IMG/VR virus record: IMGVR_UViG_2744054895_000001
Coordinates: 30,790 to 94,789 of that record
Reading direction: 5' to 3' (one strand)
Source of the DNA: a virus
Taxonomy: Duplodnaviria > Caudoviricetes
DNA: 64,000 nt
Shown piece by piece: positions 1 through 64,000 of this stretch. The position numbers were made by a program, and so were the translations under genes. The number at the start of each line of letters is the position of its first letter. The first letter of the stretch is position 1. The notes beneath the pieces were generated by a model that was given only the letters and a program-made list of their open reading frames with translations, did not search any database and was not told the DNA's origin.

Positions 1-573
1 GAAGTTGAGGAAGTGCCCCTTCCCCTTCTCCTGCCAGCCCAGAAGCTTCCCCTTCTCGTCGCGGACGGGGAAGATCCAGAGCCGCCGCTTCGGGTCCCAG
101 AGGATCTCGAAACGGTCCGCTGCCTCGGCGGTGATGCCCTTGGAGGCGAGGGCCTTGGCCGGCGGCTCAGTGAACAGGGCGAGGTGTGCTTCCGTGACCT
201 CTTCCGTCTCCCGCTTCTTGGCGTAGGTTTCGCCGGCTAGGAGGCGTACCGCCCGGTCGATGACGCCCTGGTCGCTCACCCACTGGACGGCGTCGTCCTC
301 GCCCTGACCGCGGGTCTCCTCGGCGAGCCGGACGAAGGGGCCCTTGAAGGCGCAGGAGAAGCAGAGGAAGACTCCGGTGTCCTTGTGCACGTAGCAGGAA
401 GGGTTCCGGTCTTCCTTCCCCTTCCGCCGCAGGTGTGCCGGGCAGGGGATCCGCCAGTTCTCGGAGTCTTCCCCCACGATCTCGATGCCCAGCTTCCCGA
501 GGGCCGAGAGGACGTCGCCGGGGATCGGCGCGTCGAAGAGGTCCTGGTTACCAGCCCGCGTACGCCGGGACAT
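1..573 (-). CDS. DNA primase, N-terminal CHC2 zinc finger (runs off left edge; not in ORF track)
   Basis: Manual translation from ATG 573: MSRRTRAGNQDLFDAPIPGDVLSALGKLGIEIVGEDSENWRIPCPAHLRRKGKEDRNPSCYVHKDTGVFLCFSCAFKG, a CPxH...DxxPS...CFSC motif; directly downstream of DnaB. Confidence 0.85.
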   Translation of the reverse strand, partial: MSRRTRAGNQDLFDAPIPGDVLSALGKLGIEIVGEDSENWRIPCPAHLRRKGKEDRNPSCYVHKDTGVFLCFSCAFKGPFVRLAEETRGQGEDDAVQWVSDQGVIDRAVRLLAGETYAKKRETEEVTEAHLALFTEPPAKALASKGITAEAADRFEILWDPKRRLWIFPVRDEKGKLLGWQEKGKGHFLNF

Positions 574-1825
574 CGTCGTCCGCCTCCTCACCGAAGGGGT
601 CGCCCTGCTGCTCGATCAGCGAGCCGGAGTCCCAGTCGAGCTTCACGAACCACTCGTCCTTGGGGACGTTGCGGCCGGCCAGCACCTTGAGCTTGTAGAA
701 CATGGGATCGTCGGTCTGCTCGACGCCGAGCGCGAGGGTGGCGTCCTGAGCGAACGCGCTGGTGTAGCCCATGGAGCCGGAGTTGAGGCCGTTGGAGCCG
801 AGCTTGCTGCGCAGGGCCTGCGTGGTGACGACGAACGGGAGGGCGTTGCGGGCCGCCATGCGCTTGATGCCACGGGAGATGTTGGTCATGGCCAGCGGGG
901 TCTGCTGCTCACCGGAGACGGCGTCCACGAAAAAGTACGCACCGTCGATGATCACCGCGTCGGGCTTGTACTCGTCGATCTTGGCCTGGACGTTGTCGAG
1001 GGTCATCCGGGCGGAAGGGTCCTCGGCGATGATGTAGTCGCCCATTCCTTCCAGCTTCCGCATGGCCTTCTCCAGCCGCTTCCACTCCAGCTCGTTGAGT
1101 TCGCCGGCTCGGAGCTTGCGCTGGCTGATGCCGGCCAGGAAGGCGTCCAGGCGCTCGGAGATCTCCATGGCGGACATCTCGAAGGAGAAGAGCAGGGGGC
1201 GGGCGCCGACAGCGTGCATGGCTCGGGTGATGGCCAGAAGGGTTGTGGTCTTGTTCGACTTCTCCAGGCCGGTGAGGGTGACCATCTGGCCAGCCTGGAG
1301 GCCGAGGGTGAGCCGGTCGAGGGAGGGGAAGCCGGTCGGAAGACCTATCAGCTCCCCTTCCTCCCGCTCCGCGTACGAGCGGTAGGTGGCGAGACGGTCA
1401 TCGACGGTCTTGGCCCAGTTGAAGTCGTTGCCGACGGGGGTGTCTTCGGCGACCTTGCTGATCAGGGCGCGGACGATGTCGAGGGCGTGGTCGGTGTCGC
1501 CCTGGGCGACGAGTGCCTCGACCGCGGCATTGAGACCGCGCTCGGTCAGCGCCGTGCGGCGCCGGTCGCGGATCCGGTCGATGAGGTACTCGATCGGCTC
1601 TTCGACCTCGGCGACCTCGAACGTCGGGTGGTCGGCGCGCACCGCGTCGAGGGTCGGCGCCATGCCGTACTCGGCGTTGTAGGCGATCATGTCCTCGAAC
1701 ACGCGCCGGATCTCACTGTTGGTGATGTGCCGGGGCTTGATCTTGGCGTTGAGAACCGAGGTGATGTCACCTGTCTGGATGATCTTGCACAGCAGCTTGT
1801 GCTCGTGCGACAGGACCGCCGTCAC
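548..1825 (-). CDS. dnaB: DnaB-like replicative helicase
   Basis: GLPTGFPSLDRLTLGLQAG, degenerate Walker A GLEKSNKTT, FSFEMS, IIDG, AFAQDA motifs. Confidence 0.9.
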   Translation of the reverse strand: MTAVLSHEHKLLCKIIQTGDITSVLNAKIKPRHITNSEIRRVFEDMIAYNAEYGMAPTLDAVRADHPTFEVAEVEEPIEYLIDRIRDRRRTALTERGLNAAVEALVAQGDTDHALDIVRALISKVAEDTPVGNDFNWAKTVDDRLATYRSYAEREEGELIGLPTGFPSLDRLTLGLQAGQMVTLTGLEKSNKTTTLLAITRAMHAVGARPLLFSFEMSAMEISERLDAFLAGISQRKLRAGELNELEWKRLEKAMRKLEGMGDYIIAEDPSARMTLDNVQAKIDEYKPDAVIIDGAYFFVDAVSGEQQTPLAMTNISRGIKRMAARNALPFVVTTQALRSKLGSNGLNSGSMGYTSAFAQDATLALGVEQTDDPMFYKLKVLAGRNVPKDEWFVKLDWDSGSLIEQQGDPFGEEADDDVPAYAGW

Positions 1826-2052
1826 TGCTCTCCCTTCAGGGCCGCGATGGTGGTGTTGATCAGGACCGTCTTGCCGGTGCGCCTGGGCCGCTCGACGTGG
1901 AGCCGGAAGGTCGACCAGTCGGGATCGACACCGTCAAGGCGCATCTGCGCGAGGATCGCGACCAGGCCGGAGCGTTCAATGCGACGCACTTGGTGGCGTG
2001 GAAGCCATGCCGGCAGCTCGAAGCTGTGCTCGTAGGTGCAGGCGTGCGTCAC
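1822..2052 (-). CDS. hypothetical protein
   Basis: 76 aa ORF with 4-nt overlaps to both neighbours. Confidence 0.6.
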   Translation of the reverse strand: MTHACTYEHSFELPAWLPRHQVRRIERSGLVAILAQMRLDGVDPDWSTFRLHVERPRRTGKTVLINTTIAALKGEQ

Positions 2053-2864
2053 GCGGCGCTCTCCTCCTCGACGAAGCAGCCGCAGCCGCCGATGTCGTAC
2101 GGATCGACGTTGATCTGCTCGGCCTCGACGCGCTCGCGGAAATCCTGAAGCGTCATGGGCTTGGTGATGCCGCCGCGTCGGTCCCGGAGAATGGCGATGT
2201 CCTTGCCGAGGTAGTTCCGCAGGTCTTGCTCCTGTTGCTCGTGGTAGGCGTAGCGGTCGGGCATGACCTTCAGGAGGTTCTTGAACTGGGCCTGGCCGCT
2301 ACGGACGCAGAACCCGCCACAGTTGGCGTGGGCAAAGCCGAGGCTGTAAAGCCGGGGAGGTTTGATGCCCCGCTGCTGGAGCTGCTCCAGAATGTCGTCC
2401 TTGTCGAGGTAGGGCGGCTCGCACAGCGGCGCTACAGCCGTGTAGGGCAGGTAGGCCCGCTGGATGGCCGGCAGGCGGTGCGCCTCGCTCCAGTCGATGC
2501 CGACGTAGACGGTGGTCTCCGCCGGGTCGCAGTTGGCCTCCAGCCACTTGCGCGCCGGCCGCTGCTTGAGGAGCTTGGAGCAGTTCGACAGGCGGGTGTT
2601 GCCGAGGAATCGGTCGTCCCGGAAGACCTGCCATATGTCGCGTCCCTCGGTCAGCCAGACCAGTTGTCCGCCGAGGTCCCAGGCGGCCTGTCGCAGGAAG
2701 CGGTAGTTGTCCTTGTCTTCGCCGGCGTGCGGGCTGAGGTTGGTTCCCTTGACGTCGGAGAAAACGAGGTAGAGGTTCTCGTTGTCGTGCTGCTCGACAA
2801 CGCGCCGGGCCGCAGCCCAGGACCCTGCTCCGCTGCTGAACATGACCACGTGCTTATGCGGCAC
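2049..2864 (-). CDS. PP-loop (PAPS reductase-like) adenine nucleotide alpha-hydrolase family protein
   Basis: N-terminal VVMFSSGAGS, CSKLLKQRP, PPRLYSLGFAHANCGGFCV, C-terminal GGCGCF. Confidence 0.75.
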   Translation of the reverse strand: MPHKHVVMFSSGAGSWAAARRVVEQHDNENLYLVFSDVKGTNLSPHAGEDKDNYRFLRQAAWDLGGQLVWLTEGRDIWQVFRDDRFLGNTRLSNCSKLLKQRPARKWLEANCDPAETTVYVGIDWSEAHRLPAIQRAYLPYTAVAPLCEPPYLDKDDILEQLQQRGIKPPRLYSLGFAHANCGGFCVRSGQAQFKNLLKVMPDRYAYHEQQEQDLRNYLGKDIAILRDRRGGITKPMTLQDFRERVEAEQINVDPYDIGGCGCFVEEESAA

Positions 2865-3594
2865 GGCGGAGGTCCTCTCCGGTCATCGGGACGACCTCGC
2901 AGGCTTCCGACAGGAAGCTCTGCATGGAGGGGTTGTAGACCTTGTCCCAGTCGCCGGGCTTGTTGTTGCTGGTGAGGATGGTCGGCAGGGCGTTGCGGTA
3001 CCGGCCGCGGATGAGGGCGTCGAAGACATCGGCCGCGTATCCGGAGGCGGTGTGGTGCTCCTTACCCATGTCGTCGAGGACGACCAATGGCCAGGTGAGG
3101 ACCTTGTCCAGGAGTTTCTGGAGGGCCATGAACTTCTCGCGGGCGAACTCGTCGCCGGTCGCCTGGTAGAGATCCCGCCAGTTGCGGTGCTCGATCAGGG
3201 CCTGGACGTAGTCAGCGAACGGGACGAACAGGATGCGGCCGGCCCCGCCTGGGTGTCGCTGTCGGATGGTGGCGAGTACCGCGCACGCCGTTGTCGTCTT
3301 GCCCGTGCCGGCGTTGCCAAAGAGCAGCAGCCCCTTGCCGATGTGGCAGCGATCCTCAGGTATGTCGGCCATCGTCGCGTCGGCCGGGATGTGGCGCTCA
3401 CGCCAAGTTGCGACGAAGTCTTCGACGGCCTTGCGGACGTGGGGCTGGAGCCGGGTCAGGGACTCGATCCCAAGGCCCCAGTGCTGCACGGGGATCCTGG
3501 CCGTCTTCCAGACCAGGCTCGTGTCTCTGTCTGGCGCTTCGGCTGTCTGCACGGTCCTCCTCCTTGCGGTAACGCGAGGAGCACATTGAACCAC
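2854..3594 (-). CDS. DnaC/IstB-like AAA+ helicase loader
   Basis: GLLLFGNAGTGKTT Walker A, LVVLDDMGKE Walker B, RYRNALPTILTSN; true start may be GTG near 3552. Confidence 0.9.
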   Translation of the reverse strand: MVQCAPRVTARRRTVQTAEAPDRDTSLVWKTARIPVQHWGLGIESLTRLQPHVRKAVEDFVATWRERHIPADATMADIPEDRCHIGKGLLLFGNAGTGKTTTACAVLATIRQRHPGGAGRILFVPFADYVQALIEHRNWRDLYQATGDEFAREKFMALQKLLDKVLTWPLVVLDDMGKEHHTASGYAADVFDALIRGRYRNALPTILTSNNKPGDWDKVYNPSMQSFLSEACEVVPMTGEDLRRAA

Positions 3595-3628
3595 AACTTG
3601 TGGAACAACTTAACGTGCAAGTTGTTGG

Positions 3629-4624
3629 TCACCATGCCCAGTCGCCAGCCGGTTGGTCCCCGGAAGGCCCATCCCAGCCTTGGTAGACCGCGTCCGGGTG
3701 CTCCTTCAGCGCCTCCACCTCGCGCCCCTTGCGGATCGCGTCGATCAGCAGGGCGCGCTTGCCGATGAAGTCCTGCCACGCGAGCGCACGCGGGTTCCGC
3801 AGTCCCTCCGTGGTCGCGTAAAGCGCGCTCATCTCGCGCAGTTCGTCCGGCGTCAGACCGGCGCCCTTGAGCTTCACGAAGTGGCTGGCCAACGCTCTGA
3901 GGTTGCTCTCCAGCCCGAACGCCCACGGCTGCTCCTCGACGGTTTCCCGCCAGTGCCGAGCCAGGCCAGGTCCGGTGTCCGGCCCAGGCTGGCGGCGCCC
4001 AGTGACCTTCTGCCGACGGTCGGCGCCCCAGCCACCTCGGGGCTGTTCCTGGGGCTCCTGAGCTGCTTTCTCGTCGTCCCACAAGCCCATGGACTTCGCC
4101 GGGTCGTAGGCATCCTCCTCGGCCGCCCGCCGCTTCTCCTCGGCTCGCCGGGAGGCCCTGCGCGGAGCCGTGCGCGAAGCGTGCGGGCCTTCCGAAGGAA
4201 GGAGATTCTTTGAATCTCCTTCTTGTTGCGCCACTTTTGGCGTGACCCCTACGCCACATCTGGCGTAGCCCATCTCCTCGGGTGTGGCCAGGTAGTAGTT
4301 GCACGGACCGCCAGCCCAGCGCCGCTCGGTGCGCAGCCAGCCGCTCTCTCGCAGCTCGGTGATGCGTCGCGAGACGGTTCGCAAGGACCAGTTGAGGTCC
4401 TTGGCCAGGCGCTGTTGCTTCGGGAAGGCGCAGCCGTTGCGGCCGGCGTACTTGGCCAGCAGGCACCCGAGCCGGAACGCTGCATCGGAGATCTTGTTGT
4501 CGAGGATGAAGACGTGCGGGGTCTGGACCCACAGTTCGTGGGCCATGAGGCGGTCCTGCTCCTGGTCCTTGGTCACCGGCCGCCCTCGGGGGTGATCAGG
4601 CCGACAGACTTCAGCTCGGTCCAC
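3629..4624 (-). CDS. Phage replication initiator with N-terminal winged HTH
   Basis: ISDAAFRL...CAFPKQQRLAKDLNWSLRTVSRRITELRESGWL; lies upstream of the DnaC-like gene; start uncertain. Confidence 0.75.
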   Translation of the reverse strand: MDRAEVCRPDHPRGRPVTKDQEQDRLMAHELWVQTPHVFILDNKISDAAFRLGCLLAKYAGRNGCAFPKQQRLAKDLNWSLRTVSRRITELRESGWLRTERRWAGGPCNYYLATPEEMGYARCGVGVTPKVAQQEGDSKNLLPSEGPHASRTAPRRASRRAEEKRRAAEEDAYDPAKSMGLWDDEKAAQEPQEQPRGGWGADRRQKVTGRRQPGPDTGPGLARHWRETVEEQPWAFGLESNLRALASHFVKLKGAGLTPDELREMSALYATTEGLRNPRALAWQDFIGKRALLIDAIRKGREVEALKEHPDAVYQGWDGPSGDQPAGDWAW

Positions 4625-4833
4625 CAGCCGTTGATCTTGGGCAGGCTGTCGGGCAGTTCCTCGGCGAGGGCGACGGGCGTCATTTCGGCGCCCTCGCCGC
4701 GGGTCAGCAGGTACAGGTAGAGGCCGCGTGCTCCGCTGGATATGCGGGTGTCGGTGGCGATCTCGCGCGGGACGCTCACGGGCGCGTTGGCCCAGCCCTG
4801 GAGGGGGCCTGCCGGGTAGTCCTCGTGGCTCAT
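4573..4833 (-). CDS. small winged-HTH protein resembling initiator N-terminus
   Basis: VPREIATDTRISSGARGLYLYLL...ELKSVGLI. Confidence 0.6.
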   Translation of the reverse strand: MSHEDYPAGPLQGWANAPVSVPREIATDTRISSGARGLYLYLLTRGEGAEMTPVALAEELPDSLPKINGWWTELKSVGLITPEGGR

Positions 4834-4894
4834 CTGGTCACCTCGGAAGCGTGGGAAGGCGGGGTGGCCGTGGCCGCCCCGCCGTTGTGCCGGG

Positions 4895-5920
4895 TCAGGC
4901 AGCGACCTCGCGGATCTGGACGTTTCTGCGTGGACGGCCGCGCAGCGGTTCCCACTCGTTCGTCTTCGGGTTCAGCCACTCCTTGCGGACCTTGCCGGTC
5001 GTAGGCCGCTTCGCCGGCTTCTCTGCTGCCGGGGCCGATTCCTCGTCTGCCAGCGCGTTGGTTCGCTGCGCACCGCGTACGGCCTGCTTGGCCTTCTCCA
5101 GGCCCTTCATGGCGAGGGCGGTGATGGGGCGATAGCGGATCTCGGCAAGGTTGGCCGCGGCGTTGGACTCGTCGACCAGGCGAAGGTGTGCGACGACGGC
5201 TTCCAGAACGTCGACCACATCCCCCGCATCGGCAGCCTGAGTGGTCGTCATTTGACGGTGGGCTGCGGCGACTTCGTCCTCCAGCGTTTCCGCCGGTTCG
5301 TCGGCCGCCGGCTGCTCGGGGAGCGGGACGAGGGTCTGGGTGCCGCCCTTGCAGGGCTCCTCGGCGTCCTCCGCCGCCGCGCCCTCTTCCGGCTCGTCCT
5401 CCTGCTGGGTTTCCTCGGGCTCGGGCTCCGGCGGCGTGATCTGCTTCAGCGCGTCGCGCAGGTCCAGGACGGTGATGTCCTCGTCGAGGGCGTAGTCGAC
5501 CAGGTCGCGGAGTTCGTCGTCGCCCTCGTCACCGGCCACGAGCAGGTATCGGCCGCCGTCGCGCTCGGCGAGGGTGCGGCCGAGGACGGTGTAGAGCTCG
5601 TCGTCCCGAGCGGGGACGGCGTCCTCGGCGTTGTCGCGGATGACCTTGGACGCCTTGTCGAGGGTCTGGGCGACGATCGCGGTGTAGGGCACCTCGGGGT
5701 TGACGTTGCCGGACCAGTTGTAGACGACCTTGACGGCGGGCGTTACACGCTCGGCAGCGGCCGGGATGACGAGGAGGACTTCGTTGTCCGTGGTGGGCTT
5801 GCCGTTGGCGTCGATGCCGAGCCAGTCGTCGAGCAGTTCGTAGACGGTGTCCCTGTTGACGGGGCCAGCCCCGGCGACAGCGATGTGGGTGGTGGCCAAA
5901 TGTGCTCCTTGTGCGGGCAC
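4895..5920 (-). CDS. hypothetical protein with acidic linker and C-terminal AT-hook-like RGRPR
   Basis: 341 aa ORF, first gene of the replication operon. Confidence 0.6.
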   Translation of the reverse strand: MPAQGAHLATTHIAVAGAGPVNRDTVYELLDDWLGIDANGKPTTDNEVLLVIPAAAERVTPAVKVVYNWSGNVNPEVPYTAIVAQTLDKASKVIRDNAEDAVPARDDELYTVLGRTLAERDGGRYLLVAGDEGDDELRDLVDYALDEDITVLDLRDALKQITPPEPEPEETQQEDEPEEGAAAEDAEEPCKGGTQTLVPLPEQPAADEPAETLEDEVAAAHRQMTTTQAADAGDVVDVLEAVVAHLRLVDESNAAANLAEIRYRPITALAMKGLEKAKQAVRGAQRTNALADEESAPAAEKPAKRPTTGKVRKEWLNPKTNEWEPLRGRPRRNVQIREVAA

Positions 5921-5976
5921 GTCGCGCCCTCCGGGCGGACGCGCCGGATGATCAAGACTTGTTGGACATCTTAACG

Positions 5977-5998
5977 CACAAGTTGTGGAACAAGTTGG
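5977..5998. promoter_or_regulatory. Putative operator ACAA(C/G)TTGTGGAACAA(C/G)TT; copies at 3593-3611 and, inverted, 51317-51336
   Basis: Three near-identical AT-rich intergenic copies, each upstream of a minus-strand gene. Confidence 0.65.
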
Positions 5999-6008
5999 CA
6001 GACAAGCG

Positions 6009-6042
6009 GCGAGCCCGCCCCTTGAGCTCGGGACGGGCTCGT
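6009..6042 (-). terminator. Probable intrinsic terminator after holin
   Basis: Inverted repeat CGAGCCCGCCCC...GGGACGGGCTCG. Confidence 0.55.
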
Positions 6043-6056
6043 AGCGAGCGGCTCGG

Positions 6057-6371
6057 TCAGCCTTCGGCGTCGGCCGTCGCTGGGGCCTTGTAGAGCGCCT
6101 TGGCGAGCAGCTCCTGGAGCGTGGTGCCCTTGTAGATGCCGTAGTGTGCGGCGACGCCGAACACGAAGGCGGTAGCCGCGCTCCAGCCGGCGACGCCCAG
6201 GTTGAAGGTGGCAGGGTCCGAGACGTACTCGGTGCCCAGACCGCCCGCTGCGGACAGCGCGGCGAGGATGGTGCCCTTGACCCAACCGGCCCAGGTCTCC
6301 TTGGAAACCACAGCGACCAGCAGGGGAAGCCCGGCGCCTACCAGCAGATTGACAATGCTTACTCGGTCCAT
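6057..6371 (-). CDS. Putative holin
   Basis: 104 aa from MDRVSIVNLL; three hydrophobic segments; last gene of the late operon; GGAG RBS. Confidence 0.7.
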   Translation of the reverse strand: MDRVSIVNLLVGAGLPLLVAVVSKETWAGWVKGTILAALSAAGGLGTEYVSDPATFNLGVAGWSAATAFVFGVAAHYGIYKGTTLQELLAKALYKAPATADAEG

Positions 6372-6387
6372 TGACACTCCAAAATTC

Positions 6388-8070
6388 CTAGGAGAAGACG
6401 AGACTGAACGTTGTCCCCCAAGGAACATTCTCCCGGAGAATCTCCGTAAGTCGTTGTGCGTGCCTTGCCCTTCCGGGGAAGTAGAGGCTTTTTGAGGAGT
6501 CGTTCGACCCTTGCCACAGGTAATCGGCGGAAGGATCTGAGCCGTCGAAGTACTCCCCCAGTTCCGAGCCCTCTTCCACGAGAATGTCGTCCGCCCAGAA
6601 AGCGATGCCGTTATTGCTGGCCGCGTATGTGGCTTTGGGTGCCAGAATGCCTGCGTATACCTGGCGTGTGCTGGTGGCAGGTGGTGTCCAGGTGTAGTAG
6701 ACGCGCACCCAGTCACCGTCAACCAACTCGGGACGGTTCGCCTTGATCCAGTCTGTGTCTGGGCCGTAGCGGTACGTGGTGCCGAGTGGGTCCCAGGCTG
6801 CTGCGCTGAGGGCTGGATAGCCAGATGGGACGTTCACCCACGCCGATATGGTGTGGGGGACGCCCGTCTTCAGCAGGTCGCCGCCCTTGGTACCGGGGTT
6901 GATGCCGCCCAGAGTGGCAATTCCGACCTGTGCAGGAGCAGTTCCCCCGCTGGGAACCTGAAATTTCAAAGAGCCGGGCTTGGTTCTTCCCTCGACGCTG
7001 TCCCAGGTGAATGTGTTGGTAACGCCTGAGACGCCGTGATATCCCCAGCGTGCGGTACCCGAGTTCATTCCAGGGTTGTTGACAAGGTTGACTCGCTTGG
7101 GTTTAACCCGGATTTGCAGGTCCCGCGGCGCCTGCCAATCGGGCACTCGGTATGCCGGATCCTGTGACTCGTAGGCGAGGTAGTGTGCGTCGGAGTAGAA
7201 GTACCAACCGATCTGCGGCGACGTATTTCCGTAGTAAACGAACGGCGTCACGCACGCGTACCGGGCGGTGCTCGGCGCGGTCACGCTGACCTGTGCGGTG
7301 GACCAGTAGCCGTTGGGCTGGCTGGTGTTGTCGCTGGCCGAGGACAGCCCGTCGTAGACCAGCTTGTAGTTGGCGTCGTAGCAGCGAACCCAGACCCGCC
7401 AGCGTCGGGAGATGTCGGTGGATACAGAGACGCGGGCGGTGATTCGGCCGCCACCGGCCTTCAGCGGCGCGAGGGCGTCGGTGTGCGGCTCCAGTGCCCA
7501 GCCGGTTGAGCCGCTGGGAATGTAGATGGTCGTCGCCTTGGCCGAGTATTCGCCGACCAGGGCTCGCTCTTTGGTGCGCGTCGCGACGGTGCCGTTGTAC
7601 GACTCGTAACACATGTGGTCGTCGTGGAAGGCTGCCGACCGGTCCAGCAGGTTGCCCGAGGCCGCCTTGGCGAACTGGACGCGGTCGAATGCGACCGTTG
7701 CATTCGTCGGCAGGTTGTCGTAACGCAGCCCGACGCTGGCGTAGGCGGCCCCGTTCCACAGCTTCCCAGCTTCGCCGCGGTTGTAGTCGATGGGCACAGC
7801 CGCGGTAATGCTCGTGCGTTGCCACGTGGAGCTCAAGGTGGCGAGCAGGTCCGAGCCGCCGACCCAGGACATCGCCGGATCGGCCGAGGAGGGGTTGGCG
7901 ATGCCGAGGTCGGCGAATCCGCCAGCCGGGTGCAGCGTCGTCATCGCAGCGGTGCCGCTGGTGCTGCTGGTGGCCGATCCGGCGATGAGGAGCGAGTACT
8001 GAGTGATGGGGTCGCTGCCCGTCGTCTCGACGATCGCCTGTATCGGCTGGGTGGAGAGAACCGGCATCAC
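6388..8070 (-). CDS. Tail/baseplate-associated protein with beta-sandwich (CBM-like) domains
   Basis: NLVNNPGM...ADDILVEEG..GEYFDG motifs typical of actinophage tail proteins; position. Confidence 0.65.
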   Translation of the reverse strand: MMPVLSTQPIQAIVETTGSDPITQYSLLIAGSATSSTSGTAAMTTLHPAGGFADLGIANPSSADPAMSWVGGSDLLATLSSTWQRTSITAAVPIDYNRGEAGKLWNGAAYASVGLRYDNLPTNATVAFDRVQFAKAASGNLLDRSAAFHDDHMCYESYNGTVATRTKERALVGEYSAKATTIYIPSGSTGWALEPHTDALAPLKAGGGRITARVSVSTDISRRWRVWVRCYDANYKLVYDGLSSASDNTSQPNGYWSTAQVSVTAPSTARYACVTPFVYYGNTSPQIGWYFYSDAHYLAYESQDPAYRVPDWQAPRDLQIRVKPKRVNLVNNPGMNSGTARWGYHGVSGVTNTFTWDSVEGRTKPGSLKFQVPSGGTAPAQVGIATLGGINPGTKGGDLLKTGVPHTISAWVNVPSGYPALSAAAWDPLGTTYRYGPDTDWIKANRPELVDGDWVRVYYTWTPPATSTRQVYAGILAPKATYAASNNGIAFWADDILVEEGSELGEYFDGSDPSADYLWQGSNDSSKSLYFPGRARHAQRLTEILRENVPWGTTFSLVFS

Positions 8071-10829
8071 AGGCTCCGTTCGAGCAGGCCGAAGTACGTT
8101 CCGTCAGGCGTGGTCTGGGAGATCGAGGCCAGCCTTTTGGGAGCAATGCCTGGGGCGGTGTACTGGTAGACCTCGACCAGGTTCGAGGCGTGGTTGACGT
8201 AGATGCGTCCGCCGTCTGGGATTTCCGGCCAGGTCGCCATGACGGTGACGGTGCCGCTGACGGTCTTGGTAAGTCGGGTTCGGGATGCCATCCAGAAGCT
8301 GGTGGCGTTGCTGTTGGAGCGGAAGACGATCCCGTGCTCTGCGGCGGAACCTCGTCGTGGCCTGCTCATGAACGTGATGTAGAAGCGCCAGTCGCCGATA
8401 GGGGCAGCCCCCGGCATCTGATTCAGCGCCCAGATGGTGTATGGAGTGCTGCTTGGGGTGACCGGGGACAACATGCCGTCCGAGACGACCCACGTACCGC
8501 TCGTCGTCCAGGCGGATGGGCTTGACCACCGCGTGGAGTAGCTGCGGTCACCGCTGAAGTTGGAGTTGGGCTCGTTGAAGCGTTGGAAGAACGTCTGGGA
8601 GTACACAGCCCCGTCGTTGACGGTGGTGACGAGGTTGCCCTGCTCGTCGTACCAGTCGATGAAGGGGCGCGCGAGACTGCTGGTGGCGCCGGCGAGCAGC
8701 TTGGTGTACGCGGATGCTGTCCAGCTCTGCTGCGCTGAGCCTGCAAAGGACCAGTGGGTGTTGTCCGCCGCGTCTCCGTCCGGCTGCTTGTTACGGGAGT
8801 CGACGCGGGCGACGTAGGCGAAGTTGTTGAACGCTACTCGCTCGCCGGCTATGTAGCTGACCTGGGGGCTCCACTGCGGGATGCGGTTCAGAGGCACGCC
8901 CCAATGCCTGACCATGGTCGGCATGGGCAAGGGGGTGATTCCCTGGGTGTCGGAGACCTCCCACACGTTGCGGTCCGTGCCCGGTTCGACATCCTGGTTC
9001 TTGACGAGCGCTCGCCACACTGTGCCGCTGGTGTCACGGACTAGATTGTCCAGGACGTAGGTGGTGTCGGCTGACCAGGTCCGAGCGGTGGGTGTGCCGA
9101 CCGAGCGCACGCCGAGGGATGCGGCCGCGGTTCCCTGATTGGTGACGGTGGCGGCGTTGTTGTCGGTGTCGGTTCCTGTGACCGCGGTGAGGCCGGCGGC
9201 CACGCTCAGACCGCTGGGGTAGGCGCCTGTCGACAGGTTTCGCAGGCTCCAGGTCGAGGGTGACAGGGTGGTGGGGTTGGTCAGGCGGTCGCCGACGTCG
9301 ATTCGAGTGGCTTCGGTGACCTTGCTCCACCAGCCGCTGCCGTTCACTGGTTCCTGGCCGCGCGAGGGGTCGACGGTGCCGGTGACGACGAAATAGTTGA
9401 AGCCGGCGTTGTCGTCGGTGGCTGCGGCGTTCTTGCCCACGATCTTGGTCGTGAAGGTGTGGGTGCCGGCCGTAAGTGTGTACCGCCCCAGGTAGCGGGT
9501 CTTGGGGGAGGTACGAGGCTTTCCGGCGATGGGGCTCAGGTAGTGGTCGACGGTTCCGATGCTGCTGAGTGCCCCGTCGATGGCGTAGGTCGTCTTGCCG
9601 TAGGCGGTCCCGTCGGTGGCGGTGACGGACAGGTCGTAGACGCCGTCGGCGGCGATCGTGAAGTTGACGGTGACGTAGGAATTCGTAGTGCCGCTGAGTA
9701 CGAGGAACGGCGTGGTGCCGTAGACGAGTGTGCTCCCGCTGGTGCTGCCCGAGCTGGGTGGAGTCTTCTTTACCGTGCCCGAGCTTGCGGCGACCGGCAT
9801 GGTGTCGGCCCGCGTCGAGGTGGTGACCGACTTGATCGCGGTCCACAGAGCACCTTCGTGATCGACGACTTCGCCGCCCTGGTAGGTCAGGTTCGCGTCC
9901 CAGGCGGGGAACTTGGGGTTGGCCCAGTTCGCCTGGTCTTGGTTGAGCATGAGGTTGCCGCTGCCGACGATCTCGACATCCCATCCGGTGAGGATGTTGA
10001 TGAGGTTGGCGATGCCGTCGTCGGTCCCTCGGCTACGGGCCAGAGCGACGGCCTTGTGGGTGTGGACCCGGCGACGGAGGGGCTCGTCGCTGGCCTCGGT
10101 TGAGACCCCGAACTGGTGGGCCAGGCTGTTGATGGCGCTGCTCGGTGCGGTGTCGATGCGGCGGAGGTCCCGCAGGATGCCAGTTTCAGTCGCAATCGTG
10201 TCGAGTTGGTGGCCGAAGACGCTGAGGAACTGAAACAGCTCCGGGTTGGTGACGCCGACTTCGTATCCGGTGACCTCAGTGGTGTCGAGCCTGTAGGCGC
10301 GTGGGATGGACTCGTACAACCGCAGGGCGTAGCCGTGGTCGAGGATGGACAGGCCGGCGGCGGCGCCAGCCCGCACCCAGTTCTCGGTCAGGGTGGTGTG
10401 CTGCCAGTATTCGGTGCTGCTTCCTGGTGTGATGCCGATGCTGCCTGCCACGGCGGCGTAGTTGACGCCGTTGTAGCTGACGACGTCGCCGGTCGTATAC
10501 GTGATGGTGCTCGCCCAGGCCGTGACGCCGAGGAAGATGCCGTAGTAGTAGACGCGGCCCTGGGGCAGGCCGATGTCGTCCCAGGTGCGGCCTGGAGCGC
10601 TCTGCGGAATCTCGGCGATCACTGTGCCGTCGTCTCCGTGCGTGGGCACGCCGAAGGCGTTGCGGACGATCCGTAGGACGCTCCAGGTGTTCTGCGACGC
10701 GGCTCCCCAGGCAAGCTGGATATGGCGGGGGGCAACGGACGTTGCGGTGACCGGCTCGACGCTGTACTGGACCGCGGTGTCGGCGCCGTAGAGGCTCTTG
10801 CCGTAGTAGTCGTAGCCGTACACGGCCAT
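8067..10829 (-). CDS. Baseplate wedge (P2 gpI-like) / tail fibre protein with about 4 CBM5/12-like modules
   Basis: LYESIPRAYR..FLSVFG..LAHQFG..RGTDDGIANLINILTGW; repeated W...Y..G..V...G..W/Y motifs; start MAVYGYDYYG. Confidence 0.7.
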   Translation of the reverse strand: MAVYGYDYYGKSLYGADTAVQYSVEPVTATSVAPRHIQLAWGAASQNTWSVLRIVRNAFGVPTHGDDGTVIAEIPQSAPGRTWDDIGLPQGRVYYYGIFLGVTAWASTITYTTGDVVSYNGVNYAAVAGSIGITPGSSTEYWQHTTLTENWVRAGAAAGLSILDHGYALRLYESIPRAYRLDTTEVTGYEVGVTNPELFQFLSVFGHQLDTIATETGILRDLRRIDTAPSSAINSLAHQFGVSTEASDEPLRRRVHTHKAVALARSRGTDDGIANLINILTGWDVEIVGSGNLMLNQDQANWANPKFPAWDANLTYQGGEVVDHEGALWTAIKSVTTSTRADTMPVAASSGTVKKTPPSSGSTSGSTLVYGTTPFLVLSGTTNSYVTVNFTIAADGVYDLSVTATDGTAYGKTTYAIDGALSSIGTVDHYLSPIAGKPRTSPKTRYLGRYTLTAGTHTFTTKIVGKNAAATDDNAGFNYFVVTGTVDPSRGQEPVNGSGWWSKVTEATRIDVGDRLTNPTTLSPSTWSLRNLSTGAYPSGLSVAAGLTAVTGTDTDNNAATVTNQGTAAASLGVRSVGTPTARTWSADTTYVLDNLVRDTSGTVWRALVKNQDVEPGTDRNVWEVSDTQGITPLPMPTMVRHWGVPLNRIPQWSPQVSYIAGERVAFNNFAYVARVDSRNKQPDGDAADNTHWSFAGSAQQSWTASAYTKLLAGATSSLARPFIDWYDEQGNLVTTVNDGAVYSQTFFQRFNEPNSNFSGDRSYSTRWSSPSAWTTSGTWVVSDGMLSPVTPSSTPYTIWALNQMPGAAPIGDWRFYITFMSRPRRGSAAEHGIVFRSNSNATSFWMASRTRLTKTVSGTVTVMATWPEIPDGGRIYVNHASNLVEVYQYTAPGIAPKRLASISQTTPDGTYFGLLERSL

Positions 10830-10857
10830 GAGGTTGTCTCCCGGGGGTGAGCCGTGT

Positions 10858-11691
10858 TCAGCCCGGCAGCGCCGGATCGAGGTCGTCAATGGGACGGCTG
10901 GTCATGTCCTTGGGCAGCGCGCGGATGTAGGTCAAACCGCACCAGCCCCATGCCGTGAGGTTGCCGACCGGGTTGGGGTAGCTCTTGCGGTTGTGGACGC
11001 GCATGGAGTCCATGTGGCGGATCTGGAGCTGGAGGCGCTCCCCCTGGAACCACTCGCCGGCATAGGTCAGGTCGGCTCGGTGGTAGCCGTGGGTACCGCG
11101 GGGGTTGGTCGACGAGCCGGTGGCAACATCGGTGTCGTGGTCGGAGAGGTACATGCGCGCGTAGCACATGTGGTCCAGCGAGTTGGGGCCCTTGGCGATG
11201 GTGGCGATCAGCCGCGTAGTGATGATCCACCAGCCGGTCTGCGGGCAGGTGAGTGTCGGGCTGGAGTTCCAGGGGAAGAACTTGCCGCCCCGGATGCCGC
11301 TGTCGGTGTACTTCCGGTTCCAGATCACGGGGTGCCAGTCTTTGGTGATGTCCACGTCGAGCTGGTCGACGGTCGGAGGGATGCTGGTGCCGGAGGCCCT
11401 GACCGTGCCGACGGGCAGGTTCCATCCCGTGTGGCTGGCGTCGGCCAGCGCGTTCACGGTGTCGGCGACCTGGTCGTCGTAGCGCTGCATGGCGTCCAGG
11501 CGCGAGGCGACATCCTTGTACTCGTGCTTCTTGCCAGCCGCATCGGTGTAGACCTGCGGCTTGGTGCCGACGACCGTTTCGACACCGGTCAGTTCGTCCT
11601 GAATCTCGTTGACGTCGGCGGCTAGGACGAAGTCCCGGCCGTCCTGGTGAGTTGGGAACGTACGGATCGCGTTGGGGTAGACCTTGCTCAT
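10858..11691 (-). CDS. Putative tail fibre / minor tail protein
   Basis: VLAADVNEIQDELTGVE motif; position after baseplate J. Confidence 0.55.
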   Translation of the reverse strand: MSKVYPNAIRTFPTHQDGRDFVLAADVNEIQDELTGVETVVGTKPQVYTDAAGKKHEYKDVASRLDAMQRYDDQVADTVNALADASHTGWNLPVGTVRASGTSIPPTVDQLDVDITKDWHPVIWNRKYTDSGIRGGKFFPWNSSPTLTCPQTGWWIITTRLIATIAKGPNSLDHMCYARMYLSDHDTDVATGSSTNPRGTHGYHRADLTYAGEWFQGERLQLQIRHMDSMRVHNRKSYPNPVGNLTAWGWCGLTYIRALPKDMTSRPIDDLDPALPG

Positions 11692-11700
11692 CTGGTGTCC

Positions 11701-13206
11701 TTACTGGCCGCCGTCTGCGGTGATGTAGATCTGGCCGGCCACGGGGATCTCCCAGTCGCGGCAGATGATGTCCTGGGCGCCGGTCTGCTGTCCGTCGGCT
11801 CGGGCCAGGAGCGGGATGGTCACGTACTCGACACCGGGAATTCCGTCGAGCAACGCGAAGATCTTGGATGCGGGGATGCGCTGGCCGAATGAGGAACGCT
11901 GGCTGGAGAGGAGGTCCTGCAACGCCTTCTGGGCGGCCAAGACGACGTCTGCGGCTCGGAAGTTGCTGTAGACGCCGAGGACCAGGGGGCTGCTGGCCGA
12001 GCCGATGTTGACGCCGACCAGCGTGCCGGGGACGACATCGACGTAGACCCCGGTCAGGGTGCGGTCCTGGACATAGCGGGCGGTGGCGGTGAGTTGGTCG
12101 TCGGAGGGTACGGCGTTGTCCGCCCCGACGGTGGCGATGGTGATGGAGCTGTAGTGGGCGCCGATCGCCTTCGCCTTGGAGTTGCCTGGCACGGCGAGGG
12201 CCAGGTCCTCGAAGTCGCGCAGGCTCACCGCCCGGTCCTGGGCACGGAATGTTTTGGGCGCGTTGGTGCGGATGGATTCGGTGCTCTCGACTTCTCTGCC
12301 GCCGGTCATGGCGGAGGAGCTGGCGATGTAGACGCCGGCGAGGCCGACGGTGACGTCGATGATCTGATTGGCGTCGATGTTGCCGCGTGCTCCCCCACCG
12401 ACGCGATAGGCGGCGTACACGGGGACGTCGAGGTCAGGGACGGCCCCGAGGGTGCCGTCTCCGAAGGTGACGGTGACCACGCCTGTGTCAGAGCTGGTGA
12501 TGGTGAACACCTGGTCGCTCCCTGTGGTGGTGAGCCGGTCGTTGGTGACCTGCCACTCCACTGGGGAATCGCTGCCGACGAAGACGCGGACGCTGTCGAC
12601 CAGCACCGGGGAGGACGGCAGGGTGAACGCCTGATTCTCCGTCCCGTCGGATGTGCCCAGACTCTCCACCAGGATGAGCGTCTCGGTCGCGGTGCCCGCG
12701 CCGATCGTGATGGTCTGCGAGCCGGCAGTTGCTCCTTCGGTGACGCGTGCTGTGACGGACCCGCTTTGTCCCGGCACCGTGACTGCATCGTCGAGCTCGA
12801 ACGTGAGTGGGGCGTCCAGGCTCTCAATGAAGGCGGTGGTCACCTGCGTTCCGGCGGGGATGAAGACGTCTGTGGTCTGCGTGGCCTCGGTGGCGAAGGT
12901 GACTGTGCCGGTGGCGGGTGCCGCTGCGGCCGGTGTGTAGCCGATGATCGCGGCATGCGCGAGGACGGAGGACCGCTGCGTCGCGGTTTCCAGGAAGGCT
13001 TCTCGTGCCGCGGCGTCTTGGTAGTAGCTCAGGACGTCGCCCATGTACGCGAAGAGGTTGACGAGCAGAACGCCGAAGTCTGACGTGTTCCGGCCGGACC
13101 ATTCCGGGTACACACGTGCGGCGTGGTCGAGCATGGCCTGCCGGAAGCCCTCGAAGTCTTTCGAGGTGTAATCGATAGCCGGCGAGCTGGAAGTCAGATC
13201 CGCCAC
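11701..13206 (-). CDS. Baseplate J / gp47 family protein
   Basis: IDYTSKDFEGFR..PEWS..DFGVLL..EAFLETATQRSS; YRVGGGARGN; RAVSLRDFEDLA. Confidence 0.92.
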   Translation of the reverse strand: MADLTSSSPAIDYTSKDFEGFRQAMLDHAARVYPEWSGRNTSDFGVLLVNLFAYMGDVLSYYQDAAAREAFLETATQRSSVLAHAAIIGYTPAAAAPATGTVTFATEATQTTDVFIPAGTQVTTAFIESLDAPLTFELDDAVTVPGQSGSVTARVTEGATAGSQTITIGAGTATETLILVESLGTSDGTENQAFTLPSSPVLVDSVRVFVGSDSPVEWQVTNDRLTTTGSDQVFTITSSDTGVVTVTFGDGTLGAVPDLDVPVYAAYRVGGGARGNIDANQIIDVTVGLAGVYIASSSAMTGGREVESTESIRTNAPKTFRAQDRAVSLRDFEDLALAVPGNSKAKAIGAHYSSITIATVGADNAVPSDDQLTATARYVQDRTLTGVYVDVVPGTLVGVNIGSASSPLVLGVYSNFRAADVVLAAQKALQDLLSSQRSSFGQRIPASKIFALLDGIPGVEYVTIPLLARADGQQTGAQDIICRDWEIPVAGQIYITADGGQ

Positions 13207-13295
13207 GGTGCGTTACTCCTGAATTGGGACAGGGGAATGGGTCCCAATTAGTGCACCGTATGGAGATCAGTTTATGAGGCGAGGAATCCCGAGTG

Positions 13296-14414
13296 TTAGA
13301 GGGTGCCGCCGACCACGTGCCCGCCGGGCATGATGTGTACGCTTTCGGTCTGCTCCACGTCTGTCCCCGGCGTGGTGGTCAGGGCGACGTCGACTTCGAC
13401 GTCCACGATGCCCTCCTGGTCGTCGTTGACGACCGGCCGGATGCCTGTGATGACGGCGTCCGGCTCCCACCGTGCCATGGCGTCGCGTACCGCGTCGTTG
13501 ATGATGGCTGCGGCGATCGGATCGCTGGGACGGAACAGAGCAGCGGATATGTTGGAGCCGAACGCGGGCTCGCCTACGTACTCACCGGGCACGGTGGCCA
13601 CCACGGCGCGTGAGCGCTGGACGAGCATCTTGTCGGGATCGGTAAGGACGGCCACCCTGCCCATGGCGTCGAGCTGGAACGGCATGCGCATTTGAACGGT
13701 GCCGCCGCCGGGGTAGCCGGCGACACTGGTGACTGTTGAAGGGTCCGCGACGGGCTGGAGCATCGAGCTACTGGTGGGACGTCCTTGCGGCCACGTCTCG
13801 GCGATGGCGGCCATGACCGCTGAGGCGTAGGTGTAGAAGGCGTCGGTACGCCGGGAGGCGTCAGCGATCGACGCGATCTTCAAGTCTCCGCCGAGGTAGA
13901 AGCTCTCCCGCAGGCTCTGGCTCAGTTCGAGCTGGACGCCTTGGCCGCGAAGGTTGCGGTTGGCGATGTTCAGGGGGTCGTTGCCGTCGAGCTCTTGCGG
14001 GGCCGCGGACACCGTGAAGCCTGCCGCCGTGAGTCGCTGCGCTATCGCGTCCCCGAGTTCTGTGTCGCGTCCGCCGAGATAGGTAACCGGGTCGGTACCG
14101 CTGGCCCCGTGCCAGGCCACCGTCCATTCGGCGGCGCGAAGGACCCGGAAGACCGTCGGCTCATCGAATCGGGTGCTGGTGATGTGCAGCGCTGTATTAC
14201 CGCTGCTCATGAGGCCCTGGAACGAGTAGAACGCGTTGTTGCTGGTGGAGGCGCAGTAGTCGGCGAGTTGCGTGGTGGGGGCCTCTATCGCACCGCCGTG
14301 GATGGCGATGTGCGCGCCACGCGCTCCGCTGACGATCCGCGACGATATGAGGTAGTCCGTGCCGAGGGCCTTGTTCGCGGCCAGGTCAGGGTAATTGGAG
14401 TAGGTGTCGGCCAA
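13296..14414 (-). CDS. Poly-gamma-glutamate hydrolase-family domain fused to gp25/GpW baseplate wedge domain
   Basis: AIHGGAIE, LHITSTRFDEP, WHG, GVQLELS in the N-terminal part; MPFQLDAMGRVA..TVPGEYVGEPAFGS..RWEP in the C-terminal part. Confidence 0.8.
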   Translation of the reverse strand: MADTYSNYPDLAANKALGTDYLISSRIVSGARGAHIAIHGGAIEAPTTQLADYCASTSNNAFYSFQGLMSSGNTALHITSTRFDEPTVFRVLRAAEWTVAWHGASGTDPVTYLGGRDTELGDAIAQRLTAAGFTVSAAPQELDGNDPLNIANRNLRGQGVQLELSQSLRESFYLGGDLKIASIADASRRTDAFYTYASAVMAAIAETWPQGRPTSSSMLQPVADPSTVTSVAGYPGGGTVQMRMPFQLDAMGRVAVLTDPDKMLVQRSRAVVATVPGEYVGEPAFGSNISAALFRPSDPIAAAIINDAVRDAMARWEPDAVITGIRPVVNDDQEGIVDVEVDVALTTTPGTDVEQTESVHIMPGGHVVGGTL

Positions 14415-14425
14415 GGGGCTGGTCC

Positions 14426-15106
14426 TTAAGTGATGATGCCCAGGTGTACCCGCGCGTTGACGTAAAAGGCGTCCCCTGCGTTTCGGGTGAAGCCGACGGG
14501 CTTGTCGAAGTGCACATCGCCGACGGTGTTCACGTAGCCCAAGCTGGTGACGTACGTGCCGTCAGCCTGTATCTCTATGGCTGGGTAGCAGACCCGGTAG
14601 TTGGGGTTGTAGAAGCCATCGGGCAGGGTGAACGCTGTTGCCGCCGCTGCTGGGTCGGTGACGGTAAGGGCACCGCACAGGTGCAGGTTGCCCCAGGCAT
14701 CCCGGCGGAACTGGATGGGCTGGACTCCTGTGACTCCGGCGAACGCGGTGGTCGTTGCCCAGTTCGCTTCCATGACCGGGTTCGTCCAGTGATCACTGCT
14801 GAGCAGTGGGTTGGCGGCCGACACGGTCATGCCGTCGACGGCACCTGCGGCAATCTGAGCCCCTGCGATCAGGCCGGGTTCGGCCGTCCAGTACACCAGC
14901 CGGGCGCCTCCGCCATCGAACGCTGTCCAGACTCGTTCTCCCACGGCCGCCTGCCGGGTGACAGCCCCTGTGGGGTGGGCCCATCCGGTAACCGATTCAC
15001 CGGAGACCTGCGGGACACGCAGACGCACTCGTCCCAGCCCCTGCGGATCCTGGGCGTGCGTGACGACGGCTGCATAGACGTCGCTACCCTTTGAGGTCAG
15101 CGCCAT
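14426..15106 (-). CDS. Baseplate spike, gp5/VgrG OB-fold protein
   Basis: YAAVVTHAQDPQGLGRVRLRVPQV..WA..VGERVWTAFDGG. Confidence 0.85.
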   Translation of the reverse strand: MALTSKGSDVYAAVVTHAQDPQGLGRVRLRVPQVSGESVTGWAHPTGAVTRQAAVGERVWTAFDGGGARLVYWTAEPGLIAGAQIAAGAVDGMTVSAANPLLSSDHWTNPVMEANWATTTAFAGVTGVQPIQFRRDAWGNLHLCGALTVTDPAAAATAFTLPDGFYNPNYRVCYPAIEIQADGTYVTSLGYVNTVGDVHFDKPVGFTRNAGDAFYVNARVHLGIIT

Positions 15107-15108
15107 GG

Positions 15109-16278
15109 TTACGCCCTTCCCACGTGCTGAGCGCGCCAGCGGCCATCGATCAGAGTGGTGCCTGGTGGGATTTCGCCGACCCGACCAGCCTTGAGGATCG
15201 AGTCGAGTCCGTCGATGCGGTTGCGACCGAGGGTGGTATCGGTCCAGTACACCCCAGACGCTGGCTGGTTCGGGGTGACGGAGATGCGGTGCGTGGTTGA
15301 GCGCACCATCCACAGCCCCGAGTCGTTGGGCCCGAGCGCGCTGCCAGCCACTTCCAGCTCCGTGCCGGGACGCACACGCGCGTCTCCGAGCACCGTGGCC
15401 TCTGCGTGCACCCACAAGCGCTCGCGGCGGACTTCGGCGGCGAGGATCTCGGATGCCTCTGCCTGGGTGGTGAAGGGCCGCCCGGTGCTGTACTGGGTCA
15501 CCGTGGCGTCTTGTGTGCCTTCAGCCACGACACGGACGAGCGCTCCCGTAGCGCTGTTGAATGAGTAGCCCTCGCGCCGGGTGCGCATACCGCCGAGTGG
15601 ATCCAACTGCCCAGCGGTGGACTTCCAGGTCTTGACTGTGTCGCCCCGGTGCCTGGCGTACTGAAATGCCGGAAGGTCCTCCCCTGTCTCGCGGAGGGAC
15701 ACCAGGGGATCTGTGAACGCGATGGTCGTGCCGCGGGGCGTCATCCGGTAGCCGACCTCGTCGGCCAGGTCTCGCAGGAAGGTGAAGTCGGAGGTGGCGC
15801 GCTGTGGGATGGTTTCGAACAACCGGCTTCCCTGCTGCACTTGTGGCCGCAGGCCAGCACTGCGGGTGATCGTTCGCGCGATATATGAGGCGGTTGCCGA
15901 CGACCACAGACGGTTGACCTGCGACTGCATGTGGTACGTCGGACCGATGCAGGTGTAGACGACGGGCACCTGCACAGACGAGGTGGCCGACTGGTGGAAG
16001 TCGCTGCCCTTCACCGAGACCGAGGTCACATAGCCGTAGTACAGGGCAGCATTGACCGAGTCGCCGAAGCTCAGCGCTACGGGTGTGCCCTCGGGCATGA
16101 CGCCTGCCGCGTCCAGGGACCAGCCCGACATGCTGGAGCCACGCTGCACCTCGTGAATCACCGTGATCTGCGCAACCTCGTGGAGTGACTCTCCCTGGCT
16201 GATCACGGCATCGGTGACCCACTTCCTCCCGCTCAGCGCCGGAGTTGCCAGGGATATGCTCGGCCACTTGCTAGACAA
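15109..16278 (-). CDS. Baseplate hub (gpD/gp27, VgrG-related)
   Basis: QRATSDFTFLRDLADEVGY; GDARVRPG..SGLWMV...HRI. Confidence 0.85.
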   Translation of the reverse strand: MSSKWPSISLATPALSGRKWVTDAVISQGESLHEVAQITVIHEVQRGSSMSGWSLDAAGVMPEGTPVALSFGDSVNAALYYGYVTSVSVKGSDFHQSATSSVQVPVVYTCIGPTYHMQSQVNRLWSSATASYIARTITRSAGLRPQVQQGSRLFETIPQRATSDFTFLRDLADEVGYRMTPRGTTIAFTDPLVSLRETGEDLPAFQYARHRGDTVKTWKSTAGQLDPLGGMRTRREGYSFNSATGALVRVVAEGTQDATVTQYSTGRPFTTQAEASEILAAEVRRERLWVHAEATVLGDARVRPGTELEVAGSALGPNDSGLWMVRSTTHRISVTPNQPASGVYWTDTTLGRNRIDGLDSILKAGRVGEIPPGTTLIDGRWRAQHVGRA

Positions 16279-16546
16279 TCGGGATCCTAATTCTTGTGCC
16301 GACGGCTACTTTCGTCCAGTTCAGAACCTGCGGGTTGACGTCTGCTATTCGCCACCACTGGGAGGCATCGCCGTAGTTGCGGTACGACACCAGATCCGCT
16401 CGGTCGCCTTCAGCCCATGCGTAGATCCGTACGGTCGCGGAAACCACACCTGCACTCTTTGGAAGAATCACGTTACGGGATTTGCCGTCACTTCCGGTAA
16501 TAATGGTGGTCACGCTGGATGCGTAACGCGAATTCGCGGAAATCAC
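16271..16546 (-). CDS. Tail X / LysM-like baseplate protein
   Basis: EGDRADLVSYRNYGDASQWWRIADVNP...GTRIRIP; GTG start at 16546. Confidence 0.85.
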   Translation of the reverse strand: MISANSRYASSVTTIITGSDGKSRNVILPKSAGVVSATVRIYAWAEGDRADLVSYRNYGDASQWWRIADVNPQVLNWTKVAVGTRIRIPIV

Positions 16547-17163
16547 GATCCCTCCTTGAGCTGCAACTCCACCGACACGGTCATCGCGCACCGCTGAGGA
16601 ACCATCTGGCTGGTGAAGTGCGTGTATTCGATGGACAACGACGACACGTACCCGTAGTAGGAAAGGGCAGCATTCGACGTCGGGCCACCGAAGTAGAACA
16701 TGCACGGAAGCGACTGCATCGGCTGGATCTTCTTCGCGTTCGCGCCCTTCGCTGTGTCGTCGTACACGCCCGTGACGTAGTAGAACGCGTCCACGTCGGC
16801 GAGGACGCCACGGACTTCCGCGCCCTCACTGGAAACACCGTTCTTCCCGAAGCCCCCCGTCAGCTCGTACGTGCGGTCGTAGAGCAGGCTGAACGAGAGC
16901 TGCCCGATCCCGGAGGCCCCGAGATAGTTGCCGTCTGTGGAACGCTGGTCCGCCGAGAGGACCGCGCTGGCACTGTGGCTGACGCTGATCGTGGTCGGGT
17001 TGAAGAGGAAGTCCACACGGCGCCCGCTCTTGGCGGACGGGCCGACAAGCGGCGCGCCTTGCAGGATAGCTCCGCGCCAGTATGTCTGCGGGTGCCGCTG
17101 GAGGCCGAGCCGCGGAACGGATGTCATGCGGCTGTCGAACTTCGGATTGCCTTTGACTGCCAT
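16543..17163 (-). CDS. Tube initiator (CIS tube-like) protein
   Basis: FLFNPTTISV..LSFSLLYD..GYVSSLSIEYTHFT...PQRC. Confidence 0.8.
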   Translation of the reverse strand: MAVKGNPKFDSRMTSVPRLGLQRHPQTYWRGAILQGAPLVGPSAKSGRRVDFLFNPTTISVSHSASAVLSADQRSTDGNYLGASGIGQLSFSLLYDRTYELTGGFGKNGVSSEGAEVRGVLADVDAFYYVTGVYDDTAKGANAKKIQPMQSLPCMFYFGGPTSNAALSYYGYVSSLSIEYTHFTSQMVPQRCAMTVSVELQLKEGS

Positions 17164-20100
17164 CAGACACCCACTCCCAACTGCTTGATCCGGTTGTCTG
17201 CTGCGATGTAGTCAACGACCTTCTTGGCGGCGTCAGACGCTGCCCGATCGGACATCGAGCCGTTGACGTTGATCTGAATGGCGCCCTGGGCGAAGGAGAG
17301 CGACACGCCGCCGCCGGTTCCAACGCCGCCGGAAGCGGCGGACGCTCCGGCCGGCGAGACGACGTTGACTGAGTCCTTGATGAGCGCCTGACGGATCGTT
17401 TCGGCTTTGGCTGCCGGAATGATCATCTCACCCTTGTGGACCCGGGCGTCGAGGTCCTGAGGGATCTCCCAGGCGCCGGAGGCGTACCAGTGGGGATTGC
17501 GCTTTTGCCACAGCTCCCACGCCTTGGACGGCTTACCGTAGTCCGGCCGGCCGGCAATGTAGTCCAGACCCCATTCGATCTGTGTTGCAGGGTTGGTCCG
17601 CCAGTCCTTGCCCTTGGAGGCCATTTTCTCGGCAGGGAGGCTCTGCGCAATTCCGTACGCGCCGGAACTGGGGTTCTTCGCCTTATGGTTCCAGTTCGAC
17701 TCGTGCTCCCACAGTTGAAAGAGGGCGTCCCATTCCTTCCCTGTCCAGCCCCTCTGGGCCGCGAGCTTCTTGCCCAGAGCGACGTTGCCCTTGGGATTCG
17801 AGGGCGCGCTGGAGACGGCAGTGGAACTCTCGGCGTTGGTCGACTCCCCCGTACCACTGGTGCGTGGTCCCATCGAGTAGCCGGATCCGCGGGCCAGTGC
17901 CGCGGTTAGGGCGTCGATCTCGTTCTGGCCGATGCTGCTGCCACTGCCGCCGTACCAGCCAGCGTTCCCGGCGCCGGCCTCGTCGTCGGTCTGCTTGGTG
18001 TCCGTGTTGTAGCTGGACAGCGCGCCGACCCCGCTGGCCACCCGGCGGACCTCCTTGATCTCGCCCAAGGTGAACGACCGCACACGAACGTCCAGGCCGG
18101 TGCGCGGCGCCTCGACGAGCTTGCCGCTGCCGATCGCCATCATCACGTGGCCAGGTTCGGGGAAGAGCAGGTCACCGGGCTGGATATGCTGCTTGTCGAC
18201 CTCGACGCCCACCTTCATCTGCTGCTGCGAGGTACGCGGCAGGTTGATGCCGGCCTGCCGATAGGCCCACGAAGTCAGGCCCGAGCAGTCGAAGCCGTGC
18301 TTGGGGTCCTCGGCACCCCACACGTAGGGGACACCGACCTGACCGAGCGCAGCCTGGATCGCCGACGACGCGTTGCCGTTCGCGACGTGGCCAGCCGTGG
18401 CGCTGGACGACTTCTCGCCGCTGGAAGACGACGATGCCGTTGCGCCGCCGGCACCACCGCCGATGTTGATGGGGAGCAGGCTCTTGCCGAGGTTCCAGAG
18501 CGACTTGATCTTGTTGATCGGCCCCTTCGTGGCGGTCGCCCATGCTCCCGAGGCGCCCACGATCTGCTTAACACCAGGCAGTTCGAGGAAGCCGTTGATC
18601 GCTGCCTCGAACTTCTGCACCGCCTTGGTGGCGGTCTCCAGGTTGTGGGCGAAGGAGTCACCCATGACGGCGTCGTGCTGCCGTTCCTGGGCTTCGAAGG
18701 TCTTCCGTGTCTGTCCCAGGCTTTCCGAGACGCCGTACTTGGTCAGCTTCTTGCGGGCCGCGTCGCCCTTGCTGCCGGTCTGGGCAGCCTGCGCGATGAG
18801 CTCGTCGGCCGATCCGGAGGTCATGCCAGAGTTCTTGAGGAGTGTGTTCCTCCCCCGCATGTACTCCTTCAGGTTGTCGACCGTCTCGGCGTCCCACCCG
18901 GACGCCTGTCCGAGCTGGTCGATGTTGTAGTCGAGCGCCTGGCCGCTGGCGGTGGCTGCCGCGAACTTCTTGGACGAGATGGACGTCGTTCCGAAGGTCC
19001 GCTTCATGATGCTGTCAGCGAGCGTGCCGATTCCTGCCGCCTTGCCGCCCGCACCGATGGTGCGTCCGTATCCGAGACGCTGAGCCGCCAATGATGCCTG
19101 CGGGTTGTAGACGCCGGAGTACAGCTTGGCGCCGGTCTCGGCATCCAAGCCGGCGACGTAGGAGGCACCGAAGGCTCTCCCGCGGACAGCAGCCTGCGCA
19201 GAAGTGCCATAGGTCAGGCCGAAGTTTTTGTCCAACAGGAAGTTAGCGTTGCTCGCATCCTCTGTGGACTTCGCGACGACCATGCCGTAGCTGTGGTCGC
19301 GAATCTGGTTCTTCCAGCCCCACTTGTCGTAGCTGTTCGGGGCGCCGCCGGAAGCGATATAAGCCCAGTTGGTGTACCGGTCCATCTCTTCCATCTGCGG
19401 GCGCATGCGGTCGCCGTACTTGACCGCCTGCCCGTAGACCGCGCCCAGTGGTCCCTTGAAGTCTGCGGCCTTCTGGCTGGCGACCATGGCCGCGGCGTTC
19501 TGGCTCTCGCCAGCCGGCACCGTGGCGCCGAACCCTCCAGGGGGCGGAACAGACGAACCGTTCCCAGAGCTTCCACCTCCGCCTCGGCCACGTCCGCCGG
19601 AGTTTCCGCCTCCGAGATTGAAGACGGTGCCGTTACGGGAGGCGTAGAAGCCACTGCCGGCGACGTAGGCGCTCGACAGGCCGGTCGCCCGGTTGTAGGC
19701 CCACATCCGTTGACCGGCACGCAGACCCCACGTCGTGTGGTCCGCGGCGTCCTGCCTGCGTATCGCTTCGTCGAACAGTGACCCGTAGTAGGCGTCAGCG
19801 TTGGCCTGTCGCGCCTGAGCGACTCGGTCAGGCGTCATACGAGCCATCAGGTCCGGGTTTATCCCTGGTGTGCGGCGCTGGTGACGGGCCTGACGAGCGG
19901 CTGCACGGGCCTGGGCAGCGGCTTGCGACGCGGACATGTTCTGCGTGTACTGCTGGCTCGCTTGCGCCCCGTACGTGCTCGCCCACGCCTGCTGGGCGTC
20001 CAAACCCTGCTGGTACACCGACTGCTGCCGCTGTGCCCGAGTCTGCGCGGCCTGCTGCTGCATCTGCGCACGCATCTGTGCCCGCGCCTGGCGGGCAGCC

Positions 20101-20621
20101 TCACGTGCGTCTGCCGCTGCCCGCGACGCGGACAGATGTCCGGAAACAGCGTCGCCGTGACCGCCCCATGTCGGCTGCGCGTTGAGGATGCGCTGGGTGA
20201 ACGCTTCCTGCCGAGCCGCCCGCGATGCGCCGATGCTCCGGGTGGCGTCCATCTGCGCCTGGTGGCGAGCCGCCAGACGGTCGGCGAGAGGGCCTGTGTA
20301 GACGCGGCCGGTGGTGGGATGCGTGAAGACACCGCCGGTCTGGGTGACGGTGTTCGCCGGCGGGTGGGAGATCGGTGCCGGGTTGATGCGCGTGGTTTGG
20401 TTGGCCGCTGGGAACGCCTGCGCGGGCAGTCCTCGGAAGGCCGCGCCTCGGGTGGCCGAGTTGATCGCGCCCTGGAGGGCCCGGTTGAGGGCGGTGATGT
20501 TGGCACCGAGCTTGCCGATGTCGCTGGCGACCTTGTCGGCCGCGCGCTGCATCCCATTGGTGCCAAGGAGGCGACCCCCGAAGGTGGGCTCTCCGCGGTT
20601 GATCTCGTTGTCTTCAGCCAC
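17163..20621 (-). CDS. Tape measure protein with NlpC/P60 peptidase and lytic transglycosylase-like domains
   Basis: Long Ala/Gln helical region; GVPYVWGAE..FDCSGLTSWAY..GHV; LWEHESNWN..NPSSGAYGIAQ..TQIEWGLDYI; GTG start at 20621 after GGAGG. Confidence 0.88.
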   Translation of the reverse strand: MAEDNEINRGEPTFGGRLLGTNGMQRAADKVASDIGKLGANITALNRALQGAINSATRGAAFRGLPAQAFPAANQTTRINPAPISHPPANTVTQTGGVFTHPTTGRVYTGPLADRLAARHQAQMDATRSIGASRAARQEAFTQRILNAQPTWGGHGDAVSGHLSASRAAADAREAARQARAQMRAQMQQQAAQTRAQRQQSVYQQGLDAQQAWASTYGAQASQQYTQNMSASQAAAQARAAARQARHQRRTPGINPDLMARMTPDRVAQARQANADAYYGSLFDEAIRRQDAADHTTWGLRAGQRMWAYNRATGLSSAYVAGSGFYASRNGTVFNLGGGNSGGRGRGGGGSSGNGSSVPPPGGFGATVPAGESQNAAAMVASQKAADFKGPLGAVYGQAVKYGDRMRPQMEEMDRYTNWAYIASGGAPNSYDKWGWKNQIRDHSYGMVVAKSTEDASNANFLLDKNFGLTYGTSAQAAVRGRAFGASYVAGLDAETGAKLYSGVYNPQASLAAQRLGYGRTIGAGGKAAGIGTLADSIMKRTFGTTSISSKKFAAATASGQALDYNIDQLGQASGWDAETVDNLKEYMRGRNTLLKNSGMTSGSADELIAQAAQTGSKGDAARKKLTKYGVSESLGQTRKTFEAQERQHDAVMGDSFAHNLETATKAVQKFEAAINGFLELPGVKQIVGASGAWATATKGPINKIKSLWNLGKSLLPINIGGGAGGATASSSSSGEKSSSATAGHVANGNASSAIQAALGQVGVPYVWGAEDPKHGFDCSGLTSWAYRQAGINLPRTSQQQMKVGVEVDKQHIQPGDLLFPEPGHVMMAIGSGKLVEAPRTGLDVRVRSFTLGEIKEVRRVASGVGALSSYNTDTKQTDDEAGAGNAGWYGGSGSSIGQNEIDALTAALARGSGYSMGPRTSGTGESTNAESSTAVSSAPSNPKGNVALGKKLAAQRGWTGKEWDALFQLWEHESNWNHKAKNPSSGAYGIAQSLPAEKMASKGKDWRTNPATQIEWGLDYIAGRPDYGKPSKAWELWQKRNPHWYASGAWEIPQDLDARVHKGEMIIPAAKAETIRQALIKDSVNVVSPAGASAASGGVGTGGGVSLSFAQGAIQINVNGSMSDRAASDAAKKVVDYIAADNRIKQLGVGV

Positions 20622-20790
20622 TGGAAGCCGCCGCCTCCCTTCTTCCCTTGACCCAGACCGCCAGGTCGCGCCAGTACTCACGCTCCTGGACGGTCAGGTT
20701 CTTGATCTCGCTGAGTTGCCACTCGGGGTGGGCGTAGGCGAGCGTGGTGTAGTCAGCCCGTGCTGCTCGGGCGTCAGAAATCGCGAAAGA
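20614..20790 (-). CDS. Start-less +1-frame extension of tail assembly chaperone
   Basis: Frame reads ...DYTTLAYAHPEWQLSEIKNLTVQEREYWRDLAVWVKGRREAAASSG*; bounded upstream by in-frame TAG; no start codon. Confidence 0.65.
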   Translation of the reverse strand, partial: SFAISDARAARADYTTLAYAHPEWQLSEIKNLTVQEREYWRDLAVWVKGRREAAASSG

Positions 20791-21628
20791 TGTCCGCTAC
20801 CGAGAGCGGCAGCGGAACCTCCCCTCCGCACGCCTCGTGCTCGATGGACACCTCCAACAGCCGGGGGCCGGGCTGGGTTGCGGCGAGCTGACTGAGGATG
20901 TTCCGGATGTCGCCCATGCCGAGGGATTTGGCCAGGTCCGCGCTGCCGGGCGTGACCTTGCCCTGTGCGTCTCGGACCTCGACCAGGCAGCACCCCAGCA
21001 TGTAGGTGTTGCGCTCGGCGTCCGTTGCCTTGGGGAGCGCGAGCATGGCCGCCTGGTCAGCGCCGGTCGGGTAGCGCACGATCGCGCAGCCGCCTTTGCG
21101 CATCGGGACCGTCAGCTTGGTGGAGGTCGCCGTCTGGGGCTGGATGTCGGCAAGGGAGATGGTGGCCGCGAAGTCCTCGCCGCAGTTGGGGCAGCGTATT
21201 TCGGAGAACTCCATCTCGTCGCCGAAGGTGACCCGGCGGATGGCGATGACCAGCGCATCGCGGTCGCCGAGCAGAAGCTGCGGGAGAACGTCGGAGGTAG
21301 CCGGTACGTCACCGATGCGGACGGTGCCCAGCTCCAGGAGCGTCTCCAGTAGGCGGAGCGGGTTGGACCGTACGCGGGCCAGGGCCTCCTCGTCGGCGCC
21401 GGTCAGCTCGCGTACTTCCGCCTCGGTGATGACGTGGTCCTCGCGGACCAGGCCAGCGGGGAGGGTGATCAGGCAGTCTGCGGGCACCGGTATGACCGGA
21501 GGCTCCCCGACGGAGTCGGAGATGAGTGACTGGATGGCGGCGGTCGCGCCCTGGGTGTCGCCGAGAACGTCGACCTGCCGACCACCAGCCGGAGAATCGA
21601 AGGTCCAGTCGTACTGCATGTCAGACAT
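20774..21628 (-). CDS. Tail assembly chaperone (T4 gp26-like zinc-binding)
   Basis: EVRELTGADEE..LLLGDRDALVIAIRRVTFG..CPNCG; lies between tube and tape measure. Confidence 0.75.
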   Translation of the reverse strand: MSDMQYDWTFDSPAGGRQVDVLGDTQGATAAIQSLISDSVGEPPVIPVPADCLITLPAGLVREDHVITEAEVRELTGADEEALARVRSNPLRLLETLLELGTVRIGDVPATSDVLPQLLLGDRDALVIAIRRVTFGDEMEFSEIRCPNCGEDFAATISLADIQPQTATSTKLTVPMRKGGCAIVRYPTGADQAAMLALPKATDAERNTYMLGCCLVEVRDAQGKVTPGSADLAKSLGMGDIRNILSQLAATQPGPRLLEVSIEHEACGGEVPLPLSVADIFRDF

Positions 21629-21650
21629 GAATTGTTCCTTGTTTCGGGGA

Positions 21651-22533
21651 TTACTTTATGACTGCGTAGGAATTCGGACCGTAACTGTCCGCGACCTTGA
21701 AGTCCCATCCCTCGTGCGCGAACGTGAGCTGGGAAACGGCGAATGTATTGCTTCCAGCGTCGAGGTCACCAAAGGCAACCGAGGTGGGCCAAGCGTTGTA
21801 GAGGCGCCATACCGCCTTTACTGCTGCCTTGCTCTTGGTAACCGGGTGGTCGATGAGCATGATGTCGATCGTGGCCCGGAATTCTGAGCCGGTATCGGAT
21901 CCGGATCCGTTGCCCTGCATGACGTCGAAGAGCTGGTACATCCAGTTCACGAGTTTCTGGTCGCCCGGCATCATTCCCTTGGAAAGGGTGACGGGGCTGA
22001 AGTCGCTCTGACCCAGAGGCTGTTACCTCTCCGGTTTCCCGGAGCGGGCTGGTCATTTCTGCCAGCCTCTCGCATTCTCATGCGAGTTCGGACTCTATCT
22101 TCACCCCAGAGGGGTGTCCCGTACATAGTCTCTGGACCTTCCCGTCGGTTTCCCAGGCGGGCTCGGCTGCTGATTTTCCCTACCCTCGGACTTCTCAAGC
22201 CGTCGCGCTCAGGCTTTCGCCCCACGCTGTGGCGCCGAGGTCTAACAGGACGTTCCAGCAATTCTCGGGATTTTCACTCGCTACTTACGCAGCGAGGGCC
22301 CAGTCAAGTTGAGGCATTTTCTGAGTGGTCGTGTTCATGCCGCCGGCCCTGTATGCGATGACGTCAGTCGTCACGGAAAGGCCGGAAACCGACATGAAGC
22401 CGAGCTTTGGATAGGCAGAGGACAGCTTGCCGACCTGGCTGATCTGGACGTGGAACTTGAACGAGCGAAGGGGGTCCGTCTGTCGCGAGGCCAGGCTCTG
22501 GCTTTGCGAGACGGTCTTGAGGGTGGATGCCAT
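21651..22533 (-). CDS. Tail tube protein (T4 gp19-like), two exons 22533-22312 and 22013-21651, 194 aa spliced
   Basis: Exon 1 DPLRSFKFHV..GF..VSGL..YRAGGMNTTTQKMP joins in frame to GQSDFSPVTLSKG..WRLYNAWP..LTFAHEGW. Confidence 0.9.
22014..22311 (-). ncRNA. Group I self-splicing intron (298 nt, no ORF)
   Basis: 5' exon ends in U, intron ends in G; P AAUUGCUGGAA, Q AAUCAGCAGC, R CAGAGACUA, S AAGAUAGAGUCC; P1 GCCU/GGGC with U.G; P10 UGACU/GGUCA. Confidence 0.93.
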
Positions 22534-22645
22534 TCTCTACTCCCGTAGCACGAGGTGCGCCGGGTAGTTCTGCGTGTGAATTCCGAGTGGTGTTCGAAGG
22601 GGTTTACGACAGGGCCGCACTACTTCGATCCGGGCCCCGACCTCC

Positions 22646-24196
22646 TTATGAGGATTCGGTGACCGTCGCGCCACCGTCGTACTGGCTGATGTGGATTGCG
22701 ACGTACTCGGCCGGCCGCGCCACAGCAATGCCCACGTCGATGTGGACCTCTCCGTTGTCGACGGTGGTCGCGGTGTTGTTGGTGTCGTCACAGATCACCT
22801 GGAACGCGGTGTCGGGCGTCGAGCTGGCGAACATCCCCGCCTGCGCCTGGGTGGTGAGCTGCTGGCTGAGGGTGGCCGAGATGGAGTGCCACAGCTCGGG
22901 GGTGTTGGGTGCGAACACCGCGCTGCGGGTGAGGTCCACGAGGATCTTGCGGGTGTACGTGAGCAGCCGGCGGACGGCGACGTACCGGTCTGGGTAGCCC
23001 GACTTCAAGGTCCTGGCGCCCATGATGCAGATGCCCGCCTGGGGGATCTGCCTGATGATGTTGATACCCCACGCGTTGAGGTTGTCGAGCTGAGAGTTCG
23101 TGAACCGCAGCTCGGTGGAGTAAACCCCGACGAGACGGCTGAGCGTGCCTGCCGCCGACTGGTGTGGGCCGTAGAGCGTGTCGGTCTGGGCGAACCTGCC
23201 GAGCACTGCACCACCGGGCGGCAGAGTGCGGGTGGCACCAGCGGCGATGGAGGACGGGTCTGCGGACACCAGCCACGGACCGTAGACGGCTGCGTAGGAG
23301 CTGGCCTTCAGTGGCGGCGGGCTGGTGCTGGAGTTGGCAGCCGGCGAGAGCTTGGCGTAGGCGGTGACGGCGGAAGGCACGTCCAATGACGGCGTCTGTG
23401 GTGCGTCGACTACGACGAAGGCGTATCCGTAGTCCTCCGCCCAGGTGATGACGGCGTTGAGGATGGAAGTGTCGGTGACGCCCGGCAGGTTGATATTGAC
23501 GATCTCACCTGTTGATTCGAGCTGCTTGGTCGCGGCGACCAGGTCGGGGGTGGCGCTGCCGTCGATGCCGCCAGTCAGGGGCGTACCGGTCTGCACGGCG
23601 GGCGTGATCGGTGTGCTCCATGCGTCGGTGGCGATGTAGTCGGCTTTGACGAATGCCGAGCCGTTGACTGGGGAGTTGATCATCGCGACCAGGTTCCGGG
23701 AGTCCGCCGGGTCGAGGCTGACGTCGTTGTATCGGTCGGCGATGTAGGTGTCCGTGGTCCCGCCGACCTTGACAGCCAGGTTGAAGCGGCCGGCACCTGT
23801 GTTGGCGTCGGTGACGTCGATGTAGACCTTGTTGCCGAACGCGCCGGCTGCCCTGGCCGTGAGGGTCAGGAGGGGCTCGGGGGTGGCCTGGCGGTCGTTG
23901 AGGGTGACCGCCGCGGCGACCGAGTCGGCAGGTACGGCACGGCAGATGTACGCCTTGCCGCCGCCGTTGGAGAAGTAGGAGTACACCGCGTAAGGCAGCA
24001 GGTCTGTGCCGGTTCCCCAGCCGCCGTAGACGAGGTTGAACTGCGACCAGGAGGTGATCAGCGTGGGCACGGCCGGACCGAAGTTGTGGGCGCCGACGAA
24101 CGCTGCGATGGCCTCGCCGGGGTTGGCGGTGACCGGGTTGGAGATCGCATCCAGTGTCTCGTCCACGTAGATGCCGGGGCGCAGGAAAGTCGCCAT
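22646..24196 (-). CDS. Contractile tail sheath protein
   Basis: FLRPGIYVDE, GPAVPTLITSW, YFSNGGGKAYI, YAAVYGPW, GARTL, YVAVRR, IAVARPAEY. Confidence 0.95.
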   Translation of the reverse strand: MATFLRPGIYVDETLDAISNPVTANPGEAIAAFVGAHNFGPAVPTLITSWSQFNLVYGGWGTGTDLLPYAVYSYFSNGGGKAYICRAVPADSVAAAVTLNDRQATPEPLLTLTARAAGAFGNKVYIDVTDANTGAGRFNLAVKVGGTTDTYIADRYNDVSLDPADSRNLVAMINSPVNGSAFVKADYIATDAWSTPITPAVQTGTPLTGGIDGSATPDLVAATKQLESTGEIVNINLPGVTDTSILNAVITWAEDYGYAFVVVDAPQTPSLDVPSAVTAYAKLSPAANSSTSPPPLKASSYAAVYGPWLVSADPSSIAAGATRTLPPGGAVLGRFAQTDTLYGPHQSAAGTLSRLVGVYSTELRFTNSQLDNLNAWGINIIRQIPQAGICIMGARTLKSGYPDRYVAVRRLLTYTRKILVDLTRSAVFAPNTPELWHSISATLSQQLTTQAQAGMFASSTPDTAFQVICDDTNNTATTVDNGEVHIDVGIAVARPAEYVAIHISQYDGGATVTESS

Positions 24197-24217
24197 AGAG
24201 AGAAGCTCCTTCAGGGC

Positions 24218-24802
24218 CTACTGGCCGAGGGGATGAGTGGTGAGTTCGACCGTTTGGACGGGCTTGATTTCAGCGATCTCGTCGAGCAGCTCGGCGCTGA
24301 GGTGGAGCAGATAGTCGACCTGCCACAGGCGCTTTCCCTGGGAGTCGCGGCCCTCGTTGAATTCAGGTCCGCCAGCGACTTCGAGGCGTCGCACGGTTCC
24401 GTCCTGCGGTACTTCCAGGTAGGCCCAGCGCGGGTGGAGGTAGTCTCTGACGGAAAGCATCTGGGCGATGTTGGCGGCGTGCCGCTGCTTTCGTGCGTAG
24501 ACGGTGACCTGGTACTCGAACAGGTACGGGATGGGGTCAGCCGTCAAGTAGGACTTAGCGGTGTCGTACCCCTCTGGGGTGTAGCCGAGTTCGACCGTTC
24601 CGCGATGTTCCCGTTGGTGGTCGGGCTCGACTCGGGTGCGCTCGATGACGATGATTGGGAATGTCGATGTCGCCAACTCGTTTTCAGGGAGACGGAATCG
24701 GACGTCGACCGGAAGGCCCTCGGCAGGTGTGTTGGTGTCCTTGACAACCAAACCCTGGAGCTTCGCCTTGATGGCGGCATCCTCATTGGCTATCCAGGAC
24801 AT
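24218..24802 (-). CDS. Putative tail completion/terminator protein
   Basis: Position upstream of sheath; VRFRLPE..FPIIVIE..YQVTVYAR. Confidence 0.6.
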   Translation of the reverse strand: MSWIANEDAAIKAKLQGLVVKDTNTPAEGLPVDVRFRLPENELATSTFPIIVIERTRVEPDHQREHRGTVELGYTPEGYDTAKSYLTADPIPYLFEYQVTVYARKQRHAANIAQMLSVRDYLHPRWAYLEVPQDGTVRRLEVAGGPEFNEGRDSQGKRLWQVDYLLHLSAELLDEIAEIKPVQTVELTTHPLGQ

Positions 24803-24886
24803 TACTCGGGGCCTTCCGGTGCTTACGTCACGATTTCTCCGAATTCAGGATTGCAGGATTCATAGGAATCTGTTACAGGCCCGGAT

Positions 24887-26398
24887 TTAGGCGACGGCGG
24901 CCCAAACGTTGGTCGCATCCGGCGTGGCGCTGGTCATCGTGTAGCTGGCCGGAAGTGCGGTCTGGCCGGAGGCGGAGCGGCAGAACCGGTAATTGCCGGG
25001 GGTGAGGTGGGCGTTGCCGGGGGTGAAGTTGCCCATGGTGCTGCCGCATGCGAACGTCGGGCTCGTCGGTCCGTTCACGAGGAGGCCGACGTAGTACTTG
25101 CCCGCTGCTGCCGAGTACGAGGACATGAGCGCCATCGTCTTGTCGCCGGCGGTGCCCCACGCCGTCGACTGGTCGTTGGTGACGGCGACGCGGGTACCGC
25201 TGGTGGTGTAGAGACCCGCCAGGCACTGTCCCGAGGTGAGGCCCGATCCGCCAGCGCCGAGGTTGACGCACAGGCTGCTGATCGTGGCCGCGTTGCGCAG
25301 CACGATCTCAACAAAGTAGATGTAGCCGGTGTTGAGCGTGGTGCCGGTTGTTGAGCAGCACGCTGGGTCAAACGTCCAGGCCGTCAGGCCGTGGTCGGTG
25401 GGGCGCCACTCGTTTCGCGGGACAGTGGACAGGTCGACGACGATGCCAGTCGAGGTGCGCAGCTTCAGGACGCCGGCCTCGGAGTACAGCAGCGAGCCGC
25501 CAGTCGGGTTGGCCGTCGGGACGGTGGCGGCGTCCTTGATGCTGACGATCGCTCCAGCCCCGCCTCCTAGGTCAGCGGTGGTGGATCCGAGTTGGAGCGC
25601 TCCGGTGGTGAAGTGCGTCAGCTTGCTGATGGGGTTGCCTGCGGCGGTCACCTCGAAGCCGATGTTTCCGTTGACGTCCTTGAACCGGGCGATCGACGGT
25701 GCCGTCGAGGAAGCCGCGGTCACCTCGAACGCCACGGTGCTGGCATCGTTCTGCTGGATACAGAGTCGGCCGGCATAGACGGGACCATCGATGGCGAGGC
25801 TGCCGGTGACGAGGTTGTCCACCATCCAGGCGCCCTGGCGCAGCGTGGCCGGGCCGGGACCGGTGTGGGAAGTGGTGTAGGCGTACCCCGCAAGGCCCTT
25901 CAGCGACGGGTCGGCCGTGATAATGCCCTCTGCGTACTGCGGGAGTCCATAGCCGTAAACGATGGAATCCGAGCGCTTCCGCTTTCGCAGGTAGACGCCG
26001 TCGCCTTCGGTGCTGCCGTTGACGCTGGTGTTGGCCTCGATCGACCAGATGTAAACCGAATCGAACGCGTAGCAAATGCCGGTGTGCTCACTGCCTCCGT
26101 CCCCATAGAAGATTTGACTGCCCACCGCGGGATACCAACTCCAGCGACTTGCCGCCTGGAACCAGGCGACGCCGGTCGAGCAGTCTGCGGTACGCGGGAA
26201 AAGATTCGCGACACCAGCTCTCATGGCGACCCACGAGGTGAACGTCGCGCACCATGACTGTCCATCGGCCCAGGAAAGCCCGGGGACTTCGGCGGCGTAA
26301 CGAGTGAGATTGTTCCAGCCGCCCTCGCTGTAACCTTCACGGACGCCGACCTGGCTCTTGGCTACCGCGATGACGAGCGGCATCTGGGGAATGACCAT
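24887..26398 (-). CDS. CHAP-domain peptidoglycan hydrolase fused to a fibre-like C-terminus
   Basis: AKSQVGVREG..WCATFTSW..HTGI..IEANT (Cys/His dyad). Confidence 0.78.
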   Translation of the reverse strand: MVIPQMPLVIAVAKSQVGVREGYSEGGWNNLTRYAAEVPGLSWADGQSWCATFTSWVAMRAGVANLFPRTADCSTGVAWFQAASRWSWYPAVGSQIFYGDGGSEHTGICYAFDSVYIWSIEANTSVNGSTEGDGVYLRKRKRSDSIVYGYGLPQYAEGIITADPSLKGLAGYAYTTSHTGPGPATLRQGAWMVDNLVTGSLAIDGPVYAGRLCIQQNDASTVAFEVTAASSTAPSIARFKDVNGNIGFEVTAAGNPISKLTHFTTGALQLGSTTADLGGGAGAIVSIKDAATVPTANPTGGSLLYSEAGVLKLRTSTGIVVDLSTVPRNEWRPTDHGLTAWTFDPACCSTTGTTLNTGYIYFVEIVLRNAATISSLCVNLGAGGSGLTSGQCLAGLYTTSGTRVAVTNDQSTAWGTAGDKTMALMSSYSAAAGKYYVGLLVNGPTSPTFACGSTMGNFTPGNAHLTPGNYRFCRSASGQTALPASYTMTSATPDATNVWAAVA

Positions 26399-26410
26399 GG
26401 GGGCTCCTTG

Positions 26411-28015
26411 TCAGCTCTGGAGGAGCGCGTTGATGACTCCTGCGACGTAGGAGTGGCCGGCGTCGGACATGAGGACGGAATCCGTTCCTGCGGCTCCCGC
26501 ATTTGCTGGGTCAGCCCAGTAGCCCAGCGAGTTCCAGTGGTTCCAGGAGTTGCGTCCCATGGCCCACAGGTTGATGACTGCTGCGTCGAAGGCGCGGGCG
26601 AGTCCGTCTGCGCGGTCGATGAAGTCCTGGTAGCAGAAGGTGGCCGTGTCGGCTGTGCCGACGTGTGGGAGCAGGATGACGATGTCAGTGGCCCCGGTTG
26701 CGGCACCGCCGTCGCGGATGTTCGACAGGTGCTGGCGTACGGATGTGGCCCATGCGTCAGCGTCGATTCCGCTGATGATGTCGTCGGCGCTGACCGCATA
26801 GATGACGAGGTCGCACGGGTAGTTGGGGCCGCCGTTCCAGGGCAGCTTCAGCGTCGGTAGGTACTCGCTCGCGACGGCGTTGCGACGGGCAAAGTTGTTG
26901 AGCACGATGCCGGTCGAGTTCTCGCCGGCGACGCCGAAAACGGAGAGGTACTGGCTGCTGGTGCCCGTGTGGGTCAGCTTGACCGTGTGGGTGCCTGCGG
27001 ACAGGCCGGTGACCTTGGTGGCGATGACGGCGCGACCGGTGGTGGCAGTGTCGGCGACAGCGACCGCGGTGCCGCTGTCGATGGTGTAGCTCCACGGCGA
27101 GTGCTGGCCGTCCGCGCCGAGGGTAAAGATCGTGACGCTGGTGCCCCTCACAGTGAAGGTGAGGGTGTGGCCGTTGGTCGAGCTGTAGAGATAGCCCCAG
27201 CCGGGACCTGCGGAGTAACCGCCGATGTTCCACGTGCCGGTTTGGCCGATCAGCTCACCGGAGCTGGTCCAGGTCGTGATGGCGGTGCTCTCCTGGCCGG
27301 CGATGCCCTGCGTGCTCAGCAGGGAGGTGTAGAAGCCGGTGCCTCCGTCGCCGTGGGTGCTCTGAAGTGAAGCGGCCAGCAGGCCGGGCCATGCCTTGGA
27401 GCGGAGCCTTGATGCGAGGAAGCCGACGGTGGAGGAGCCGCCGATGACGGCGATGGTCGCCTTGCCGGCGCCGGCCTTCGCCGCGTCTCGCTTCGGGCGC
27501 CAGAACTCTCCCCAGGTGGAGGGGAGGGTGTAACCCTTCGTGCCCTGGAGCGTGGTGTTCGGGTTCGACGAGCCGCCGCCCGCGTCCGACGGGAGCTGGC
27601 TTGCGGTCAGTTTGCCGTCCGGGCCTAGGGACGCGATGCCGCCTGCTATGCCGACCTGGGAGACGTCGAGGACCGTGTGGCCGCCCTGCGTGAAGGTGCC
27701 GTCGGTGCCGAGTAGGGCAGGCCCGACACGCTTCAGGGTCACGTCAGGATCCTCAGCACCGGTCCCGAACCCGACGACACCATCCGGGGCGACCTGGAAG
27801 CGGGGCATAGTGTCGGTGTCCGTCTGTACGGTCAAGGCTGGCCCATGGTCTGCGGGCAGCGCCAGGTTCACGGGCTGGCGAAGGCGCTGGTAGCGGGCGT
27901 CGGCCTGCTCGTTGGTGATGTAGTCGGTGGACGTGGTGGTGCCAACGGTGGCGGTGTCCTCGTAGGTGGTCAGATTCTCTTCCACAAAGGCGTCAGGGTG
28001 TTCGTAGGTGGCCAT
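26411..28015 (-). CDS. Virion-associated SGNH/GDSL hydrolase-domain protein
   Basis: GIASLGPDGKLTASQLP fibre motif; IAVIGGSSTVG..; degenerate C-terminal DSVLMSDAGH. Confidence 0.6.
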   Translation of the reverse strand: MATYEHPDAFVEENLTTYEDTATVGTTTSTDYITNEQADARYQRLRQPVNLALPADHGPALTVQTDTDTMPRFQVAPDGVVGFGTGAEDPDVTLKRVGPALLGTDGTFTQGGHTVLDVSQVGIAGGIASLGPDGKLTASQLPSDAGGGSSNPNTTLQGTKGYTLPSTWGEFWRPKRDAAKAGAGKATIAVIGGSSTVGFLASRLRSKAWPGLLAASLQSTHGDGGTGFYTSLLSTQGIAGQESTAITTWTSSGELIGQTGTWNIGGYSAGPGWGYLYSSTNGHTLTFTVRGTSVTIFTLGADGQHSPWSYTIDSGTAVAVADTATTGRAVIATKVTGLSAGTHTVKLTHTGTSSQYLSVFGVAGENSTGIVLNNFARRNAVASEYLPTLKLPWNGGPNYPCDLVIYAVSADDIISGIDADAWATSVRQHLSNIRDGGAATGATDIVILLPHVGTADTATFCYQDFIDRADGLARAFDAAVINLWAMGRNSWNHWNSLGYWADPANAGAAGTDSVLMSDAGHSYVAGVINALLQS

Positions 28016-28039
28016 GGGGCTCCTTGATGTGCCGGGCGC

Positions 28040-28570
28040 TCAGCGCTCGCCGGCTCCCGCTGCGGGGATGTACTGGGCGAAGACGGCGTCCGCAGTCAGC
28101 TCGTCGGGCTTGACCTCGACGGCGGTGATGGAGACGAGGACGTCCTGCCTGCGGATCTGTCCGAGGATGGACATTTGGGTGATGCGGAAGAGCCGGCCGT
28201 CGTAGGCGATGCGGTCCCGCAGGTACCAGTCGTTGTGGATGTCGGCTTGAGTGATGCCGATCTTTTGGATCTGGGCGAAGGCGGCGCTGACCTCCAGCGT
28301 GTCGACGGTGTAGAAACCGCGGTCGCCCTCCTGGTCACCCATCTCGGTGTGCGTCGCGTGCAGCACTGGCACGGCCCAGGGACCGTCGTAGGCCAGGCCG
28401 CCCTCATCGCCTTCGTCGTAGATGTCGTGGGATACGGAGCGGGTGTGGCTGTATCGCCAGTAGGCGATGACGTCGCCCGCGTGGCGCTGCCAGGCGCGCA
28501 GTCCCCGGTCAATGCGCTCGCTCTCCTCGGTGGCGGAGAAGCGTCCGCGCTTCCAGTCGGCTCTGCTCAT
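28040..28570 (-). CDS. Putative head closure / head-tail connector
   Basis: Start MSRADWKRG; DRIAYDGRLFRI; position. Confidence 0.55.
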   Translation of the reverse strand: MSRADWKRGRFSATEESERIDRGLRAWQRHAGDVIAYWRYSHTRSVSHDIYDEGDEGGLAYDGPWAVPVLHATHTEMGDQEGDRGFYTVDTLEVSAAFAQIQKIGITQADIHNDWYLRDRIAYDGRLFRITQMSILGQIRRQDVLVSITAVEVKPDELTADAVFAQYIPAAGAGER

Positions 28571-29385
28571 GCAGCCCACCCGTTGTAGGTCGGGTTGGGG
28601 ATGCCGGACGGGTCGACGTCGTGCTTGTCGATGTGCGGCAGGACGCGCTCGGGGTAGGCGTTGTCGTCGTACTCGCGGTCGACGTAGATCGGCACGTACC
28701 GGCCAGTGGTGCGCGATACGCGGCGCAGGGTGACCATCTCGATGCGGAAGAGCCCGATGTTGAGTTGCCGGCACAGCTCCTCGTAGCGGTCGGTCATCAC
28801 CGATATCTGGTGCAGGACCTGGGTGTAGCGCTGTCCGCGGTTGACGTGGGTGCCCTCGCCCGTGGAGATGTCGACGTCCGAGGAGGCGTCGGTGGCGACG
28901 GCCCACAGCGCGTTGACGACGGCGAGGAGTACCAGGGGCAGTTCTTCGACGTCGGGCAGGTTCTCCAGCGTGAGCGGCTCGTCGGCGTAGCGGATGAAGC
29001 CGTTGGCTGACCTGTACCGCACGGTGACGTGCCGGTTGTGGCAGTGCTGTAGCTCGGCATCCCGCAGGTGCTGAGCCAACTCCTCGTCCGTGAACATGCC
29101 GGCCGCCTGACCCTCGACAATCAGCGTCTGGCCGAGCGGGAGCGGGGCGTGCTGGCCAAGAAGAGTGATGCGTCCCTCGCGGCCATCGACCTGGTAATCG
29201 GTGCCCGCGGCCAGGTCGGTGAGCACCTGGCCGCCCAGGAGGCTGACTCGGTTGAGGGTGACGTTGACCGAGCTGAGGTCGTAGTCGGTAAGTTCTCCCG
29301 TACCGGCAAGGACGTCGCGGAAGGCACTTCCGAAGTCCCCGAGTTCGGAGCGTATGCGGGTGAGGATTCGGGTCAGCTCTGCCAT
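28567..29385 (-). CDS. Putative head-tail adaptor
   Basis: Start MAELTRILTRIRSELGD; FTDEEL motif; position. Confidence 0.6.
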   Translation of the reverse strand: MAELTRILTRIRSELGDFGSAFRDVLAGTGELTDYDLSSVNVTLNRVSLLGGQVLTDLAAGTDYQVDGREGRITLLGQHAPLPLGQTLIVEGQAAGMFTDEELAQHLRDAELQHCHNRHVTVRYRSANGFIRYADEPLTLENLPDVEELPLVLLAVVNALWAVATDASSDVDISTGEGTHVNRGQRYTQVLHQISVMTDRYEELCRQLNIGLFRIEMVTLRRVSRTTGRYVPIYVDREYDDNAYPERVLPHIDKHDVDPSGIPNPTYNGWAA

Positions 29386-29993
29386 GCGTCGAGCCCAACT
29401 GTCAGACCGCCAGTGTTGACCATGAGGGTCTCGTTCTGGCTCGCGGACACGGGGGTGTCGAGTTGCCAGACGACGTTGACGGCCCCGTCCGTGCCGCTGG
29501 CCGCAGTGACCAACGCAGCATGCGTCGCTACGACTCCCATGCCACCGGACGCCGTGAAGGGCCCGAAGAAGAGCGGGGTGGAGTTCAGTACCGCTGAGCC
29601 GCCTGAGCTGGGCGAGGTGGCGAGGTTGAAAGGCATCGCCTGTCGGCTGTAGCCCGTGGCTGCCACCTCCATCGTCGCCAAGTTCTCGAAACTGGTCTGC
29701 CGGCCGGGATCCCCGGTCAGCAGGGCGAGATAGGAGGTGCTGGGACCGTCGGTACGCGTGCCGATTAGACCGCTCAGCCAAGAGCCGCTTGTGTCCGCCT
29801 TGGCCTGGGTGGCGAAGGAGTTCAAGAAAGCCACCGGGAGGTAGCCGGCGAGTCCCGAAAAACCCTGCTGCTGGTACAGCTTGAGCAGGTAGCCGCGGAT
29901 GGTCGTCGCCGTGGGCGGGCTGGCGGTCGTCGAGGTCGACGTCAGGAACTGGAGGGCCGCGCGCTCTCCGACCTGAGTGATGTATCCGGGCAT
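29373..29993 (-). CDS. Virion structural protein (paralog of upstream gene)
   Basis: YLALLTGDPG..GYSRQ..FGPFT..THAALVTAASG shared with 29993-30628. Confidence 0.65.
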   Translation of the reverse strand: MPGYITQVGERAALQFLTSTSTTASPPTATTIRGYLLKLYQQQGFSGLAGYLPVAFLNSFATQAKADTSGSWLSGLIGTRTDGPSTSYLALLTGDPGRQTSFENLATMEVAATGYSRQAMPFNLATSPSSGGSAVLNSTPLFFGPFTASGGMGVVATHAALVTAASGTDGAVNVVWQLDTPVSASQNETLMVNTGGLTVGLDAWQS

Positions 29994-30628
29994 CAGGCCA
30001 CCTTGATCGTCAGCGAGCCGGCTTGAGCCAGCAGAGACTCGCCCTGGCTGGCGGTCACAGGAACGTCGAGCGTCCACACAGCGAGCACGGAGTAGTCGAT
30101 CCCAGTCGCTGCTGTCACCAGAGCCATGTGCGTAACGGCAACCGCCGACCCGTTCGAATCAGTGAAGGGCCCGAAAACCGCGCTGCTGGAGAGGCTCACC
30201 TGCGACGGCACACCTGACTCAACGAGGAACTGGCCAGACAGCTTGGGAGCTGACAAAGACACGCTCTGCCGCTGGTACCCGGCCGCCTGAACCTCGTCCG
30301 GCAAACTGGTCGCGATATCCCCCGGATCAGCCGTGCACAACGCGAGATAGACAGCACCGCTTGGGTCGTCCGGGAGCGTCTCGATGGCGGCACGGACCGC
30401 AGCGGATCCCTGTGCCTCGACCTGGTCCAGGAAGTTGAGCAGGTATGCCTTGGGCACCCATGCGCCCGGAGCACTCAGGGCACCCCCACCCCAGTGACGC
30501 ACCTGGTGCGCCTTCAGCATGCGGTCGGCCGCCACATCGGTGCCGGACGTGCTGTCCTCGCCTCCCCCAGTCATGAGCGTCAGGAGGGCATGGGATGCGA
30601 GTCGGGTGAGGTATCCGCCGGCCATCAT
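29993..30628 (-). CDS. Virion structural protein (paralog of downstream gene)
   Basis: YLALCTADPG..GYQRQ..FGPFT..THMALVTAATG. Confidence 0.65.
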   Translation of the reverse strand: MMAGGYLTRLASHALLTLMTGGGEDSTSGTDVAADRMLKAHQVRHWGGGALSAPGAWVPKAYLLNFLDQVEAQGSAAVRAAIETLPDDPSGAVYLALCTADPGDIATSLPDEVQAAGYQRQSVSLSAPKLSGQFLVESGVPSQVSLSSSAVFGPFTDSNGSAVAVTHMALVTAATGIDYSVLAVWTLDVPVTASQGESLLAQAGSLTIKVA

Positions 30629-30957
30629 GCACCGCCCGTCGGCGCCGGATCCGGGGTAGACGGGATAGCGGGCTGATCAGCCAGTAGTTCCTCGGGGGCC
30701 TCGTACAGGGTGAAGGCTCCCTCGAATGTGCTGAGCGCAATGGCCAGGGTGCGGTCCACGGTCGTGCCGGGGAAGGTCACTGTGTCGAGGTAGTTGGCGA
30801 GGACCACGTCCTCAACGGCAAAGCCGACGCCTGCCGTACCGGGCGGGACGATTTCGAACGGCGTCACCACAGCGCCCTGCGGGACCGAGCCCACACCGCT
30901 GCCGTATCCGCCTTCAGCCGTCAGCTCGAAGGGCTGGCCGAGCTGGATGTCAGTCAC
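30625..30957 (-). CDS. hypothetical virion protein
   Basis: GGAGA RBS, operon position. Confidence 0.55.
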   Translation of the reverse strand: MTDIQLGQPFELTAEGGYGSGVGSVPQGAVVTPFEIVPPGTAGVGFAVEDVVLANYLDTVTFPGTTVDRTLAIALSTFEGAFTLYEAPEELLADQPAIPSTPDPAPTGGA

Positions 30958-31032
30958 GAGATATCTCCTGGGAGGGCGCAGAGGAAAAGGGGAGAGAGCA
31001 GCACCCCTCTCCCCCGCGGGCTCGGGGCTGGC

Positions 31033-31386
31033 TCAGTGCCAGACCAGGCCCTTCTCCTCCAGGTGGTTCGCGACGAACGCCGGCACCCGGTACGGAACAC
31101 CGACCTCGAAGGTGAAGTAGTTGCCCTGGCCGATGACGACGTCGGTGAGGTTGGCGTTCACGCGGATCTCTCGCGGAGCCTCCTCGACGACGACCGGCTG
31201 CTCCTCGACCTCGGGCTTGGGGTTCTCGACCAGGTCGACGACGACGTCCGACTTCTCCGACTCCGCGACGATCGTGGCCGTCGCCATGGACTTCGCGCGC
31301 TCCTTGGCCTCGGCGTCACGCGCCTGCGCGAGCTTCTCCGCCTGGCGGCCGGTGAGGTCTCCGGCGGGCTTGCGGGCAGTCGTCAT
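31033..31386 (-). CDS. hypothetical protein downstream of capsid
   Basis: AGGAG RBS; conserved-looking C-terminus FEVGVPYRVPAFVANHLEEKG. Confidence 0.65.
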   Translation of the reverse strand: MTTARKPAGDLTGRQAEKLAQARDAEAKERAKSMATATIVAESEKSDVVVDLVENPKPEVEEQPVVVEEAPREIRVNANLTDVVIGQGNYFTFEVGVPYRVPAFVANHLEEKGLVWH

Positions 31387-31496
31387 GTGGTTCTCCTACT
31401 CAGGGAAGTTTTGTGAGGTTCCCACAGGCAGGCTCCGAGATGGAGCCTGCCCGTAGAAGGTGAACGCGAAGGATGAAATTCGCATTCGTGAACGTT

Positions 31497-32783
31497 CTAG
31501 TTCGTCTCGGCGATGACGACCGAAGCGTCGGTGATCAAGCCGAGCCCGAAGATCGAATACCAGCTCAGCAGGTGTTCACGACCGAAGTCCTGGACGCCGC
31601 CGTCCCTCAACTCGACCGGCAGGGAGATCGCATGACCGAAGGCATTGTCACCAATGCAAATACTCTGGTAGACGTCGGCAGGGGTCGCCCCGTTGCCGTT
31701 TCCGATCTTCTTGGTTTGGGTGGTCTCGATGAAGATCACGTCATCGATCCTGCCGATCTCGCCGAGGCTGAAGGCCCCCGGCTGCGCGTACTTCGAGGAC
31801 TCGATCCAGGTCGGGTCCTCACGCAGCCAGCGCGATTGATGCGGATGCACGAAACACACGTAAACATCGCCCAATCGCGGGATGTTTCGGGTCGCGAGGG
31901 TCTCGACCATGTCCTTGACCAGGGCGGAGGTGAACCGGTGGTTGCCGGTCAGGCCGGCGCGGTTCGGGGCCGGGGCGCCCTTGTCGTAGGGGGAGATGCG
32001 GGTAATCGCGTTACCCGTGGTGGCGAACTTGTCGTAGCCGTAGAGCACGGAGGTGGCCTGGAGGAGCGTGTCCCGCGCCTGCTCGTCAAGGTACTTCGCC
32101 ATGTTCCGCCCCAGGAGGCGAGAGCCGGACGCGAGCACGTCATCGAAGGACGAGTTGAGCAGGAGCTCGGAGACGGCGATGGCGTAGCCGTGCTCACTGA
32201 CAGTAATCGAGAACTGACTGGCCGTCAGGGCATGGGTTTCCATGCGGACACCTTCGACGAGCTGCGAGGCGTCGCCGAGGTTGTCGTAACGCATGAAGTG
32301 GATCACGAGGCCGGGGCTGACCCCCAGCTCAGTCTTCTTGCAGCTCTGTTACCTCTCCCCTCAGGGAGCGGGCTGGTCATTTCTGCCAGCCTCTGCATCT
32401 TTCCCATTGATGCAGGCCAGACTATATCTTCATCTCCAGTTCCAGTGGGCCGAAGCACCTAGCCACTGGGCCTGTTGGAGATGCCACCCGTGTAGTCGTT
32501 ACGGAGTCCCAGGTGTTGGGTTCCCTCGGTATTCCCCGTGGTGACGAATGAGTGCTACGAGGAGGAGGGGTTCACCGATACAGGGCGGTTTTCACTGACA
32601 GGTCGCCCTGTCAGGCGGCCAATATCAAACCGCGAACTGCTCGAAGCGCAGGATCGGCATCGACTGGAACAGAATTTCCTTCGACCAGAGTTCCTGGATG
32701 GCCGGGGAAAGCTGCGAGTTCGCGCCGGCGTAGTTGGTCGGAGACGCCGACAGACGCGGCGTACCGGTGATGGCAGAAGCCAT
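31497..32783 (-). CDS. Major capsid protein (N4-gp56 family), two exons 32783-32629 and 32340-31497, 332 aa spliced
   Basis: Exon 1 MASAITG..WSKEILFQSMPILRFEQFA(V) plus exon 2 KKTELGVSPGLVIHFMRYDNL..EHGYA..VHP..GEIGRIDDVIFIET; junction codon GT|C. Confidence 0.9.
32341..32628 (-). ncRNA. Group I self-splicing intron (288 nt, no ORF)
   Basis: Exon GCGGU pairs with GCCGC (U.G at splice site); P UAUCGGUGAA, Q AAUACCGAGG, R GUAACGACUA, S AAGAUAUAGUCU; terminal G; removal restores the frame. Confidence 0.93.
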
Positions 32784-32811
32784 GCTTTACATCCCTTACT
32801 GATGCGGCGGG

Positions 32812-33600
32812 TTAACCGAACATACCCTGACGCGCCGCGTTGCCAGCGGCCGGCAGGAGCTGGCCGCGGAGCTTGGCGTACTCGGACATGGGCATGTTCT
32901 TGATGTCGCCAGCGGAATACTGGCGGTAGCCGGCGTTCGTGTCGGCGGGACCGACGCCGTAACCGGTGGGAGCGGTGCCGCGCATCGAGGCCCGCGCAGC
33001 GACCTGGGTCTGCTGGATCTGGGCGACGATGGCAGCGCTCTTCTGCTTCATCAGCTCGACGCTGGCGCGCAGCTCGTCCTCGGTGTTGCCCTGGACGAGG
33101 TCGACCAGCTCGGGGGCGATGTCGTCGGCGGCCTGCGAGAGCAGTTCACCGCGGACGTTCTGGAGGCGCGTGTACTCCTGCTCGCGCGAGAACAACTCGC
33201 GGTCGGCCTCGTACTTGGACTGGAGGTCGGTGAAGCGACGCTCCCACTCCTCTTCGCGCTCCTTGAGCAGGCTCTTGGCGGACAGTTCCGCCTGTCGCTT
33301 CGCCTCTGCCTCATCCTCGGCCTGCTTGCGGGCGGTTGCCTCCGCGGCTTCCTTCTCCTCGCGGGCCTTGCGGACGGCTTCCAGCTCTTCCTTGGTGGCC
33401 TTCAGGATCTCGTCCTGCTGGTTGAGGCGGCCGTAGAGCTTCTCGCGCTCCTCACGCCGGACCCTCTCCAGGTCCTCGGCGCTGAAGCGACCTTCAGCCT
33501 GCGGATCCTTCGGCTCCTCGGGGACGACCGGCACGGTGATGACCTGGTCGTTCGGGACGTCGTTGGGGGCAGGGGCGGTGGCGGTGGTCGGAACAGTCAT
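32812..33600 (-). CDS. Capsid scaffolding protein
   Basis: Glu/Lys-rich coiled coil; C-terminal IKNMPMSEYAKLR; between portal and capsid. Confidence 0.8.
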   Translation of the reverse strand: MTVPTTATAPAPNDVPNDQVITVPVVPEEPKDPQAEGRFSAEDLERVRREEREKLYGRLNQQDEILKATKEELEAVRKAREEKEAAEATARKQAEDEAEAKRQAELSAKSLLKEREEEWERRFTDLQSKYEADRELFSREQEYTRLQNVRGELLSQAADDIAPELVDLVQGNTEDELRASVELMKQKSAAIVAQIQQTQVAARASMRGTAPTGYGVGPADTNAGYRQYSAGDIKNMPMSEYAKLRGQLLPAAGNAARQGMFG

Positions 33601-35333
33601 TAGCGCGTCTCCTGGTTACTGGCATCCTCCGAATTCCGGCTCTGCGGCAGCTTTGTGCCGTACGCCATGGTCACGAATTGGTCGATCAACGATTTGGTGT
33701 CCACACCGAGGTCGATCCCGGTTGCTCCGGGAAGAACTCCGGTCTGAGCATTGCCTGCGGGAGAGCCGGGCTGATCCGGGTTTCTCCCGCTTGACGGGGC
33801 TGGGTTGCCACTTTCCTCAGTAGCAATTCCAGTCATCTGGAGAATAGCAGAGGAAATGGTTGCTTTGATAAGCTCCAGGGCGCCCTGCTCGATAACGTCC
33901 CTGCGCTGCTCGCTGAACATCTCTTCCAGGCGCTCGTCGGGGAATTCCTCACCGAGTTCGACGAGGGCGTTCCGCTTGGACTCCAGGCCGATGGCGAGTT
34001 TGGCTTGGATTTCGTTGAGCTTGACCAGGTTGTCGACGGGCAGCGGCATCGGCCAGACGCATTCGACCTGATAGACCTCGGGGTCGTTGGGGTCGAGGAG
34101 GTCGGGCTGGTCGTCCGCGGTCTTGATGCCGTCGGTGTACGGGTCGTACAGCAGCGTCTCGGGCTCGTGGCAGAACAGGGTTCGCAGCACCAGCTCGTTG
34201 ATGCGCCGCAGACCGAGCCCGTAGTTCATCTGCTTGATGCTGTTGCGGTTCATCAGCGGCTGGTACTGGATGGACAGGGCGACGCCGCTGGTGTTGGAGA
34301 TCGGTTGCATCTGTCCGAGCGCCGGCTCGGGGACGCCCATGATCTCGTGCATGGCGGTCTTGAGGACCTGGATGTAGCCCATCGGGCCCTGCAAGTCCAC
34401 GCCGTTCTCAAGGTTGTAGACCTTGGCCTTCTCCGGCAGGCCGCCCCAGATCTTCCGCGGGCCGCGTTCCAGGTTGGTGGCTTTGGCGCCTTGGATGATC
34501 GTGGTGGGAGAGGCGTGGTAGTTGATGATGTCCGAGACGTCGGTCATCTTCTCGTTCAGCTCGCGGTTGATCGAGATGATGTCGCCGATATCGGCCAGGC
34601 CCCACGGGGAGCCGGACACGGCTATGTTCCGGATGTGGGCGACAGGAATCATGCCAAGTGGGTTAGGCCGGGAGTCGATCAGCTCGTCATTGAGAAACTC
34701 TTCGATGTGAGTGTCGGTAATGACCTCGGTGTAGGTCATTACCATGCGTGCCCCGTCTGCGCCGGTCGTCCAGAATTTGTAGCGGAGCTTGAAGGTGACC
34801 AGTCTATCCCTGTCGTGTGGGTGGTATTCCGGGAAGCAGTGCGCGGCGTTCAGGGGGAGGATGCGTACGCGGCCCGGATGGACGCCCCCCGCCGAGTCGC
34901 TCCACTGCGGCTCGTAAGCCACTTTCACAAAGGAGTCGCCCGTGACGCCGCCCTGCTCCCCGATGGTGTTGAGCAGGGACTGCTTATCGTTGTCGACCTC
35001 CCACACCCGCTTCAACAGGGCCGGCACGATGTGTTCGTACCGCTTGGGGACAGCGAACTTCACACCCTTGGAGAAGCAGAAGTTGTTGATGTAGCGAGCG
35101 AACGTCGCCACGTAGTTCAGGGTGATCTGCGGTTCGCCGGCTTCGCGTCGATAGGCCCAGTGGTGTCCCAGGTAGAACGCGAAGTTGGTCGCGTAGCGGT
35201 TCAGCCTGGGGCCGTGGACCTCGAAGTCCTCGTCGCTCAGCTCCACTAGGCCCAGGGGGCTGATGGAGATGGTGAGGTCCGAGCCGGCCGCGCGCTGATT
35301 CGGCGGGAAGAAGGCGAAGGACAACCGACACAT
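33600..35333 (-). CDS. Portal protein (SPP1 gp6-like)
   Basis: FYLGHHW, TGDSFVKV, NPLGMIPVAHIRN, SNTSGVALSIQYQPL. Confidence 0.85.
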   Translation of the reverse strand: MCRLSFAFFPPNQRAAGSDLTISISPLGLVELSDEDFEVHGPRLNRYATNFAFYLGHHWAYRREAGEPQITLNYVATFARYINNFCFSKGVKFAVPKRYEHIVPALLKRVWEVDNDKQSLLNTIGEQGGVTGDSFVKVAYEPQWSDSAGGVHPGRVRILPLNAAHCFPEYHPHDRDRLVTFKLRYKFWTTGADGARMVMTYTEVITDTHIEEFLNDELIDSRPNPLGMIPVAHIRNIAVSGSPWGLADIGDIISINRELNEKMTDVSDIINYHASPTTIIQGAKATNLERGPRKIWGGLPEKAKVYNLENGVDLQGPMGYIQVLKTAMHEIMGVPEPALGQMQPISNTSGVALSIQYQPLMNRNSIKQMNYGLGLRRINELVLRTLFCHEPETLLYDPYTDGIKTADDQPDLLDPNDPEVYQVECVWPMPLPVDNLVKLNEIQAKLAIGLESKRNALVELGEEFPDERLEEMFSEQRRDVIEQGALELIKATISSAILQMTGIATEESGNPAPSSGRNPDQPGSPAGNAQTGVLPGATGIDLGVDTKSLIDQFVTMAYGTKLPQSRNSEDASNQETR

Positions 35334-35444
35334 CCTCGTCTAAGCACCGAATGGTGCACCTGTAGGGAGGCGCGGTGCTACGAATGGATGTGCCGAATTG
35401 CGCTATGCCAAATCCTCACATGGGGGCTGCTGGGAGTGTTAACG

Positions 35445-35476
35445 ACAAAGCCCCCCGGTTCCCCAGGGGGCTTTGT
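35445..35476 (-). terminator. Probable terminator hairpin
   Basis: ACAAAGCCCCC...GGGGGCTTTGT. Confidence 0.6.
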
Positions 35477-35488
35477 GCAGCGCGGTGG

Positions 35489-35887
35489 TCAGTCGCTGGT
35501 CTTGGCGTAGTTCGAGCGCTCCTGGTGCCGGCCGTCGCGTACGACCATCTCGAAGCGCTGCTCTGCCGCGTGGCCGGCGCCGTGGGCGAATCCGCCGAGG
35601 AATTCCGGCGCCTCCGGCCAGGCGGCGCTGCCCACGTGGGCTCGCTCGCGCATGGTCTCGGCCGCGGGCTTCTCGAACACGTTCTTGTTGTGGTTGTTCC
35701 TGCCGGGTGCGGTCTGGTAGCCCTGCATTACGCCCTTCCCGAATTCCTGCGGGATGTCGGTGTCGGTGGCGATTCCCTCTTCGAAGCGGAGGCGGCCTCG
35801 GCGGGCGGTGTTGTGGCCATTCTTGACACCGTAGTCGTAGTGACCCTTCTCCTGGAAATGGGGGTCCGGGGCCAGGTTTCCTGCCAT
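35489..35887 (-). CDS. hypothetical phage protein
   Basis: GAGGA RBS, phage-like codon usage. Confidence 0.65.
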   Translation of the reverse strand: MAGNLAPDPHFQEKGHYDYGVKNGHNTARRGRLRFEEGIATDTDIPQEFGKGVMQGYQTAPGRNNHNKNVFEKPAAETMRERAHVGSAAWPEAPEFLGGFAHGAGHAAEQRFEMVVRDGRHQERSNYAKTSD

Positions 35888-36265
35888 GCTTCCTCAATTC
35901 CTTGCGAGACGTCTCAGATCAAGAGTGAGGGGCACTTCAGAAAAAGTGTTATAAGTGCGGCAACCCGCCCCCCTCGCGAGGGCAGATGCTGGGCCGGTCT
36001 GTGTTACGACCAGCCACTCGACCAAGAGCACCTGGTCGTCGCGTTCGATCGCGAGCATGGAGTCATTGAGGGGCCCACAGGGTGGTCGCTGTAGGCATCC
36101 AGCACTCGGCGTACTGGGACGGCTCGCAGCCAGCTCGGCGGCCCGAGTCACACACCGCGGCCAGTCACCCTTTCGAGGGCGCAACCGCCCACCGGAGGAG
36201 CGCTCCTCGGCCTAGACTCTGGGGCCATCCCGCTCCACATAACCCGGCGAATGGATCAACTCCGC

Positions 36266-36949
36266 ATGGCTCAGGTCACCCGACGAGGCGGCAGCAGCTC
36301 CCGCATCAAGAACCCCTCCGCCCCGAACGTCTCACCCACCCTGCGACTGGCCGAAATGCCAGGAGATGGTCTTGATGACGATGCGACCGTCAAGGGGGTC
36401 CGATTCGACGGCACCCACTTCAACGGCCTTGAGGTGGAGGCAGCCGAAGCGGAGGGCTGCGCCTTCGAGAACCTGCGCTTCACGGGCACGAGGCTGCGCA
36501 GAAGCCAATTTAGCAACTGCACCTTCGACACCTGTGATTTCGCCGAGGTAGCAGCCCACGATGTGTCACTGATCCGCTGCACGGTTGCTGGGAGCCGCAT
36601 CACGGGCTCGTCCTGGAGCCATGGAACGTTCCGCGACGTGCGCTTCGAGGGGTGCGTCAGCGCGCCCGCGATGTACCGACATTCGAAGCTCTACAGCGTC
36701 GTCTTCTCTGAGTGTCGGATGCAGGGGTCAGACTTCCAGTCGTCCCACATGCACAACGTGCTCTTTCGGGGCTGTGACCTGACCGGTTCGCAGTGGGCCA
36801 ACTGCCAGGTGGGCACCGTGCGGTTCGAGGACTGCACGCTCATTGATGTCGGTGGCGCCGCAAGCCTCAAGGGCGCCACAGTGCAAGGCCCAGGGTCGAT
36901 GGAGCTGGCCCTGAGCCTTGCACGAGAAGCGGGGATCTTGTTCGAGTAG
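36266..36949 (+). CDS. Pentapeptide repeat protein (Qnr/MfpA/McbG-like)
   Basis: Continuous (S/C/V)xFxx pentapeptide repeats, e.g. SQFSN CTFDT CDFAE, VRFED CTLID. Confidence 0.88.
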   Translation: MAQVTRRGGSSSRIKNPSAPNVSPTLRLAEMPGDGLDDDATVKGVRFDGTHFNGLEVEAAEAEGCAFENLRFTGTRLRRSQFSNCTFDTCDFAEVAAHDVSLIRCTVAGSRITGSSWSHGTFRDVRFEGCVSAPAMYRHSKLYSVVFSECRMQGSDFQSSHMHNVLFRGCDLTGSQWANCQVGTVRFEDCTLIDVGGAASLKGATVQGPGSMELALSLAREAGILFE

Positions 36950-36954
36950 CCGCG

Positions 36955-37824
36955 TCAGGCGGCGATGGCCGGCTTGTAGCCGGCGTACTCCGGGCCGGAG
37001 ATGCACCGGGTGACGTGGTCGAAGTCCAGCGGATCGCCCTCGGCCCACTCGGACATCTCATCGAGCAACATTCGGCCGTACGGGGTGAAGGTGCTGCGGT
37101 GCGTCCGCATGTCACGGCATGCGGCGCGAAGCGAAACCGTGTACTTGGAGACCAGGGTGTCTACGCCGCGACGGTGCTGCATGTACATCAGCGGCACGGC
37201 CACCGCCGCGGCGTGGAAGGCTGCGTGCAGCGGGCGCCTCTGACCGATCTTGACGGCGGACAGCGCGCGGTACTCGTCCTTCTCCATCTCGCTGGGCGGC
37301 AGAGTGAACATGCCGTAGACCATGTCCATCAGGAAGAGAGCCGTGTGAAGGCCCTCGTGGACGATGCATTCGGCGTACTCGGGCACGTCCCAGTCGCCGG
37401 GGCTCATGACGACGAGGCCGGGCAGTCGGTTGGTGCTCCCGCCCCCGTCAGACCTGGAGTTGACGACCACGACGTCCGTTACGAGCAGATCGACCATCCG
37501 CGCAAGGTCCGGACTGAGGTGGTTGATGTGCTCCACAGCCTGTCGGACCATCGCGTCCCAGTGCTCGCGCGTGGGGTCGTCGGTGTGGGTGGCCTTGCCG
37601 AAGATGTGCTCGAAGATGCTCTCGGCCTGGCAGTACCTCGCCCACTGGCCGTCCTCGTAGGACAGAGCGATGCCCCCTCCCTCGGCCGATAAGGGCCGGA
37701 GCCCCGAGATCGCCTTACGGTAGGCCGGCCCCAGGGCAGGGGCGCCCTGGAGGTGCTGGCCGGTCTGGGCATGAGCGAGCCGGGCTACCGTCTCGCAGAG
37801 GTGTCCAAGGTTAAGGAAGTGCAC
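36955..37824 (-). CDS. aKG-HExxH-type peptide-modifying enzyme
   Basis: GGSTNRLPGLV, AECIVHEGLHTALFL, SAVKIGQRRPLHAAFHA; GTG start at 37824 after GGAAGGA. Confidence 0.78.
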   Translation of the reverse strand: MHFLNLGHLCETVARLAHAQTGQHLQGAPALGPAYRKAISGLRPLSAEGGGIALSYEDGQWARYCQAESIFEHIFGKATHTDDPTREHWDAMVRQAVEHINHLSPDLARMVDLLVTDVVVVNSRSDGGGSTNRLPGLVVMSPGDWDVPEYAECIVHEGLHTALFLMDMVYGMFTLPPSEMEKDEYRALSAVKIGQRRPLHAAFHAAAVAVPLMYMQHRRGVDTLVSKYTVSLRAACRDMRTHRSTFTPYGRMLLDEMSEWAEGDPLDFDHVTRCISGPEYAGYKPAIAA

Positions 37825-37909
37825 GTGTTTTCCTTCCTGGTGAGAGTGCGCCCGGAGCCGAATGGGCGGCTCCGGGCGCACTCAGGGCGTCAGAGGGGCT
37901 GGCAGACGA

Positions 37910-38095
37910 CTACGCGTCGCTGTCCGTCCAGCCGCCCATCATCTGCACGTGGGTCCCCTGCTGCGACTGCCCGACCCGCTGCCGGATGCCGGCCGCGAGG
38001 CTCGCCGGGTCGCTCTGGACGGCCGCCACGATGCCCGAGAGCACGTCGGTCGACGTACCCGTCACGGGCGGCGGCGGGGTGATGGTCGAACTCAT
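37910..38095 (-). CDS. Putative RiPP precursor peptide (61 aa)
   Basis: GGAGG RBS; MSSTITPPPPVTGTSTDVLSGIVAAVQSDPASLAAGIRQRVGQSQQGTHVQMMGGWTDSDA directly upstream of the HExxH gene. Confidence 0.68.
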   Translation of the reverse strand: MSSTITPPPPVTGTSTDVLSGIVAAVQSDPASLAAGIRQRVGQSQQGTHVQMMGGWTDSDA

Positions 38096-38447
38096 TGCGC
38101 CTCCTTCTTCTTCTGCTGCTTTTCGCGAATGAATCACGCACGTGAGCGAAGAGGTTTCAGATCACTTTCCCGAGACCGTTTCGCCACCAAAGAGATTACA
38201 GACGTGACGAGGCATCAGAAAGGCCACATCCATGATTCTTTGAATTGGAATATGCCACTCGTGAAGGTGTTGAAAAATGGCATGTCGAAGTTCCGGGAAG
38301 CCGAAATCGGCACCCGGTAAACTGTGGCAGCGACTTCCGGCCATTCAGCGAGCGCTGCTCAGATTCGACGCTGCCCGCCCTCCCCGTCAACGCTCCCATA
38401 ATCTTAAATTTGGGATGTAATTGACGGGAAGGACGAAGCCTAAAGCG

Positions 38448-38591
38448 TTACTTCTTCTTGCGAGCCTCCTTCTCTGCCTTACGACGCTCAGCGCGATTGC
38501 CGTTCGGGTCGGGCACCGCGTGCTTCTTCTTCTTTGCCGGACTGCCAACGACAGTGGGTCCCGCCGTTGACTTCGCCTTCTTGTATCCCAT
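38448..38591 (-). CDS. Small very basic protein (47 aa; not in ORF track)
   Basis: MGYKKAKSTAGPTVVGSPAKKKKHAVPDPNGNRAERRKAEKEARKKK*, purine-rich RBS. Confidence 0.55.
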   Translation of the reverse strand: MGYKKAKSTAGPTVVGSPAKKKKHAVPDPNGNRAERRKAEKEARKKK

Positions 38592-38711
38592 ATTTCTCTT
38601 TCCGTAGTGCCTTAACGAACCCCGAGCGCAACTGCCGAACGGGGCCTGATTCCCGGCCGACTGCCGCCGTCACACGTCAGTCGTGGGAAGCTTGAGCGAG
38701 GAGAGCTACCT

Positions 38712-39038
38712 TCACGGAATCCATTTGGGCCACCGACCTCCTGAGCAGACGAGGCAGGCGACCTTTCCTATGCCGATGCAGGTAAGGCAGTCCCCCCAGA
38801 ATCCGACGCAGTCCGGGCAGCGAACTTCGCCCCATCCCGCGCAGTATCCGCAGTACCAACGGCGGCCCTGAGCGTCCAGCCACGTCGGCTCAGACCTCTT
38901 TTGTCTCGGGCGCGGGCCTTCGCCCTTCGGTATCGGCACTGAGCGTGCCCCTCCTACTGAAAGCGGGAGCTGCGAATCAGTGTCCCGGGCGCGCTTCAGC
39001 CGGGGCGATACATTTGTGACCCTCTTGTGGGCATGCAA
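38712..39038 (-). CDS. Possible DnaJ-like CxxCxGxG zinc-finger protein (start unclear)
   Basis: CGYCAGWG, CPDCVG, CLTCIGIG, CLVCSGG. Confidence 0.45.
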   Translation of the reverse strand: MHAHKRVTNVSPRLKRARDTDSQLPLSVGGARSVPIPKGEGPRPRQKRSEPTWLDAQGRRWYCGYCAGWGEVRCPDCVGFWGDCLTCIGIGKVACLVCSGGRWPKWIP

Positions 39039-39405
39039 TCAATGCCAGTGATACATGCTTTCCGGAGTACGCCCGATAGTCGCACGCATAGCTGCGCCCG
39101 GCCGTGATACTCGCCGCCGCCACTTCGAGTATCACTGATGGTCCGATCTCCCAACTCCCCGGTGGATGTGAGTCCAGCGACTGAGTGAGCCACGCAGTTG
39201 CCTCGGCAGTGCCCGCAAAGGTGGCTTTCATCATCAAGACAGGTTTGTCCAGCCACGCGGATCGAACTAGCGGTGGCGTCTCAGAATTAGGGTCACGGCG
39301 TTGTTCTGGCGACGGCGTCTTATCGCCAAGCCAGAAGAAAGCGTGGTGGTGGGCAACGGCACCAAGGGCGTTACCTTCACCGGTCTCTCCACATCGTTGT
39401 TGCAC
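38977..39405 (-). CDS. hypothetical protein
   Basis: ORF, HHHAFFWLG..; start uncertain. Confidence 0.45.
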   Translation of the reverse strand: MQQRCGETGEGNALGAVAHHHAFFWLGDKTPSPEQRRDPNSETPPLVRSAWLDKPVLMMKATFAGTAEATAWLTQSLDSHPPGSWEIGPSVILEVAAASITAGRSYACDYRAYSGKHVSLALIACPQEGHKCIAPAEARPGH

Positions 39406-39507
39406 GGGCCCTCCTCACTTCCTGCTAGCGACCGACCCGGCTTTCCTGCGGTGGAACCCCCTCCAGCCGACGACTCACGGGTGCAGCCGGCTGGAGGGGA
39501 GCTTCTG

Positions 39508-40071
39508 TTAGCGGACCCGGGTGGAGATCTCCTGGCCTCGCGGCACCTGAGATGCAGTCGGAGAGGGCGTCTCTTGCCGAGCCGAGCTGAGGCGGCCGAT
39601 CTGCCAGCCACGAGTGATCAGGTGCGACCGGCTCCTGGCGTCCAGCACCGCCATCAGGGCGCGCTCCTCATCGGGCATGACGGTCTGACCGTTCGCCAAG
39701 CGCTGGAGAACGTAGTGCTGACGGGCGGTAATGATGACTTCGTCCCACTCGGCCGACTGCTCAGGCGGGTCGAGTTCGAGCAGCCTGTACGCCTCGTGCA
39801 CCATGGCCGCCCGGTCATCGCAGCCGAGCTTTCCCGACGCATGCATCAGGTGCTTCGTCACCGTGGCCACCATCACGTCCAGCTCTGCGGCAGCTTCTGC
39901 GGTGGTCATACCGCGCGCCATGAGCTGGAGGGAATCGCGCTCTCGGGAAGACAGCCGCGGACGGCCCGGTCCTCGCGTGGTCACAGAAAATCCTTCCGAT
40001 TCAACGTTCGAAGGCGTCATTGCTGAACGGCGTCGAAGCCGCATGTCCTCAGTGCGATGAGGGGCGGTCAT
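39508..40071 (-). CDS. LuxR-type HTH regulator
   Basis: LSSRERDSLQLMARGMTTAEAAAELDVMVATVTKHL..KLG..DRAAMVHEAYRL, plus a degenerate second repeat. Confidence 0.8.
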   Translation of the reverse strand: MTAPHRTEDMRLRRRSAMTPSNVESEGFSVTTRGPGRPRLSSRERDSLQLMARGMTTAEAAAELDVMVATVTKHLMHASGKLGCDDRAAMVHEAYRLLELDPPEQSAEWDEVIITARQHYVLQRLANGQTVMPDEERALMAVLDARSRSHLITRGWQIGRLSSARQETPSPTASQVPRGQEISTRVR

Positions 40072-40728
40072 CTAGGCCGCGGTCTGGAGGGAAAGCTCTT
40101 CCAGGTCCACGGCGGTGCAGCCGTGCAGGGTGACGACCATGCGAGCTGCGAGTGTCCACGGGTACCTCGGGTCCGTGTCCGCCACGTACGTGAGCGCGTC
40201 GTCGTTGTCCTCGGCGGGCAAGGGCTGGAGCGTTTCAGGGCAATACTCGATGCCAGCGATGCCCCACACCGGGTGGTACTCCACCAACGCCGCGGCTGCC
40301 CCCCGCCGCAGCTCCGGGCAGTCCCGCAAGGCTTCGCCCGCGCAGGCCTCGTGTACCGGTGGTGTTGCGCTCCGCTCACCTTCGGTGATCGGCTGTCCGC
40401 TCGGGGCGCGCACCAGGAAGAGGTGCCGTTCGTCAGACCGGCCGAAGGTGGACGTGCCGCAGACCTGGCACAGCATGTGAGTCATTGCCTGCCTCTGGCG
40501 CAGTGCGTGCACGCCAGCAAGCGACGGCTTGCCGATTCCAGGTGCGGCCGACTTCCGAACCCATAGCGCGTCGAGCCTGCGATCGAACCTGTCCTCGTCC
40601 GCGTAGGCGATACCCGGGCCCCATGGTCCGCGTCGCCGCACGATGATTCCGTGATGCGTCTGCTCGTCCGACCAGGGCGAAAGAAAGGGAACGTGAATCC
40701 CGTTCCAGAAGAACTGGCGACGACTCAT
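40072..40728 (-). CDS. Conserved actinobacterial mobile-element hypothetical protein
   Basis: VPFLSPWSDE..VHALRQRQAMTHMLCQVCG..PPVHEACA..CPEL. Confidence 0.65.
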   Translation of the reverse strand: MSRRQFFWNGIHVPFLSPWSDEQTHHGIIVRRRGPWGPGIAYADEDRFDRRLDALWVRKSAAPGIGKPSLAGVHALRQRQAMTHMLCQVCGTSTFGRSDERHLFLVRAPSGQPITEGERSATPPVHEACAGEALRDCPELRRGAAAALVEYHPVWGIAGIEYCPETLQPLPAEDNDDALTYVADTDPRYPWTLAARMVVTLHGCTAVDLEELSLQTAA

Positions 40729-40922
40729 GCGGCGACAACTTCCGGGGTCGGCCGGCACGGGTCGATGATGCTCCCGTCCGGCAGCAGCTCACCGGTGTCC
40801 TCGAAGAGCACGACGCCGTTGCACAGTAGGCTCCAGCCCTGCTCCGGGTGGTGCGCCACCAGGTGGGCGGCCTCTCGGTCTGGGGCGTCAGCCGATGGGC
40901 ACTCAGTCTTATGCTGGCACAT
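40725..40922 (-). CDS. DUF5999 family protein
   Basis: MCQHKTECPSADAPDREAA..HPEQGWSLLCNGVVLFEDTGELLPDG. Confidence 0.85.
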   Translation of the reverse strand: MCQHKTECPSADAPDREAAHLVAHHPEQGWSLLCNGVVLFEDTGELLPDGSIIDPCRPTPEVVAA

Positions 40923-40976
40923 CGTGTTGGTCCTTCGTCGTCAACGGATCAGTTCCGGCGTGGAGGCTCGCCCTCT

Positions 40977-41399
40977 TCAGGGAGGAGCTGAGTTCGCGTG
41001 TCGCCCGTAGCAGGGGTGGGCTCGCTGGCGGTGGCTTTGCCGCTCAGGGACGATCGAGACGGAATAGCGGACCAAGTAGTTGTCCCAGCCGCCAAAATTC
41101 ACGCGGCGGCCGACGCGGAGATTCGTCTCAACCAGCCAGGCAGCATCGGGGTGTTGAGCCCACTCTTTGACGCGACGGACGATGTCTCCGTCCAGCATCG
41201 ACACGAAGAGCTCAAGGCGATCGATGAACCAGACGGTTGCCGCCTCCGAGTCCCCGGTTGCGAAGTGGCCCATCCAGTACATCGGCGTGATGCAGGAAGA
41301 AGAATCGGCCCGATGCTCGACCACCGCGAGACACTCGCAGCGGAAGATGACACCTGGAAAGTCGCCTGTCGCCTGGGGCTGAGGTTCCAGCGCTAGCAC
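40977..41399 (-). CDS. hypothetical protein
   Basis: Overlaps end of the ATP-binding gene; operon position. Confidence 0.5.
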   Translation of the reverse strand: MLALEPQPQATGDFPGVIFRCECLAVVEHRADSSSCITPMYWMGHFATGDSEAATVWFIDRLELFVSMLDGDIVRRVKEWAQHPDAAWLVETNLRVGRRVNFGGWDNYLVRYSVSIVPERQSHRQRAHPCYGRHANSAPP

Positions 41400-41839
41400 G
41401 CGGCGCTCCGTCCTCCACGGGTGCCCGGAGGGGCCAGGAAAGCGGAGACGATCTTCCCGTCAGCAAGTCGACGGACATGCCACGTCGCGAACTGATTGAC
41501 TGCCACGACACCACGGCCCCGCTCCTGATCAGGTGTGGCGAAGCGTGCCTGAGGCATGTCCAGCGAATAGTCGCGGACCTGGATGTGCACGCCCGAGGGG
41601 CTGGCGAGGAGGACCACCTCGCAGCGACCGTCCGTGTGTCGGTGGACGTTGGTGAGCAGCTCTGTCGCCACCAGGCGGGCGTCGTCGACGAGCTCGCCCA
41701 AACCCCACAGTCCGAGCAGGGTGTCGACTACGCGGCGGAACTGGCCGGGAGTGCGCTCGGTCACCTGGTCTAAGCGGAGCGAGTAACGCTGCTCGGGTGA
41801 CCTGAGTGTCGTAACCGGTCGCACAGCCATGACATCCAT
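41393..41839 (-). CDS. HATPase_c (RsbW-like) ATP-binding regulatory protein
   Basis: LVATELLTNVHRH, IQVRD, ERGRG, GKIVSAFL; divergent from XRE gene. Confidence 0.85.
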   Translation of the reverse strand: MDVMAVRPVTTLRSPEQRYSLRLDQVTERTPGQFRRVVDTLLGLWGLGELVDDARLVATELLTNVHRHTDGRCEVVLLASPSGVHIQVRDYSLDMPQARFATPDQERGRGVVAVNQFATWHVRRLADGKIVSAFLAPPGTRGGRSAAC

Positions 41840-42076
41840 GGCTCCTCCAGAGTGGGCGCTGGGCACGCGTGGTGTAGCGCCTCGAACTCGCCGAAGCACC
41901 CTGCGTGTTTGGCCACCCAATGTTGCCCACGTCACTGACAGAAGGTCAAGCAGAAGATTGGCAATCTGCCAAACAAGTGTGCAGCAACGAGCTACCAGGC
42001 ACGATCGAACCGCCGTCCACCAAGAGGCTGCGATACCCTCGGCGGCACGGACACCGGCTCACAGGGGAGGGACTCG

Positions 42077-42949
42077 ATGGCGGCCGTCACCAGCAGCAGC
42101 CCGCTCAACGCGAGGCGCAAGCTGGGCACCGAACTGCGCCTCCTACGCGACCAAGCCGGTCTGACGACGGAGGACGTCGGCGCGCGGCTCAACTGTCACA
42201 ACTCCAAGATCAGCAGGATCGAGAACGGGAAGAGGACGTGCGGCCAGAAGGATTTCACCGCCTTCATGGAGCTGTATGAAGTCGACGAGCCCAAGCGCGC
42301 CGAGCTGGAAGACCTGGCCACACGCTCCAGGCAGCGAGTGCCACCGTGGTGGCACGCTTACAACGACGTGATCTCCGCCAATTACAGCGAATTCTTGGCC
42401 TACGAGGCCGATGCGGACCGCACCTGTGAGTACCAGCCGCTGCTGATCCCTGGGCTACTGCAAACGGCGGATTACGCACGGGCAGTGACGGGCGTCAGCT
42501 ACGCGGCGCTCGGCCCTGATCAAGTGGACAGCCTCGTCGAGGTTCGCATTCGTCGCCAAGACAGGCTCCGCGAAGAGGTCCCACTGCTCGTCGAGGCCGT
42601 CGTCACCGAGGCTGCCCTCCGCCTGCTGGTCGGCGGAACCGACGTGATGCGAGCCCAGCTCCGAAGCCTGGCTCAGGTCATTACGCTCGACCACGTCCGG
42701 TTCAAGATCATCCCCTTCAGCGCGGGTGAAAAGGGAGCCAGCACCGGAGCTTTCACGCTGTTCGCCACGGGGAAGGACACTGATGCGGATGTGGCCTTCA
42801 CGGAGTCCGCCGAGAACACCACCAGCTTCCGTGATGATCCCCTGGCGCTCCGGCGCCTGAACCGCCTGTTTACCAACTTGTCCGCTGCCGCGCTCTCGGA
42901 GCATGATAGCCGTGAGCTGCTTGAACGTATCGAGAAAGAGCTGGTCTGA
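42077..42949 (+). CDS. XRE HTH + DUF5753 regulator (WhiJ/Scr1-like)
   Basis: RRKLGTELRLLRDQAGLT..SKISRIENG; IPGLLQTADYARA; EAALR..VGG.DVMRAQL. Confidence 0.92.
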   Translation: MAAVTSSSPLNARRKLGTELRLLRDQAGLTTEDVGARLNCHNSKISRIENGKRTCGQKDFTAFMELYEVDEPKRAELEDLATRSRQRVPPWWHAYNDVISANYSEFLAYEADADRTCEYQPLLIPGLLQTADYARAVTGVSYAALGPDQVDSLVEVRIRRQDRLREEVPLLVEAVVTEAALRLLVGGTDVMRAQLRSLAQVITLDHVRFKIIPFSAGEKGASTGAFTLFATGKDTDADVAFTESAENTTSFRDDPLALRRLNRLFTNLSAAALSEHDSRELLERIEKELV

Positions 42950-42950
42950 A

Positions 42951-43178
42951 ATGGAAGATCTGGCCGCTGTGCACGCGGTGGACCTCACCGGGGTCGCGTG
43001 GCACAAGAGTTCATACACTGCGGGGAACGGCAACTGTGTAGAGGTAGCGGACGTGCCCGGTTTTCCGGCTACGGCCGTTCGCGACTCGAAGAACCCCGAG
43101 CTGCCGGCCGCAAGGGTCTCGACAGCGGCGTGGGCCACCTTTGTTACGGCTGTGGCGACCGGGACCCTCACAGCCTGA
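42951..43178 (+). CDS. DUF397 protein
   Basis: WHKSSYTAGNGNCVEVA..VRDSKNP..WATFV. Confidence 0.92.
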   Translation: MEDLAAVHAVDLTGVAWHKSSYTAGNGNCVEVADVPGFPATAVRDSKNPELPAARVSTAAWATFVTAVATGTLTA

Positions 43179-43411
43179 TGGCGGCAGATGCCCTGGCCAA
43201 GGCGGACTTGTATGCCCTGGATCTGTCTGAGGTGACATGGGTCAGCGCCCCAGGTGCCGACCCAGAGGACCGCCTGGAAGTTGCCCATCTCCCCAACGGT
43301 GCTGTGGCGCTGCGTAACCCTGCGGACCCCGACGGGACGGTGCTGCGCTACACCGCCGCAGAGTGGGAAGCGTTCGTCCTCGGCGTCCGGGACGGGGAGT
43401 TCAACGGGTAA
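43178..43411 (+). CDS. DUF397 protein (second, divergent type)
   Basis: LYALDLSEVTW..LEVA..VALRNP..LRYTAAEWEAFVLGVRDGEF. Confidence 0.85.
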   Translation: MAADALAKADLYALDLSEVTWVSAPGADPEDRLEVAHLPNGAVALRNPADPDGTVLRYTAAEWEAFVLGVRDGEFNG

Positions 43412-43423
43412 CACCAGCAGCGT

Positions 43424-43456
43424 CGAAGGCCCCCGAGCACCGCTCGGGGGCCTTCG
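43424..43456. terminator. Bidirectional terminator between convergent genes
   Basis: Perfect 15-bp stem CGAAGGCCCCCGAGC/GCTCGGGGGCCTTCG. Confidence 0.8.
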
Positions 43457-43467
43457 TATATTCGTTC

Positions 43468-43974
43468 TCAGAATCCGCCGAGCCGGGGGCTGATGGTGTA
43501 GATCCGCGGAGGCTGGATCGGCTTGTAGGCGGTGTCCACGACCAGGTCGTGGAGGCGGAGGGGGCCGGCGAGGTTGTAGGGCACGTTGATCATGAACTTG
43601 CCGCCTCCGGGGACGACCTCGTGCACGCTGTAGTGGAACGGCTCGTCCAGGTGGGGGTCGTCAGATGCGGGCAGGTCGGCCCTGAGAGCGCCGTTGGTGA
43701 CCTTGATGCGGCGGGCGTTGGGTACGACCAGGTCTCCTGTGGCCTTGTCGCGGTATCGCCGGTCGGCTTGGATCAGCACGCTGCCGGGCAGGGGGAGACC
43801 CCCTTCGACCATGTAAGTGGCTGTGACGGTCTGAACGGTGATGTCGGCGGGGAATGGTGCTGGCGGGCTGACGGCGGGGTAGCCGGGGCCTGCGAGCATG
43901 TTCTGCGCTGTCCAGCCGATGATGTTGTACGGGTCGTTCGGGTCGTAGCTGTGATAGTTGGGGTCGATCGTCAC
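43468..43974 (-). CDS. hypothetical phage protein
   Basis: GTG start after AAGGAG; follows terminase. Confidence 0.6.
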   Translation of the reverse strand: MTIDPNYHSYDPNDPYNIIGWTAQNMLAGPGYPAVSPPAPFPADITVQTVTATYMVEGGLPLPGSVLIQADRRYRDKATGDLVVPNARRIKVTNGALRADLPASDDPHLDEPFHYSVHEVVPGGGKFMINVPYNLAGPLRLHDLVVDTAYKPIQPPRIYTISPRLGGF

Positions 43975-43982
43975 GGGGCTCC

Positions 43983-45539
43983 TTACGCGGCCCTGGAGTA
44001 GAGGAAATTGCTTTCCTCCTGCACCTCGGGCATGGACAGGTCGGCGGTCATGTAGACGGCGTTGGCGAGGCTGTCGACGTAGTCGTCGTGGGCGCCGGCC
44101 TCTTCGGGGGCGTGGACGATGACGTTGGGGCCCTGGAAGTCCAGCTCGGCATCCTCCATCTGCGTACGGAACCGCTGGAAGGTCTTCAGACGCCGGACCT
44201 TGGAGTGCGCCGGCCAGGCGAGGTTGTCGGTCCGCATCAGCTCCATGAGGTGCTTCCACCGCTTGGACTGGGCGCCGCGGTCGGAGGGCAGATCGATGAT
44301 GTCGACGCCGGGCATGAGGACGCGCAGCCGGCTGGCGACGACGTCACCGATGCCGCCTGCGTCGATGCCAATGGCCAGGACGGCATAGTTCGCCAAGGCG
44401 TCGCAGATCCGGTAGTACTGCTCCTCCCATCCCAAGCCGGACAGGTCGAACCAGTTCAGGATCCTGTGCTGGTAGTTGCCGAACTCGTCCGGATGGTCCC
44501 AGTCCACCCAGACGATCGTGACGATGGTCGAGTCCTGTTTGCGGGCGGGGTCGATGCCGACGATGACTGGGGTGCGATGCCACGCGTGGACGATCTGCAT
44601 CGACCTGTCCCCCAGTTCCTCCATACGCTCCGAGGTGGTGAACATGCCTCGGTCGAGGAGCCACTGGAGTCTGTAGGAAAGGCGGAACTCGTCGCTGTCC
44701 TCACCGATGGTCAGCATTTCGCCGCGGATGTAGACGCCGTAGTCCGGGTGCGCCTTCGCGACGTCCTTCCACGTGGCCTCGAAGTGGTTCAGCCTGGCAC
44801 CGCGGTTGGTGGCACGCCGCTTGTTCTGCTGGATGATCTTGTAGAAGATGCCCTTGGTGTACGTGGGGGTCCCCGTCAAAATCATCGTTCCACGCGTACT
44901 CGCGAGCATCGGGCTGATCGACTTGTTGACGACCTTCTCGTCGGCGACCTGGGCCTCGTCGATCAGCACGACGTGGTAGGTACGGCCTTCGATCTGGGCC
45001 CGCGGGTGGCATGTCTGCTTCCGTACCAGGGAGCCGCACTTCACGAGCCTCAGTTCCTTCCCCTTGCCGACGACCTTCTCGTCGATCTCGGGGTCGGCCA
45101 TCAGTTCCAGGGCGCGCTCGGAGGTCAGCCGGCTGACGATGCGGCCGTAGAGGTTGTCCACCATGTCGTCGACCGGTGCGAAGGCCCCGAGCCAGACGCC
45201 CTCGCGGAAGCGGCCGAGCAGGCTGGGGAAGATCGGCGCCAGGCGCGGGAACATGATCAAGACGGCAGCGAGGGTGTTGGCGAGCGTCTCGCTCTTTCCG
45301 GACTGTCGCGCCCAGCAGGCGGTGATCTTGGCGGTGTCGCCCAGGATCAACGACTCCAGGATTCGCCGCGCGAGGGGCACCTGGTAGTCGCGGAGGGGGT
45401 GTCCAGACAGCTCGTCGATGACGAGAAGCATCTTCTCGATGATGCGGTCGACGGTTTCCTGGGAGATCTCGGGGTTGACAGGTAGCAGGGACTCCTCGTC
45501 GTCATCTATTCGATTTCCGTCTACAGCCGTCGATGCCAT
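43983..45539 (-). CDS. Terminase large subunit
   Basis: LRDYQ, ARQSGKS, LIDEAQ, LTGTP, VGIDPARKQDST, HDDYVDSLA. Confidence 0.93.
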   Translation of the reverse strand: MASTAVDGNRIDDDEESLLPVNPEISQETVDRIIEKMLLVIDELSGHPLRDYQVPLARRILESLILGDTAKITACWARQSGKSETLANTLAAVLIMFPRLAPIFPSLLGRFREGVWLGAFAPVDDMVDNLYGRIVSRLTSERALELMADPEIDEKVVGKGKELRLVKCGSLVRKQTCHPRAQIEGRTYHVVLIDEAQVADEKVVNKSISPMLASTRGTMILTGTPTYTKGIFYKIIQQNKRRATNRGARLNHFEATWKDVAKAHPDYGVYIRGEMLTIGEDSDEFRLSYRLQWLLDRGMFTTSERMEELGDRSMQIVHAWHRTPVIVGIDPARKQDSTIVTIVWVDWDHPDEFGNYQHRILNWFDLSGLGWEEQYYRICDALANYAVLAIGIDAGGIGDVVASRLRVLMPGVDIIDLPSDRGAQSKRWKHLMELMRTDNLAWPAHSKVRRLKTFQRFRTQMEDAELDFQGPNVIVHAPEEAGAHDDYVDSLANAVYMTADLSMPEVQEESNFLYSRAA

Positions 45540-45665
45540 GCATTACCCCAATTACGCTAATTCGTGCAATTAGGGTAAAAACGACCCAAGGAATTGTGTT
45601 AGCGCCCCATGGTCACCACGGCGCTACAGTTACTTCACGCTGCACACACATACGAGGGGGCGGTT

Positions 45666-46133
45666 ATGGGGATCGACTGGGGCGCCGAGGACGACTGGGC
45701 ACAGCGCATCACGCGAGAGGCAGACGCGGTACGCTCCGTCCCCGGCCACGGACTCACCGACCGGCAGGCGTACTTGGTAGCCGCTGGCCGCGTGATCGAG
45801 CGTCGACTGGTATTCCTGTACCGGCTGATGATCTGGGGCGGCTCACTCCTGGCCCTGTACGTCGGGGCCTACACCTGGCAGGACTCAGGCAGCTTCCGCG
45901 ACTCCCTCGCCCCACTGGCCATCACGATGTGGCTCTTCTCTGCGATCGCCTTCCGCCTCTCCCGCCGGATCCGCTGGTCCGGGTTCAGCGTGGGCCCCTA
46001 TGCTCGCGAGGTCGAAGCCTCTCTCCGCCGCGCCCAAGGCGGCATCCACCTGCTCACGATCTCCGGCGGCATCGTCCTGGCCAGCCTGTTCTTCTACGCG
46101 ATCTGCGTCTCGTGGGCATTCCCGCTCAGCTAG
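45666..46133 (+). CDS. Membrane protein (moron-like, opposite strand)
   Basis: Three hydrophobic helices; GAGGGG RBS; followed by terminator. Confidence 0.6.
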   Translation: MGIDWGAEDDWAQRITREADAVRSVPGHGLTDRQAYLVAAGRVIERRLVFLYRLMIWGGSLLALYVGAYTWQDSGSFRDSLAPLAITMWLFSAIAFRLSRRIRWSGFSVGPYAREVEASLRRAQGGIHLLTISGGIVLASLFFYAICVSWAFPLS

Positions 46134-46143
46134 ACGGGGCAAC

Positions 46144-46180
46144 ACGAAGCCCCAACCCACCTACCGGGTTGGGGCTTCGT
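46144..46180. terminator. Bidirectional terminator
   Basis: ACGAAGCCCCAACCC/GGGTTGGGGCTTCGT stem. Confidence 0.8.
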
Positions 46181-46788
46181 CACGCGGTCTGGCGATCCTG
46201 AAGCTCTCGAACGATGACCGCGAGGGCGACCACGGCATCCACGGCCTCGGCGAGGGCCTCCTCGCTTGGCTGCTTGCGATGTCGGTACAGGGCCGCCGCG
46301 ATCGTCGAGCCCGTGTTGTCGGCCGCGTCCAGCAGCTCCACCTGCGGCAGCAGCTTGACCCGCCGCTCCGCCTTCTCCAGCAGCCGGTGCGCCGGCCACA
46401 GTCGCTCCAGCAGTCGTCTCAGCCTCATCGATCCAGCCCCAGCATCTGTATCAACTCCCACTCCTCATCAGCGTCTTCACTCCGCCGCGCCACCTGCCGG
46501 CGGGCCAGGTCCTCGTCAGTCATCGCGTCCGGGGACGAAGGGTTTCGGCCGACCCAGAACCGCCACCAGGGCGTGGTCCTCGCTCGGCAGCGTCTCTGTC
46601 CACCGCCCGACCCCGACTCCCTGCCGGAAGGGGAGCCGGAACACTCGGGTATCACCGCGGCGAAAGGGCTCCCCCATCTCCTGGGTCCAGGTCTTGTAGG
46701 TGAAGGGCCAGCCCCTGAGCGTGGGAACGCGGCGCATAAAGAAAGGAAATCTCATGCGCCGCACCCTAATGTCGATCTCCGGATTGTG

Positions 46789-47229
46789 TTAACGGATCCG
46801 GCGGTAAGGGTGTCCTTCGAGAGCTTTGTTGATGATGTTCCGGCCCTCGGACCCGGTACGCCGTACGTTCTTCCACACATTCGGAGAGACGCGGTAGTAC
46901 TCGTAAACAGGCCCACCGGGACGACCGCGGCCGTTCTCGCCGTTTCGGAATTCAACGCGAAGGGTGTGGGACTTCGAGTCATAGCCTGCGGACACCGTGC
47001 GTGGCCGGTCACGGTTGATGGTGTGGTTCGGCCACGTATGGAAAGTCAAGAGCTTGTCGGTGTCGCCGGACTTCTCAAACTCCTCCAGCGCCGCACGTGT
47101 CTTGGGACGCATGTCCCGGCGGTCGTACGACTGGAGCCGGTCGACCTGGCGCTTGGAGTAGCGGCCACCGCCGAGCGCCGGCTCTGGGAGCGCCTTGACC
47201 GGAGGCGGCTTCCATCCCCTATTCGGCAT
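46789..47229 (-). CDS. KTSC-domain protein
   Basis: SAGYDSKSHTLRVEFRNG..VYEYYRVSPNVW...SEGRNII..HPYRRI. Confidence 0.75.
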   Translation of the reverse strand: MPNRGWKPPPVKALPEPALGGGRYSKRQVDRLQSYDRRDMRPKTRAALEEFEKSGDTDKLLTFHTWPNHTINRDRPRTVSAGYDSKSHTLRVEFRNGENGRGRPGGPVYEYYRVSPNVWKNVRRTGSEGRNIINKALEGHPYRRIR

Positions 47230-47728
47230 CCTTGCCTCCAGACTTCTGCACGGTCCATCCGACCGGGTGTTCCGTGCCCTCGGGGTCGATGTCGATGCCA
47301 GTCTTGTGCGGGCAGAACCTGCCGGCCTGGACGTGCTCACCCTGCCACCACACGCACGTGGACACCTGCATCACAACCTCCCGGCCTCACGGGCGCAGTC
47401 CCTGCACAGGTGGATCTCGCTGTGGGCGCCTCCACCGGTCGTGCTCAGGGCCGCCGTACGCGCTGGGTGGTTGTCGCAGCAGTGGCGGGGCTGCTCTTCG
47501 TCGACAGTCTTGGTCGTCTTACGGGTCGTCATGCTGCTCCCTGGTTGTTCCCGATCTGGGCCTCGACACGGTCGGTGAAGCGTCGAGCGTCGTTGGAGGC
47601 GTGGCGTGCCTTGGTGGCAGTGAGGCGCAGCGTGGCTACTGCCTTGCTCATGCGCGCTGAGGCTTCCGCGATGTCGATCGAGTTGTGCTGGGGACGCTTG
47701 GTGCTCCAAAAGGCCACGCTCGCCCCTT

Positions 47729-48034
47729 TCAGCCGTCGCGGCGGGGGTCGGCCAGTGTGGTGACGACGCGGTCCATCACGTCGGTGACGCGGGACGTCGC
47801 AGTGACCATCTCCTGGGCGGTCGTCGTCATCGATTCAGCGAGCGGGATGACCTGCTCCACAAGATCTCTGAGCCTCGCGTTCTCGTCGACCTCCCGCCGG
47901 TACGTCTTTCCGGGGACGACGACTTCGCTGACGAATATCGCGAAGACAAACGCAGCAAGCGGCCCCAGAATCAGCGGATTGTCGAAATTGACACCGCTGC
48001 CTGAGGCCGCTTCTGCGATCAGGTAGTGAAGCAT
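47729..48034 (-). CDS. Single-TM membrane protein, possibly lysis-related
   Basis: N-terminal hydrophobic helix, VVPGKTY, coiled coil. Confidence 0.5.
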   Translation of the reverse strand: MLHYLIAEAASGSGVNFDNPLILGPLAAFVFAIFVSEVVVPGKTYRREVDENARLRDLVEQVIPLAESMTTTAQEMVTATSRVTDVMDRVVTTLADPRRDG

Positions 48035-48102
48035 TCAGACCGCCTTCAGCGCCAAGGACTCACATCCTCAATGCTATGCAGGGGCAGTCACATTGTGTTA
48101 TC

Positions 48103-48567
48103 TCAGAACTTCTGGGAGAGGTAATTGACGAGGATGTCGACGCCGACCTCGCCCATGTTCGCCGGCCGGTAGTTCGGCCCCTTCAACACCTTGCCGTCCT
48201 CGCGGAGAACGGGCCTGCCGTCCTCCCCCAGCTTCGACATGTTGCTGTCGTGCACCCTGGCGAAAGCCTTGCTCAGCGGGATCCCGAGCAGGTCGGCGCT
48301 GCCGAAGACCACGTACAGCAGGTCCGCCATCTCCTTAGCGAGATGCTCGAACTGCTCCACCGGGAAGTCTTTGGCACCGACCTTCTCCTGTGCGGCCTCA
48401 ACGGCTTCGAGTACCTCCTCGAACTCCTCGCGGATCAGCGTGACGCGGCGCTCCAGCAGGGCGCGCAGTGTCTTGGGGTCGGTGATGCGGTCGCTGACGC
48501 CGAAGGCGTGGTGGAACTGGGCGACCGCGCCCTCGAAGTCGACCGGGGCGGTGCCCGTGCTAGCCAT
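48103..48567 (-). CDS. MazG-like / PRA-PH nucleotide pyrophosphohydrolase
   Basis: FHHAFG, LIREEFEE, KEMADLLYV, VHDSNMSK, DGKVLKGPNY. Confidence 0.88.
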   Translation of the reverse strand: MASTGTAPVDFEGAVAQFHHAFGVSDRITDPKTLRALLERRVTLIREEFEEVLEAVEAAQEKVGAKDFPVEQFEHLAKEMADLLYVVFGSADLLGIPLSKAFARVHDSNMSKLGEDGRPVLREDGKVLKGPNYRPANMGEVGVDILVNYLSQKF

Positions 48568-48761
48568 TGCGCTTCTCCTTGTTCTTCTGCCGGCGCAGGT
48601 AGGCGCCGAGCACTTCGTGCAGTTCCCGCACCTTCGCATCGGGCATCTGTGCAGAGCAGTCGCAGCCGCGGATCCAGACGCCGTCCTTCTCGCTGATGAT
48701 GACGCCGAGGTGCTCGGACGTTATCTGGAAGTCCTCGCCCGCGACGAGGCGCTCCATGGGG

Positions 48762-49529
48762 CTACGCGACATCGACTACCGCCTGCGGGACGGGGATGAT
48801 GGGCCAGGAGGCGTTGACCGCGGCCAGGGGGTTCTTCCTGCGCCGCAACCAGTCCTGGTAGCCGGCGGCCCAGGCGGCGAACCACAGCGCTTGCTTGCCG
48901 TACAGCTCTCCCATGTCGTGGCCGTGGACCTGGTCGTGGTGGGTCGTCCGGTTCCAGGCGCGCTCGTCCTCGGCGCAGTTCAGGATCTTCTGGGTGACCT
49001 GAACTGCCGCCAGGGCGTCGGCGCTGGCTTCGTGGGCTCCGTTCAGCGTGACCCTGTAGTACTCGGCGAGGCTTTCCAGCGTCCTCTTGCCAGGACGGAA
49101 GGGGTCAACATGCCGGTCCAGAACGATGGGGTCGAGGATGACGGCGTCCATGGCGGAGGCGATCATCTCCGAGATTGGGGTGACGTCGTGACGCCGGCAC
49201 TCGCGGTCGAGCAGGGTCAGGTCGAAGGGGGCGTTCATGATGACCAAGGGGATGCCGTTCGACAGCGCGCCCCATAACTGGCCAGCAATCTGAGCCGTGG
49301 CCCGGATGGGGTTCATGCCGTCCTGCTGGGCCTTCTCCGTCGTGATGCCGTGCACTCCGGCGGCCCCGTCCGGGATCGGGATGCCGGGGTTCACGAGCCA
49401 CGTCCAGGAGCGGCGGGGAACTCCATGCAGGACTTCCACCATGGCGGCCGTGACGATCCGGTCGGTCTCGACGTCGACTCCCGTGGTCTCCAGGTCGAAG
49501 CCCAGAAAGGTGTCGGGAAGCTGGTTCAC
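48762..49529 (-). CDS. DEDDh 3'-5' exonuclease (Pol III epsilon-like)
   Basis: FDLETTG, VHGIT, NAPFDLTLLD, AHEASADA. Confidence 0.92.
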   Translation of the reverse strand: MNQLPDTFLGFDLETTGVDVETDRIVTAAMVEVLHGVPRRSWTWLVNPGIPIPDGAAGVHGITTEKAQQDGMNPIRATAQIAGQLWGALSNGIPLVIMNAPFDLTLLDRECRRHDVTPISEMIASAMDAVILDPIVLDRHVDPFRPGKRTLESLAEYYRVTLNGAHEASADALAAVQVTQKILNCAEDERAWNRTTHHDQVHGHDMGELYGKQALWFAAWAAGYQDWLRRRKNPLAAVNASWPIIPVPQAVVDVA

Positions 49530-50185
49530 GCAGCCTCCTGCACAACGGCGTTACCGCGGGCGGCGCTGTCCAGGAGGCTGGCGATCAGGCCGTTGGCCAC
49601 GCCTCGCTCCACTCCGGACAGCCGACCGGCCAGGTACCGCAGCTCGTCGATGACCATGCCTCGGTACATCGGCAGGACCGCGCTCAGGACGGCGCGGGCG
49701 GCGACTTCGGGAAGTCCGGTGGCGATCCCCATCACGCGCACCAAGCGGTCGGGCACATCGCTCATCTGCAACGGGCCCGGCTCTTGGACGAGTTCGCGGT
49801 ACGCCTTGATGAGCATCGGCATGGCCTCTCGGGCGACCAGGTAGAAGGTGAGGTCCTCGCCCTCTTCGTCGTCGAACAGCTCGATGCCGTGGAACTCCCT
49901 GAATCCGGTCGCCGCGTTAAGCCGACCGGCATACAGCGGACCCGTGGCGTCACAGACCCCCTGGAGGAAGTCGAGGTCGGACTCAGTGAGCCGCTCCAGC
50001 GGCTCCTCGGGGTGTGGGGTGCGGCAGTCGGCGCACGAGACGTTGCCGTACTTCGATCTCTCCCACACGTGGTGTTCGGACGGGTCGTCGATGGCCTTGG
50101 CCGGGCACTTCCCAGACTCGGGGTAGTCCTCTCGGAAGAGCCGGAGGGCAGCCGGGGTGCTGCGGGACATGCTTTCTCCTCTCAC
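49526..50185 (-). CDS. hypothetical protein with Cys/His cluster
   Basis: ORF in operon; C..HHVW..CADC. Confidence 0.55.
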   Translation of the reverse strand: MRGESMSRSTPAALRLFREDYPESGKCPAKAIDDPSEHHVWERSKYGNVSCADCRTPHPEEPLERLTESDLDFLQGVCDATGPLYAGRLNAATGFREFHGIELFDDEEGEDLTFYLVAREAMPMLIKAYRELVQEPGPLQMSDVPDRLVRVMGIATGLPEVAARAVLSAVLPMYRGMVIDELRYLAGRLSGVERGVANGLIASLLDSAARGNAVVQEAA

Positions 50186-50188
50186 GGA

Positions 50189-51190
50189 TCAGACGGCGAC
50201 GAGTTCCGCGGTGGAAAGCACCTCGCGGAGGGCCTCGTCGACCAGGACCTCGACGGCTTCGTCCAGCGCTGCCTGTGCCTGACGGCGGGCGGCGATGGCA
50301 CGGAGCTGCTCATCGAGCGCGTAGCTCGGGCTGTGGTCGAGGTTGTTTCGTGCGCGGTCGTACCGGCGGGTGGTGCGCGGGTCCGCGTGACCGAGCAGGT
50401 CTTGGACGGCCTCCAGCGGCTTGCCGCTCTCCAGCGCGAGGGTGGCGCAGGTGTGGCGGAGGTCGTGGGTGCGGATCACGCGGATGCCGGCGCGACGGCA
50501 CAGGCGCTTGACCATGTCCCAGATGCCCTGCCGGGTGATGCGTCGGCCGGTGGAGGTGATGATCAGCGCTCCGCTGGTGCGGCCGGCAAGGTATGCCTCC
50601 AGGGCCGCCCAGGCACTCGGAGGAATGACGATGGTCTGCCGTCGGCCGCCCTTGCGGGTGATGCGCAGGATCTTGTGTCCGCGCTCTTCGCCCAGGTCCT
50701 CGATGTTGGCGTTGACCAACTCGCTGACCCGCATGCCGGTCAGCAGGAGCATGTGGGCGACGGCCGCGCACCGCAGGCTGTACGCCTCGGCGCCACGCAG
50801 CAGTTGCTCGGACTCCTCAAAGGTCAAGCCGGTGGCCTGGGAGATGTTCGAGACCGGTTGGCGCTTCACCAGGGCGGCCGGGTTCCGGAAGACGATGTCC
50901 TCCAGTTCTGGCTCGGCCATGGCGTACTTGAACAGGCCGCTGACGACGGAGAGGTGTCGGTTCACCGAACCGTTGCCGTAGTTCTCGACGAGCCACTCCT
51001 TGAAGGCGTCCATCTGGAGACGCTTCTGGTTGAACGGGTCGAGACCGTGCTCGGCGCACCAGGTGAGGTAGTGGCGCAGGTCGCGCTTGTACTCCTCGCG
51101 TGTGCGGCCGGACTTGGTCAGAAGGAAGGCTCCGGCGACAGCGATCGGCTGGATCTGGCCATCGCTCATCAGCACAAGCTGCGCGCTCAC
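50189..51190 (-). CDS. Tyrosine recombinase/integrase (XerC/D-like)
   Basis: TGMRVSEL, HDLRHTCAT, LLGHADPRTTRRY; N-terminal SAM-like domain. Confidence 0.93.
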   Translation of the reverse strand: MSAQLVLMSDGQIQPIAVAGAFLLTKSGRTREEYKRDLRHYLTWCAEHGLDPFNQKRLQMDAFKEWLVENYGNGSVNRHLSVVSGLFKYAMAEPELEDIVFRNPAALVKRQPVSNISQATGLTFEESEQLLRGAEAYSLRCAAVAHMLLLTGMRVSELVNANIEDLGEERGHKILRITRKGGRRQTIVIPPSAWAALEAYLAGRTSGALIITSTGRRITRQGIWDMVKRLCRRAGIRVIRTHDLRHTCATLALESGKPLEAVQDLLGHADPRTTRRYDRARNNLDHSPSYALDEQLRAIAARRQAQAALDEAVEVLVDEALREVLSTAELVAV

Positions 51191-51757
51191 ATCAACGCCT
51201 TCCGTCGGTCGGGGAAGGCCCTCGGCGCTTGGTGCCCGCCAAGCAAGAAGGCCCGGAGAGTTCACCCGGTCGCGTTGCCCAACGCCTCCGGGGACTCTCC
51301 GAGCCTACTAGAAGAACAACTTGTTCCACAAGTTGTTAGTCAAGAGTTGTGCAGCTCAGACGACCCAAACCTCCGTCTCACTGACTATCCGCAACCGACT
51401 AGCGTCGCCGTCGGCAGCCTTCAGAGCCGCAGCTAACACCTCGGGCCAGACCTTCACCTCGGTCCGTACCCTGCCGTTGTGGGAGTTTCGCCGGCGAGTC
51501 GCCGCCCCCCGCCGCACGGCACGATCCCGCCGCATAGCAGCGTCCTCACAATCCAACCTCTGCCACGCGTTCGCACCGTGACGCACAACCCTGTCGAACG
51601 CGGAGGCGCGCTCCTTGAAGTCCTGACCCATCCGCTGCGCTCCCTGCATCTCGCTGCAAAGCAAGAGGGGCTGACCTCGGACTCCCGAGAACTCAGCCCC
51701 TCTTGCGTTAGATCAACTCTGATCCGGCAAGCCGCGCCCGCGGCTGCGGTAATAACG

Positions 51758-52402
51758 TCACGGCTGAACCGCCAAGTCATCCTGGGCCGACCGATCGCCC
51801 TCCGACCGCCGAAGCCGGGCATACAAATCCACCAGAGGCTGCGCAGGCATACCCCTTTCCGGCATACCCGCGATCAAACGCATGTCCTGGGGAGTCAAGC
51901 GATCGTCCTTGTTGTCGAACGCGAGGTTGAGGTACTCGCGGATCTGAGCGGGCGTGACCTGCTCCCAGTCACCGCCTTCCAGCTCCTCCTCACGGCGGCG
52001 AACCGCCTTAAAGAGGTCCTCGACCGCGAAGCTCAGCTTGCCCCGATCCTGGAGCGCTTCGACCAGCTCTCGCTCCCCCTTGTCACGGAAGAGTTCGTCA
52101 CGCTCGCGCAGCTTGGCGCGAAGGTAGGCGCGAATCTCCGCAGTGGTGAAGAGGTTGCCGGCGTGGTCCTCGAACAGTTTCTCCAGCGCGACCTTTGCGG
52201 CCTGCGCACGGGAGAACCATGGGGCGTTGTGCTCGTGCCACTCTTCCTTGTGCTCACCACACAGGATCAGGTCGAGCGCCTTGGCCCCGTTGATCTCGAC
52301 ATGAAGCGGACGTCCCGGAACCGGCTTGCCGCAGATGACCTCGCGGCCAGCACCGTCATGGCCTACTAGCCGGTTGCACCGCACTGGCTGTTCAGTAGCC
52401 AT
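51758..52402 (-). CDS. Lsr2-like nucleoid-associated protein with two DNA-binding repeats
   Basis: LDLILCGEHKEEWHEHNAPWF (dimerisation-like); TTAEIRAYL..QDRGKLSFAVEDLF and TPAQIREYL..PERGMPAQPLVDLY. Confidence 0.55.
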   Translation of the reverse strand: MATEQPVRCNRLVGHDGAGREVICGKPVPGRPLHVEINGAKALDLILCGEHKEEWHEHNAPWFSRAQAAKVALEKLFEDHAGNLFTTAEIRAYLRAKLRERDELFRDKGERELVEALQDRGKLSFAVEDLFKAVRRREEELEGGDWEQVTPAQIREYLNLAFDNKDDRLTPQDMRLIAGMPERGMPAQPLVDLYARLRRSEGDRSAQDDLAVQP

Positions 52403-53298
52403 GAGCGCTCCTTCCATGCCGCCAACCTCTTACGGCGGCGCAAGCTCTACAAGATGATCCGCCCCACGGCGGACCCAACTCAATATGTGCAGCAATGGCC
52501 GCAACTATAGGGCAAGAGTTGGTCAACTTGTTTGCCTACTTGTACCTCACGCCCGGCAGGTGGGTCACAAACCACTCAGATGTTCGAATACTTGAAGGGC
52601 CGCAGCAGCACCGTCTCCCCCGTCCTCAAGTTCACCGACCATCGCAGGACACCTTGCTCGATGGCCCGCTCGATAGCCTCATCAGCCTCCAGCCCGTACA
52701 GATCCGCCAGCGCTCCTTCATGGGGAACGTCCTCGTCGGTACGCACGAACGGCGCCCGCCGACTGAAGTCGGCTGCTCTCAAGACCGGGACCTCTCCCAT
52801 ATCCCCCACCTCGGCCACCAACGACATGGCCCACACTCCCCGAGTTTCGGACCCTCAAGATCCCCATGAACGATGCTGCCCACGCCCCTCAGGCGGCCTC
52901 CTGAACGACGGGTTCCAGATGTACCACCCACACGACTTGTTCACCATCTTGTGCCTCTTGTTGTTGCTCAATCGCAAAACCGAACGAAGCTCAACACGCC
53001 GCCGAAGGCACAGCAGTGCAACCGCCGGTAACACCCGCCCTACGTGGGCAGACGCCACCCACAGCGCAAATACGGCCAGCAGATCGAGGCGAGAGCGACG
53101 CATGGGTGGCCGAGAAGTTGCTGTGTTGAGGCTCACATAATCGGAAGATCGTTAACCGTCGTCAACCATCGATCCACCCATCCGGCCAACTGGCATGACT
53201 CACCTGACCTGCTACTTCACAGATCCTCCACAGACGTCGATCCTGTCCGTCAGCCGCCTCAGCAACTTCAGCGACCTCGCGGCCAGGCCGTCACCACG

Positions 53299-53751
53299 TC
53301 ACGACGCTTCGCTGACAGCTTCCGCGAGCGGCACCCAGTCGTGCCGACCCAATCCCAGGTCCCGCCGACGTCGCCTCAGCAGCTCCGCAGCAACCCGCAC
53401 AGCGTGCTTCCGCTCGGCCTCAGCGATCTTTGACCATCCGCTCGCCACGTACCCGAGCCACACACCCACCGACCAGCCCACCGCCGGCGATCCGAACAGC
53501 GCCAGGTACTCAAGGACAGCCTCGTACCGCGGGGCGAATGCCTCGATCACACAGCTCGGCCGATCGACGTCGTCGACCACGACTGGAGTACCGCTCCCCC
53601 GCGTCTTGGACTGCACGTATCTATCGCGGCCCTGCTCCTGGGTTGCACCGCTCGATGTCTTCAGCAGCTTCGACGCGGCCAGTTCGACCAGCACACGGTC
53701 CTGCTCTCTCTGCATCTCATCGCTCATGCGGCGGAACGTACGTCGAGACAT
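53299..53751 (-). CDS. hypothetical protein
   Basis: GAGG RBS, ORF. Confidence 0.45.
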   Translation of the reverse strand: MSRRTFRRMSDEMQREQDRVLVELAASKLLKTSSGATQEQGRDRYVQSKTRGSGTPVVVDDVDRPSCVIEAFAPRYEAVLEYLALFGSPAVGWSVGVWLGYVASGWSKIAEAERKHAVRVAAELLRRRRRDLGLGRHDWVPLAEAVSEAS

Positions 53752-54231
53752 GCCGACCTCGCCTTATCCCGACTTACTCGCCCCGATCAACCGTGACCGA
53801 ACTGTCACCACCACGCTCGCTCGGCGCCCGGGACCGAATCCGACCTACGCGAGTTCCTCTTCGATGGGGTAGACCTCCGGGATCGGATGCCCCACGGGCT
53901 TTCGCAACCTATGCCTGTCGGCGTTGCACTGCGCAAGAAACTCAGAGGTCTCGCTATAGCGAGAGCGACCGCCACACTCACAACGCCAGCGATAGGCCGT
54001 CCTGGTACGGGAACCCTCGGCCGCGCTGCCTGATCGCGCCGCAGCCGCCTGGAGTGCACGCCCAACGATCAATGCCCCGCCCACGGCCACCGCGGTCACA
54101 CCACGGCCGGCCCATCTTCGGATCTTCATGGGCGGCACGGTAGCGCCGACCGATGGCCGATGCGCCCGTTTGGCTCAGTTCGTCGGTTTTACGAGTGGCT
54201 CGCTGGCCCCCGCCACGTCACATTCGAAGCC

Positions 54232-54837
54232 ATGAGCGAACGCGCCAAGCCCATGGTCCATCTATGGGAAATCATCCTCCGGGACAAGGCTTCCGACGAC
54301 AAGGACGACGTGAGCTTCGCCAAGTTCATGGAGTTTTGGGTCGGGTGGGGTCCGCCCATTGGCCTCGCGATCGGCGGCAGCCAGATGGCAAAGCACGGCG
54401 TGCCCGTCGCGTTGGCAGTCGTCGTCCCCCTCGCCGTATGGCTCGTCTGTTTCTGGTACGGCTACCTCAAGGCGAAGGTGCTGGCCCAGGAGATCGCACG
54501 AACTAAGACGTTCCTCCCCAACACCATTAAGACCAAGACCGAACTGCTCAGGTCCGCACTCACTGACGCAGCCGCCTTGTCAGAAGAGCTTCAGGCGGAG
54601 CTAAGGGCAGGGACGACAGCACTCCAGCGCATCCAACAGGAGGCCGCTGACTACAAGAGGCTGCGAGACCTCGACAGAGACGTGGCCGACACGGTCACTC
54701 GCTCCCTCGGCAGAGACGCCGCTCAGCGGGCTGCCAAGAGCGAGCGCAAGGCTCTCGTATGGAACGCCGTCTGGTTCTTGGCCGGCAGCGGCGTCACCTT
54801 GCTCGCCACTGTGTTCAGCCACTCGCTCACGCTGTGA
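54232..54837 (+). CDS. Membrane protein with coiled coil (moron-like)
   Basis: Two N-terminal TMs, central coiled coil, C-terminal TM. Confidence 0.6.
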   Translation: MSERAKPMVHLWEIILRDKASDDKDDVSFAKFMEFWVGWGPPIGLAIGGSQMAKHGVPVALAVVVPLAVWLVCFWYGYLKAKVLAQEIARTKTFLPNTIKTKTELLRSALTDAAALSEELQAELRAGTTALQRIQQEAADYKRLRDLDRDVADTVTRSLGRDAAQRAAKSERKALVWNAVWFLAGSGVTLLATVFSHSLTL

Positions 54838-55649
54838 CCAACGGCACAATGACGCTCCGTGTTGCCCAGCCCGGTTGCGTCGCCGACCGGTGCGCTGGAA
54901 AGCTGCTAAGCGTGACCGGCTCGGCGACTTTCGTGGCTCTCCGTCTACGAAATCGCGAAACCCACCCCAGTCACGCACGGCTACTGTCCTAATTGCTCGA
55001 CCCGGTGGCCATACAAGTGATCAGGGGGGAGTCGTCGGCTTTACCCGTTTAAGGGTGGGGGTGTCCGTTTCATTCCTTCTGTTTCAGCCAATAGTCATGC
55101 ACGACCTTGCATACATTCCCATGCGCGTGCGTATGCCCGTTTCGCACCCTATGTCGACTAGGACAGTCTCTCCACCGTTTGGGTAACTCCCAAATTCCCA
55201 TTTGGGTGCGCCCCCAACTGCGGAAACCTCGCCTGGTCACCTAAAAGGTTGTCAGTAGTGCGAAAGTCAACCCTCGCGCGACACCTTTTCCTGCATAAAG
55301 TCGACAGTTACAGTTCGTAAACAGATACTGTCAACCCAGGGTTGCGGAGTCGTGGGGCCACCCCCTGACAAACGGACCATCAGATACGCAGAGAGTTACT
55401 CAACGTGCATATATGCAGGTCACAGGCATAGATTCGGCCACGCGGATGCACTGTACCAATAGACCGTCAGTTACTTAGGCTTACCTCTGTCAGCAGTTAC
55501 AGAGCGTCAGAATGGCGGAAAGTAGCGAAAGTGGCTTGCTGGCTACCGAGCGTGCGCACGGCGCAGCATGGCACAACGCATCCACCTACTCACTGTGTGT
55601 ATGGGGGAAGCATGCCGACCACTTCCCGCACTCCCCGAAAAAATCCCTA

Positions 55650-55925
55650 GGCGCCGCTGTGAGCCGCTGTGAGGCAGGCGAGGCAGCGTGAGCCGTGACG
55701 AGGCAGCGTGAGCCGCTACAGGCGCCGCTGTGAGCCGTAGGCATACCGAGCAACCGTGAGCCGCTGGGAGCGCTACAGGCACCGCTAGGCAGCGTGCCGA
55801 CCGAACGTGAGCCGCTAGGCGCCGCTGTGAGCCGCTGTCAGGTGTCGAGCGGCGCCGCTGTAGCCATGGCGCACATGAGCGGCTGTGAGCCGCTGTGAGG
55901 CAGCGTGCCGAGCAGCTGCTAGCCG
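55650..55925 (+). repeat. Degenerate direct-repeat array, 8 x GTGAGCCG
   Basis: Copies at 55659, 55688, 55708, 55730, 55756, 55807, 55827, 55885; longer GGCGCCGCTGTGAGCCG three times. Confidence 0.8.
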
Positions 55926-56162
55926 TACCTACTGCCTACGTGGTGCATGCGTAGGGAGTGTGCCGACCACCCATCACCCCCTGAATCTCCAGGGCCGTCG
56001 AGCCATGAATCGGACATAAAGCCTCATATAGGGGCGATCGAGTGGCCGGCAATTCGTGGTCACGGAAAGTAGTTCCCTGTCACGATTGGTCACGCGCCGC
56101 AGGTCACGACAGGTGCGAGATGTCGAGATTCAAGAGATTGCGAGATGGCTCGCGATTCTGGG

Positions 56163-56192
56163 TTGTGCGAGGTACCTCGCACCACCTAATGT
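56163..56192 (+). promoter_or_regulatory. Putative housekeeping-sigma promoter TTGTGC-N18-TAATGT overlapped by a perfect 18-bp palindrome
   Basis: GTGCGAGGTACCTCGCAC at 56165-56182; about 100 nt upstream of boxA. Confidence 0.55.
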
Positions 56193-56252
56193 TCTCTGTG
56201 TCGGAACGAGGAACCACCGGAAACGGGGGAACCGAGTGAAGGCGGATGAATC

Positions 56253-56315
56253 GCACGGACGAAAGCCCTACGGGGTCAGTAGAAAGGCAGCGATCGTTCC
56301 TTGAGAACTCAACAG
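56253..56315 (+). promoter_or_regulatory. rRNA-operon leader / boxA antitermination mimic
   Basis: GGACGAAAGCCCTACGGGGTCAGTAGAAAGGCAGCGATCGTTCCTTGAGAACTCAACAG resembles the Streptomyces rrn leader as recalled (GGAGGAAAGCCCGAGAGGGTGAGTACAAAGGAAGCGTCCGTTCCTTGAGAACTCAACAG). Confidence 0.8.
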
Positions 56316-56319
56316 TGGA

Positions 56320-56985
56320 TATAGACGCACGGGAACGGTAACGACGTTTCTGCGCGGGGGTCGAGGGACCCCCACTATCGGCCGACGTGTCGATAGGGCG
56401 TGCATGCAACAGGGGTGAGGTATGCCTACTGTTGCCGAAGGATTAGAGTCCGGGACCAAATGCGCGTGGCTAGACGTCCGTGGCTTTCACAGCATGGAGA
56501 CAGATAGTCAGTGGATACGTGGTGGCAAGAGCTAACACAGAGGTACCGCCACCGTTACCCGTAGCGTCACTCTCTCTCATATCGCGCCGGATTTATCTGT
56601 GCGCGATACGGGGAGCGTTGCTCTTACAGGGCGCTCCCCTACCCTCTCTGTTTGGTCCGTTTACCGACGGACAACGCAGTACCGAGAGAGTCTGTCTAGG
56701 TTTCCGGTTGGAATCCAAGCTAAACCCACCATGCGTTCAGTGTGCTAGCACTGCATGGCCGTCGTCTGATGACGTAAGTGAGGGGTGTCGTGGGGTCTAG
56801 CAGCCCCAAGTAGGTCAGTTACATCGAGGCCGAATCCCGGGTGCTTTCACAGGTCCTAAGCGAATTCCGATTCCTAGACGCTCTCTCAATCTCATGCACT
56901 ACGGTGCGGCAGGGGCATGCCGGCTTGTCATGCGCGCATTTCCCTGCCGTAGCCGAGAGCCAACGGAGTGGTGTCCGTTGGTCAC
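56320..56985 (+). ncRNA. Candidate large structured leader/ncRNA
   Basis: No credible ORF; many hairpins; long-range stems 56324-56338/56552-56568 and 56684-56700/56873-56887. Confidence 0.55.
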
Positions 56986-57003
56986 CCATGAGAGGAGAGA
57001 ACA

Positions 57004-57489
57004 ATGTCTCATCGCCAGGCGATTACCCGTGAGGATTACCTGTCGGCGCTGAGTGCCGCCCAGTTCGGCGATGTCGCTCCGTTTCTGGCGCGATGCTGCC
57101 CGGACTGCGGTGCGGGTGATGAGTCCGCATCGGATGGGAAGCACGCTGTCATGGGCGGCAGTGTCGTGATCGGATGCGACGGATCCATGCTCGTGAACCC
57201 CAATCTTCTGGGATTCAACGTGGAACTGTGGCTCGACTGGCGTCATATGGAATCCGACAACGTGCCCGAGGACGCCTCTGTGTGGGCATATGAGGGCGTG
57301 ATCTGGCGGACCGGCGCGAAGGTGCGTCCGGCCCGGCCGACGGAGTACGAGGACGGTCTGACCGGAACTCTCGTGCGTATTGCCCTGGAGCACAGCTTCG
57401 GCGATACCGAAGCAACGCTCTGGGTCCAGTGGCACAACAACACGAGCGGTCCGGACTATCACGGATACGGTGACATCGTTCTGATCTGA
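57004..57489 (+). CDS. hypothetical Cys/His protein (paralog of 60233-60931)
   Basis: GAGAGGAGAG RBS; CPDC..HAVMGGSVVIGCDG..VNPN..WLDWR. Confidence 0.75.
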   Translation: MSHRQAITREDYLSALSAAQFGDVAPFLARCCPDCGAGDESASDGKHAVMGGSVVIGCDGSMLVNPNLLGFNVELWLDWRHMESDNVPEDASVWAYEGVIWRTGAKVRPARPTEYEDGLTGTLVRIALEHSFGDTEATLWVQWHNNTSGPDYHGYGDIVLI

Positions 57490-57490
57490 A

Positions 57491-57558
57491 AGTCGTCCCG
57501 GCGACTCTAAATAGGCGTTAGGCCGGGAGCGTCCGTACGGAATTCCGTACGGGGTCGC
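57491..57558 (+). ncRNA. Pistol self-cleaving ribozyme 1
   Basis: P1 AGUCG/CGACU, loop UCCCGG pairs with CCGGGA, UAAAUAG, P2 GCG/CGC, UUAGG, GCGU, P3 CCGUACGG hairpin, G|U site 57554/57555. Confidence 0.9.
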
Positions 57559-57611
57559 AGCAGCGCTGCGGGTCAGGGGTGGTGCCCTGTCTGTGTCGAG
57601 AGGAGAGAGCA

Positions 57612-58139
57612 ATGAGCATCAGTCCGATCAACTGGTCCGAGCGCATCATGCGTCCCCGGTCCGGTGCGTGGAAGCAGTGCCCTAACTGCAAGCGGCGGAA
57701 CGTCTCCATTCGCTCCCCGCATTCCCACACCGACGGCCGACCGTGCAAGTTCGTGGTGATCTACCGCACGTACTTCACGATGGACATGATCCATGACGGC
57801 GACTACGGCCAGATCAGGAACGAGGACGGCTCTTTCGGTGACGGTCCCCTCCAGACTTACGAGATTGTGGACTGCGCGCCGAAGGACGTCTCCGGTCCAT
57901 GGGACAACCCCGTCAAGCTCGCAATCGACGCCATTCGTGACGCCGATTGCGCGTACGACGAGGGTGCCGACTGGTTTTACCACCACGACGGCTCGTACAT
58001 CCGAGACCACTACTCGGGTGAGCGCATCGACCCGTCCGCGCACCTCTGGGGGTTCACGGACGAGGAAGACGAGCGCGTCCACCACGTGATCCAGCGCGGG
58101 TGGAAGCAATTCTGGGCGAGCCTGCGTAAGGCCGCCTAA
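57612..58139 (+). CDS. hypothetical protein (CxxC..H..C)
   Basis: GAGAGGAGAGAG RBS, ATG 57612. Confidence 0.75.
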   Translation: MSISPINWSERIMRPRSGAWKQCPNCKRRNVSIRSPHSHTDGRPCKFVVIYRTYFTMDMIHDGDYGQIRNEDGSFGDGPLQTYEIVDCAPKDVSGPWDNPVKLAIDAIRDADCAYDEGADWFYHHDGSYIRDHYSGERIDPSAHLWGFTDEEDERVHHVIQRGWKQFWASLRKAA

Positions 58140-58140
58140 C

Positions 58141-58208
58141 AGTCGACTCGGCGACTCTAAATAGGCGTTAGGCCGAGTGCGTCCGTACGGAATTCCGTGC
58201 GGGGTCGC
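58141..58208 (+). ncRNA. Pistol self-cleaving ribozyme 2
   Basis: Same fold with compensatory pseudoknot ACUCGG/CCGAGU; G|U site 58204/58205. Confidence 0.9.
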
Positions 58209-58241
58209 AGGGGTGGTTCCCTGCCACGAGAGGAGAGAGCT

Positions 58242-58952
58242 ATGTCTGCGCAGACCCTCGAAATGGTTGCGTCCGACTTTCTGTACGGCTCCACCGAGGA
58301 GGCCCTGAACGAACTGTTCGCGGCCCCGCCGGCCATGGAGCCGCACACTGACGCGCGCTTCGACAAGGGCAACGACACGATCGTCATCGACGGGGTGCAG
58401 TTCTACGCCAAGCGCGTGGACTACCACCGTGAGATGGACGAGAAGTTCGTCCAGTGGGTGATGGAAAACCGCCAGGGGTTTCCGGTCTACGGCGACCCGT
58501 CCTCTGCGGACGGCGAGTCGTTGGAACTCTGGGCACAGTCCATCACGGACAAGTACTTCGGGTCCCCCTACATCTCCGGCATCGACACGGACGGCTACGA
58601 GTCGTTCATGCCGAACGGGGTCAAGGGCCAGTTCTTCCGGTACGAGGACGAGACGTACGTCGCCCTGTGGCAGCAGTGCACCGGATACCGCGCACGCACG
58701 CGTCCGATGGTGTTCCACGTGTCCTGCCACGAGTCCGCCTACCTGCTGGACGACGACAAGGCCACGGCGTACTGCACCGAGTGCGAGGACGTCGTGTTCG
58801 ACATCGAGTCCGGCGGGCAGCACATCAAGCGCATCGACCGGAACGGCGAAGAGATCGACGACGCCCCGGAGGTGTCATTCGACGACCTGGTCGGCCATCC
58901 CGTCTGCCCCAAGTGCGGTTCCGATCTGCGTGTCGAGGCCGCGAATTTCTGA
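58242..58952 (+). CDS. hypothetical acidic protein with C-terminal zinc ribbon
   Basis: RBS; CTEC...CPKCG. Confidence 0.75.
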   Translation: MSAQTLEMVASDFLYGSTEEALNELFAAPPAMEPHTDARFDKGNDTIVIDGVQFYAKRVDYHREMDEKFVQWVMENRQGFPVYGDPSSADGESLELWAQSITDKYFGSPYISGIDTDGYESFMPNGVKGQFFRYEDETYVALWQQCTGYRARTRPMVFHVSCHESAYLLDDDKATAYCTECEDVVFDIESGGQHIKRIDRNGEEIDDAPEVSFDDLVGHPVCPKCGSDLRVEAANF

Positions 58953-58961
58953 ATTCATTCA

Positions 58962-59021
58962 TGCCGAAACTCCGTGAGGAGTCGTCCCAAGGTGGTGCTT
59001 GGGACCTGATGATGGCAGCCA
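58962..59021 (+). ncRNA. Type II hammerhead ribozyme 1
   Basis: UGCC-GAAA-CUCC(GUGA)GGAG-UC|GUCCCAAG(GUGGUG)CUUGGGAC-CUGAUGA-U-GGCA; cut after 58983. Confidence 0.92.
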
Positions 59022-59053
59022 ATGTCTGAGTCAGTGTTGAGAGGAGAGAGCTT

Positions 59054-59617
59054 ATGTCTGACCTGCGCATCTACGTGGCGAGTCTGTCCGACTACAACAA
59101 CAGCATTCTCCACGGTCGATGGATCGACGCTGACCAGGATGTCCAGGCCATCAACGATGAGATCGCTGAGATGCTGAAGGAGTCGCCTGCGGCCCAGAAG
59201 TATGGCGATGTCGCGGAGGAGTATGCCATCCACGACTACGACGGATTCGGGGATTTCAATCTCGGCGAGTATGAATCGCTGGAGAAGATTACGTCCATTG
59301 CCAAGGCACTGGATGAGTTTCCCTCTTGTGTAGTCGCTTGGTTCTTCCGCGAGTGCTCCCACATGGAGTTCGACGAGATTGTGGACACCATCCGCGAGAA
59401 GTCGATCACCACGATCGAGGATCAGTGGGGCAATGAAACGGACGCGCTGGCTGAGTATCTCTTCGACCAGATCGAAGAGAGTGGTGACCTGCCGGAGCAG
59501 TACAAGAATCACCAGATGGCCATAGCCAAGAGCATGGCGCACGATGCCGTCTGCGGCGGGGAATACAACATCCTCTACGAGGGCGGCGGCAAGTACCACA
59601 TCTTCGAGGTCCTGTGA
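59054..59617 (+). CDS. ardA: Antirestriction protein ArdA (DNA mimic)
   Basis: RIYVASLSDYNNSILHGRWIDA..EEYAIHDYDGF..LGEYESL; very acidic. Confidence 0.88.
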   Translation: MSDLRIYVASLSDYNNSILHGRWIDADQDVQAINDEIAEMLKESPAAQKYGDVAEEYAIHDYDGFGDFNLGEYESLEKITSIAKALDEFPSCVVAWFFRECSHMEFDEIVDTIREKSITTIEDQWGNETDALAEYLFDQIEESGDLPEQYKNHQMAIAKSMAHDAVCGGEYNILYEGGGKYHIFEVL

Positions 59618-59622
59618 CCAAT

Positions 59623-59682
59623 TGCCGAAACCCCTTCGGGGGTCGTCTCAGGGTGGTGCCTGGGGCCTGACGATGGCAGCCA
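59623..59682 (+). ncRNA. Type II hammerhead ribozyme 2
   Basis: UGCC-GAAA-CCCC(UUCG)GGGG-UC|GUCUCAGG(GUGGUG)CCUGGGGC-CUGACGA-U-GGCA; cut after 59644. Confidence 0.92.
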
Positions 59683-59705
59683 TTGTCGGTTTCGAGAGGA
59701 GAGTT

Positions 59706-60140
59706 GTGACGAGACACGCTATCCGGGCGATGCGAGGAATAATGCGTCGCAGGGATCAGGACTACGCGTGGATTCCATCGCTGGGCCATGGAGTTCTCTA
59801 TGACCCCGATAACCCTACCTGCCCGCACTCTGTCACAAGAGCGGCAGTTCGTGCGCTCCCGAGCGGAACACGCACGATGTCTTGCAGGATAAGTAACAGG
59901 TCTCGCGCGTTGGAGCTCGTAGTCCGAGAATTGGCTACGGAATGGTACTGCGACATCGCAGACATACGATCTATCGTGGCCGACAGGTTCCGGGGATTCG
60001 GGGACAGCGAACAATCCGCACTCGACGATGCAATCACGAGTGGCCTTACTTCCCCGACTTCTCTGGAGAACGTCAAGCACGGGTGCATGACGGAATTCCG
60101 CAAGACGCCGTTCGGTGTGGTCATGCTCGATCAGGGTTAA
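59706..60140 (+). CDS. hypothetical protein
   Basis: GTG after GAGAGGAGAG; lower GC than neighbours. Confidence 0.65.
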   Translation: MTRHAIRAMRGIMRRRDQDYAWIPSLGHGVLYDPDNPTCPHSVTRAAVRALPSGTRTMSCRISNRSRALELVVRELATEWYCDIADIRSIVADRFRGFGDSEQSALDDAITSGLTSPTSLENVKHGCMTEFRKTPFGVVMLDQG

Positions 60141-60146
60141 TCAAAA

Positions 60147-60206
60147 GCCGAAACCCCTTCGGGGGTCGTCGTGGGGTGGTGCCCACGGCCTGATGACGGC
60201 AGCCGC
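60147..60206 (+). ncRNA. Type II hammerhead ribozyme 3
   Basis: GCC-GAAA-CCCC(UUCG)GGGG-UC|GUCGUGGG(GUGGUG)CCCACGGC-CUGAUGA-C-GGC; cut after 60167. Confidence 0.92.
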
Positions 60207-60232
60207 TGAAGTCAGTTCTGAGAGGAGAGAGC

Positions 60233-60931
60233 ATGAAGCCCGAGGAATTGGAGTACCTGGACGCCGTGCGTCAGACACCCCTCGGACGCATCGAGCCTTA
60301 CCTGTCTTCGGTCTGTCGTGACTGCGACGGACAGGTGGACTCGTCGAATTTGGCTGGGCACGTGATGATCGGCTCACATGTCGTTATCTGCTGTGAGGGT
60401 TACTTCATGGTGGACCCGAACGTGGTCGGCATCCCGTCGCCGAATTGGTCGGACTGGCGCGAGAAGGCAGAGTCCAATCCCAAGTCGCTGTATAAGCAGG
60501 GTGAGTTCCTGGCTGCGCACGCCCTAGAACTGGGCGTCTCGTACGACAGCGATCTTCCTGCGTCCGCCTTCCACCCGAAGCTCGTCGGCGCGGCCATTGC
60601 CGCTCTGCGTGCATGGCTGGAGGTCAACTGGGGCAGCGCAGCAGTCCGCGAGGCCGAAAAGGAGGCCCTCGGTCACACCGGAGACGGGATGTATGTCGGC
60701 ACGGTCGACAAGCTCAACTACCAGGGGAAGACCCTGTGGGTTGGTGATCGTGTGCGCTGCGCGAACCAGGATGCGCAGGGGAACGACCTGTCTTTCTCCG
60801 GGGTGCTAGCCAAGATCGAGCTGGAGTACTGGGGGTCCGAACTGAAGCCGACGGTCAATGTGCGCGCTCCCGAAGCGACGCACGACGATCCGATCGGATG
60901 GGAGGACCTGAGCCGCGTAACGTCGTCGTAG
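60233..60931 (+). CDS. hypothetical Cys/His protein (paralog of 57004-57489)
   Basis: CRDC..HVMIGSHVVICCEG..VDPN..WSDWR. Confidence 0.75.
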   Translation: MKPEELEYLDAVRQTPLGRIEPYLSSVCRDCDGQVDSSNLAGHVMIGSHVVICCEGYFMVDPNVVGIPSPNWSDWREKAESNPKSLYKQGEFLAAHALELGVSYDSDLPASAFHPKLVGAAIAALRAWLEVNWGSAAVREAEKEALGHTGDGMYVGTVDKLNYQGKTLWVGDRVRCANQDAQGNDLSFSGVLAKIELEYWGSELKPTVNVRAPEATHDDPIGWEDLSRVTSS

Positions 60932-60948
60932 TTTGGATTCGCCTACAA

Positions 60949-61010
60949 GCCGAAACCTCCGAGAGGAGGTCGTCGTGGGGTGGTGCCCACGGCCTGATGA
61001 AGGCAGCCGC
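60949..61010 (+). ncRNA. Type II hammerhead ribozyme 4
   Basis: GCC-GAAA-CCUCC(GAGA)GGAGG-UC|stem I-CUGAUGA-A-GGC; cut after 60971. Confidence 0.92.
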
Positions 61011-61037
61011 TGAAGTCAGTTCTGAGAGGAGAGAGTT

Positions 61038-61538
61038 ATGGGTCTGAGCAAGCAGGATGTCCGCGCGATCAGGAACGCTGATGGACTGGTGTTCTTCCAC
61101 AACGCCCCGATTTCTCGGGGCGGTGAGCGCATGAACTGGCTCAAGTGCATCCGCGACGGTTCGAAGACTTCGAGTGGTTTCGAGGACTTCCACGTCGTCC
61201 GGCTGGAGAGCACGTCCATCACGTACTACGGGGAGGACGCGCACACCAAGCACTCGGCGTCCCTCGGTGACGAAAAGGTCGTCGGGTCCGTCTACATCAG
61301 CTCCCCCGGCATGCTGCCGCAGCATGAGACCTGGATGCGAGCGCTCCGCGAGGGTGATGAACTCCGGGTCCAGATGTGGCTGGGCAACAACAACGGCTAC
61401 CTCAAGGAGTCGGGGATGGCGCATGACTACGCGTGGTTGGACATCCGGCGCCCGAAGACGGACGCCAGGACAAGGTACTGGCTGGGCAATGTGATCTGCC
61501 CGGCGACCAGCACGTGCCGCATGCTGAGGGCGCTCTGA
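61038..61538 (+). CDS. hypothetical protein
   Basis: Strong RBS, 166 aa. Confidence 0.75.
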   Translation: MGLSKQDVRAIRNADGLVFFHNAPISRGGERMNWLKCIRDGSKTSSGFEDFHVVRLESTSITYYGEDAHTKHSASLGDEKVVGSVYISSPGMLPQHETWMRALREGDELRVQMWLGNNNGYLKESGMAHDYAWLDIRRPKTDARTRYWLGNVICPATSTCRMLRAL

Positions 61539-61602
61539 ACCAGCGGTAGAAGGCTCGCCGGCTGAGGTGTGTTCTCTGTCGGCGGCCCTGCCGTGCCTAA
61601 TT

Positions 61603-61662
61603 TGCCGAAACTCCGTGAGGAGTCGTCGTGGGGTGGTGCCCACGGCCTGACGAAGGCAGCCA
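61603..61662 (+). ncRNA. Type II hammerhead ribozyme 5
   Basis: UGCC-GAAA-CUCC(GUGA)GGAG-UC|stem I-CUGACGA-A-GGCA; cut after 61624. Confidence 0.92.
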
Positions 61663-61694
61663 ATCGCTGAGTCAGTATTGAGAGGAGAGAGCAC

Positions 61695-62519
61695 ATGAGC
61701 ATCAGAAAAGTGCTGGTCTCGGCTGATGACGTTCACGCGTACGAAGCCATGGTCGACACGGAGGCTCCGCTGTGGAACGGGTTTCTTTCGCCCCGCTTCA
61801 CTCTGGAGGCCGTGAAGCAGATAGCTTCTGACATGCAGGAGGATCTGAAGAGGTCCGGCTACGCCGATCAGGAGGAGATCCGCGTCATCGAGGCCCCCGG
61901 TTTGTTCGGGGAAAGCGAGGACAGGGTCGACGAGTTCGGCGAGCCGATCCAGATCCCTGCGGTGGTGGTGCTCCATATCAGTTGGACGTACGTCTTCGAT
62001 GACGACCCGGAGTCCTGCGCGAAGGTGGTTGCGCCCGGCAAAGACGGGTTGTACGCCGTTGGCGCATGGGAGTGGACGTGGAGCGAGATCAGTCCGAACA
62101 TCTCCCAGCGCGCGGAGTATCTATTCGACTTCGCGACCGCGGCCATCAATGAGGCTGTCTGGTACGAAGTCGAGCCGACTGAGGACGACGAGGACCAGAC
62201 GCTCGGCATGGAGTGGGAAGCCGTCGAGGCCCTGAACCTGGGGATCAACAGCGTGCATCTCAACATGCGCTCCGCCTTCATGTCCGCGCTCGGGGAGTTC
62301 ATCGACGCCAATGCGCAGGTGCTGAACGGCATCCCTGCCGACCAGGCCGGCTATGCCTTCTGGCACTCCATGCGCGGGGTGGACGGCATCAAGTCCCGTT
62401 CGTTCCTCGGAAGGCGTGAGATCCCCGCAGAGGTTCGCCAGCGTCTCCACGAGACGGCGCGTACGCACTCGTACAGCAGCGTTCGATTCGTCGGAGACAT
62501 GCTCCACATCGAGAGCTAG
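61695..62519 (+). CDS. hypothetical acidic protein
   Basis: Strong RBS; WNGFLSPRFT..GLYAVGAWEWTW. Confidence 0.75.
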   Translation: MSIRKVLVSADDVHAYEAMVDTEAPLWNGFLSPRFTLEAVKQIASDMQEDLKRSGYADQEEIRVIEAPGLFGESEDRVDEFGEPIQIPAVVVLHISWTYVFDDDPESCAKVVAPGKDGLYAVGAWEWTWSEISPNISQRAEYLFDFATAAINEAVWYEVEPTEDDEDQTLGMEWEAVEALNLGINSVHLNMRSAFMSALGEFIDANAQVLNGIPADQAGYAFWHSMRGVDGIKSRSFLGRREIPAEVRQRLHETARTHSYSSVRFVGDMLHIES

Positions 62520-62527
62520 CTCAACAA

Positions 62528-62589
62528 TGCCGAAACCTCCGAGAGGAGGTCGTCGTGGGGTGGTGCCCACGGCCTGATGAAGGCAGCCA
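62528..62589 (+). ncRNA. Type II hammerhead ribozyme 6
   Basis: UGCC-GAAA-CCUCC(GAGA)GGAGG-UC|stem I-CUGAUGA-A-GGCA; cut after 62551. Confidence 0.92.
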
Positions 62590-62620
62590 ATCGCTGAGTC
62601 AGTGTTGAGAGGAGAGAGCT

Positions 62621-63217
62621 ATGCGGACTGCTTCAACTATGATCGGTTTCGCGATCGTCGAGGACGACGACTTCGACCTGGAGAACTTCAGCGACTCCGA
62701 AGCGCTCATCAAGGAGTGCGGCGAGAAGCTGGAGTCTGGGGAGTGGACCGTCTGCGGCATCGTGGCCGTGGTCCACGGCGAACTTCGATACGAGGCCGCC
62801 CTGTGGGGCACCGTCATCGAGGGCTGGCACTTCGGCAGGTACAAGACCGTGGAGGACATCCGCGACCCGTACCTCCGAGAGGTCGCCGAGGACATCGCCG
62901 ATCAGGCGCAGGATCTCATCCCGGTGACGCACGCCGACGACTCACCTGACGCGCTGGTCGGTCACGTGGTGGCCGTCCGGCCGTACTACTACGAGCCATC
63001 CGGTCCCGGATCCTTCCGCTCCAAGCGTTCCCCATTCATCGCCCGTGCGGAGGTGAAGGAGACGTTCGGGGAGGAGATGGTCGTCCTGCGGTTCCTGGAG
63101 GACGCCGGTCCGTGGCCGCGCGACGGTGCCTACTACCCGCGCGAGTTGCACAAGGTGCAGGCGTGCAAGTGCCCCGCATGTACCTCCGGTGGCATCGGCA
63201 TACACCAGGGAGCTTGA
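62621..63217 (+). CDS. hypothetical protein
   Basis: Strong RBS, acidic N-half, C-terminal CxCxxC. Confidence 0.72.
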   Translation: MRTASTMIGFAIVEDDDFDLENFSDSEALIKECGEKLESGEWTVCGIVAVVHGELRYEAALWGTVIEGWHFGRYKTVEDIRDPYLREVAEDIADQAQDLIPVTHADDSPDALVGHVVAVRPYYYEPSGPGSFRSKRSPFIARAEVKETFGEEMVVLRFLEDAGPWPRDGAYYPRELHKVQACKCPACTSGGIGIHQGA

Positions 63218-63280
63218 TCCAGACGCAGAGGACTCGTCGGCTTGCCATGCACGTCGGCCGACGGATCCGCCATGCCTTAT

Positions 63281-63343
63281 TGCCGAAACCTCCTGCAAGG
63301 AGGTCGTCACGGGGTGGTGCCCGTGGCCTGACGAAGGCAGCCC
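63281..63343 (+). ncRNA. Type II hammerhead ribozyme 7
   Basis: UGCC-GAAA-CCUCC(UGCAA)GGAGG-UC|GUCACGGG(GUGGUG)CCCGUGGC-CUGACGA-A-GGCA; covarying stem I; cut after 63305. Confidence 0.92.
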
Positions 63344-63370
63344 TTGGTCAGTTCTGAGAGGAGAGAGCAC

Positions 63371-64000
63371 ATGATCAGCACCGGCAAGCCCGAGGTCAAC
63401 CCGGCTACCTTCGTGCTCGCGGAGGATGACGGGGTGGTCACGGTACAGGTGTCCGTCACCTACCCGATGGATGGTGAGGCCATCGTCGCCAAGCTCTACG
63501 CGGCGTACAGCAAGCCGTTCGAGAACGGCACGCCCCTCCCCGAGCAGTTGACCATGCAGGACGTCATGCGCACGCTCGCGCAGGAGTCCGCCAACTGCGC
63601 GGACGGCTGGCACTTCTGGGAGTCCGAGCCAGGCCAGGCGGCGTGGGACGCGGTTCATCCGTGGGCGGAGGCTCAGGTCCGTCGTCTCTTTCCCATGCTG
63701 ACGTGGCCAGAGGAGCAGTGGTCCGAGTATGCCGAGGTCGGCCGGATGGTCGAGCATCTCCGGCAGATGGGGATCCCCGCCGAGGAGATCAGCACAGGTG
63801 GCGGCTGCTGGGCCGCGCGTGTGGCGCTTTGCCAGGGGCACGATCTGAACCTGACCATCGCGTCCGGTGAGGACTGGTGTTGGCAGATCTACCGCGAGGG
63901 CGAGCAGAGCATGGCCGGCTACTGGCCGGGGTCTGACATTCCGCGTGCCGCCCGGCGCACCAAGAAGCTCATCAAGGGGCTCGGCAACGTGGTTGCCTGA
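63371..64000 (+). CDS. hypothetical protein
   Basis: ATG 63371 after GAGAGGAGAGAG; stop at window end. Confidence 0.72.
   Translation: MISTGKPEVNPATFVLAEDDGVVTVQVSVTYPMDGEAIVAKLYAAYSKPFENGTPLPEQLTMQDVMRTLAQESANCADGWHFWESEPGQAAWDAVHPWAEAQVRRLFPMLTWPEEQWSEYAEVGRMVEHLRQMGIPAEEISTGGGCWAARVALCQGHDLNLTIASGEDWCWQIYREGEQSMAGYWPGSDIPRAARRTKKLIKGLGNVVA

What the first reader, a model, noticed from the sequence alone, without database searches (positions are those of the whole stretch)
57491..58208. Two pistol ribozymes occupy the same junction slot as the hammerheads
Both match the pistol consensus element by element: P1, a 6-nt loop pseudoknot, UAAAUAG, P2, UUAGG, GCGU, P3 and the GU cleavage site. 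The pseudoknot shows double compensatory changes (UCCCGG/CCGGGA versus ACUCGG/CCGAGU). Two structurally unrelated ribozyme classes used interchangeably in one operon indicate that the cleavage event itself is selected, not a particular repeat sequence. The pistol examples I recall are mostly Firmicutes or metagenomic, so a high-GC actinophage context is notable.
Basis: partly seen in the sequence, partly recalled or inferred. Interest (0 to 1): 0.85.

Follow-up and report, generated by a model that had tools for sequence, protein, structure and literature searches.

The report
Pistol ribozymes in Streptomyces phage operon
Two genuine pistol self-cleaving RNAs sit with seven hammerheads between consecutive genes of a Streptomyces phage operon, a known kind of arrangement in an unusual host group, and related phages carry either ribozyme type in front of the same gene.

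Summary
Rfam scores Pistol (RF02679) at 57491-57559 (68.4 bits) and 58141-58209 (67.3 bits), against a cut-off of 34.5. Seven type II hammerheads follow, so nine consecutive junctions of one + strand operon each hold a ribozyme.

Every junction reads stop codon, ribozyme, GUGGU(G/U) hairpin, GAGAGGAGAG Shine-Dalgarno, start codon.

A related prophage in Streptomyces sp. NPDC045431 carries 3 pistols and 17 hammerheads, with one gene between each pair. The g2 orthologue (85-88% aa) has a pistol upstream in two phages and a hammerhead in a third. g1 (82% aa) shows the same kind of swap. This supports selection for cleavage rather than for one repeat sequence.

The general phenomenon is already in print. 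Tandem hammerheads flank single prophage genes, including ardA, and pistol was found near other ribozymes and phage genes.

Pistol is rare in Actinomycetota: 0 of 300 other sampled genomes. It also occurs in cultured Curtobacterium phages.

Cleavage itself is untested. Verdict: new members of a known kind, and a good experimental model.

The parts
57491..57559 (+). Pistol ribozyme 1. P1 is 57491-57506 and P3 is 57532-57553. The GU linker is 57554-57555, with predicted cleavage between G57554 and U57555. The P2 3' strand is 57556-57559.
   Evidence: Rfam RF02679, 68.4 bits, cut-off 34.5, full-length match. Orthologous to pistol A of G001, with the same pseudoknot.
58141..58209 (+). Pistol ribozyme 2. 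Predicted cleavage is between G58204 and U58205.
   Evidence: Rfam RF02679, 67.3 bits. The ribozyme body matches G001 pistol B. The 3' tail matches the junction of G001 pistol C.
57496..57528 (+). Pseudoknot of pistol 1: UCCCGG (57496-57501) pairs with CCGGGA (57523-57528).
   Evidence: Read. In the 10-sequence alignment all 6 pseudoknot pairs are 100% paired and 2 of the 6 covary.
58146..58178 (+). Pseudoknot of pistol 2: ACUCGG (58146-58151) pairs with CCGAGU (58173-58178). It differs from copy 1 by two changes on both sides.
57555..57589 (+). 5' end of the predicted 3' cleavage product of pistol 1. A hairpin at 57555-57571 re-uses the P2 3' strand. A second hairpin at 57574-57589 has a GUGGUG loop.
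   Evidence: Minimum-free-energy fold of 57555-57614. Both hairpins are kept in the G001 pistol A junction.
58207..58224 (+). Hairpin GCAGGG-GUGGUU-CCCUGC, which starts 2 nt after the cut of pistol 2 and overlaps the P2 3' strand.
   Evidence: Folds. G001 pistol C has GCAGGA/UCCUGC at the same place, a change on both sides.
57598..57614 (+). Shine-Dalgarno GAGAGGAGAG and the ATG of g1 (start 57612).
   Evidence: The same decamer precedes all nine downstream genes and g0.
58228..58244 (+). Shine-Dalgarno GAGAGGAGAG and the ATG of g2 (start 58242).
   Evidence: Homology with the G043 orthologue begins here.
57004..57489 (+). g0, 161 aa, first gene of the operon. Its stop codon lies 1 nt before pistol 1.
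   Evidence: No Pfam or PHROG family.
57612..58139 (+). g1, 175 aa, flanked by the two pistols.
   Evidence: No family. 82% aa orthologue in G001, where a hammerhead lies upstream.
58242..58952 (+). g2, 236 aa, with pistol 2 upstream and a hammerhead downstream.
   Evidence: Orthologues of 85% aa (G001) and 88% aa (G043). No family. The protein atlas gave no lead.
58962..63346 (+). Seven type II hammerheads (58962-59024, 59623-59685, 60146-60208, 60948-61012, 61603-61665, 62528-62592, 63281-63346). They separate g2 through g9, including the ArdA gene g3 (59054-59617).
   Evidence: Rfam RF02276, 47.3-56.2 bits. ArdA is PF07275, E 7.1e-25, and phrog_2059 anti-restriction, E 4e-22.
56960..56981 (+). 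Stand-alone hairpin with a GUGGUG loop in front of the Shine-Dalgarno of g0. No ribozyme lies here.
   Evidence: Sequence. Fold: -15.9 kcal/mol, z -2.28. No Rfam match in the permissive scan.

Best explanation
The two elements are functional pistol-class self-cleaving ribozymes. They are the first two of at least nine ribozyme 'punctuation marks' in one long + strand transcript of a Streptomyces myophage or prophage. The transcript starts behind a leader that resembles the host rrn leader. It runs through about ten small genes: ArdA anti-restriction plus orphans.

As each junction is transcribed, its ribozyme folds and cuts. A pistol cuts at G|U, 5 nt before its 3' end. A hammerhead cuts after GUC, at the foot of stem I. 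The upstream cistron is released with a 2',3'-cyclic phosphate and a structured 3' end.

The downstream cistron starts with a 5'-OH followed by a hairpin with a GUGGU(G/U) loop, then an unpaired GAGAGGAGAG Shine-Dalgarno and the start codon. In the pistol junctions the hairpin re-uses the 3' strand of P2. The product should therefore refold after the cut, which would disfavour re-ligation and cap the new 5' end.

The result is a set of monocistronic mRNAs with standardised 5' UTRs whatever gene lies upstream. This is the principle of the synthetic RiboJ insulator. Because the junction is a self-contained module, genes and ribozyme classes can be exchanged by recombination at the junctions without changing expression.

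Shown here: class membership, covariation, junction anatomy, and ribozyme-class swaps at orthologous genes.

Inferred: cleavage in vivo, the single transcript, refolding after the cut, and the effect on stability and translation.
For: 1. Class membership. The pistols score 68.4 and 67.3 bits against a cut-off of 34.5, full length. The 14 control genomes gave 0 matches.

2. Structure under selection. The test used 10 related pistols: 2 from the window, 3 from G001 and 5 from viral or metagenome contigs. 94.8% of 229 cells form standard pairs, against 35-46% when partners are slid by 1-3 columns. 10 of 23 pairs carry changes on both sides. 0 of 500 shuffles reached the covariation score. The two pseudoknot variants are each kept at the orthologous junction of G001: pistol 1 matches A and pistol 2 matches B.

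3. Same slot. All 29 junctions of G000 (9) and G001 (20) read cut site, hairpin with GUGGU(G/U) loop, Shine-Dalgarno, then 2-10 nt to the start codon. One hammerhead cut, G001 732539, was mis-placed by my script and corrected by eye.

4. One gene per ribozyme. This holds for 9 junctions in G000 and 20 in G001, all on the + strand. Terminator-like sites in 54500-64000 number 3, no more than the 5.2 expected from shuffles.

5. Class swaps. g2 has a pistol upstream in G000 and G001 and a hammerhead in G043. g1 has a pistol in G000 and a hammerhead in G001.

6. Hairpin overlapping P2. In 5 of 5 pistol junctions the fold of the 3' product pairs the GCA of P2 into a 5'-terminal hairpin. The Shine-Dalgarno is left unpaired in 4 of 5.

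7. Precedent in print.
- Tandem hammerheads flank single prophage genes, including ardA, and cleave in vitro and in E. coli (PMC3088659, passages).
- The rate constant for a pistol construct is predicted to be above 10 per minute under simulated physiological conditions (PMC4604425, passage).
- RiboJ is a ribozyme plus hairpin placed before the RBS. It equalises 5' ends and raised expression 2- to 10-fold (PMC6206723, passages).

8. Leader. The 15-mer at 56301-56315 occurs exactly 4 times in the G001 host genome. One copy lies about 170 nt upstream of a 16S gene.
Against: There is no experimental or transcript evidence. No sequencing run holding this DNA could be listed, so cleavage, the transcript's extent and its 5' ends are all untested.

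P2 is short: 3 standard pairs plus a G.A that is non-standard in 10 of 10 copies. The nested fold prefers the downstream hairpin to P2. Cleavage therefore depends on co-transcriptional timing and could be inefficient or conditional.

Fold energies of the 3' products are not unusual: z-scores run from -0.5 to -2.6.

The promoter is not identified. The consensus scan found none near the leader.

Only 1 of 10 window genes has a known function. 0 of the 17 G001 array genes scanned have a Pfam family. 'Early/anti-defence operon' therefore rests on ArdA alone.

The four closest cultured relatives by terminase (56% aa) have neither ribozyme class: 0 of 4. The array is not essential to this phage type.
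Confidence: 0.8

Rival explanations
1. Conditional cleavage. The hairpin just downstream competes with P2 for the CGCA strand, so the pistol works as a folding switch. The fraction of transcripts cut, and hence the ratio of coupled to uncoupled g0/g1/g2 expression, would depend on transcription speed, ribosome traffic, Mg2+ or a factor that binds the GUGGUG loop.
For: The minimum-free-energy folds of both uncut junctions pair GCA with the downstream strand instead of forming P2. The overlap is kept in 5 of 5 pistol junctions, with one change on both sides in G001 pistol C. Perreault 2011 raises regulated cleavage for phage hammerheads (PMC3088659, passage).
Against: P2 is complete before the 3' strand of the competing hairpin is transcribed. 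Pistol cleavage is fast: a rate above 10 per minute is predicted (PMC4604425). The hammerhead junctions in the same slot have no such competitor, because stem I is part of the ribozyme. No ligand-binding element was found.
Confidence: 0.12
2. The junctions matter mainly as DNA. The repeated ribozyme-hairpin-SD sequences would be homology patches that let gene cassettes be gained, lost and swapped. RNA cleavage would be incidental or decayed.
For: Homology between G000, G001 and G043 breaks at the junctions, on either side of the ribozyme. G001 carries an extra [78-aa gene + hammerhead] between pistol A and g1. It also carries an extra 119-aa gene between pistols B and C. Window pistol 2 looks like a B/C recombinant. 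Only 3 window genes (g1, g2, g5) have full-length relatives in G001's array, at 82%, 85% and 53% aa.
Against: A homology patch needs sequence identity, not structure. Yet the pistols keep pairing through changes on both sides in P1, the pseudoknot, P2 and P3. Nearly all strongly conserved consensus positions are kept. Two unrelated ribozyme folds fill the same slot, which a need for DNA homology would not predict. This reading complements the best explanation more than it competes with it.
Confidence: 0.05
3. The ribozymes act in RNA ligation or circularisation. Successive cleavage and re-ligation would yield circular or spliced single-gene RNAs, rather than simply cutting the transcript.
For: Perreault 2011 names this possibility for tandem hammerheads (PMC3088659, passage). 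A paper on pistol ligation activity exists, but I saw only its title, in a reference list.
Against: Perreault 2011 reports that no such products were detected. The refolding hairpin at the pistol 3' product should withdraw the P2 strand and so disfavour ligation. The ends flanking a gene come from different ribozyme classes (g2: pistol upstream, hammerhead downstream), so they cannot rebuild one active site.
Confidence: 0.02
4. Chance resemblance or inactive relics: the matches are not ribozymes.
For: None beyond the lack of an assay.
Against: The scores are about twice the family cut-off, with E about 1e-10. The 14 control genomes gave 0 matches. Five copies in two genomes covary.
Confidence: 0.01

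Closest known systems
Pistol self-cleaving ribozyme class (Rfam RF02679; Weinberg et al. 2015; Harris et al. 2015, PMC4604425)
   Same: P1, P2 and P3 are present. So are the 6-bp pseudoknot between the P1 loop and the P2-P3 junction, the conserved UAAAUAG / UUAGG / GCGU stretches, and the 2-nt GU linker carrying the scissile bond. The elements lie next to phage genes and other ribozymes, as the class is described.
   Different: The host group differs. The class is described as prevalent in Firmicutes and environmental DNA. These copies sit in a 65% GC Streptomyces myophage or prophage. They start 1 nt after a stop codon. They are followed by a hairpin that overlaps P2. Among 93 pattern-matched sites in viral contigs, only one lies in a locus above 60% GC.
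Clustered hammerhead ribozymes flanking single genes in prophages (Perreault et al. 2011, PMC3088659)
   Same: Several ribozymes on one strand flank individual genes whose identity varies. ardA is among them. The proposed role is processing of a long phage transcript into single-gene mRNAs. The window's seven type II hammerheads are a plain example.
   Different: The arrays are much longer and strictly periodic: 9 or more junctions here, 20 in G001 and 17 in G043. Two ribozyme classes share one array. Every junction has the same hairpin and Shine-Dalgarno. The leader resembles an rrn leader. I did not see that paper's figures or supplements, so the longest array it reports is unknown to me.
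RiboJ synthetic ribozyme insulator (described in Clifton et al. 2018, PMC6206723; original Lou et al. 2012 recalled, not read)
   Same: The order is ribozyme, then hairpin, then ribosome binding site. After cleavage only a hairpin-bearing leader remains, so every insulated gene has the same 5' end. The natural junctions have this order in 29 of 29 cases.
   Different: RiboJ is an engineered part built from a plant satellite-RNA hammerhead and is used singly behind a promoter. Here the arrangement is natural, iterated between cistrons, and built from either pistol or type II hammerhead. This is a likeness in working principle, not family membership.
Pistol matches in cultured Curtobacterium phages Pippin15 and JoyLin (unannotated in the records)
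   Same: The host phylum is Actinomycetota. The match begins at the last base of the upstream CDS, and the surrounding genes are small accessory genes.
   Different: Each phage has a single copy with no hammerheads in the 12-kb stretches scanned. The scores are lower, 51 and 50 bits. Several P2 and P3 pairs are mismatched and GCGG replaces GCGU. These copies may be weaker or divergent.

Membership tests
Pistol ribozyme (RF02679) | Overall fit to the family covariance model above the curated cut-off | tested here: met
   68.4 and 67.3 bits against 34.5, model positions 1-68 of 68. Repeated on the whole record.
Pistol ribozyme (RF02679) | [quoted passage not shown] | tested here: met
   UCCCGG/CCGGGA and ACUCGG/CCGAGU. 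All 6 pairs are 100% paired in 10 sequences and 2 covary.
Pistol ribozyme (RF02679) | P2 and P3 stems supported by covariation | tested here: met
   In P3, 5 of 8 pairs carry changes on both sides and 98.7% of cells are paired. In P2, 2 of 4 pairs covary. The fourth P2 position is G.A in 10 of 10 copies and is scored positively by the Rfam model.
Pistol ribozyme (RF02679) | Two-nucleotide junction (usually GU) between P3 and P2 that carries the cleavage site, with length strictly conserved | tested here: met
   GU at 57554-57555 and 58204-58205. The criterion is stated in PMC4604425 section 5.
Pistol ribozyme (RF02679) | The highly conserved nucleotides of the consensus | tested here: met
   In the cmscan alignments every upper-case consensus position is matched, with two exceptions. 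Position 17 is C instead of A in both copies. Positions 6 and 38 differ in copy 2 but covary. I could not check the list of the '10 highly conserved nucleotides', because it is in a figure that is not held.
Pistol ribozyme (RF02679) | Site-specific self-cleavage giving 2',3'-cyclic phosphate and 5'-OH ends | not testable with these tools
Ribozyme-punctuated prophage operon (Perreault 2011) | Several self-cleaving ribozymes on one strand flanking single genes or short gene blocks in a phage or prophage | tested here: met
   Nine ribozymes occupy nine consecutive junctions, with one gene between each. The record is a myovirus with sheath, baseplate, portal and terminase. ArdA is among the genes.
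Ribozyme-punctuated prophage operon (Perreault 2011) | Processing of the polycistronic RNA at every ribozyme | not testable with these tools
   That paper shows it in vitro for other arrays. It is not tested for this one.
Hammerhead type II (RF02276), for the neighbouring elements | Fit to the family model above the cut-off, with the CUGANGA and GAAA cores and a GUC cleavage triplet | tested here: met
   7 matches, 47.3-56.2 bits against 37.

The most novel reading that the evidence does not exclude
The junctions are a natural counterpart of the RiboJ insulator, used as universal cassette linkers. Each gene of an rrn-leader-driven phage accessory or anti-defence operon sits between self-contained modules of ribozyme, GUGGUG hairpin and strong Shine-Dalgarno. 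These modules erase upstream context at the RNA level. At the DNA level they serve as recombination joints. Genes, and even the ribozyme class (pistol or hammerhead), can then be swapped freely while expression stays constant. This would make the array a phage analogue of an integron cassette array, held together by catalytic RNA. The conserved GUGGU(G/U) loop, which is needed for hammerhead tertiary folding but is also kept where there is no hammerhead, would have a second function on the processed mRNA.
Probability: 0.4. Interest if true: 0.7.

Novelty: new member of a known kind. Interest (0 to 1): 0.5.

Why it matters
What bacterial and phage self-cleaving ribozymes are for is still an open question. 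[quoted passage not shown]

These Streptomyces prophages offer a clean natural experiment, for four reasons.
- The arrays hold 9 to 20 ribozymes with exactly one gene between each.
- Two unrelated ribozyme folds occupy the same slot.
- Orthologous genes carry a pistol upstream in one phage and a hammerhead in another.
- One of the hosts is a named strain, Streptomyces sp. NPDC045431.

Cleavage mapping, dead-ribozyme mutants and class swaps could show directly whether cleavage sets mRNA stability, translation or modularity.

The work also extends pistol to Actinomycetota phages. It further shows that the design used in synthetic biology (ribozyme + hairpin + RBS) exists in nature.

Tried and rejected
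**Searches for relatives**
- Megablast of 56500-59500 against cultured phages found no match.
- The four closest cultured relatives by terminase are BRock, Alone3, pSt2308 and GiJojo. 0 of 4 have Pistol or Hammerhead_II, so they gave no comparison.
- An exact pistol pattern specific to the window found 0 matches in viral contigs.
- A looser pistol core pattern found 91 stretches with 93 sites. 79 of the 93 had a P1 of at least 3/4 pairs and a pseudoknot of at least 5/6 pairs. I gave Rfam the 14 highest-GC loci out of these 91. They held 15 pistols and 4 tRNAs and no hammerhead, so mixed arrays are not the rule there.
- A hammerhead pattern found 8 viral loci with 12 hammerheads and no pistol.
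- g2 as a protein query found no relative in viral contigs. tblastn of g0-g9 against all loci fetched up to that point gave nothing.
- The first metagenome pattern found 0 matches. A looser one found 10 loci, none with the GAGAGGAGAG junction.
- Burkholderia phage Bcep176 matched only 24 nt by BLAST and has no pistol at gathering score.

**Expression data**
- No RNA or DNA holder was listed by the look-up of sequencing runs.

**Function of the array genes**
- The protein atlas gave no usable lead for g2; the best score was 0.86, with no common family.
- Pfam found nothing for 9 of 10 window genes or for 17 of 17 G001 genes. PHROGs matched g3 (anti-restriction) and gave one weak hit for g6, phrog_27970, E 0.0058.

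**Promoter**
- The scan gave no credible site near the leader. By eye I saw TTGTGC-18-TAATGT at 56163-56192, but it fails the scan's criteria and I do not claim it.

**Literature**
- I found no paper on self-cleaving ribozymes in Streptomyces phages. The search 'self-cleaving ribozyme' + 'Streptomyces phage' gave 0 papers. The search 'self-cleaving ribozymes' + Streptomyces + hammerhead + pistol gave 2 unrelated reviews. The search ribozyme + ardA + prophage gave only Perreault 2011 and one unrelated paper.
- Weinberg 2015 (PMC4509812), Wilson 2019 (PMC6523996) and Lihanova 2021 (PMC8583172) are not held. What I say of Weinberg 2015 comes from Harris 2015 and the 2019 review.
- Supplements are closed. 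Perreault's Figure 3, Figures S1-S3 and Dataset S1, which list the array contexts, could bear on how long the known arrays are.

**Rejected readings**
- Chance match, inactive relic and circular RNA production are treated under the rivals.
Full report
**1. The observation**

The Rfam 15 scan of the whole 64-kb window returned ten matches above each family's curated cut-off. Two are Pistol (RF02679): 57491-57559 (68.4 bits, E 2.4e-10) and 58141-58209 (67.3 bits, E 4.2e-10). Both are on the + strand, both are full length, and the cut-off is 34.5 bits. Seven are type II hammerheads (RF02276, 47.3-56.2 bits, cut-off 37). They start at 58962, 59623, 60146, 60948, 61603, 62528 and 63281, all on the + strand. 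The tenth is a group I intron far away.

A permissive scan of 50000-64000 added only three sub-threshold matches to unrelated families. Searching the whole 94,789-base record gave the same 2 + 7 matches, and 14 control genomes gave none.

- P1 is AGUCG...CGACU.
- The six loop bases pair with the P2-P3 junction. Copy 1 reads UCCCGG/CCGGGA and copy 2 reads ACUCGG/CCGAGU, so two pairs are changed on both sides.
- UAAAUAG, P2, UUAGG and GCGU are present.
- P3 has eight pairs.
- The GU linker puts the scissile bond at G57554|U57555 and G58204|U58205.

**2. Setting**

The window is the right-hand 64 kb of an IMG/VR record classed as a provirus, 96% complete and 64.7% GC. It encodes a tail sheath, baseplate wedge, portal, large terminase and endolysin. 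The terminase is 56-57% identical to those of Streptomyces phages BRock, Alone3, LuckySocke, GiJojo and pSt2308.

Most genes lie on the - strand. The last ~10 kb is a + strand block. In it, every gene is preceded by GAGAGGAGAG and a start codon 2-5 nt later, and every intergenic space from g0/g1 to g8/g9 holds one ribozyme. The record ends inside g9.

Of the ten genes, only g3 has a family: ArdA anti-restriction (PF07275, E 7.1e-25; phrog_2059, E 4e-22).

Upstream of g0 there is no ribozyme. There is a stand-alone hairpin with a GUGGUG loop at 56960-56981. Further upstream lies a leader whose 15-mer at 56301-56315 recurs exactly four times in a Streptomyces host genome. One of those copies lies about 170 nt upstream of a 16S gene.

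**3. Relatives**

A pattern scan of one genome per species found a matching pistol in Streptomyces sp. NPDC045431 (L106). That genome (G001) carries 3 pistols and 17 type II hammerheads within C2:732111-744519, all on the + strand. Exactly one gene lies between each pair. The order is P-H-P-P followed by 16 hammerheads.

The flanking DNA is syntenic with the window at about 76-88% nucleotide identity. This is therefore a related prophage, and it suggests the window's array is cut short by the end of the record.

Sampling 151 Streptomyces genomes (G001 among them) gave hammerhead II in 8 of 151. G043 had at least 17 copies and G129 had 9 in that sample. Pistol appeared in G001 only, that is 1 of 151. 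A phylum-wide sample likewise gave 1 of 151, again G001. Only about 31 candidates per genome were scored, under stricter filters, so these are lower bounds.

Rfam on the two other arrays found 17 hammerheads in G043, 10 in G129 and no pistol. G043 shares the leader (82% nt) and shares g2 (88% aa), g8 (73%), g9 (70%, first half) and g5 (46%).

**4. The swap test**

The three related arrays allow a direct check.
- g2 is preceded by a pistol in G000 (58141-58209) and in G001 (733627-733692). In G043 it is preceded by a hammerhead (L132:6665-6727). In the three-way alignment, similarity begins exactly at GAGAGGAGAGAGCTATG.
- g1 is preceded by a pistol in G000. In G001 it is preceded by a hammerhead (732539-732603), because an extra 78-aa gene with its own hammerhead sits between pistol A and g1.
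- G001 also has an extra 119-aa gene between pistols B and C. Window pistol 2 has the body of B and the 3' tail of C.
- The genes upstream of pistol 1 and of pistol A (g0 and a 103-aa gene) are unrelated.

Breakpoints therefore fall on both sides of the ribozyme. The junction behaves as an independent module, and gene content is mosaic.

**5. Structure under selection**

I aligned ten pistols: 2 from the window, 3 from G001 and 5 from viral or metagenome contigs. I counted pairs for the Rfam structure plus the pseudoknot.
- 94.8% of 229 cells are standard pairs, against 35-46% when the 3' partners are slid by 1-3 columns.
- 10 of 23 pairs have changes on both sides.
- 0 of 500 shuffles reach the observed covariation score.

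One caveat applies. The five outside sequences were fetched with patterns that fixed parts of P1 and the pseudoknot. Invariance of those columns is partly by construction, and P3, P2 and the P1 closing pair carry most of the signal.

Within the Streptomyces pair alone there are four further changes.
- P1 changes A-U to G-C (pistol A).
- P3 has two changes on both sides (pistol A).
- P3 is wholly different in pistol C.
- Each pseudoknot variant is kept at its orthologous position.

**6. Junction anatomy and mechanism**

For all 29 junctions of G000 and G001, the order downstream of the predicted cut is a hairpin with a GUGGU(G/U) loop, then the Shine-Dalgarno, then 2-10 nt to the start codon. 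One hammerhead cut was corrected by eye.

In the hammerheads the hairpin is stem I and starts at the cut. In the pistols it is a separate hairpin that starts 2-19 nt after the cut.

In 5 of 5 pistol junctions, the first hairpin of the 3' product uses the GCA of the P2 3' strand. The Shine-Dalgarno is left unpaired in 4 of 5 folds. The fold energies are unremarkable, with z-scores from -0.5 to -2.6. The argument therefore rests on conservation, including one change on both sides: GCAGGG/CCCUGC becomes GCAGGA/UCCUGC.

I infer three things.
- The ribozyme cuts during transcription.
- The product then refolds, so the new 5'-OH end is buried in a hairpin and P2 cannot re-form.
- Each cistron becomes an mRNA with the same short leader, 37-58 nt after pistols and about 58-74 nt after hammerheads.

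This is the working principle of RiboJ, a ribozyme plus hairpin placed before the RBS. RiboJ makes 5' ends identical and raised expression 2- to 10-fold in E. coli (PMC6206723, passages read).

**7. What is already known**

Harris et al. 2015 (PMC4604425; sections and passages read) state three things. Pistols lie near phage genes. They are prevalent in Firmicutes and environmental DNA. They were found by searching next to hammerhead and twister ribozymes and phage genes.

Perreault et al. 2011 (PMC3088659; passages read) describe multiple hammerheads flanking individual genes of varying identity in prophages. They propose processing into single-gene mRNAs. They show cleavage of three tandem arrays in vitro. 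They note that the Agrobacterium triple array flanks ardA.

The 2019 review (PMC6765202; passages read) calls the function still unsettled.

Mixed arrays also turned up here in other phyla. A Firmicutes MAG has pistol plus twister-sister. A Bacteroidales MAG has twister-sister plus pistols. A Lachnospiraceae MAG has pistol plus hammerhead. The kind of thing is therefore known.

**8. What is new**

- **Host group.** No paper on ribozymes in Streptomyces phages was found. Among 93 pattern-matched pistol sites in viral contigs, only one lies in a locus above 60% GC. It is not unique to Streptomyces phages, however. Curtobacterium phages Pippin15 and JoyLin carry unannotated pistol matches of 51 and 50 bits that start at the last base of a CDS. 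Two more Curtobacterium phages match by BLAST.
- **Array form.** The arrays are long and have strict one-gene periodicity.
- **Comparative evidence.** Orthologous genes show ribozyme-class swaps.
- **Shared module.** Both ribozyme classes share the same hairpin-SD module.
- **Leader.** The leader resembles an rrn leader.

**9. Verdict**

The pistols are new members of a known class, sitting in a known kind of arrangement.

Confidence that they belong to the class by sequence and structure is about 0.97. Confidence that they cleave and process the operon's RNA as described is about 0.8.

Interest is moderate. A specialist would not be surprised by the association. The system is, though, an unusually clean and tractable model for the open question of what phage ribozymes do.

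Noticed in passing
L132:5081-5299 (G043:C21, leader just upstream of its hammerhead array): A fragment matching bacterial 16S rRNA model positions 101-347 (127 bits) sits between the shared leader and the first gene of the related G043 array. The window lacks this piece: window 56613-56636 corresponds to about 300 nt in G043. This suggests the arrays are driven by a captured rrn promoter-leader-16S 5' segment.
   Followed up: partly
window 56301-56315: The 15-mer TTGAGAACTCAACAG in the operon leader occurs exactly 4 times in the Streptomyces G001 genome. One copy lies about 170 nt upstream of a 16S gene and two lie at contig ends. The G001 prophage leader carries it with 1 mismatch. This fits an rrn-leader/boxA mimic, as another first-reader note proposed.
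   Followed up: partly
window 55640-55930: A dense run of short direct repeats built on GTGAGCCGCT / GCCGCTGTGAG / GGCAGCGTG lies in a non-coding stretch upstream of the leader (read). It could be iterons or a binding-site array. Not analysed.
   Followed up: no
window 22069-22321 (- strand): Group I intron match, RF00028, 68.5 bits against a cut-off of 50, inside the structural gene block.
   Followed up: no
L134:6001-6074 and L135:6001-6067 (Curtobacterium phages Pippin15 and JoyLin): Unannotated pistol matches (51 and 50 bits) start at the last base of a hypothetical-protein CDS, at the head of a 250-280 nt gap. They lie a few genes downstream of annotated cyclic-nucleotide-sequestering (anti-defence type) genes. 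P2 and P3 carry mismatches.
   Followed up: partly
L133 (G129:C34:54000-72000): A third Streptomyces array has 10 type II hammerheads but none of the GAGAGGAGAG decamers. It shares no genes with the window's array by tblastn. Hammerhead arrays thus exist in more than one lineage of Streptomyces prophage.
   Followed up: partly
L107, L109, L110 (MAG contigs): Mixed ribozyme clusters occur in other phyla. A Firmicutes MAG has a pistol followed about 140 nt later by a twister-sister. A Bacteroidales MAG has a twister-sister plus two pistols within 1.3 kb. A Lachnospiraceae MAG has a pistol plus an opposite-strand hammerhead II.
   Followed up: no
window 56960-63330 and G001/G043 arrays: The GUGGU(G/U) hexaloop is kept in hammerhead stem I (24 of 24 hammerheads in G000 and G001, and 17 of 17 in G043). 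It is also kept in the stand-alone hairpins after all 5 pistols and before the first gene of all three arrays. The loop may therefore have a role beyond hammerhead tertiary folding.
   Followed up: partly

What the first reader, a model, noticed from the sequence alone, without database searches (positions are those of the whole stretch)
58962..63343. Seven type II hammerheads with a shared one-nucleotide insertion after the CUGANGA core
All seven read GCC-GAAA-stem III-UC|stem I (8 bp, GUGGUG loop)-CUGA(U/C)GA-N-GGC. Stem III varies (CUCC/GGAG, CCCC/GGGG, CCUCC/GGAGG, mostly with GNRA or UUCG loops). Stem I covaries (GUCCCAAG/CUUGGGAC, GUCUCAGG/CCUGGGGC, GUCGUGGG/CCCACGGC, GUCACGGG/CCCGUGGC). 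Every copy has an extra variable base (U, C or A) between A9 and G10.1 and a short 3-4 bp stem II. The invariant GCC just 3' of stem II could pair with loop I (GGU), the pseudoknot known for type II hammerheads; this pairing is inferred.
Basis: partly seen in the sequence, partly recalled or inferred. Interest (0 to 1): 0.85.

Follow-up and report, generated by a model that had tools for sequence, protein, structure and literature searches.

The report
Hammerhead ribozyme array in Streptomyces prophage
Seven genuine self-cutting hammerhead RNAs sit in front of seven consecutive accessory genes of a Streptomyces prophage, but this layout, the extra core base and the loop-tail pairing are all common in phages, so the find is a good but ordinary example.

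Summary
Rfam finds seven type II hammerheads (RF02276, 47-56 bits, cut-off 37) at the stated places, and stems I and III covary among the copies. Every copy has one extra base (U, U, C, A, A, A, A) between A9 and G10.1.

The extra base is not special. In a sample of phage type II hammerheads chosen without regard to that site, 36 of 86 carry it, and 9 of 15 multi-copy loci mix both forms. The site is already known to tolerate an insertion in a viroid and in Penelope-element hammerheads. The loop I/GCC pairing is the published type II pseudoknot.

The array belongs to a Streptomyces prophage family with arrays of 8, 8 and 16 hammerheads plus pistol ribozymes. Cultured Streptomyces phages such as Alvy carry the same ribozyme. 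ArdA follows copy 1, an association reported in 2011. This scan has found similar arrays on other DNA.

The one feature specific to this family is a conserved downstream strand complementary to the catalytic core, present in 34 of 38 cassettes. The most likely function is cutting the operon transcript into single-gene mRNAs. Cleavage itself is untested.

The parts
58962..59024 (+). Hammerhead 1 (type II). Predicted cleavage between C58983 and G58984. Extra base U59013. Followed by ardA.
   Evidence: Rfam RF02276 49.9 bits; parse and cleavage site; MFE is the hammerhead fold
59623..59685 (+). Hammerhead 2. Predicted cleavage 59644|59645. Extra base U59674. The tail 59680-59689 can pair with the whole core strand (10 bp).
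   Evidence: Rfam 48.0 bits
60146..60208 (+). Hammerhead 3. Predicted cleavage 60167|60168. Extra base C60197, which can pair with G12.
   Evidence: Rfam 50.8 bits
60948..61012 (+). Hammerhead 4. Predicted cleavage 60971|60972. Extra base A61001.
   Evidence: Rfam 55.4 bits
61603..61665 (+). Hammerhead 5. Predicted cleavage 61624|61625. Extra base A61654.
   Evidence: Rfam 47.3 bits
62528..62592 (+). Hammerhead 6. Predicted cleavage 62551|62552. Extra base A62581.
   Evidence: Rfam 56.2 bits
63281..63346 (+). Hammerhead 7. Predicted cleavage 63305|63306. Extra base A63335.
   Evidence: Rfam 51.4 bits
57491..57559 (+). Pistol ribozyme 1, in the same intergenic slot one gene upstream of the hammerhead array
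   Evidence: Rfam RF02679 68.4 bits, cut-off 34.5
58141..58209 (+). Pistol ribozyme 2, in the same slot
   Evidence: Rfam RF02679 67.3 bits
59030..59034 (+). Downstream 'anti-core' GUCAG of cassette 1, complementary to core C3-N7. Equivalent elements lie at 59680-59689, 60211-60215, 61015-61019, 61671-61675, 62598-62602 and 63347-63351.
   Evidence: Read. In the 3' product MFE it pairs with the core in 6 of 7 copies. Enrichment is 34 of 38 against a shuffled mean of 3.05.
59054..59617 (+). ardA-like anti-restriction gene, directly after hammerhead 1
   Evidence: Pfam PF07275 E=7.1e-25; phrog_2059 E=4e-22
57004..64000 (+). Operon of ten genes, each preceded by the ribosome-binding site GAGAGGAGAG. 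Predicted cleavage site to start codon is 59-70 nt in the window. The record ends at the last stop codon.
   Evidence: ORFs; RBS motif with 12 matches (10 of them in the array) against 1.83 expected; 11 exact matches in the whole record, 10 in the array; distances

Best explanation
The seven elements are functional type II hammerhead ribozymes of the known pseudoknot-stabilised phage kind. They sit in the intergenic spacers of one + strand accessory-gene operon (ArdA plus nine unknown genes) of a Streptomyces prophage.

Each ribozyme is predicted to cut itself after C17 of GUC. This splits the long transcript into single-gene mRNAs. Each upstream piece ends in the G+C-rich stem III hairpin with a 2',3'-cyclic phosphate. 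Each downstream piece starts with a 5'-OH directly at the 8-bp stem I hairpin and carries a leader of 59-70 nt before a constant ribosome-binding site.

The extra base between A9 and G10.1 is a bulge that the fold tolerates. It is a common natural polymorphism, not a new mechanism.

Shown here: family membership, covariation, the frequency of the insertion, and conservation of the cassette across relatives. Inferred: that cleavage happens, and what it does to mRNA stability and translation.
For: Family membership. All 7 copies score above the Rfam cut-off, with intact cores CUGAYGA, GAAA, A15.1-U16.1, C17 and G10.1-C11.1. Compensatory changes occur in stems I and III within the window.

Wider covariation. 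Among 150 homologues aligned with my model R1 (140 distinct), 98.6% of 2367 cells pair. Both-side changes fill 506 cells against 140.8 +/- 8.4 in shuffles, reached by 0 of 500 shuffles; slid registers pair 37-50%. That alignment is fitted to the model, so it leans towards the structure.

Pseudoknot. It covaries in an unbiased sample.

Relatives. Four Streptomyces genome loci share 66-90% nucleotide identity with parts of the operon. In these loci plus the window, all 38 hammerheads found by my structural parse have intact cores, carry the insertion, and sit 59-74 nt before a start codon.

Literature. Perreault 2011 (PMC3088659, section 6 read) showed cleavage of clustered prophage hammerheads in roughly 2-kb transcripts and in E. 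coli. The paper proposed processing into single-gene mRNAs and noted ardA directly downstream of hammerheads. The same holds here.

Insertion tolerance. A passage in PMC3705267, summarising De la Pena & Flores 2001, says the extra A10 lowers the rate moderately, U raises it 3-4 fold, and C or G are detrimental. My counts match the preference for U and the avoidance of G. N was U 100, A 10, C 4, G 0 in 114 unique sequences. N was U in 35 of the 36 insertions in the unbiased sample.
Against: No cleavage or expression data exist for this sequence, and no sequencing run could be listed.

When the leader is included, the predicted MFE pairs the catalytic core with a downstream strand, instead of forming stem II, in 31 of 38 cassettes. 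The median energy gap is 3.45 kcal/mol and reaches 8.2 for hammerhead 2. The pseudoknot is not counted in these energies. Some copies may therefore cut poorly or only conditionally.

C at the inserted position occurs in 1 of 7 copies here and in 11 of 38 across the family. It can pair with G12 and was detrimental in the viroid scaffold.

The biological role of bacterial and phage hammerheads is still described as largely elusive (PMC6765202, passages read).
Confidence: 0.8

Rival explanations
1. Conditional or self-locking ribozymes. In this prophage family each hammerhead is coupled to a conserved downstream anti-core strand (RUCAG, up to 10 bp in hammerhead 2). This strand either holds the ribozyme in an inactive fold until something opens it, or snaps shut after cleavage. 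Snapping shut would eject the upstream fragment, block re-ligation and fix a two-hairpin leader with a free ribosome-binding site. This refines the main reading and does not exclude it.
For: 34 of 38 cassettes hold at least 5 bp complementary to C3-N7 between AGCC and the RBS. Shuffled tails give a mean of 3.05 and a maximum of 10 in 1000 shuffles; 25 of 29 distinct tails have the complement.

The 3' cleavage product folds this way in 6 of 7 window copies.

The feature is specific to the family. Streptomyces arrays score 26 of 31 against 7.4 +/- 2.3. Other phage hammerheads are at or below chance: 15 of 90 against 17.3, 28 of 318 against 50.0, and 14 of 149 against 24.9.

C7 always faces G (25 of 25). 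U7 faces G 7 times, A 2 times and U 4 times.

The right half of the motif persists where the left half of the CUGAGUCAG palindrome is missing.
Against: The core is invariant, so true covariation cannot be shown.

The cassettes are related by descent.

In many copies the motif is part of a DNA palindrome (GCTGAGTCAGC) that could be a protein-binding site instead.

The energy gaps are small (median 3.45 kcal/mol), and the thermodynamic model ignores the pseudoknot.
Confidence: 0.35
2. The one-base insertion defines a distinct hammerhead subclass with altered catalysis or metal use. This is the special significance that the first reader implied.
For: All 7 copies here and all 38 in the Streptomyces family carry it. 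With a GCC/GGC stem II and an AGCC tail, the inserted form far outnumbers the form without it: at least 119 viral stretches against 19.
Against: In the unbiased sample, both forms have the same 3-bp stem II: 35 of the 36 inserted forms and 39 of the 50 uninserted forms. The two forms co-occur in 9 of 15 multi-copy loci, as expected for a near-neutral polymorphism. The same site tolerates an extra base in unrelated type III and Penelope-element hammerheads (PMC3705267 and PMC4209133, passages). The rest of the core is canonical.
Confidence: 0.07
3. The copies no longer cleave. They persist as structured leaders, transcript-stabilising hairpins or homologous joints for shuffling gene cassettes.
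For: Homology blocks between the window and its relatives begin and end at ribozyme cassettes or start codons. Three leaders without a hammerhead still carry the GUGGUG-loop hairpin.
Against: Every catalytic position is intact in 38 of 38 copies, while the stems change by compensatory substitutions. That pattern points to selection on the active fold. Pistol ribozymes, an unrelated self-cleaving fold, fill the same slot, which argues that cleavage is the selected function.
Confidence: 0.05

Closest known systems
Type II hammerhead ribozymes with a loop I / 3'-tail pseudoknot (Rfam RF02276; Perreault et al. 2011, PMC3088659)
   Same: The topology is the same: stems I and III are capped and stem II is open. 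The core is the same, stem II is short, and a UGG(U/C)/GCCA-type pseudoknot lies immediately 3' of stem II. The setting is intergenic in a prophage. The Rfam score is above the cut-off for all seven.
   Different: Relative to the Rfam consensus the copies have one more stem II pair and one bulged base after A9 (alignment). My sample shows this form is itself common.
Hammerheads with an extra nucleotide between A9 and G10.1: CChMVd (+) with A10, and Penelope-like-element hammerheads
   Same: The position of the extra base is the same. U is preferred and G avoided in natural phage copies, matching the kinetic ranking quoted in PMC3705267.
   Different: Those are type III viroid and type I retroelement ribozymes. 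Here the scaffold is type II with a pseudoknot, and A and C are frequent in the Streptomyces family (A 18, C 11, U 9 of 38). De la Pena & Flores 2001 itself is not held. I know it only from citing passages.
Clustered prophage hammerheads flanking ardA and small genes (A. tumefaciens, Legionella; Perreault 2011, section 6)
   Same: Several ribozymes flank single genes in one transcript, and ardA lies directly downstream of a hammerhead.
   Different: The array here is larger: 7 hammerheads plus 2 pistols, and 16 plus 3 in a relative. The leader and RBS cassette is uniform, and there is a family-specific anti-core strand.
Hammerheads of cultured Streptomyces phages (Alvy and 26 other records)
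   Same: The ribozyme is 79-90% identical over about 50-62 nt. Alvy has 10 RF02276 matches above the cut-off, and the Alvy copy that I read carries a U insertion.
   Different: That Alvy tail lacks the GUCAG anti-core and the GAGAGGAGAG RBS. The GenBank records do not annotate the ribozymes.
RiboJ-type synthetic insulators (a hammerhead plus a hairpin upstream of an RBS); recalled from memory, not checked in any call
   Same: A ribozyme removes the upstream context, and a following hairpin leaves a defined leader with a free RBS.
   Different: The element here is natural, repeated gene by gene, type II, and its second hairpin is built from the catalytic strand itself.

Membership tests
Hammerhead ribozyme, type II (RF02276) | Conserved core C3-U4-G5-A6-N7-G8-A9 and G12-A13-A14 | tested here: met
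   CUGA(U/C)GA and GAAA are invariant in 7 of 7 copies and in 38 of 38 family copies
Hammerhead ribozyme, type II (RF02276) | A15.1-U16.1 pair and a cleavable H17 (not G) | tested here: met
   A-U in 7 of 7 (pair 8-24); C17 in 7 of 7
Hammerhead ribozyme, type II (RF02276) | Three helices around the core, supported by covariation | tested here: met
   96.8% paired, 6 pairs changed on both sides, 0 of 500 shuffles as high; 98.6% paired over 140 distinct homologues, 13 of 17 pairs changed on both sides (model-fitted alignment).
Hammerhead ribozyme, type II (RF02276) | Type II permutation: stems I and III closed by loops, stem II open | tested here: met
   Alignment and folds
Hammerhead ribozyme, type II (RF02276) | G10.1-C11.1 directly abutting A9 and G12 | tested here: inconclusive
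   The G-C pair is present in 7 of 7 copies but is separated from A9 by one bulged base. The same is true of 36 of 86 unbiased phage type II hammerheads, so this is variation within the family and not grounds for exclusion.
Hammerhead ribozyme, type II (RF02276) | Pseudoknot between loop I and the tail 3' of stem II | tested here: met
   UGGU/GCCR is possible as 4 bp in 6 of 7 copies and as 3 bp in 1. It covaries across the wider sample. It is invariant within the window.
Hammerhead ribozyme, type II (RF02276) | Score above the curated Rfam gathering threshold | tested here: met
   47.3-56.2 bits against 37
Hammerhead ribozyme, type II (RF02276) | Site-specific self-cleavage giving 2',3'-cyclic phosphate and 5'-OH ends | not testable with these tools
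   No RNA data were available; no run was listed

The most novel reading that the evidence does not exclude
In this Streptomyces prophage family the hammerhead is one half of a two-state leader. A conserved strand 15-30 nt downstream (RUCAG; a full 10-bp complement in hammerhead 2) competes with the catalytic fold. Cleavage would then be confined to a short co-transcriptional or factor-dependent window. After the cut, the core is locked into a hairpin that makes the cut irreversible and insulates the ribosome-binding site. The identity of the inserted base (A, C or U) and the strength of the anti-core would set a different cutting efficiency at each gene junction. That would give graded, gene-by-gene expression from one transcript.
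Probability: 0.3. Interest if true: 0.55.

Novelty: new member of a known kind. Interest (0 to 1): 0.3.

Why it matters
The result mainly corrects a first impression. The extra base after A9 is a frequent natural variant of phage type II hammerheads, seen in about 4 of 10 in my sample. Rfam-style consensus models and motif searches that demand G10.1 directly after A9 will undercount or mis-align such copies.

The locus is also a clean, regular system for asking what phage ribozyme arrays are for, a question the 2019 review (PMC6765202, passages read) still describes as largely elusive. It has ten genes with one uniform leader. Two unrelated ribozyme classes are used interchangeably. An anti-restriction gene is among the cargo. 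Cultured Streptomyces phages carrying the same ribozyme are available for experiments.

The family-specific anti-core strand gives a concrete and cheap hypothesis to test about how cleavage is timed or made irreversible.

Tried and rejected
Near-identical phage DNA: megablast of 57000-64000 against the phage collection gave no match.

Relatedness to phage Samy: one ORF (26411-28015, minus strand) is 40% identical to Samy's tail fibre, but Samy has no RF02276 match. Samy is not a useful relative for the array.

Sequencing runs: none was listed for 57400-63400. This says nothing about expression.

Idea that the insertion compensates for a longer stem II: rejected. In the unbiased sample both forms have a 3-bp stem II (35 of the 36 inserted and 39 of the 50 uninserted).

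First stem-II classifier: it gave 32 insertions in 71. One of the 32 is an ambiguous G and not a U. The count was superseded by the fuller finder.

A regex missed every window and array copy because of greedy parsing. It was replaced.

16S-like fragment in the window: relatives have one upstream of the array, but cmscan of 55600-57100 at E<=10 found none.

Function of the other nine array proteins: no Pfam, PHROG or NCBIfam family matched (NCBIfam also missed ArdA).

Literature: searches, plus my reading of PMC3088659 sections 6 and 8, turned up no sentence on how common the 9/10.1 insertion is in type II hammerheads. Figures and supplements (Dataset S1, Figures S4-S8 of that paper) could not be seen and may show it. 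I therefore do not claim it is unreported. PMC2632901 passages held nothing on the extra base.

Full report
WHAT IS THERE. The window is the last 64 kb of a 94,789-nt IMG/VR provirus record. Rfam cmscan at curated thresholds finds seven type II hammerheads on the + strand at 58962-59024, 59623-59685, 60146-60208, 60948-61012, 61603-61665, 62528-62592 and 63281-63346. They score 47.3-56.2 bits against a cut-off of 37. It also finds two pistol ribozymes (57491-57559, 58141-58209) and a group I intron. A permissive scan of 30000-64000 adds no further ribozyme. The whole record holds exactly seven hammerheads, and 0 of 14 control genomes match.

ANATOMY. N is U, U, C, A, A, A, A. Only a one-base bulge after A9 lets GGC pair with GCC.

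Pair counts for the window: 96.8% of 154 cells pair. Four of 8 stem I pairs and 2 of 6 stem III pairs change on both sides. The covariation score is 0.323 against 0.163 +/- 0.023, reached by 0 of 500 shuffles, and slid registers pair 30-55%. The loop I/tail pairing (UGGU with GCCR) never varies inside the window.

Folding each ribozyme alone gives the hammerhead junction as the MFE in 4 of 7. HH3 gives a hammerhead-like fold in which the inserted C pairs with G12. HH2 shows the fold only in the centroid, and HH4 gives an alternative.

IS THE INSERTION UNUSUAL? No.
Among 114 unique sequences, the window's included, N was U 100, A 10, C 4 and G 0.
- The same pattern without N gave 19 stretches, a complete scan.
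In 113 of those loci a structural parser found 90 hammerheads. Of these, 88 were unique and 86 had a stem II of at least 2 bp. Among the 86, 36 carry a one-base insertion (35 U, 1 ambiguous G) and 50 carry none. Both forms mostly have a 3-bp stem II. Nine of 15 loci with several copies mix the two states.

A base at this site is also in print for other hammerheads. A passage in PMC3705267 summarises De la Pena & Flores 2001 (not held): an extra A10 in CChMVd (+) moderately lowers the rate, U raises it 3-4 fold, and C and G are detrimental. [quoted passage not shown] Perreault 2011 (PMC3088659, sections 6 and 8 read) discusses insertions A6a and U13a and says the cores match the consensus 'almost without exception'. 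I saw no sentence there on 9/10.1, but I could not see the figures or supplements.

PSEUDOKNOT. Perreault 2011 (sections 6-7 read) established the loop I/3'-tail pseudoknot for type II hammerheads by deletion, mutation and compensatory rescue. In my unbiased sample plus the window (68 distinct loop/tail pairs), the best helix between a ribozyme's own loop and its own tail averages 4.78 bp. With swapped tails it averages 3.41 +/- 0.11, and 0 of 1000 shuffles are as high. The window's UGGU/GCCA fits the commonest type.

RELATIVES.
Many of the listed ones are single copies in Planctomycetota. Streptomyces genomes hold arrays.
- Rfam on seven Streptomyces loci gave 46 hammerhead, 4 pistol and 2 SSU-rRNA-fragment matches.
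- Four loci (L367, L368, L379, L383) share 66-90% nucleotide identity with parts of the window's operon.
- Together with the window these four loci hold 38 hammerheads. All carry the insertion (A 18, C 11, U 9, G 0). All lie 59-74 nt upstream of a start codon behind the same RBS.
- L379 and L368 are contiguous: a hammerhead is split 34+29 model positions across their ends. One operon there therefore carries 16 hammerheads and 3 pistols.
- My model R1 found 246 matches at E<=0.001 in 100 sources (940,492 nt). The 150 best (140 distinct) pair in 98.6% of 2367 cells. Both-side changes fill 506 cells against 140.8 +/- 8.4, with 0 of 500 shuffles as high. The alignment is model-fitted.
- All 27 matching phage records are cultured Streptomyces phages, 79-90% identical over the ribozyme. 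Phage Alvy has 10 RF02276 matches above the cut-off, and the Alvy copy I read has a U insertion.
- Earlier notes of this scan describe comparable arrays on other DNA, including a Streptomyces prophage.

CONTEXT AND FUNCTION. Ten + strand genes (57004-64000) are each preceded by GAGAGGAGAG. That motif gave 12 matches with at most one mismatch in the window, 10 of them in the array, against 1.83 expected. The whole record holds 11 exact matches, 10 of them in the array. The gene after hammerhead 1 is ArdA (PF07275, 7.1e-25; phrog_2059). The other nine have no family. Perreault 2011 (section 6) reported ardA flanked by, or directly downstream of, hammerheads, and showed cleavage of clustered copies in long transcripts in vitro and in E. 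coli.

The most likely mechanism is therefore self-cleavage after C17 at each junction, giving single-gene mRNAs. Each would have a 3' stem III hairpin with a cyclic phosphate and a 5'-OH stem I hairpin leader. That two unrelated ribozyme folds fill the same slot here and in relatives argues that cleavage itself is what selection keeps. The effects on stability and translation are inference.

A FAMILY-SPECIFIC FEATURE. The conserved GUCAG downstream of each ribozyme is complementary to core C3-N7.
- In the 3' cleavage product the MFE pairs it with the core in 6 of 7 window copies. In hammerhead 2 the tail CCAUUGUCGG pairs with the whole strand CUGACGAUGG, including the inserted U.
- Across the family, 34 of 38 cassettes hold at least 5 bp of such complementarity. 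Shuffled tails give a mean of 3.05 and a maximum of 10 in 1000. The MFE of the uncut cassette pairs the core downstream in 31 of 38.
- Other phage hammerheads show no enrichment: 15 of 90 against 17.3, 28 of 318 against 50.0, and 14 of 149 against 24.9. The Streptomyces arrays show 26 of 31 against 7.4 +/- 2.3.
- The hammerhead-constrained fold is a median 3.45 kcal/mol (range 0-8.2) above the MFE, with the pseudoknot not counted. The two states are probably near balance, except in hammerhead-2-type cassettes.

I read this most simply as a post-cleavage lock and leader-organising hairpin. A conditional switch is possible. A DNA-level palindrome site is an alternative.

VERDICT. These are new members of a known kind, and an ordinary though very regular example. 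The anti-core strand and the A/C-rich insertion spectrum are the only family-specific traits worth a bench test.

Noticed in passing
window 57491-57559 and 58141-58209; L383 3177-3245; L379 4111-4179, 5158-5226, 5627-5692: Pistol ribozymes occupy the same pre-RBS slot as the hammerheads, both in the window and in related Streptomyces prophage arrays. Two unrelated self-cleaving folds are used interchangeably.
   Followed up: partly
window 56953-56978, 57564-57590, 58209-58226: The three leaders without a hammerhead still carry a hairpin with a GUGGUG or GUGGUU loop just before the same RBS. Two of them are followed by a tetranucleotide complementary to the loop (CACC, CCAC). The hairpin after pistol 1 begins GUC, like a stem I remnant.
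   Followed up: partly
L383 2422-2640 and L367 2080-2298; window 56614-56886: Relatives carry a fragment matching bacterial 16S rRNA model positions 101-347 (127-130 bits) about 0.5-1 kb upstream of the ribozyme array. In the window that exact segment is replaced by unrelated sequence, while both flanks stay homologous. The operon leader looks rrn-derived and mosaic.
   Followed up: partly
window 57486-63373 versus L367, L368, L379, L383: Homology blocks begin at the 5' edge of a ribozyme or at the RBS and end at the next start codon. Examples are 58228-59056, 60147-61040, 57598-59703 and 62528-63373. Gene cargo differs between relatives, with junctions in the repeated cassettes, which suggests cassette shuffling.
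   Followed up: partly
L379 4111-8000 continuing into L368 1-7341 (one Streptomyces contig): A single operon carries 16 type II hammerheads and 3 pistol ribozymes over about 12 kb. All 15 hammerheads that my parse resolved carry the 9/10.1 insertion; the 16th is split across the end of L379 and the start of L368.
   Followed up: partly
window 64000 (end of record): The provirus record ends exactly at the stop codon of the tenth array gene, so the array may continue in host-contig sequence that is not held.
   Followed up: no
window 22069-22321 (-) and 32393-32636 (-): A group I intron scores 68.5 bits (above the cut-off). A second match scores 44.4 bits, below the cut-off of 50. Earlier notes place them in tail tube and capsid genes.
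   Followed up: no
L487 1486-2316 (Streptomyces phage Alvy gp24): The annotated start of this hypothetical-protein CDS lies upstream of a hammerhead that spans about 1500-1563 of the locus. The CDS start is probably over-extended, and the ribozyme is not annotated.
   Followed up: no
window 60197 (HH3) and 11 of 38 family copies: When the inserted base is C it can pair with the catalytic G12, extending stem II to GCCG/CGGC in the predicted MFE. These copies may be slower.
   Followed up: no
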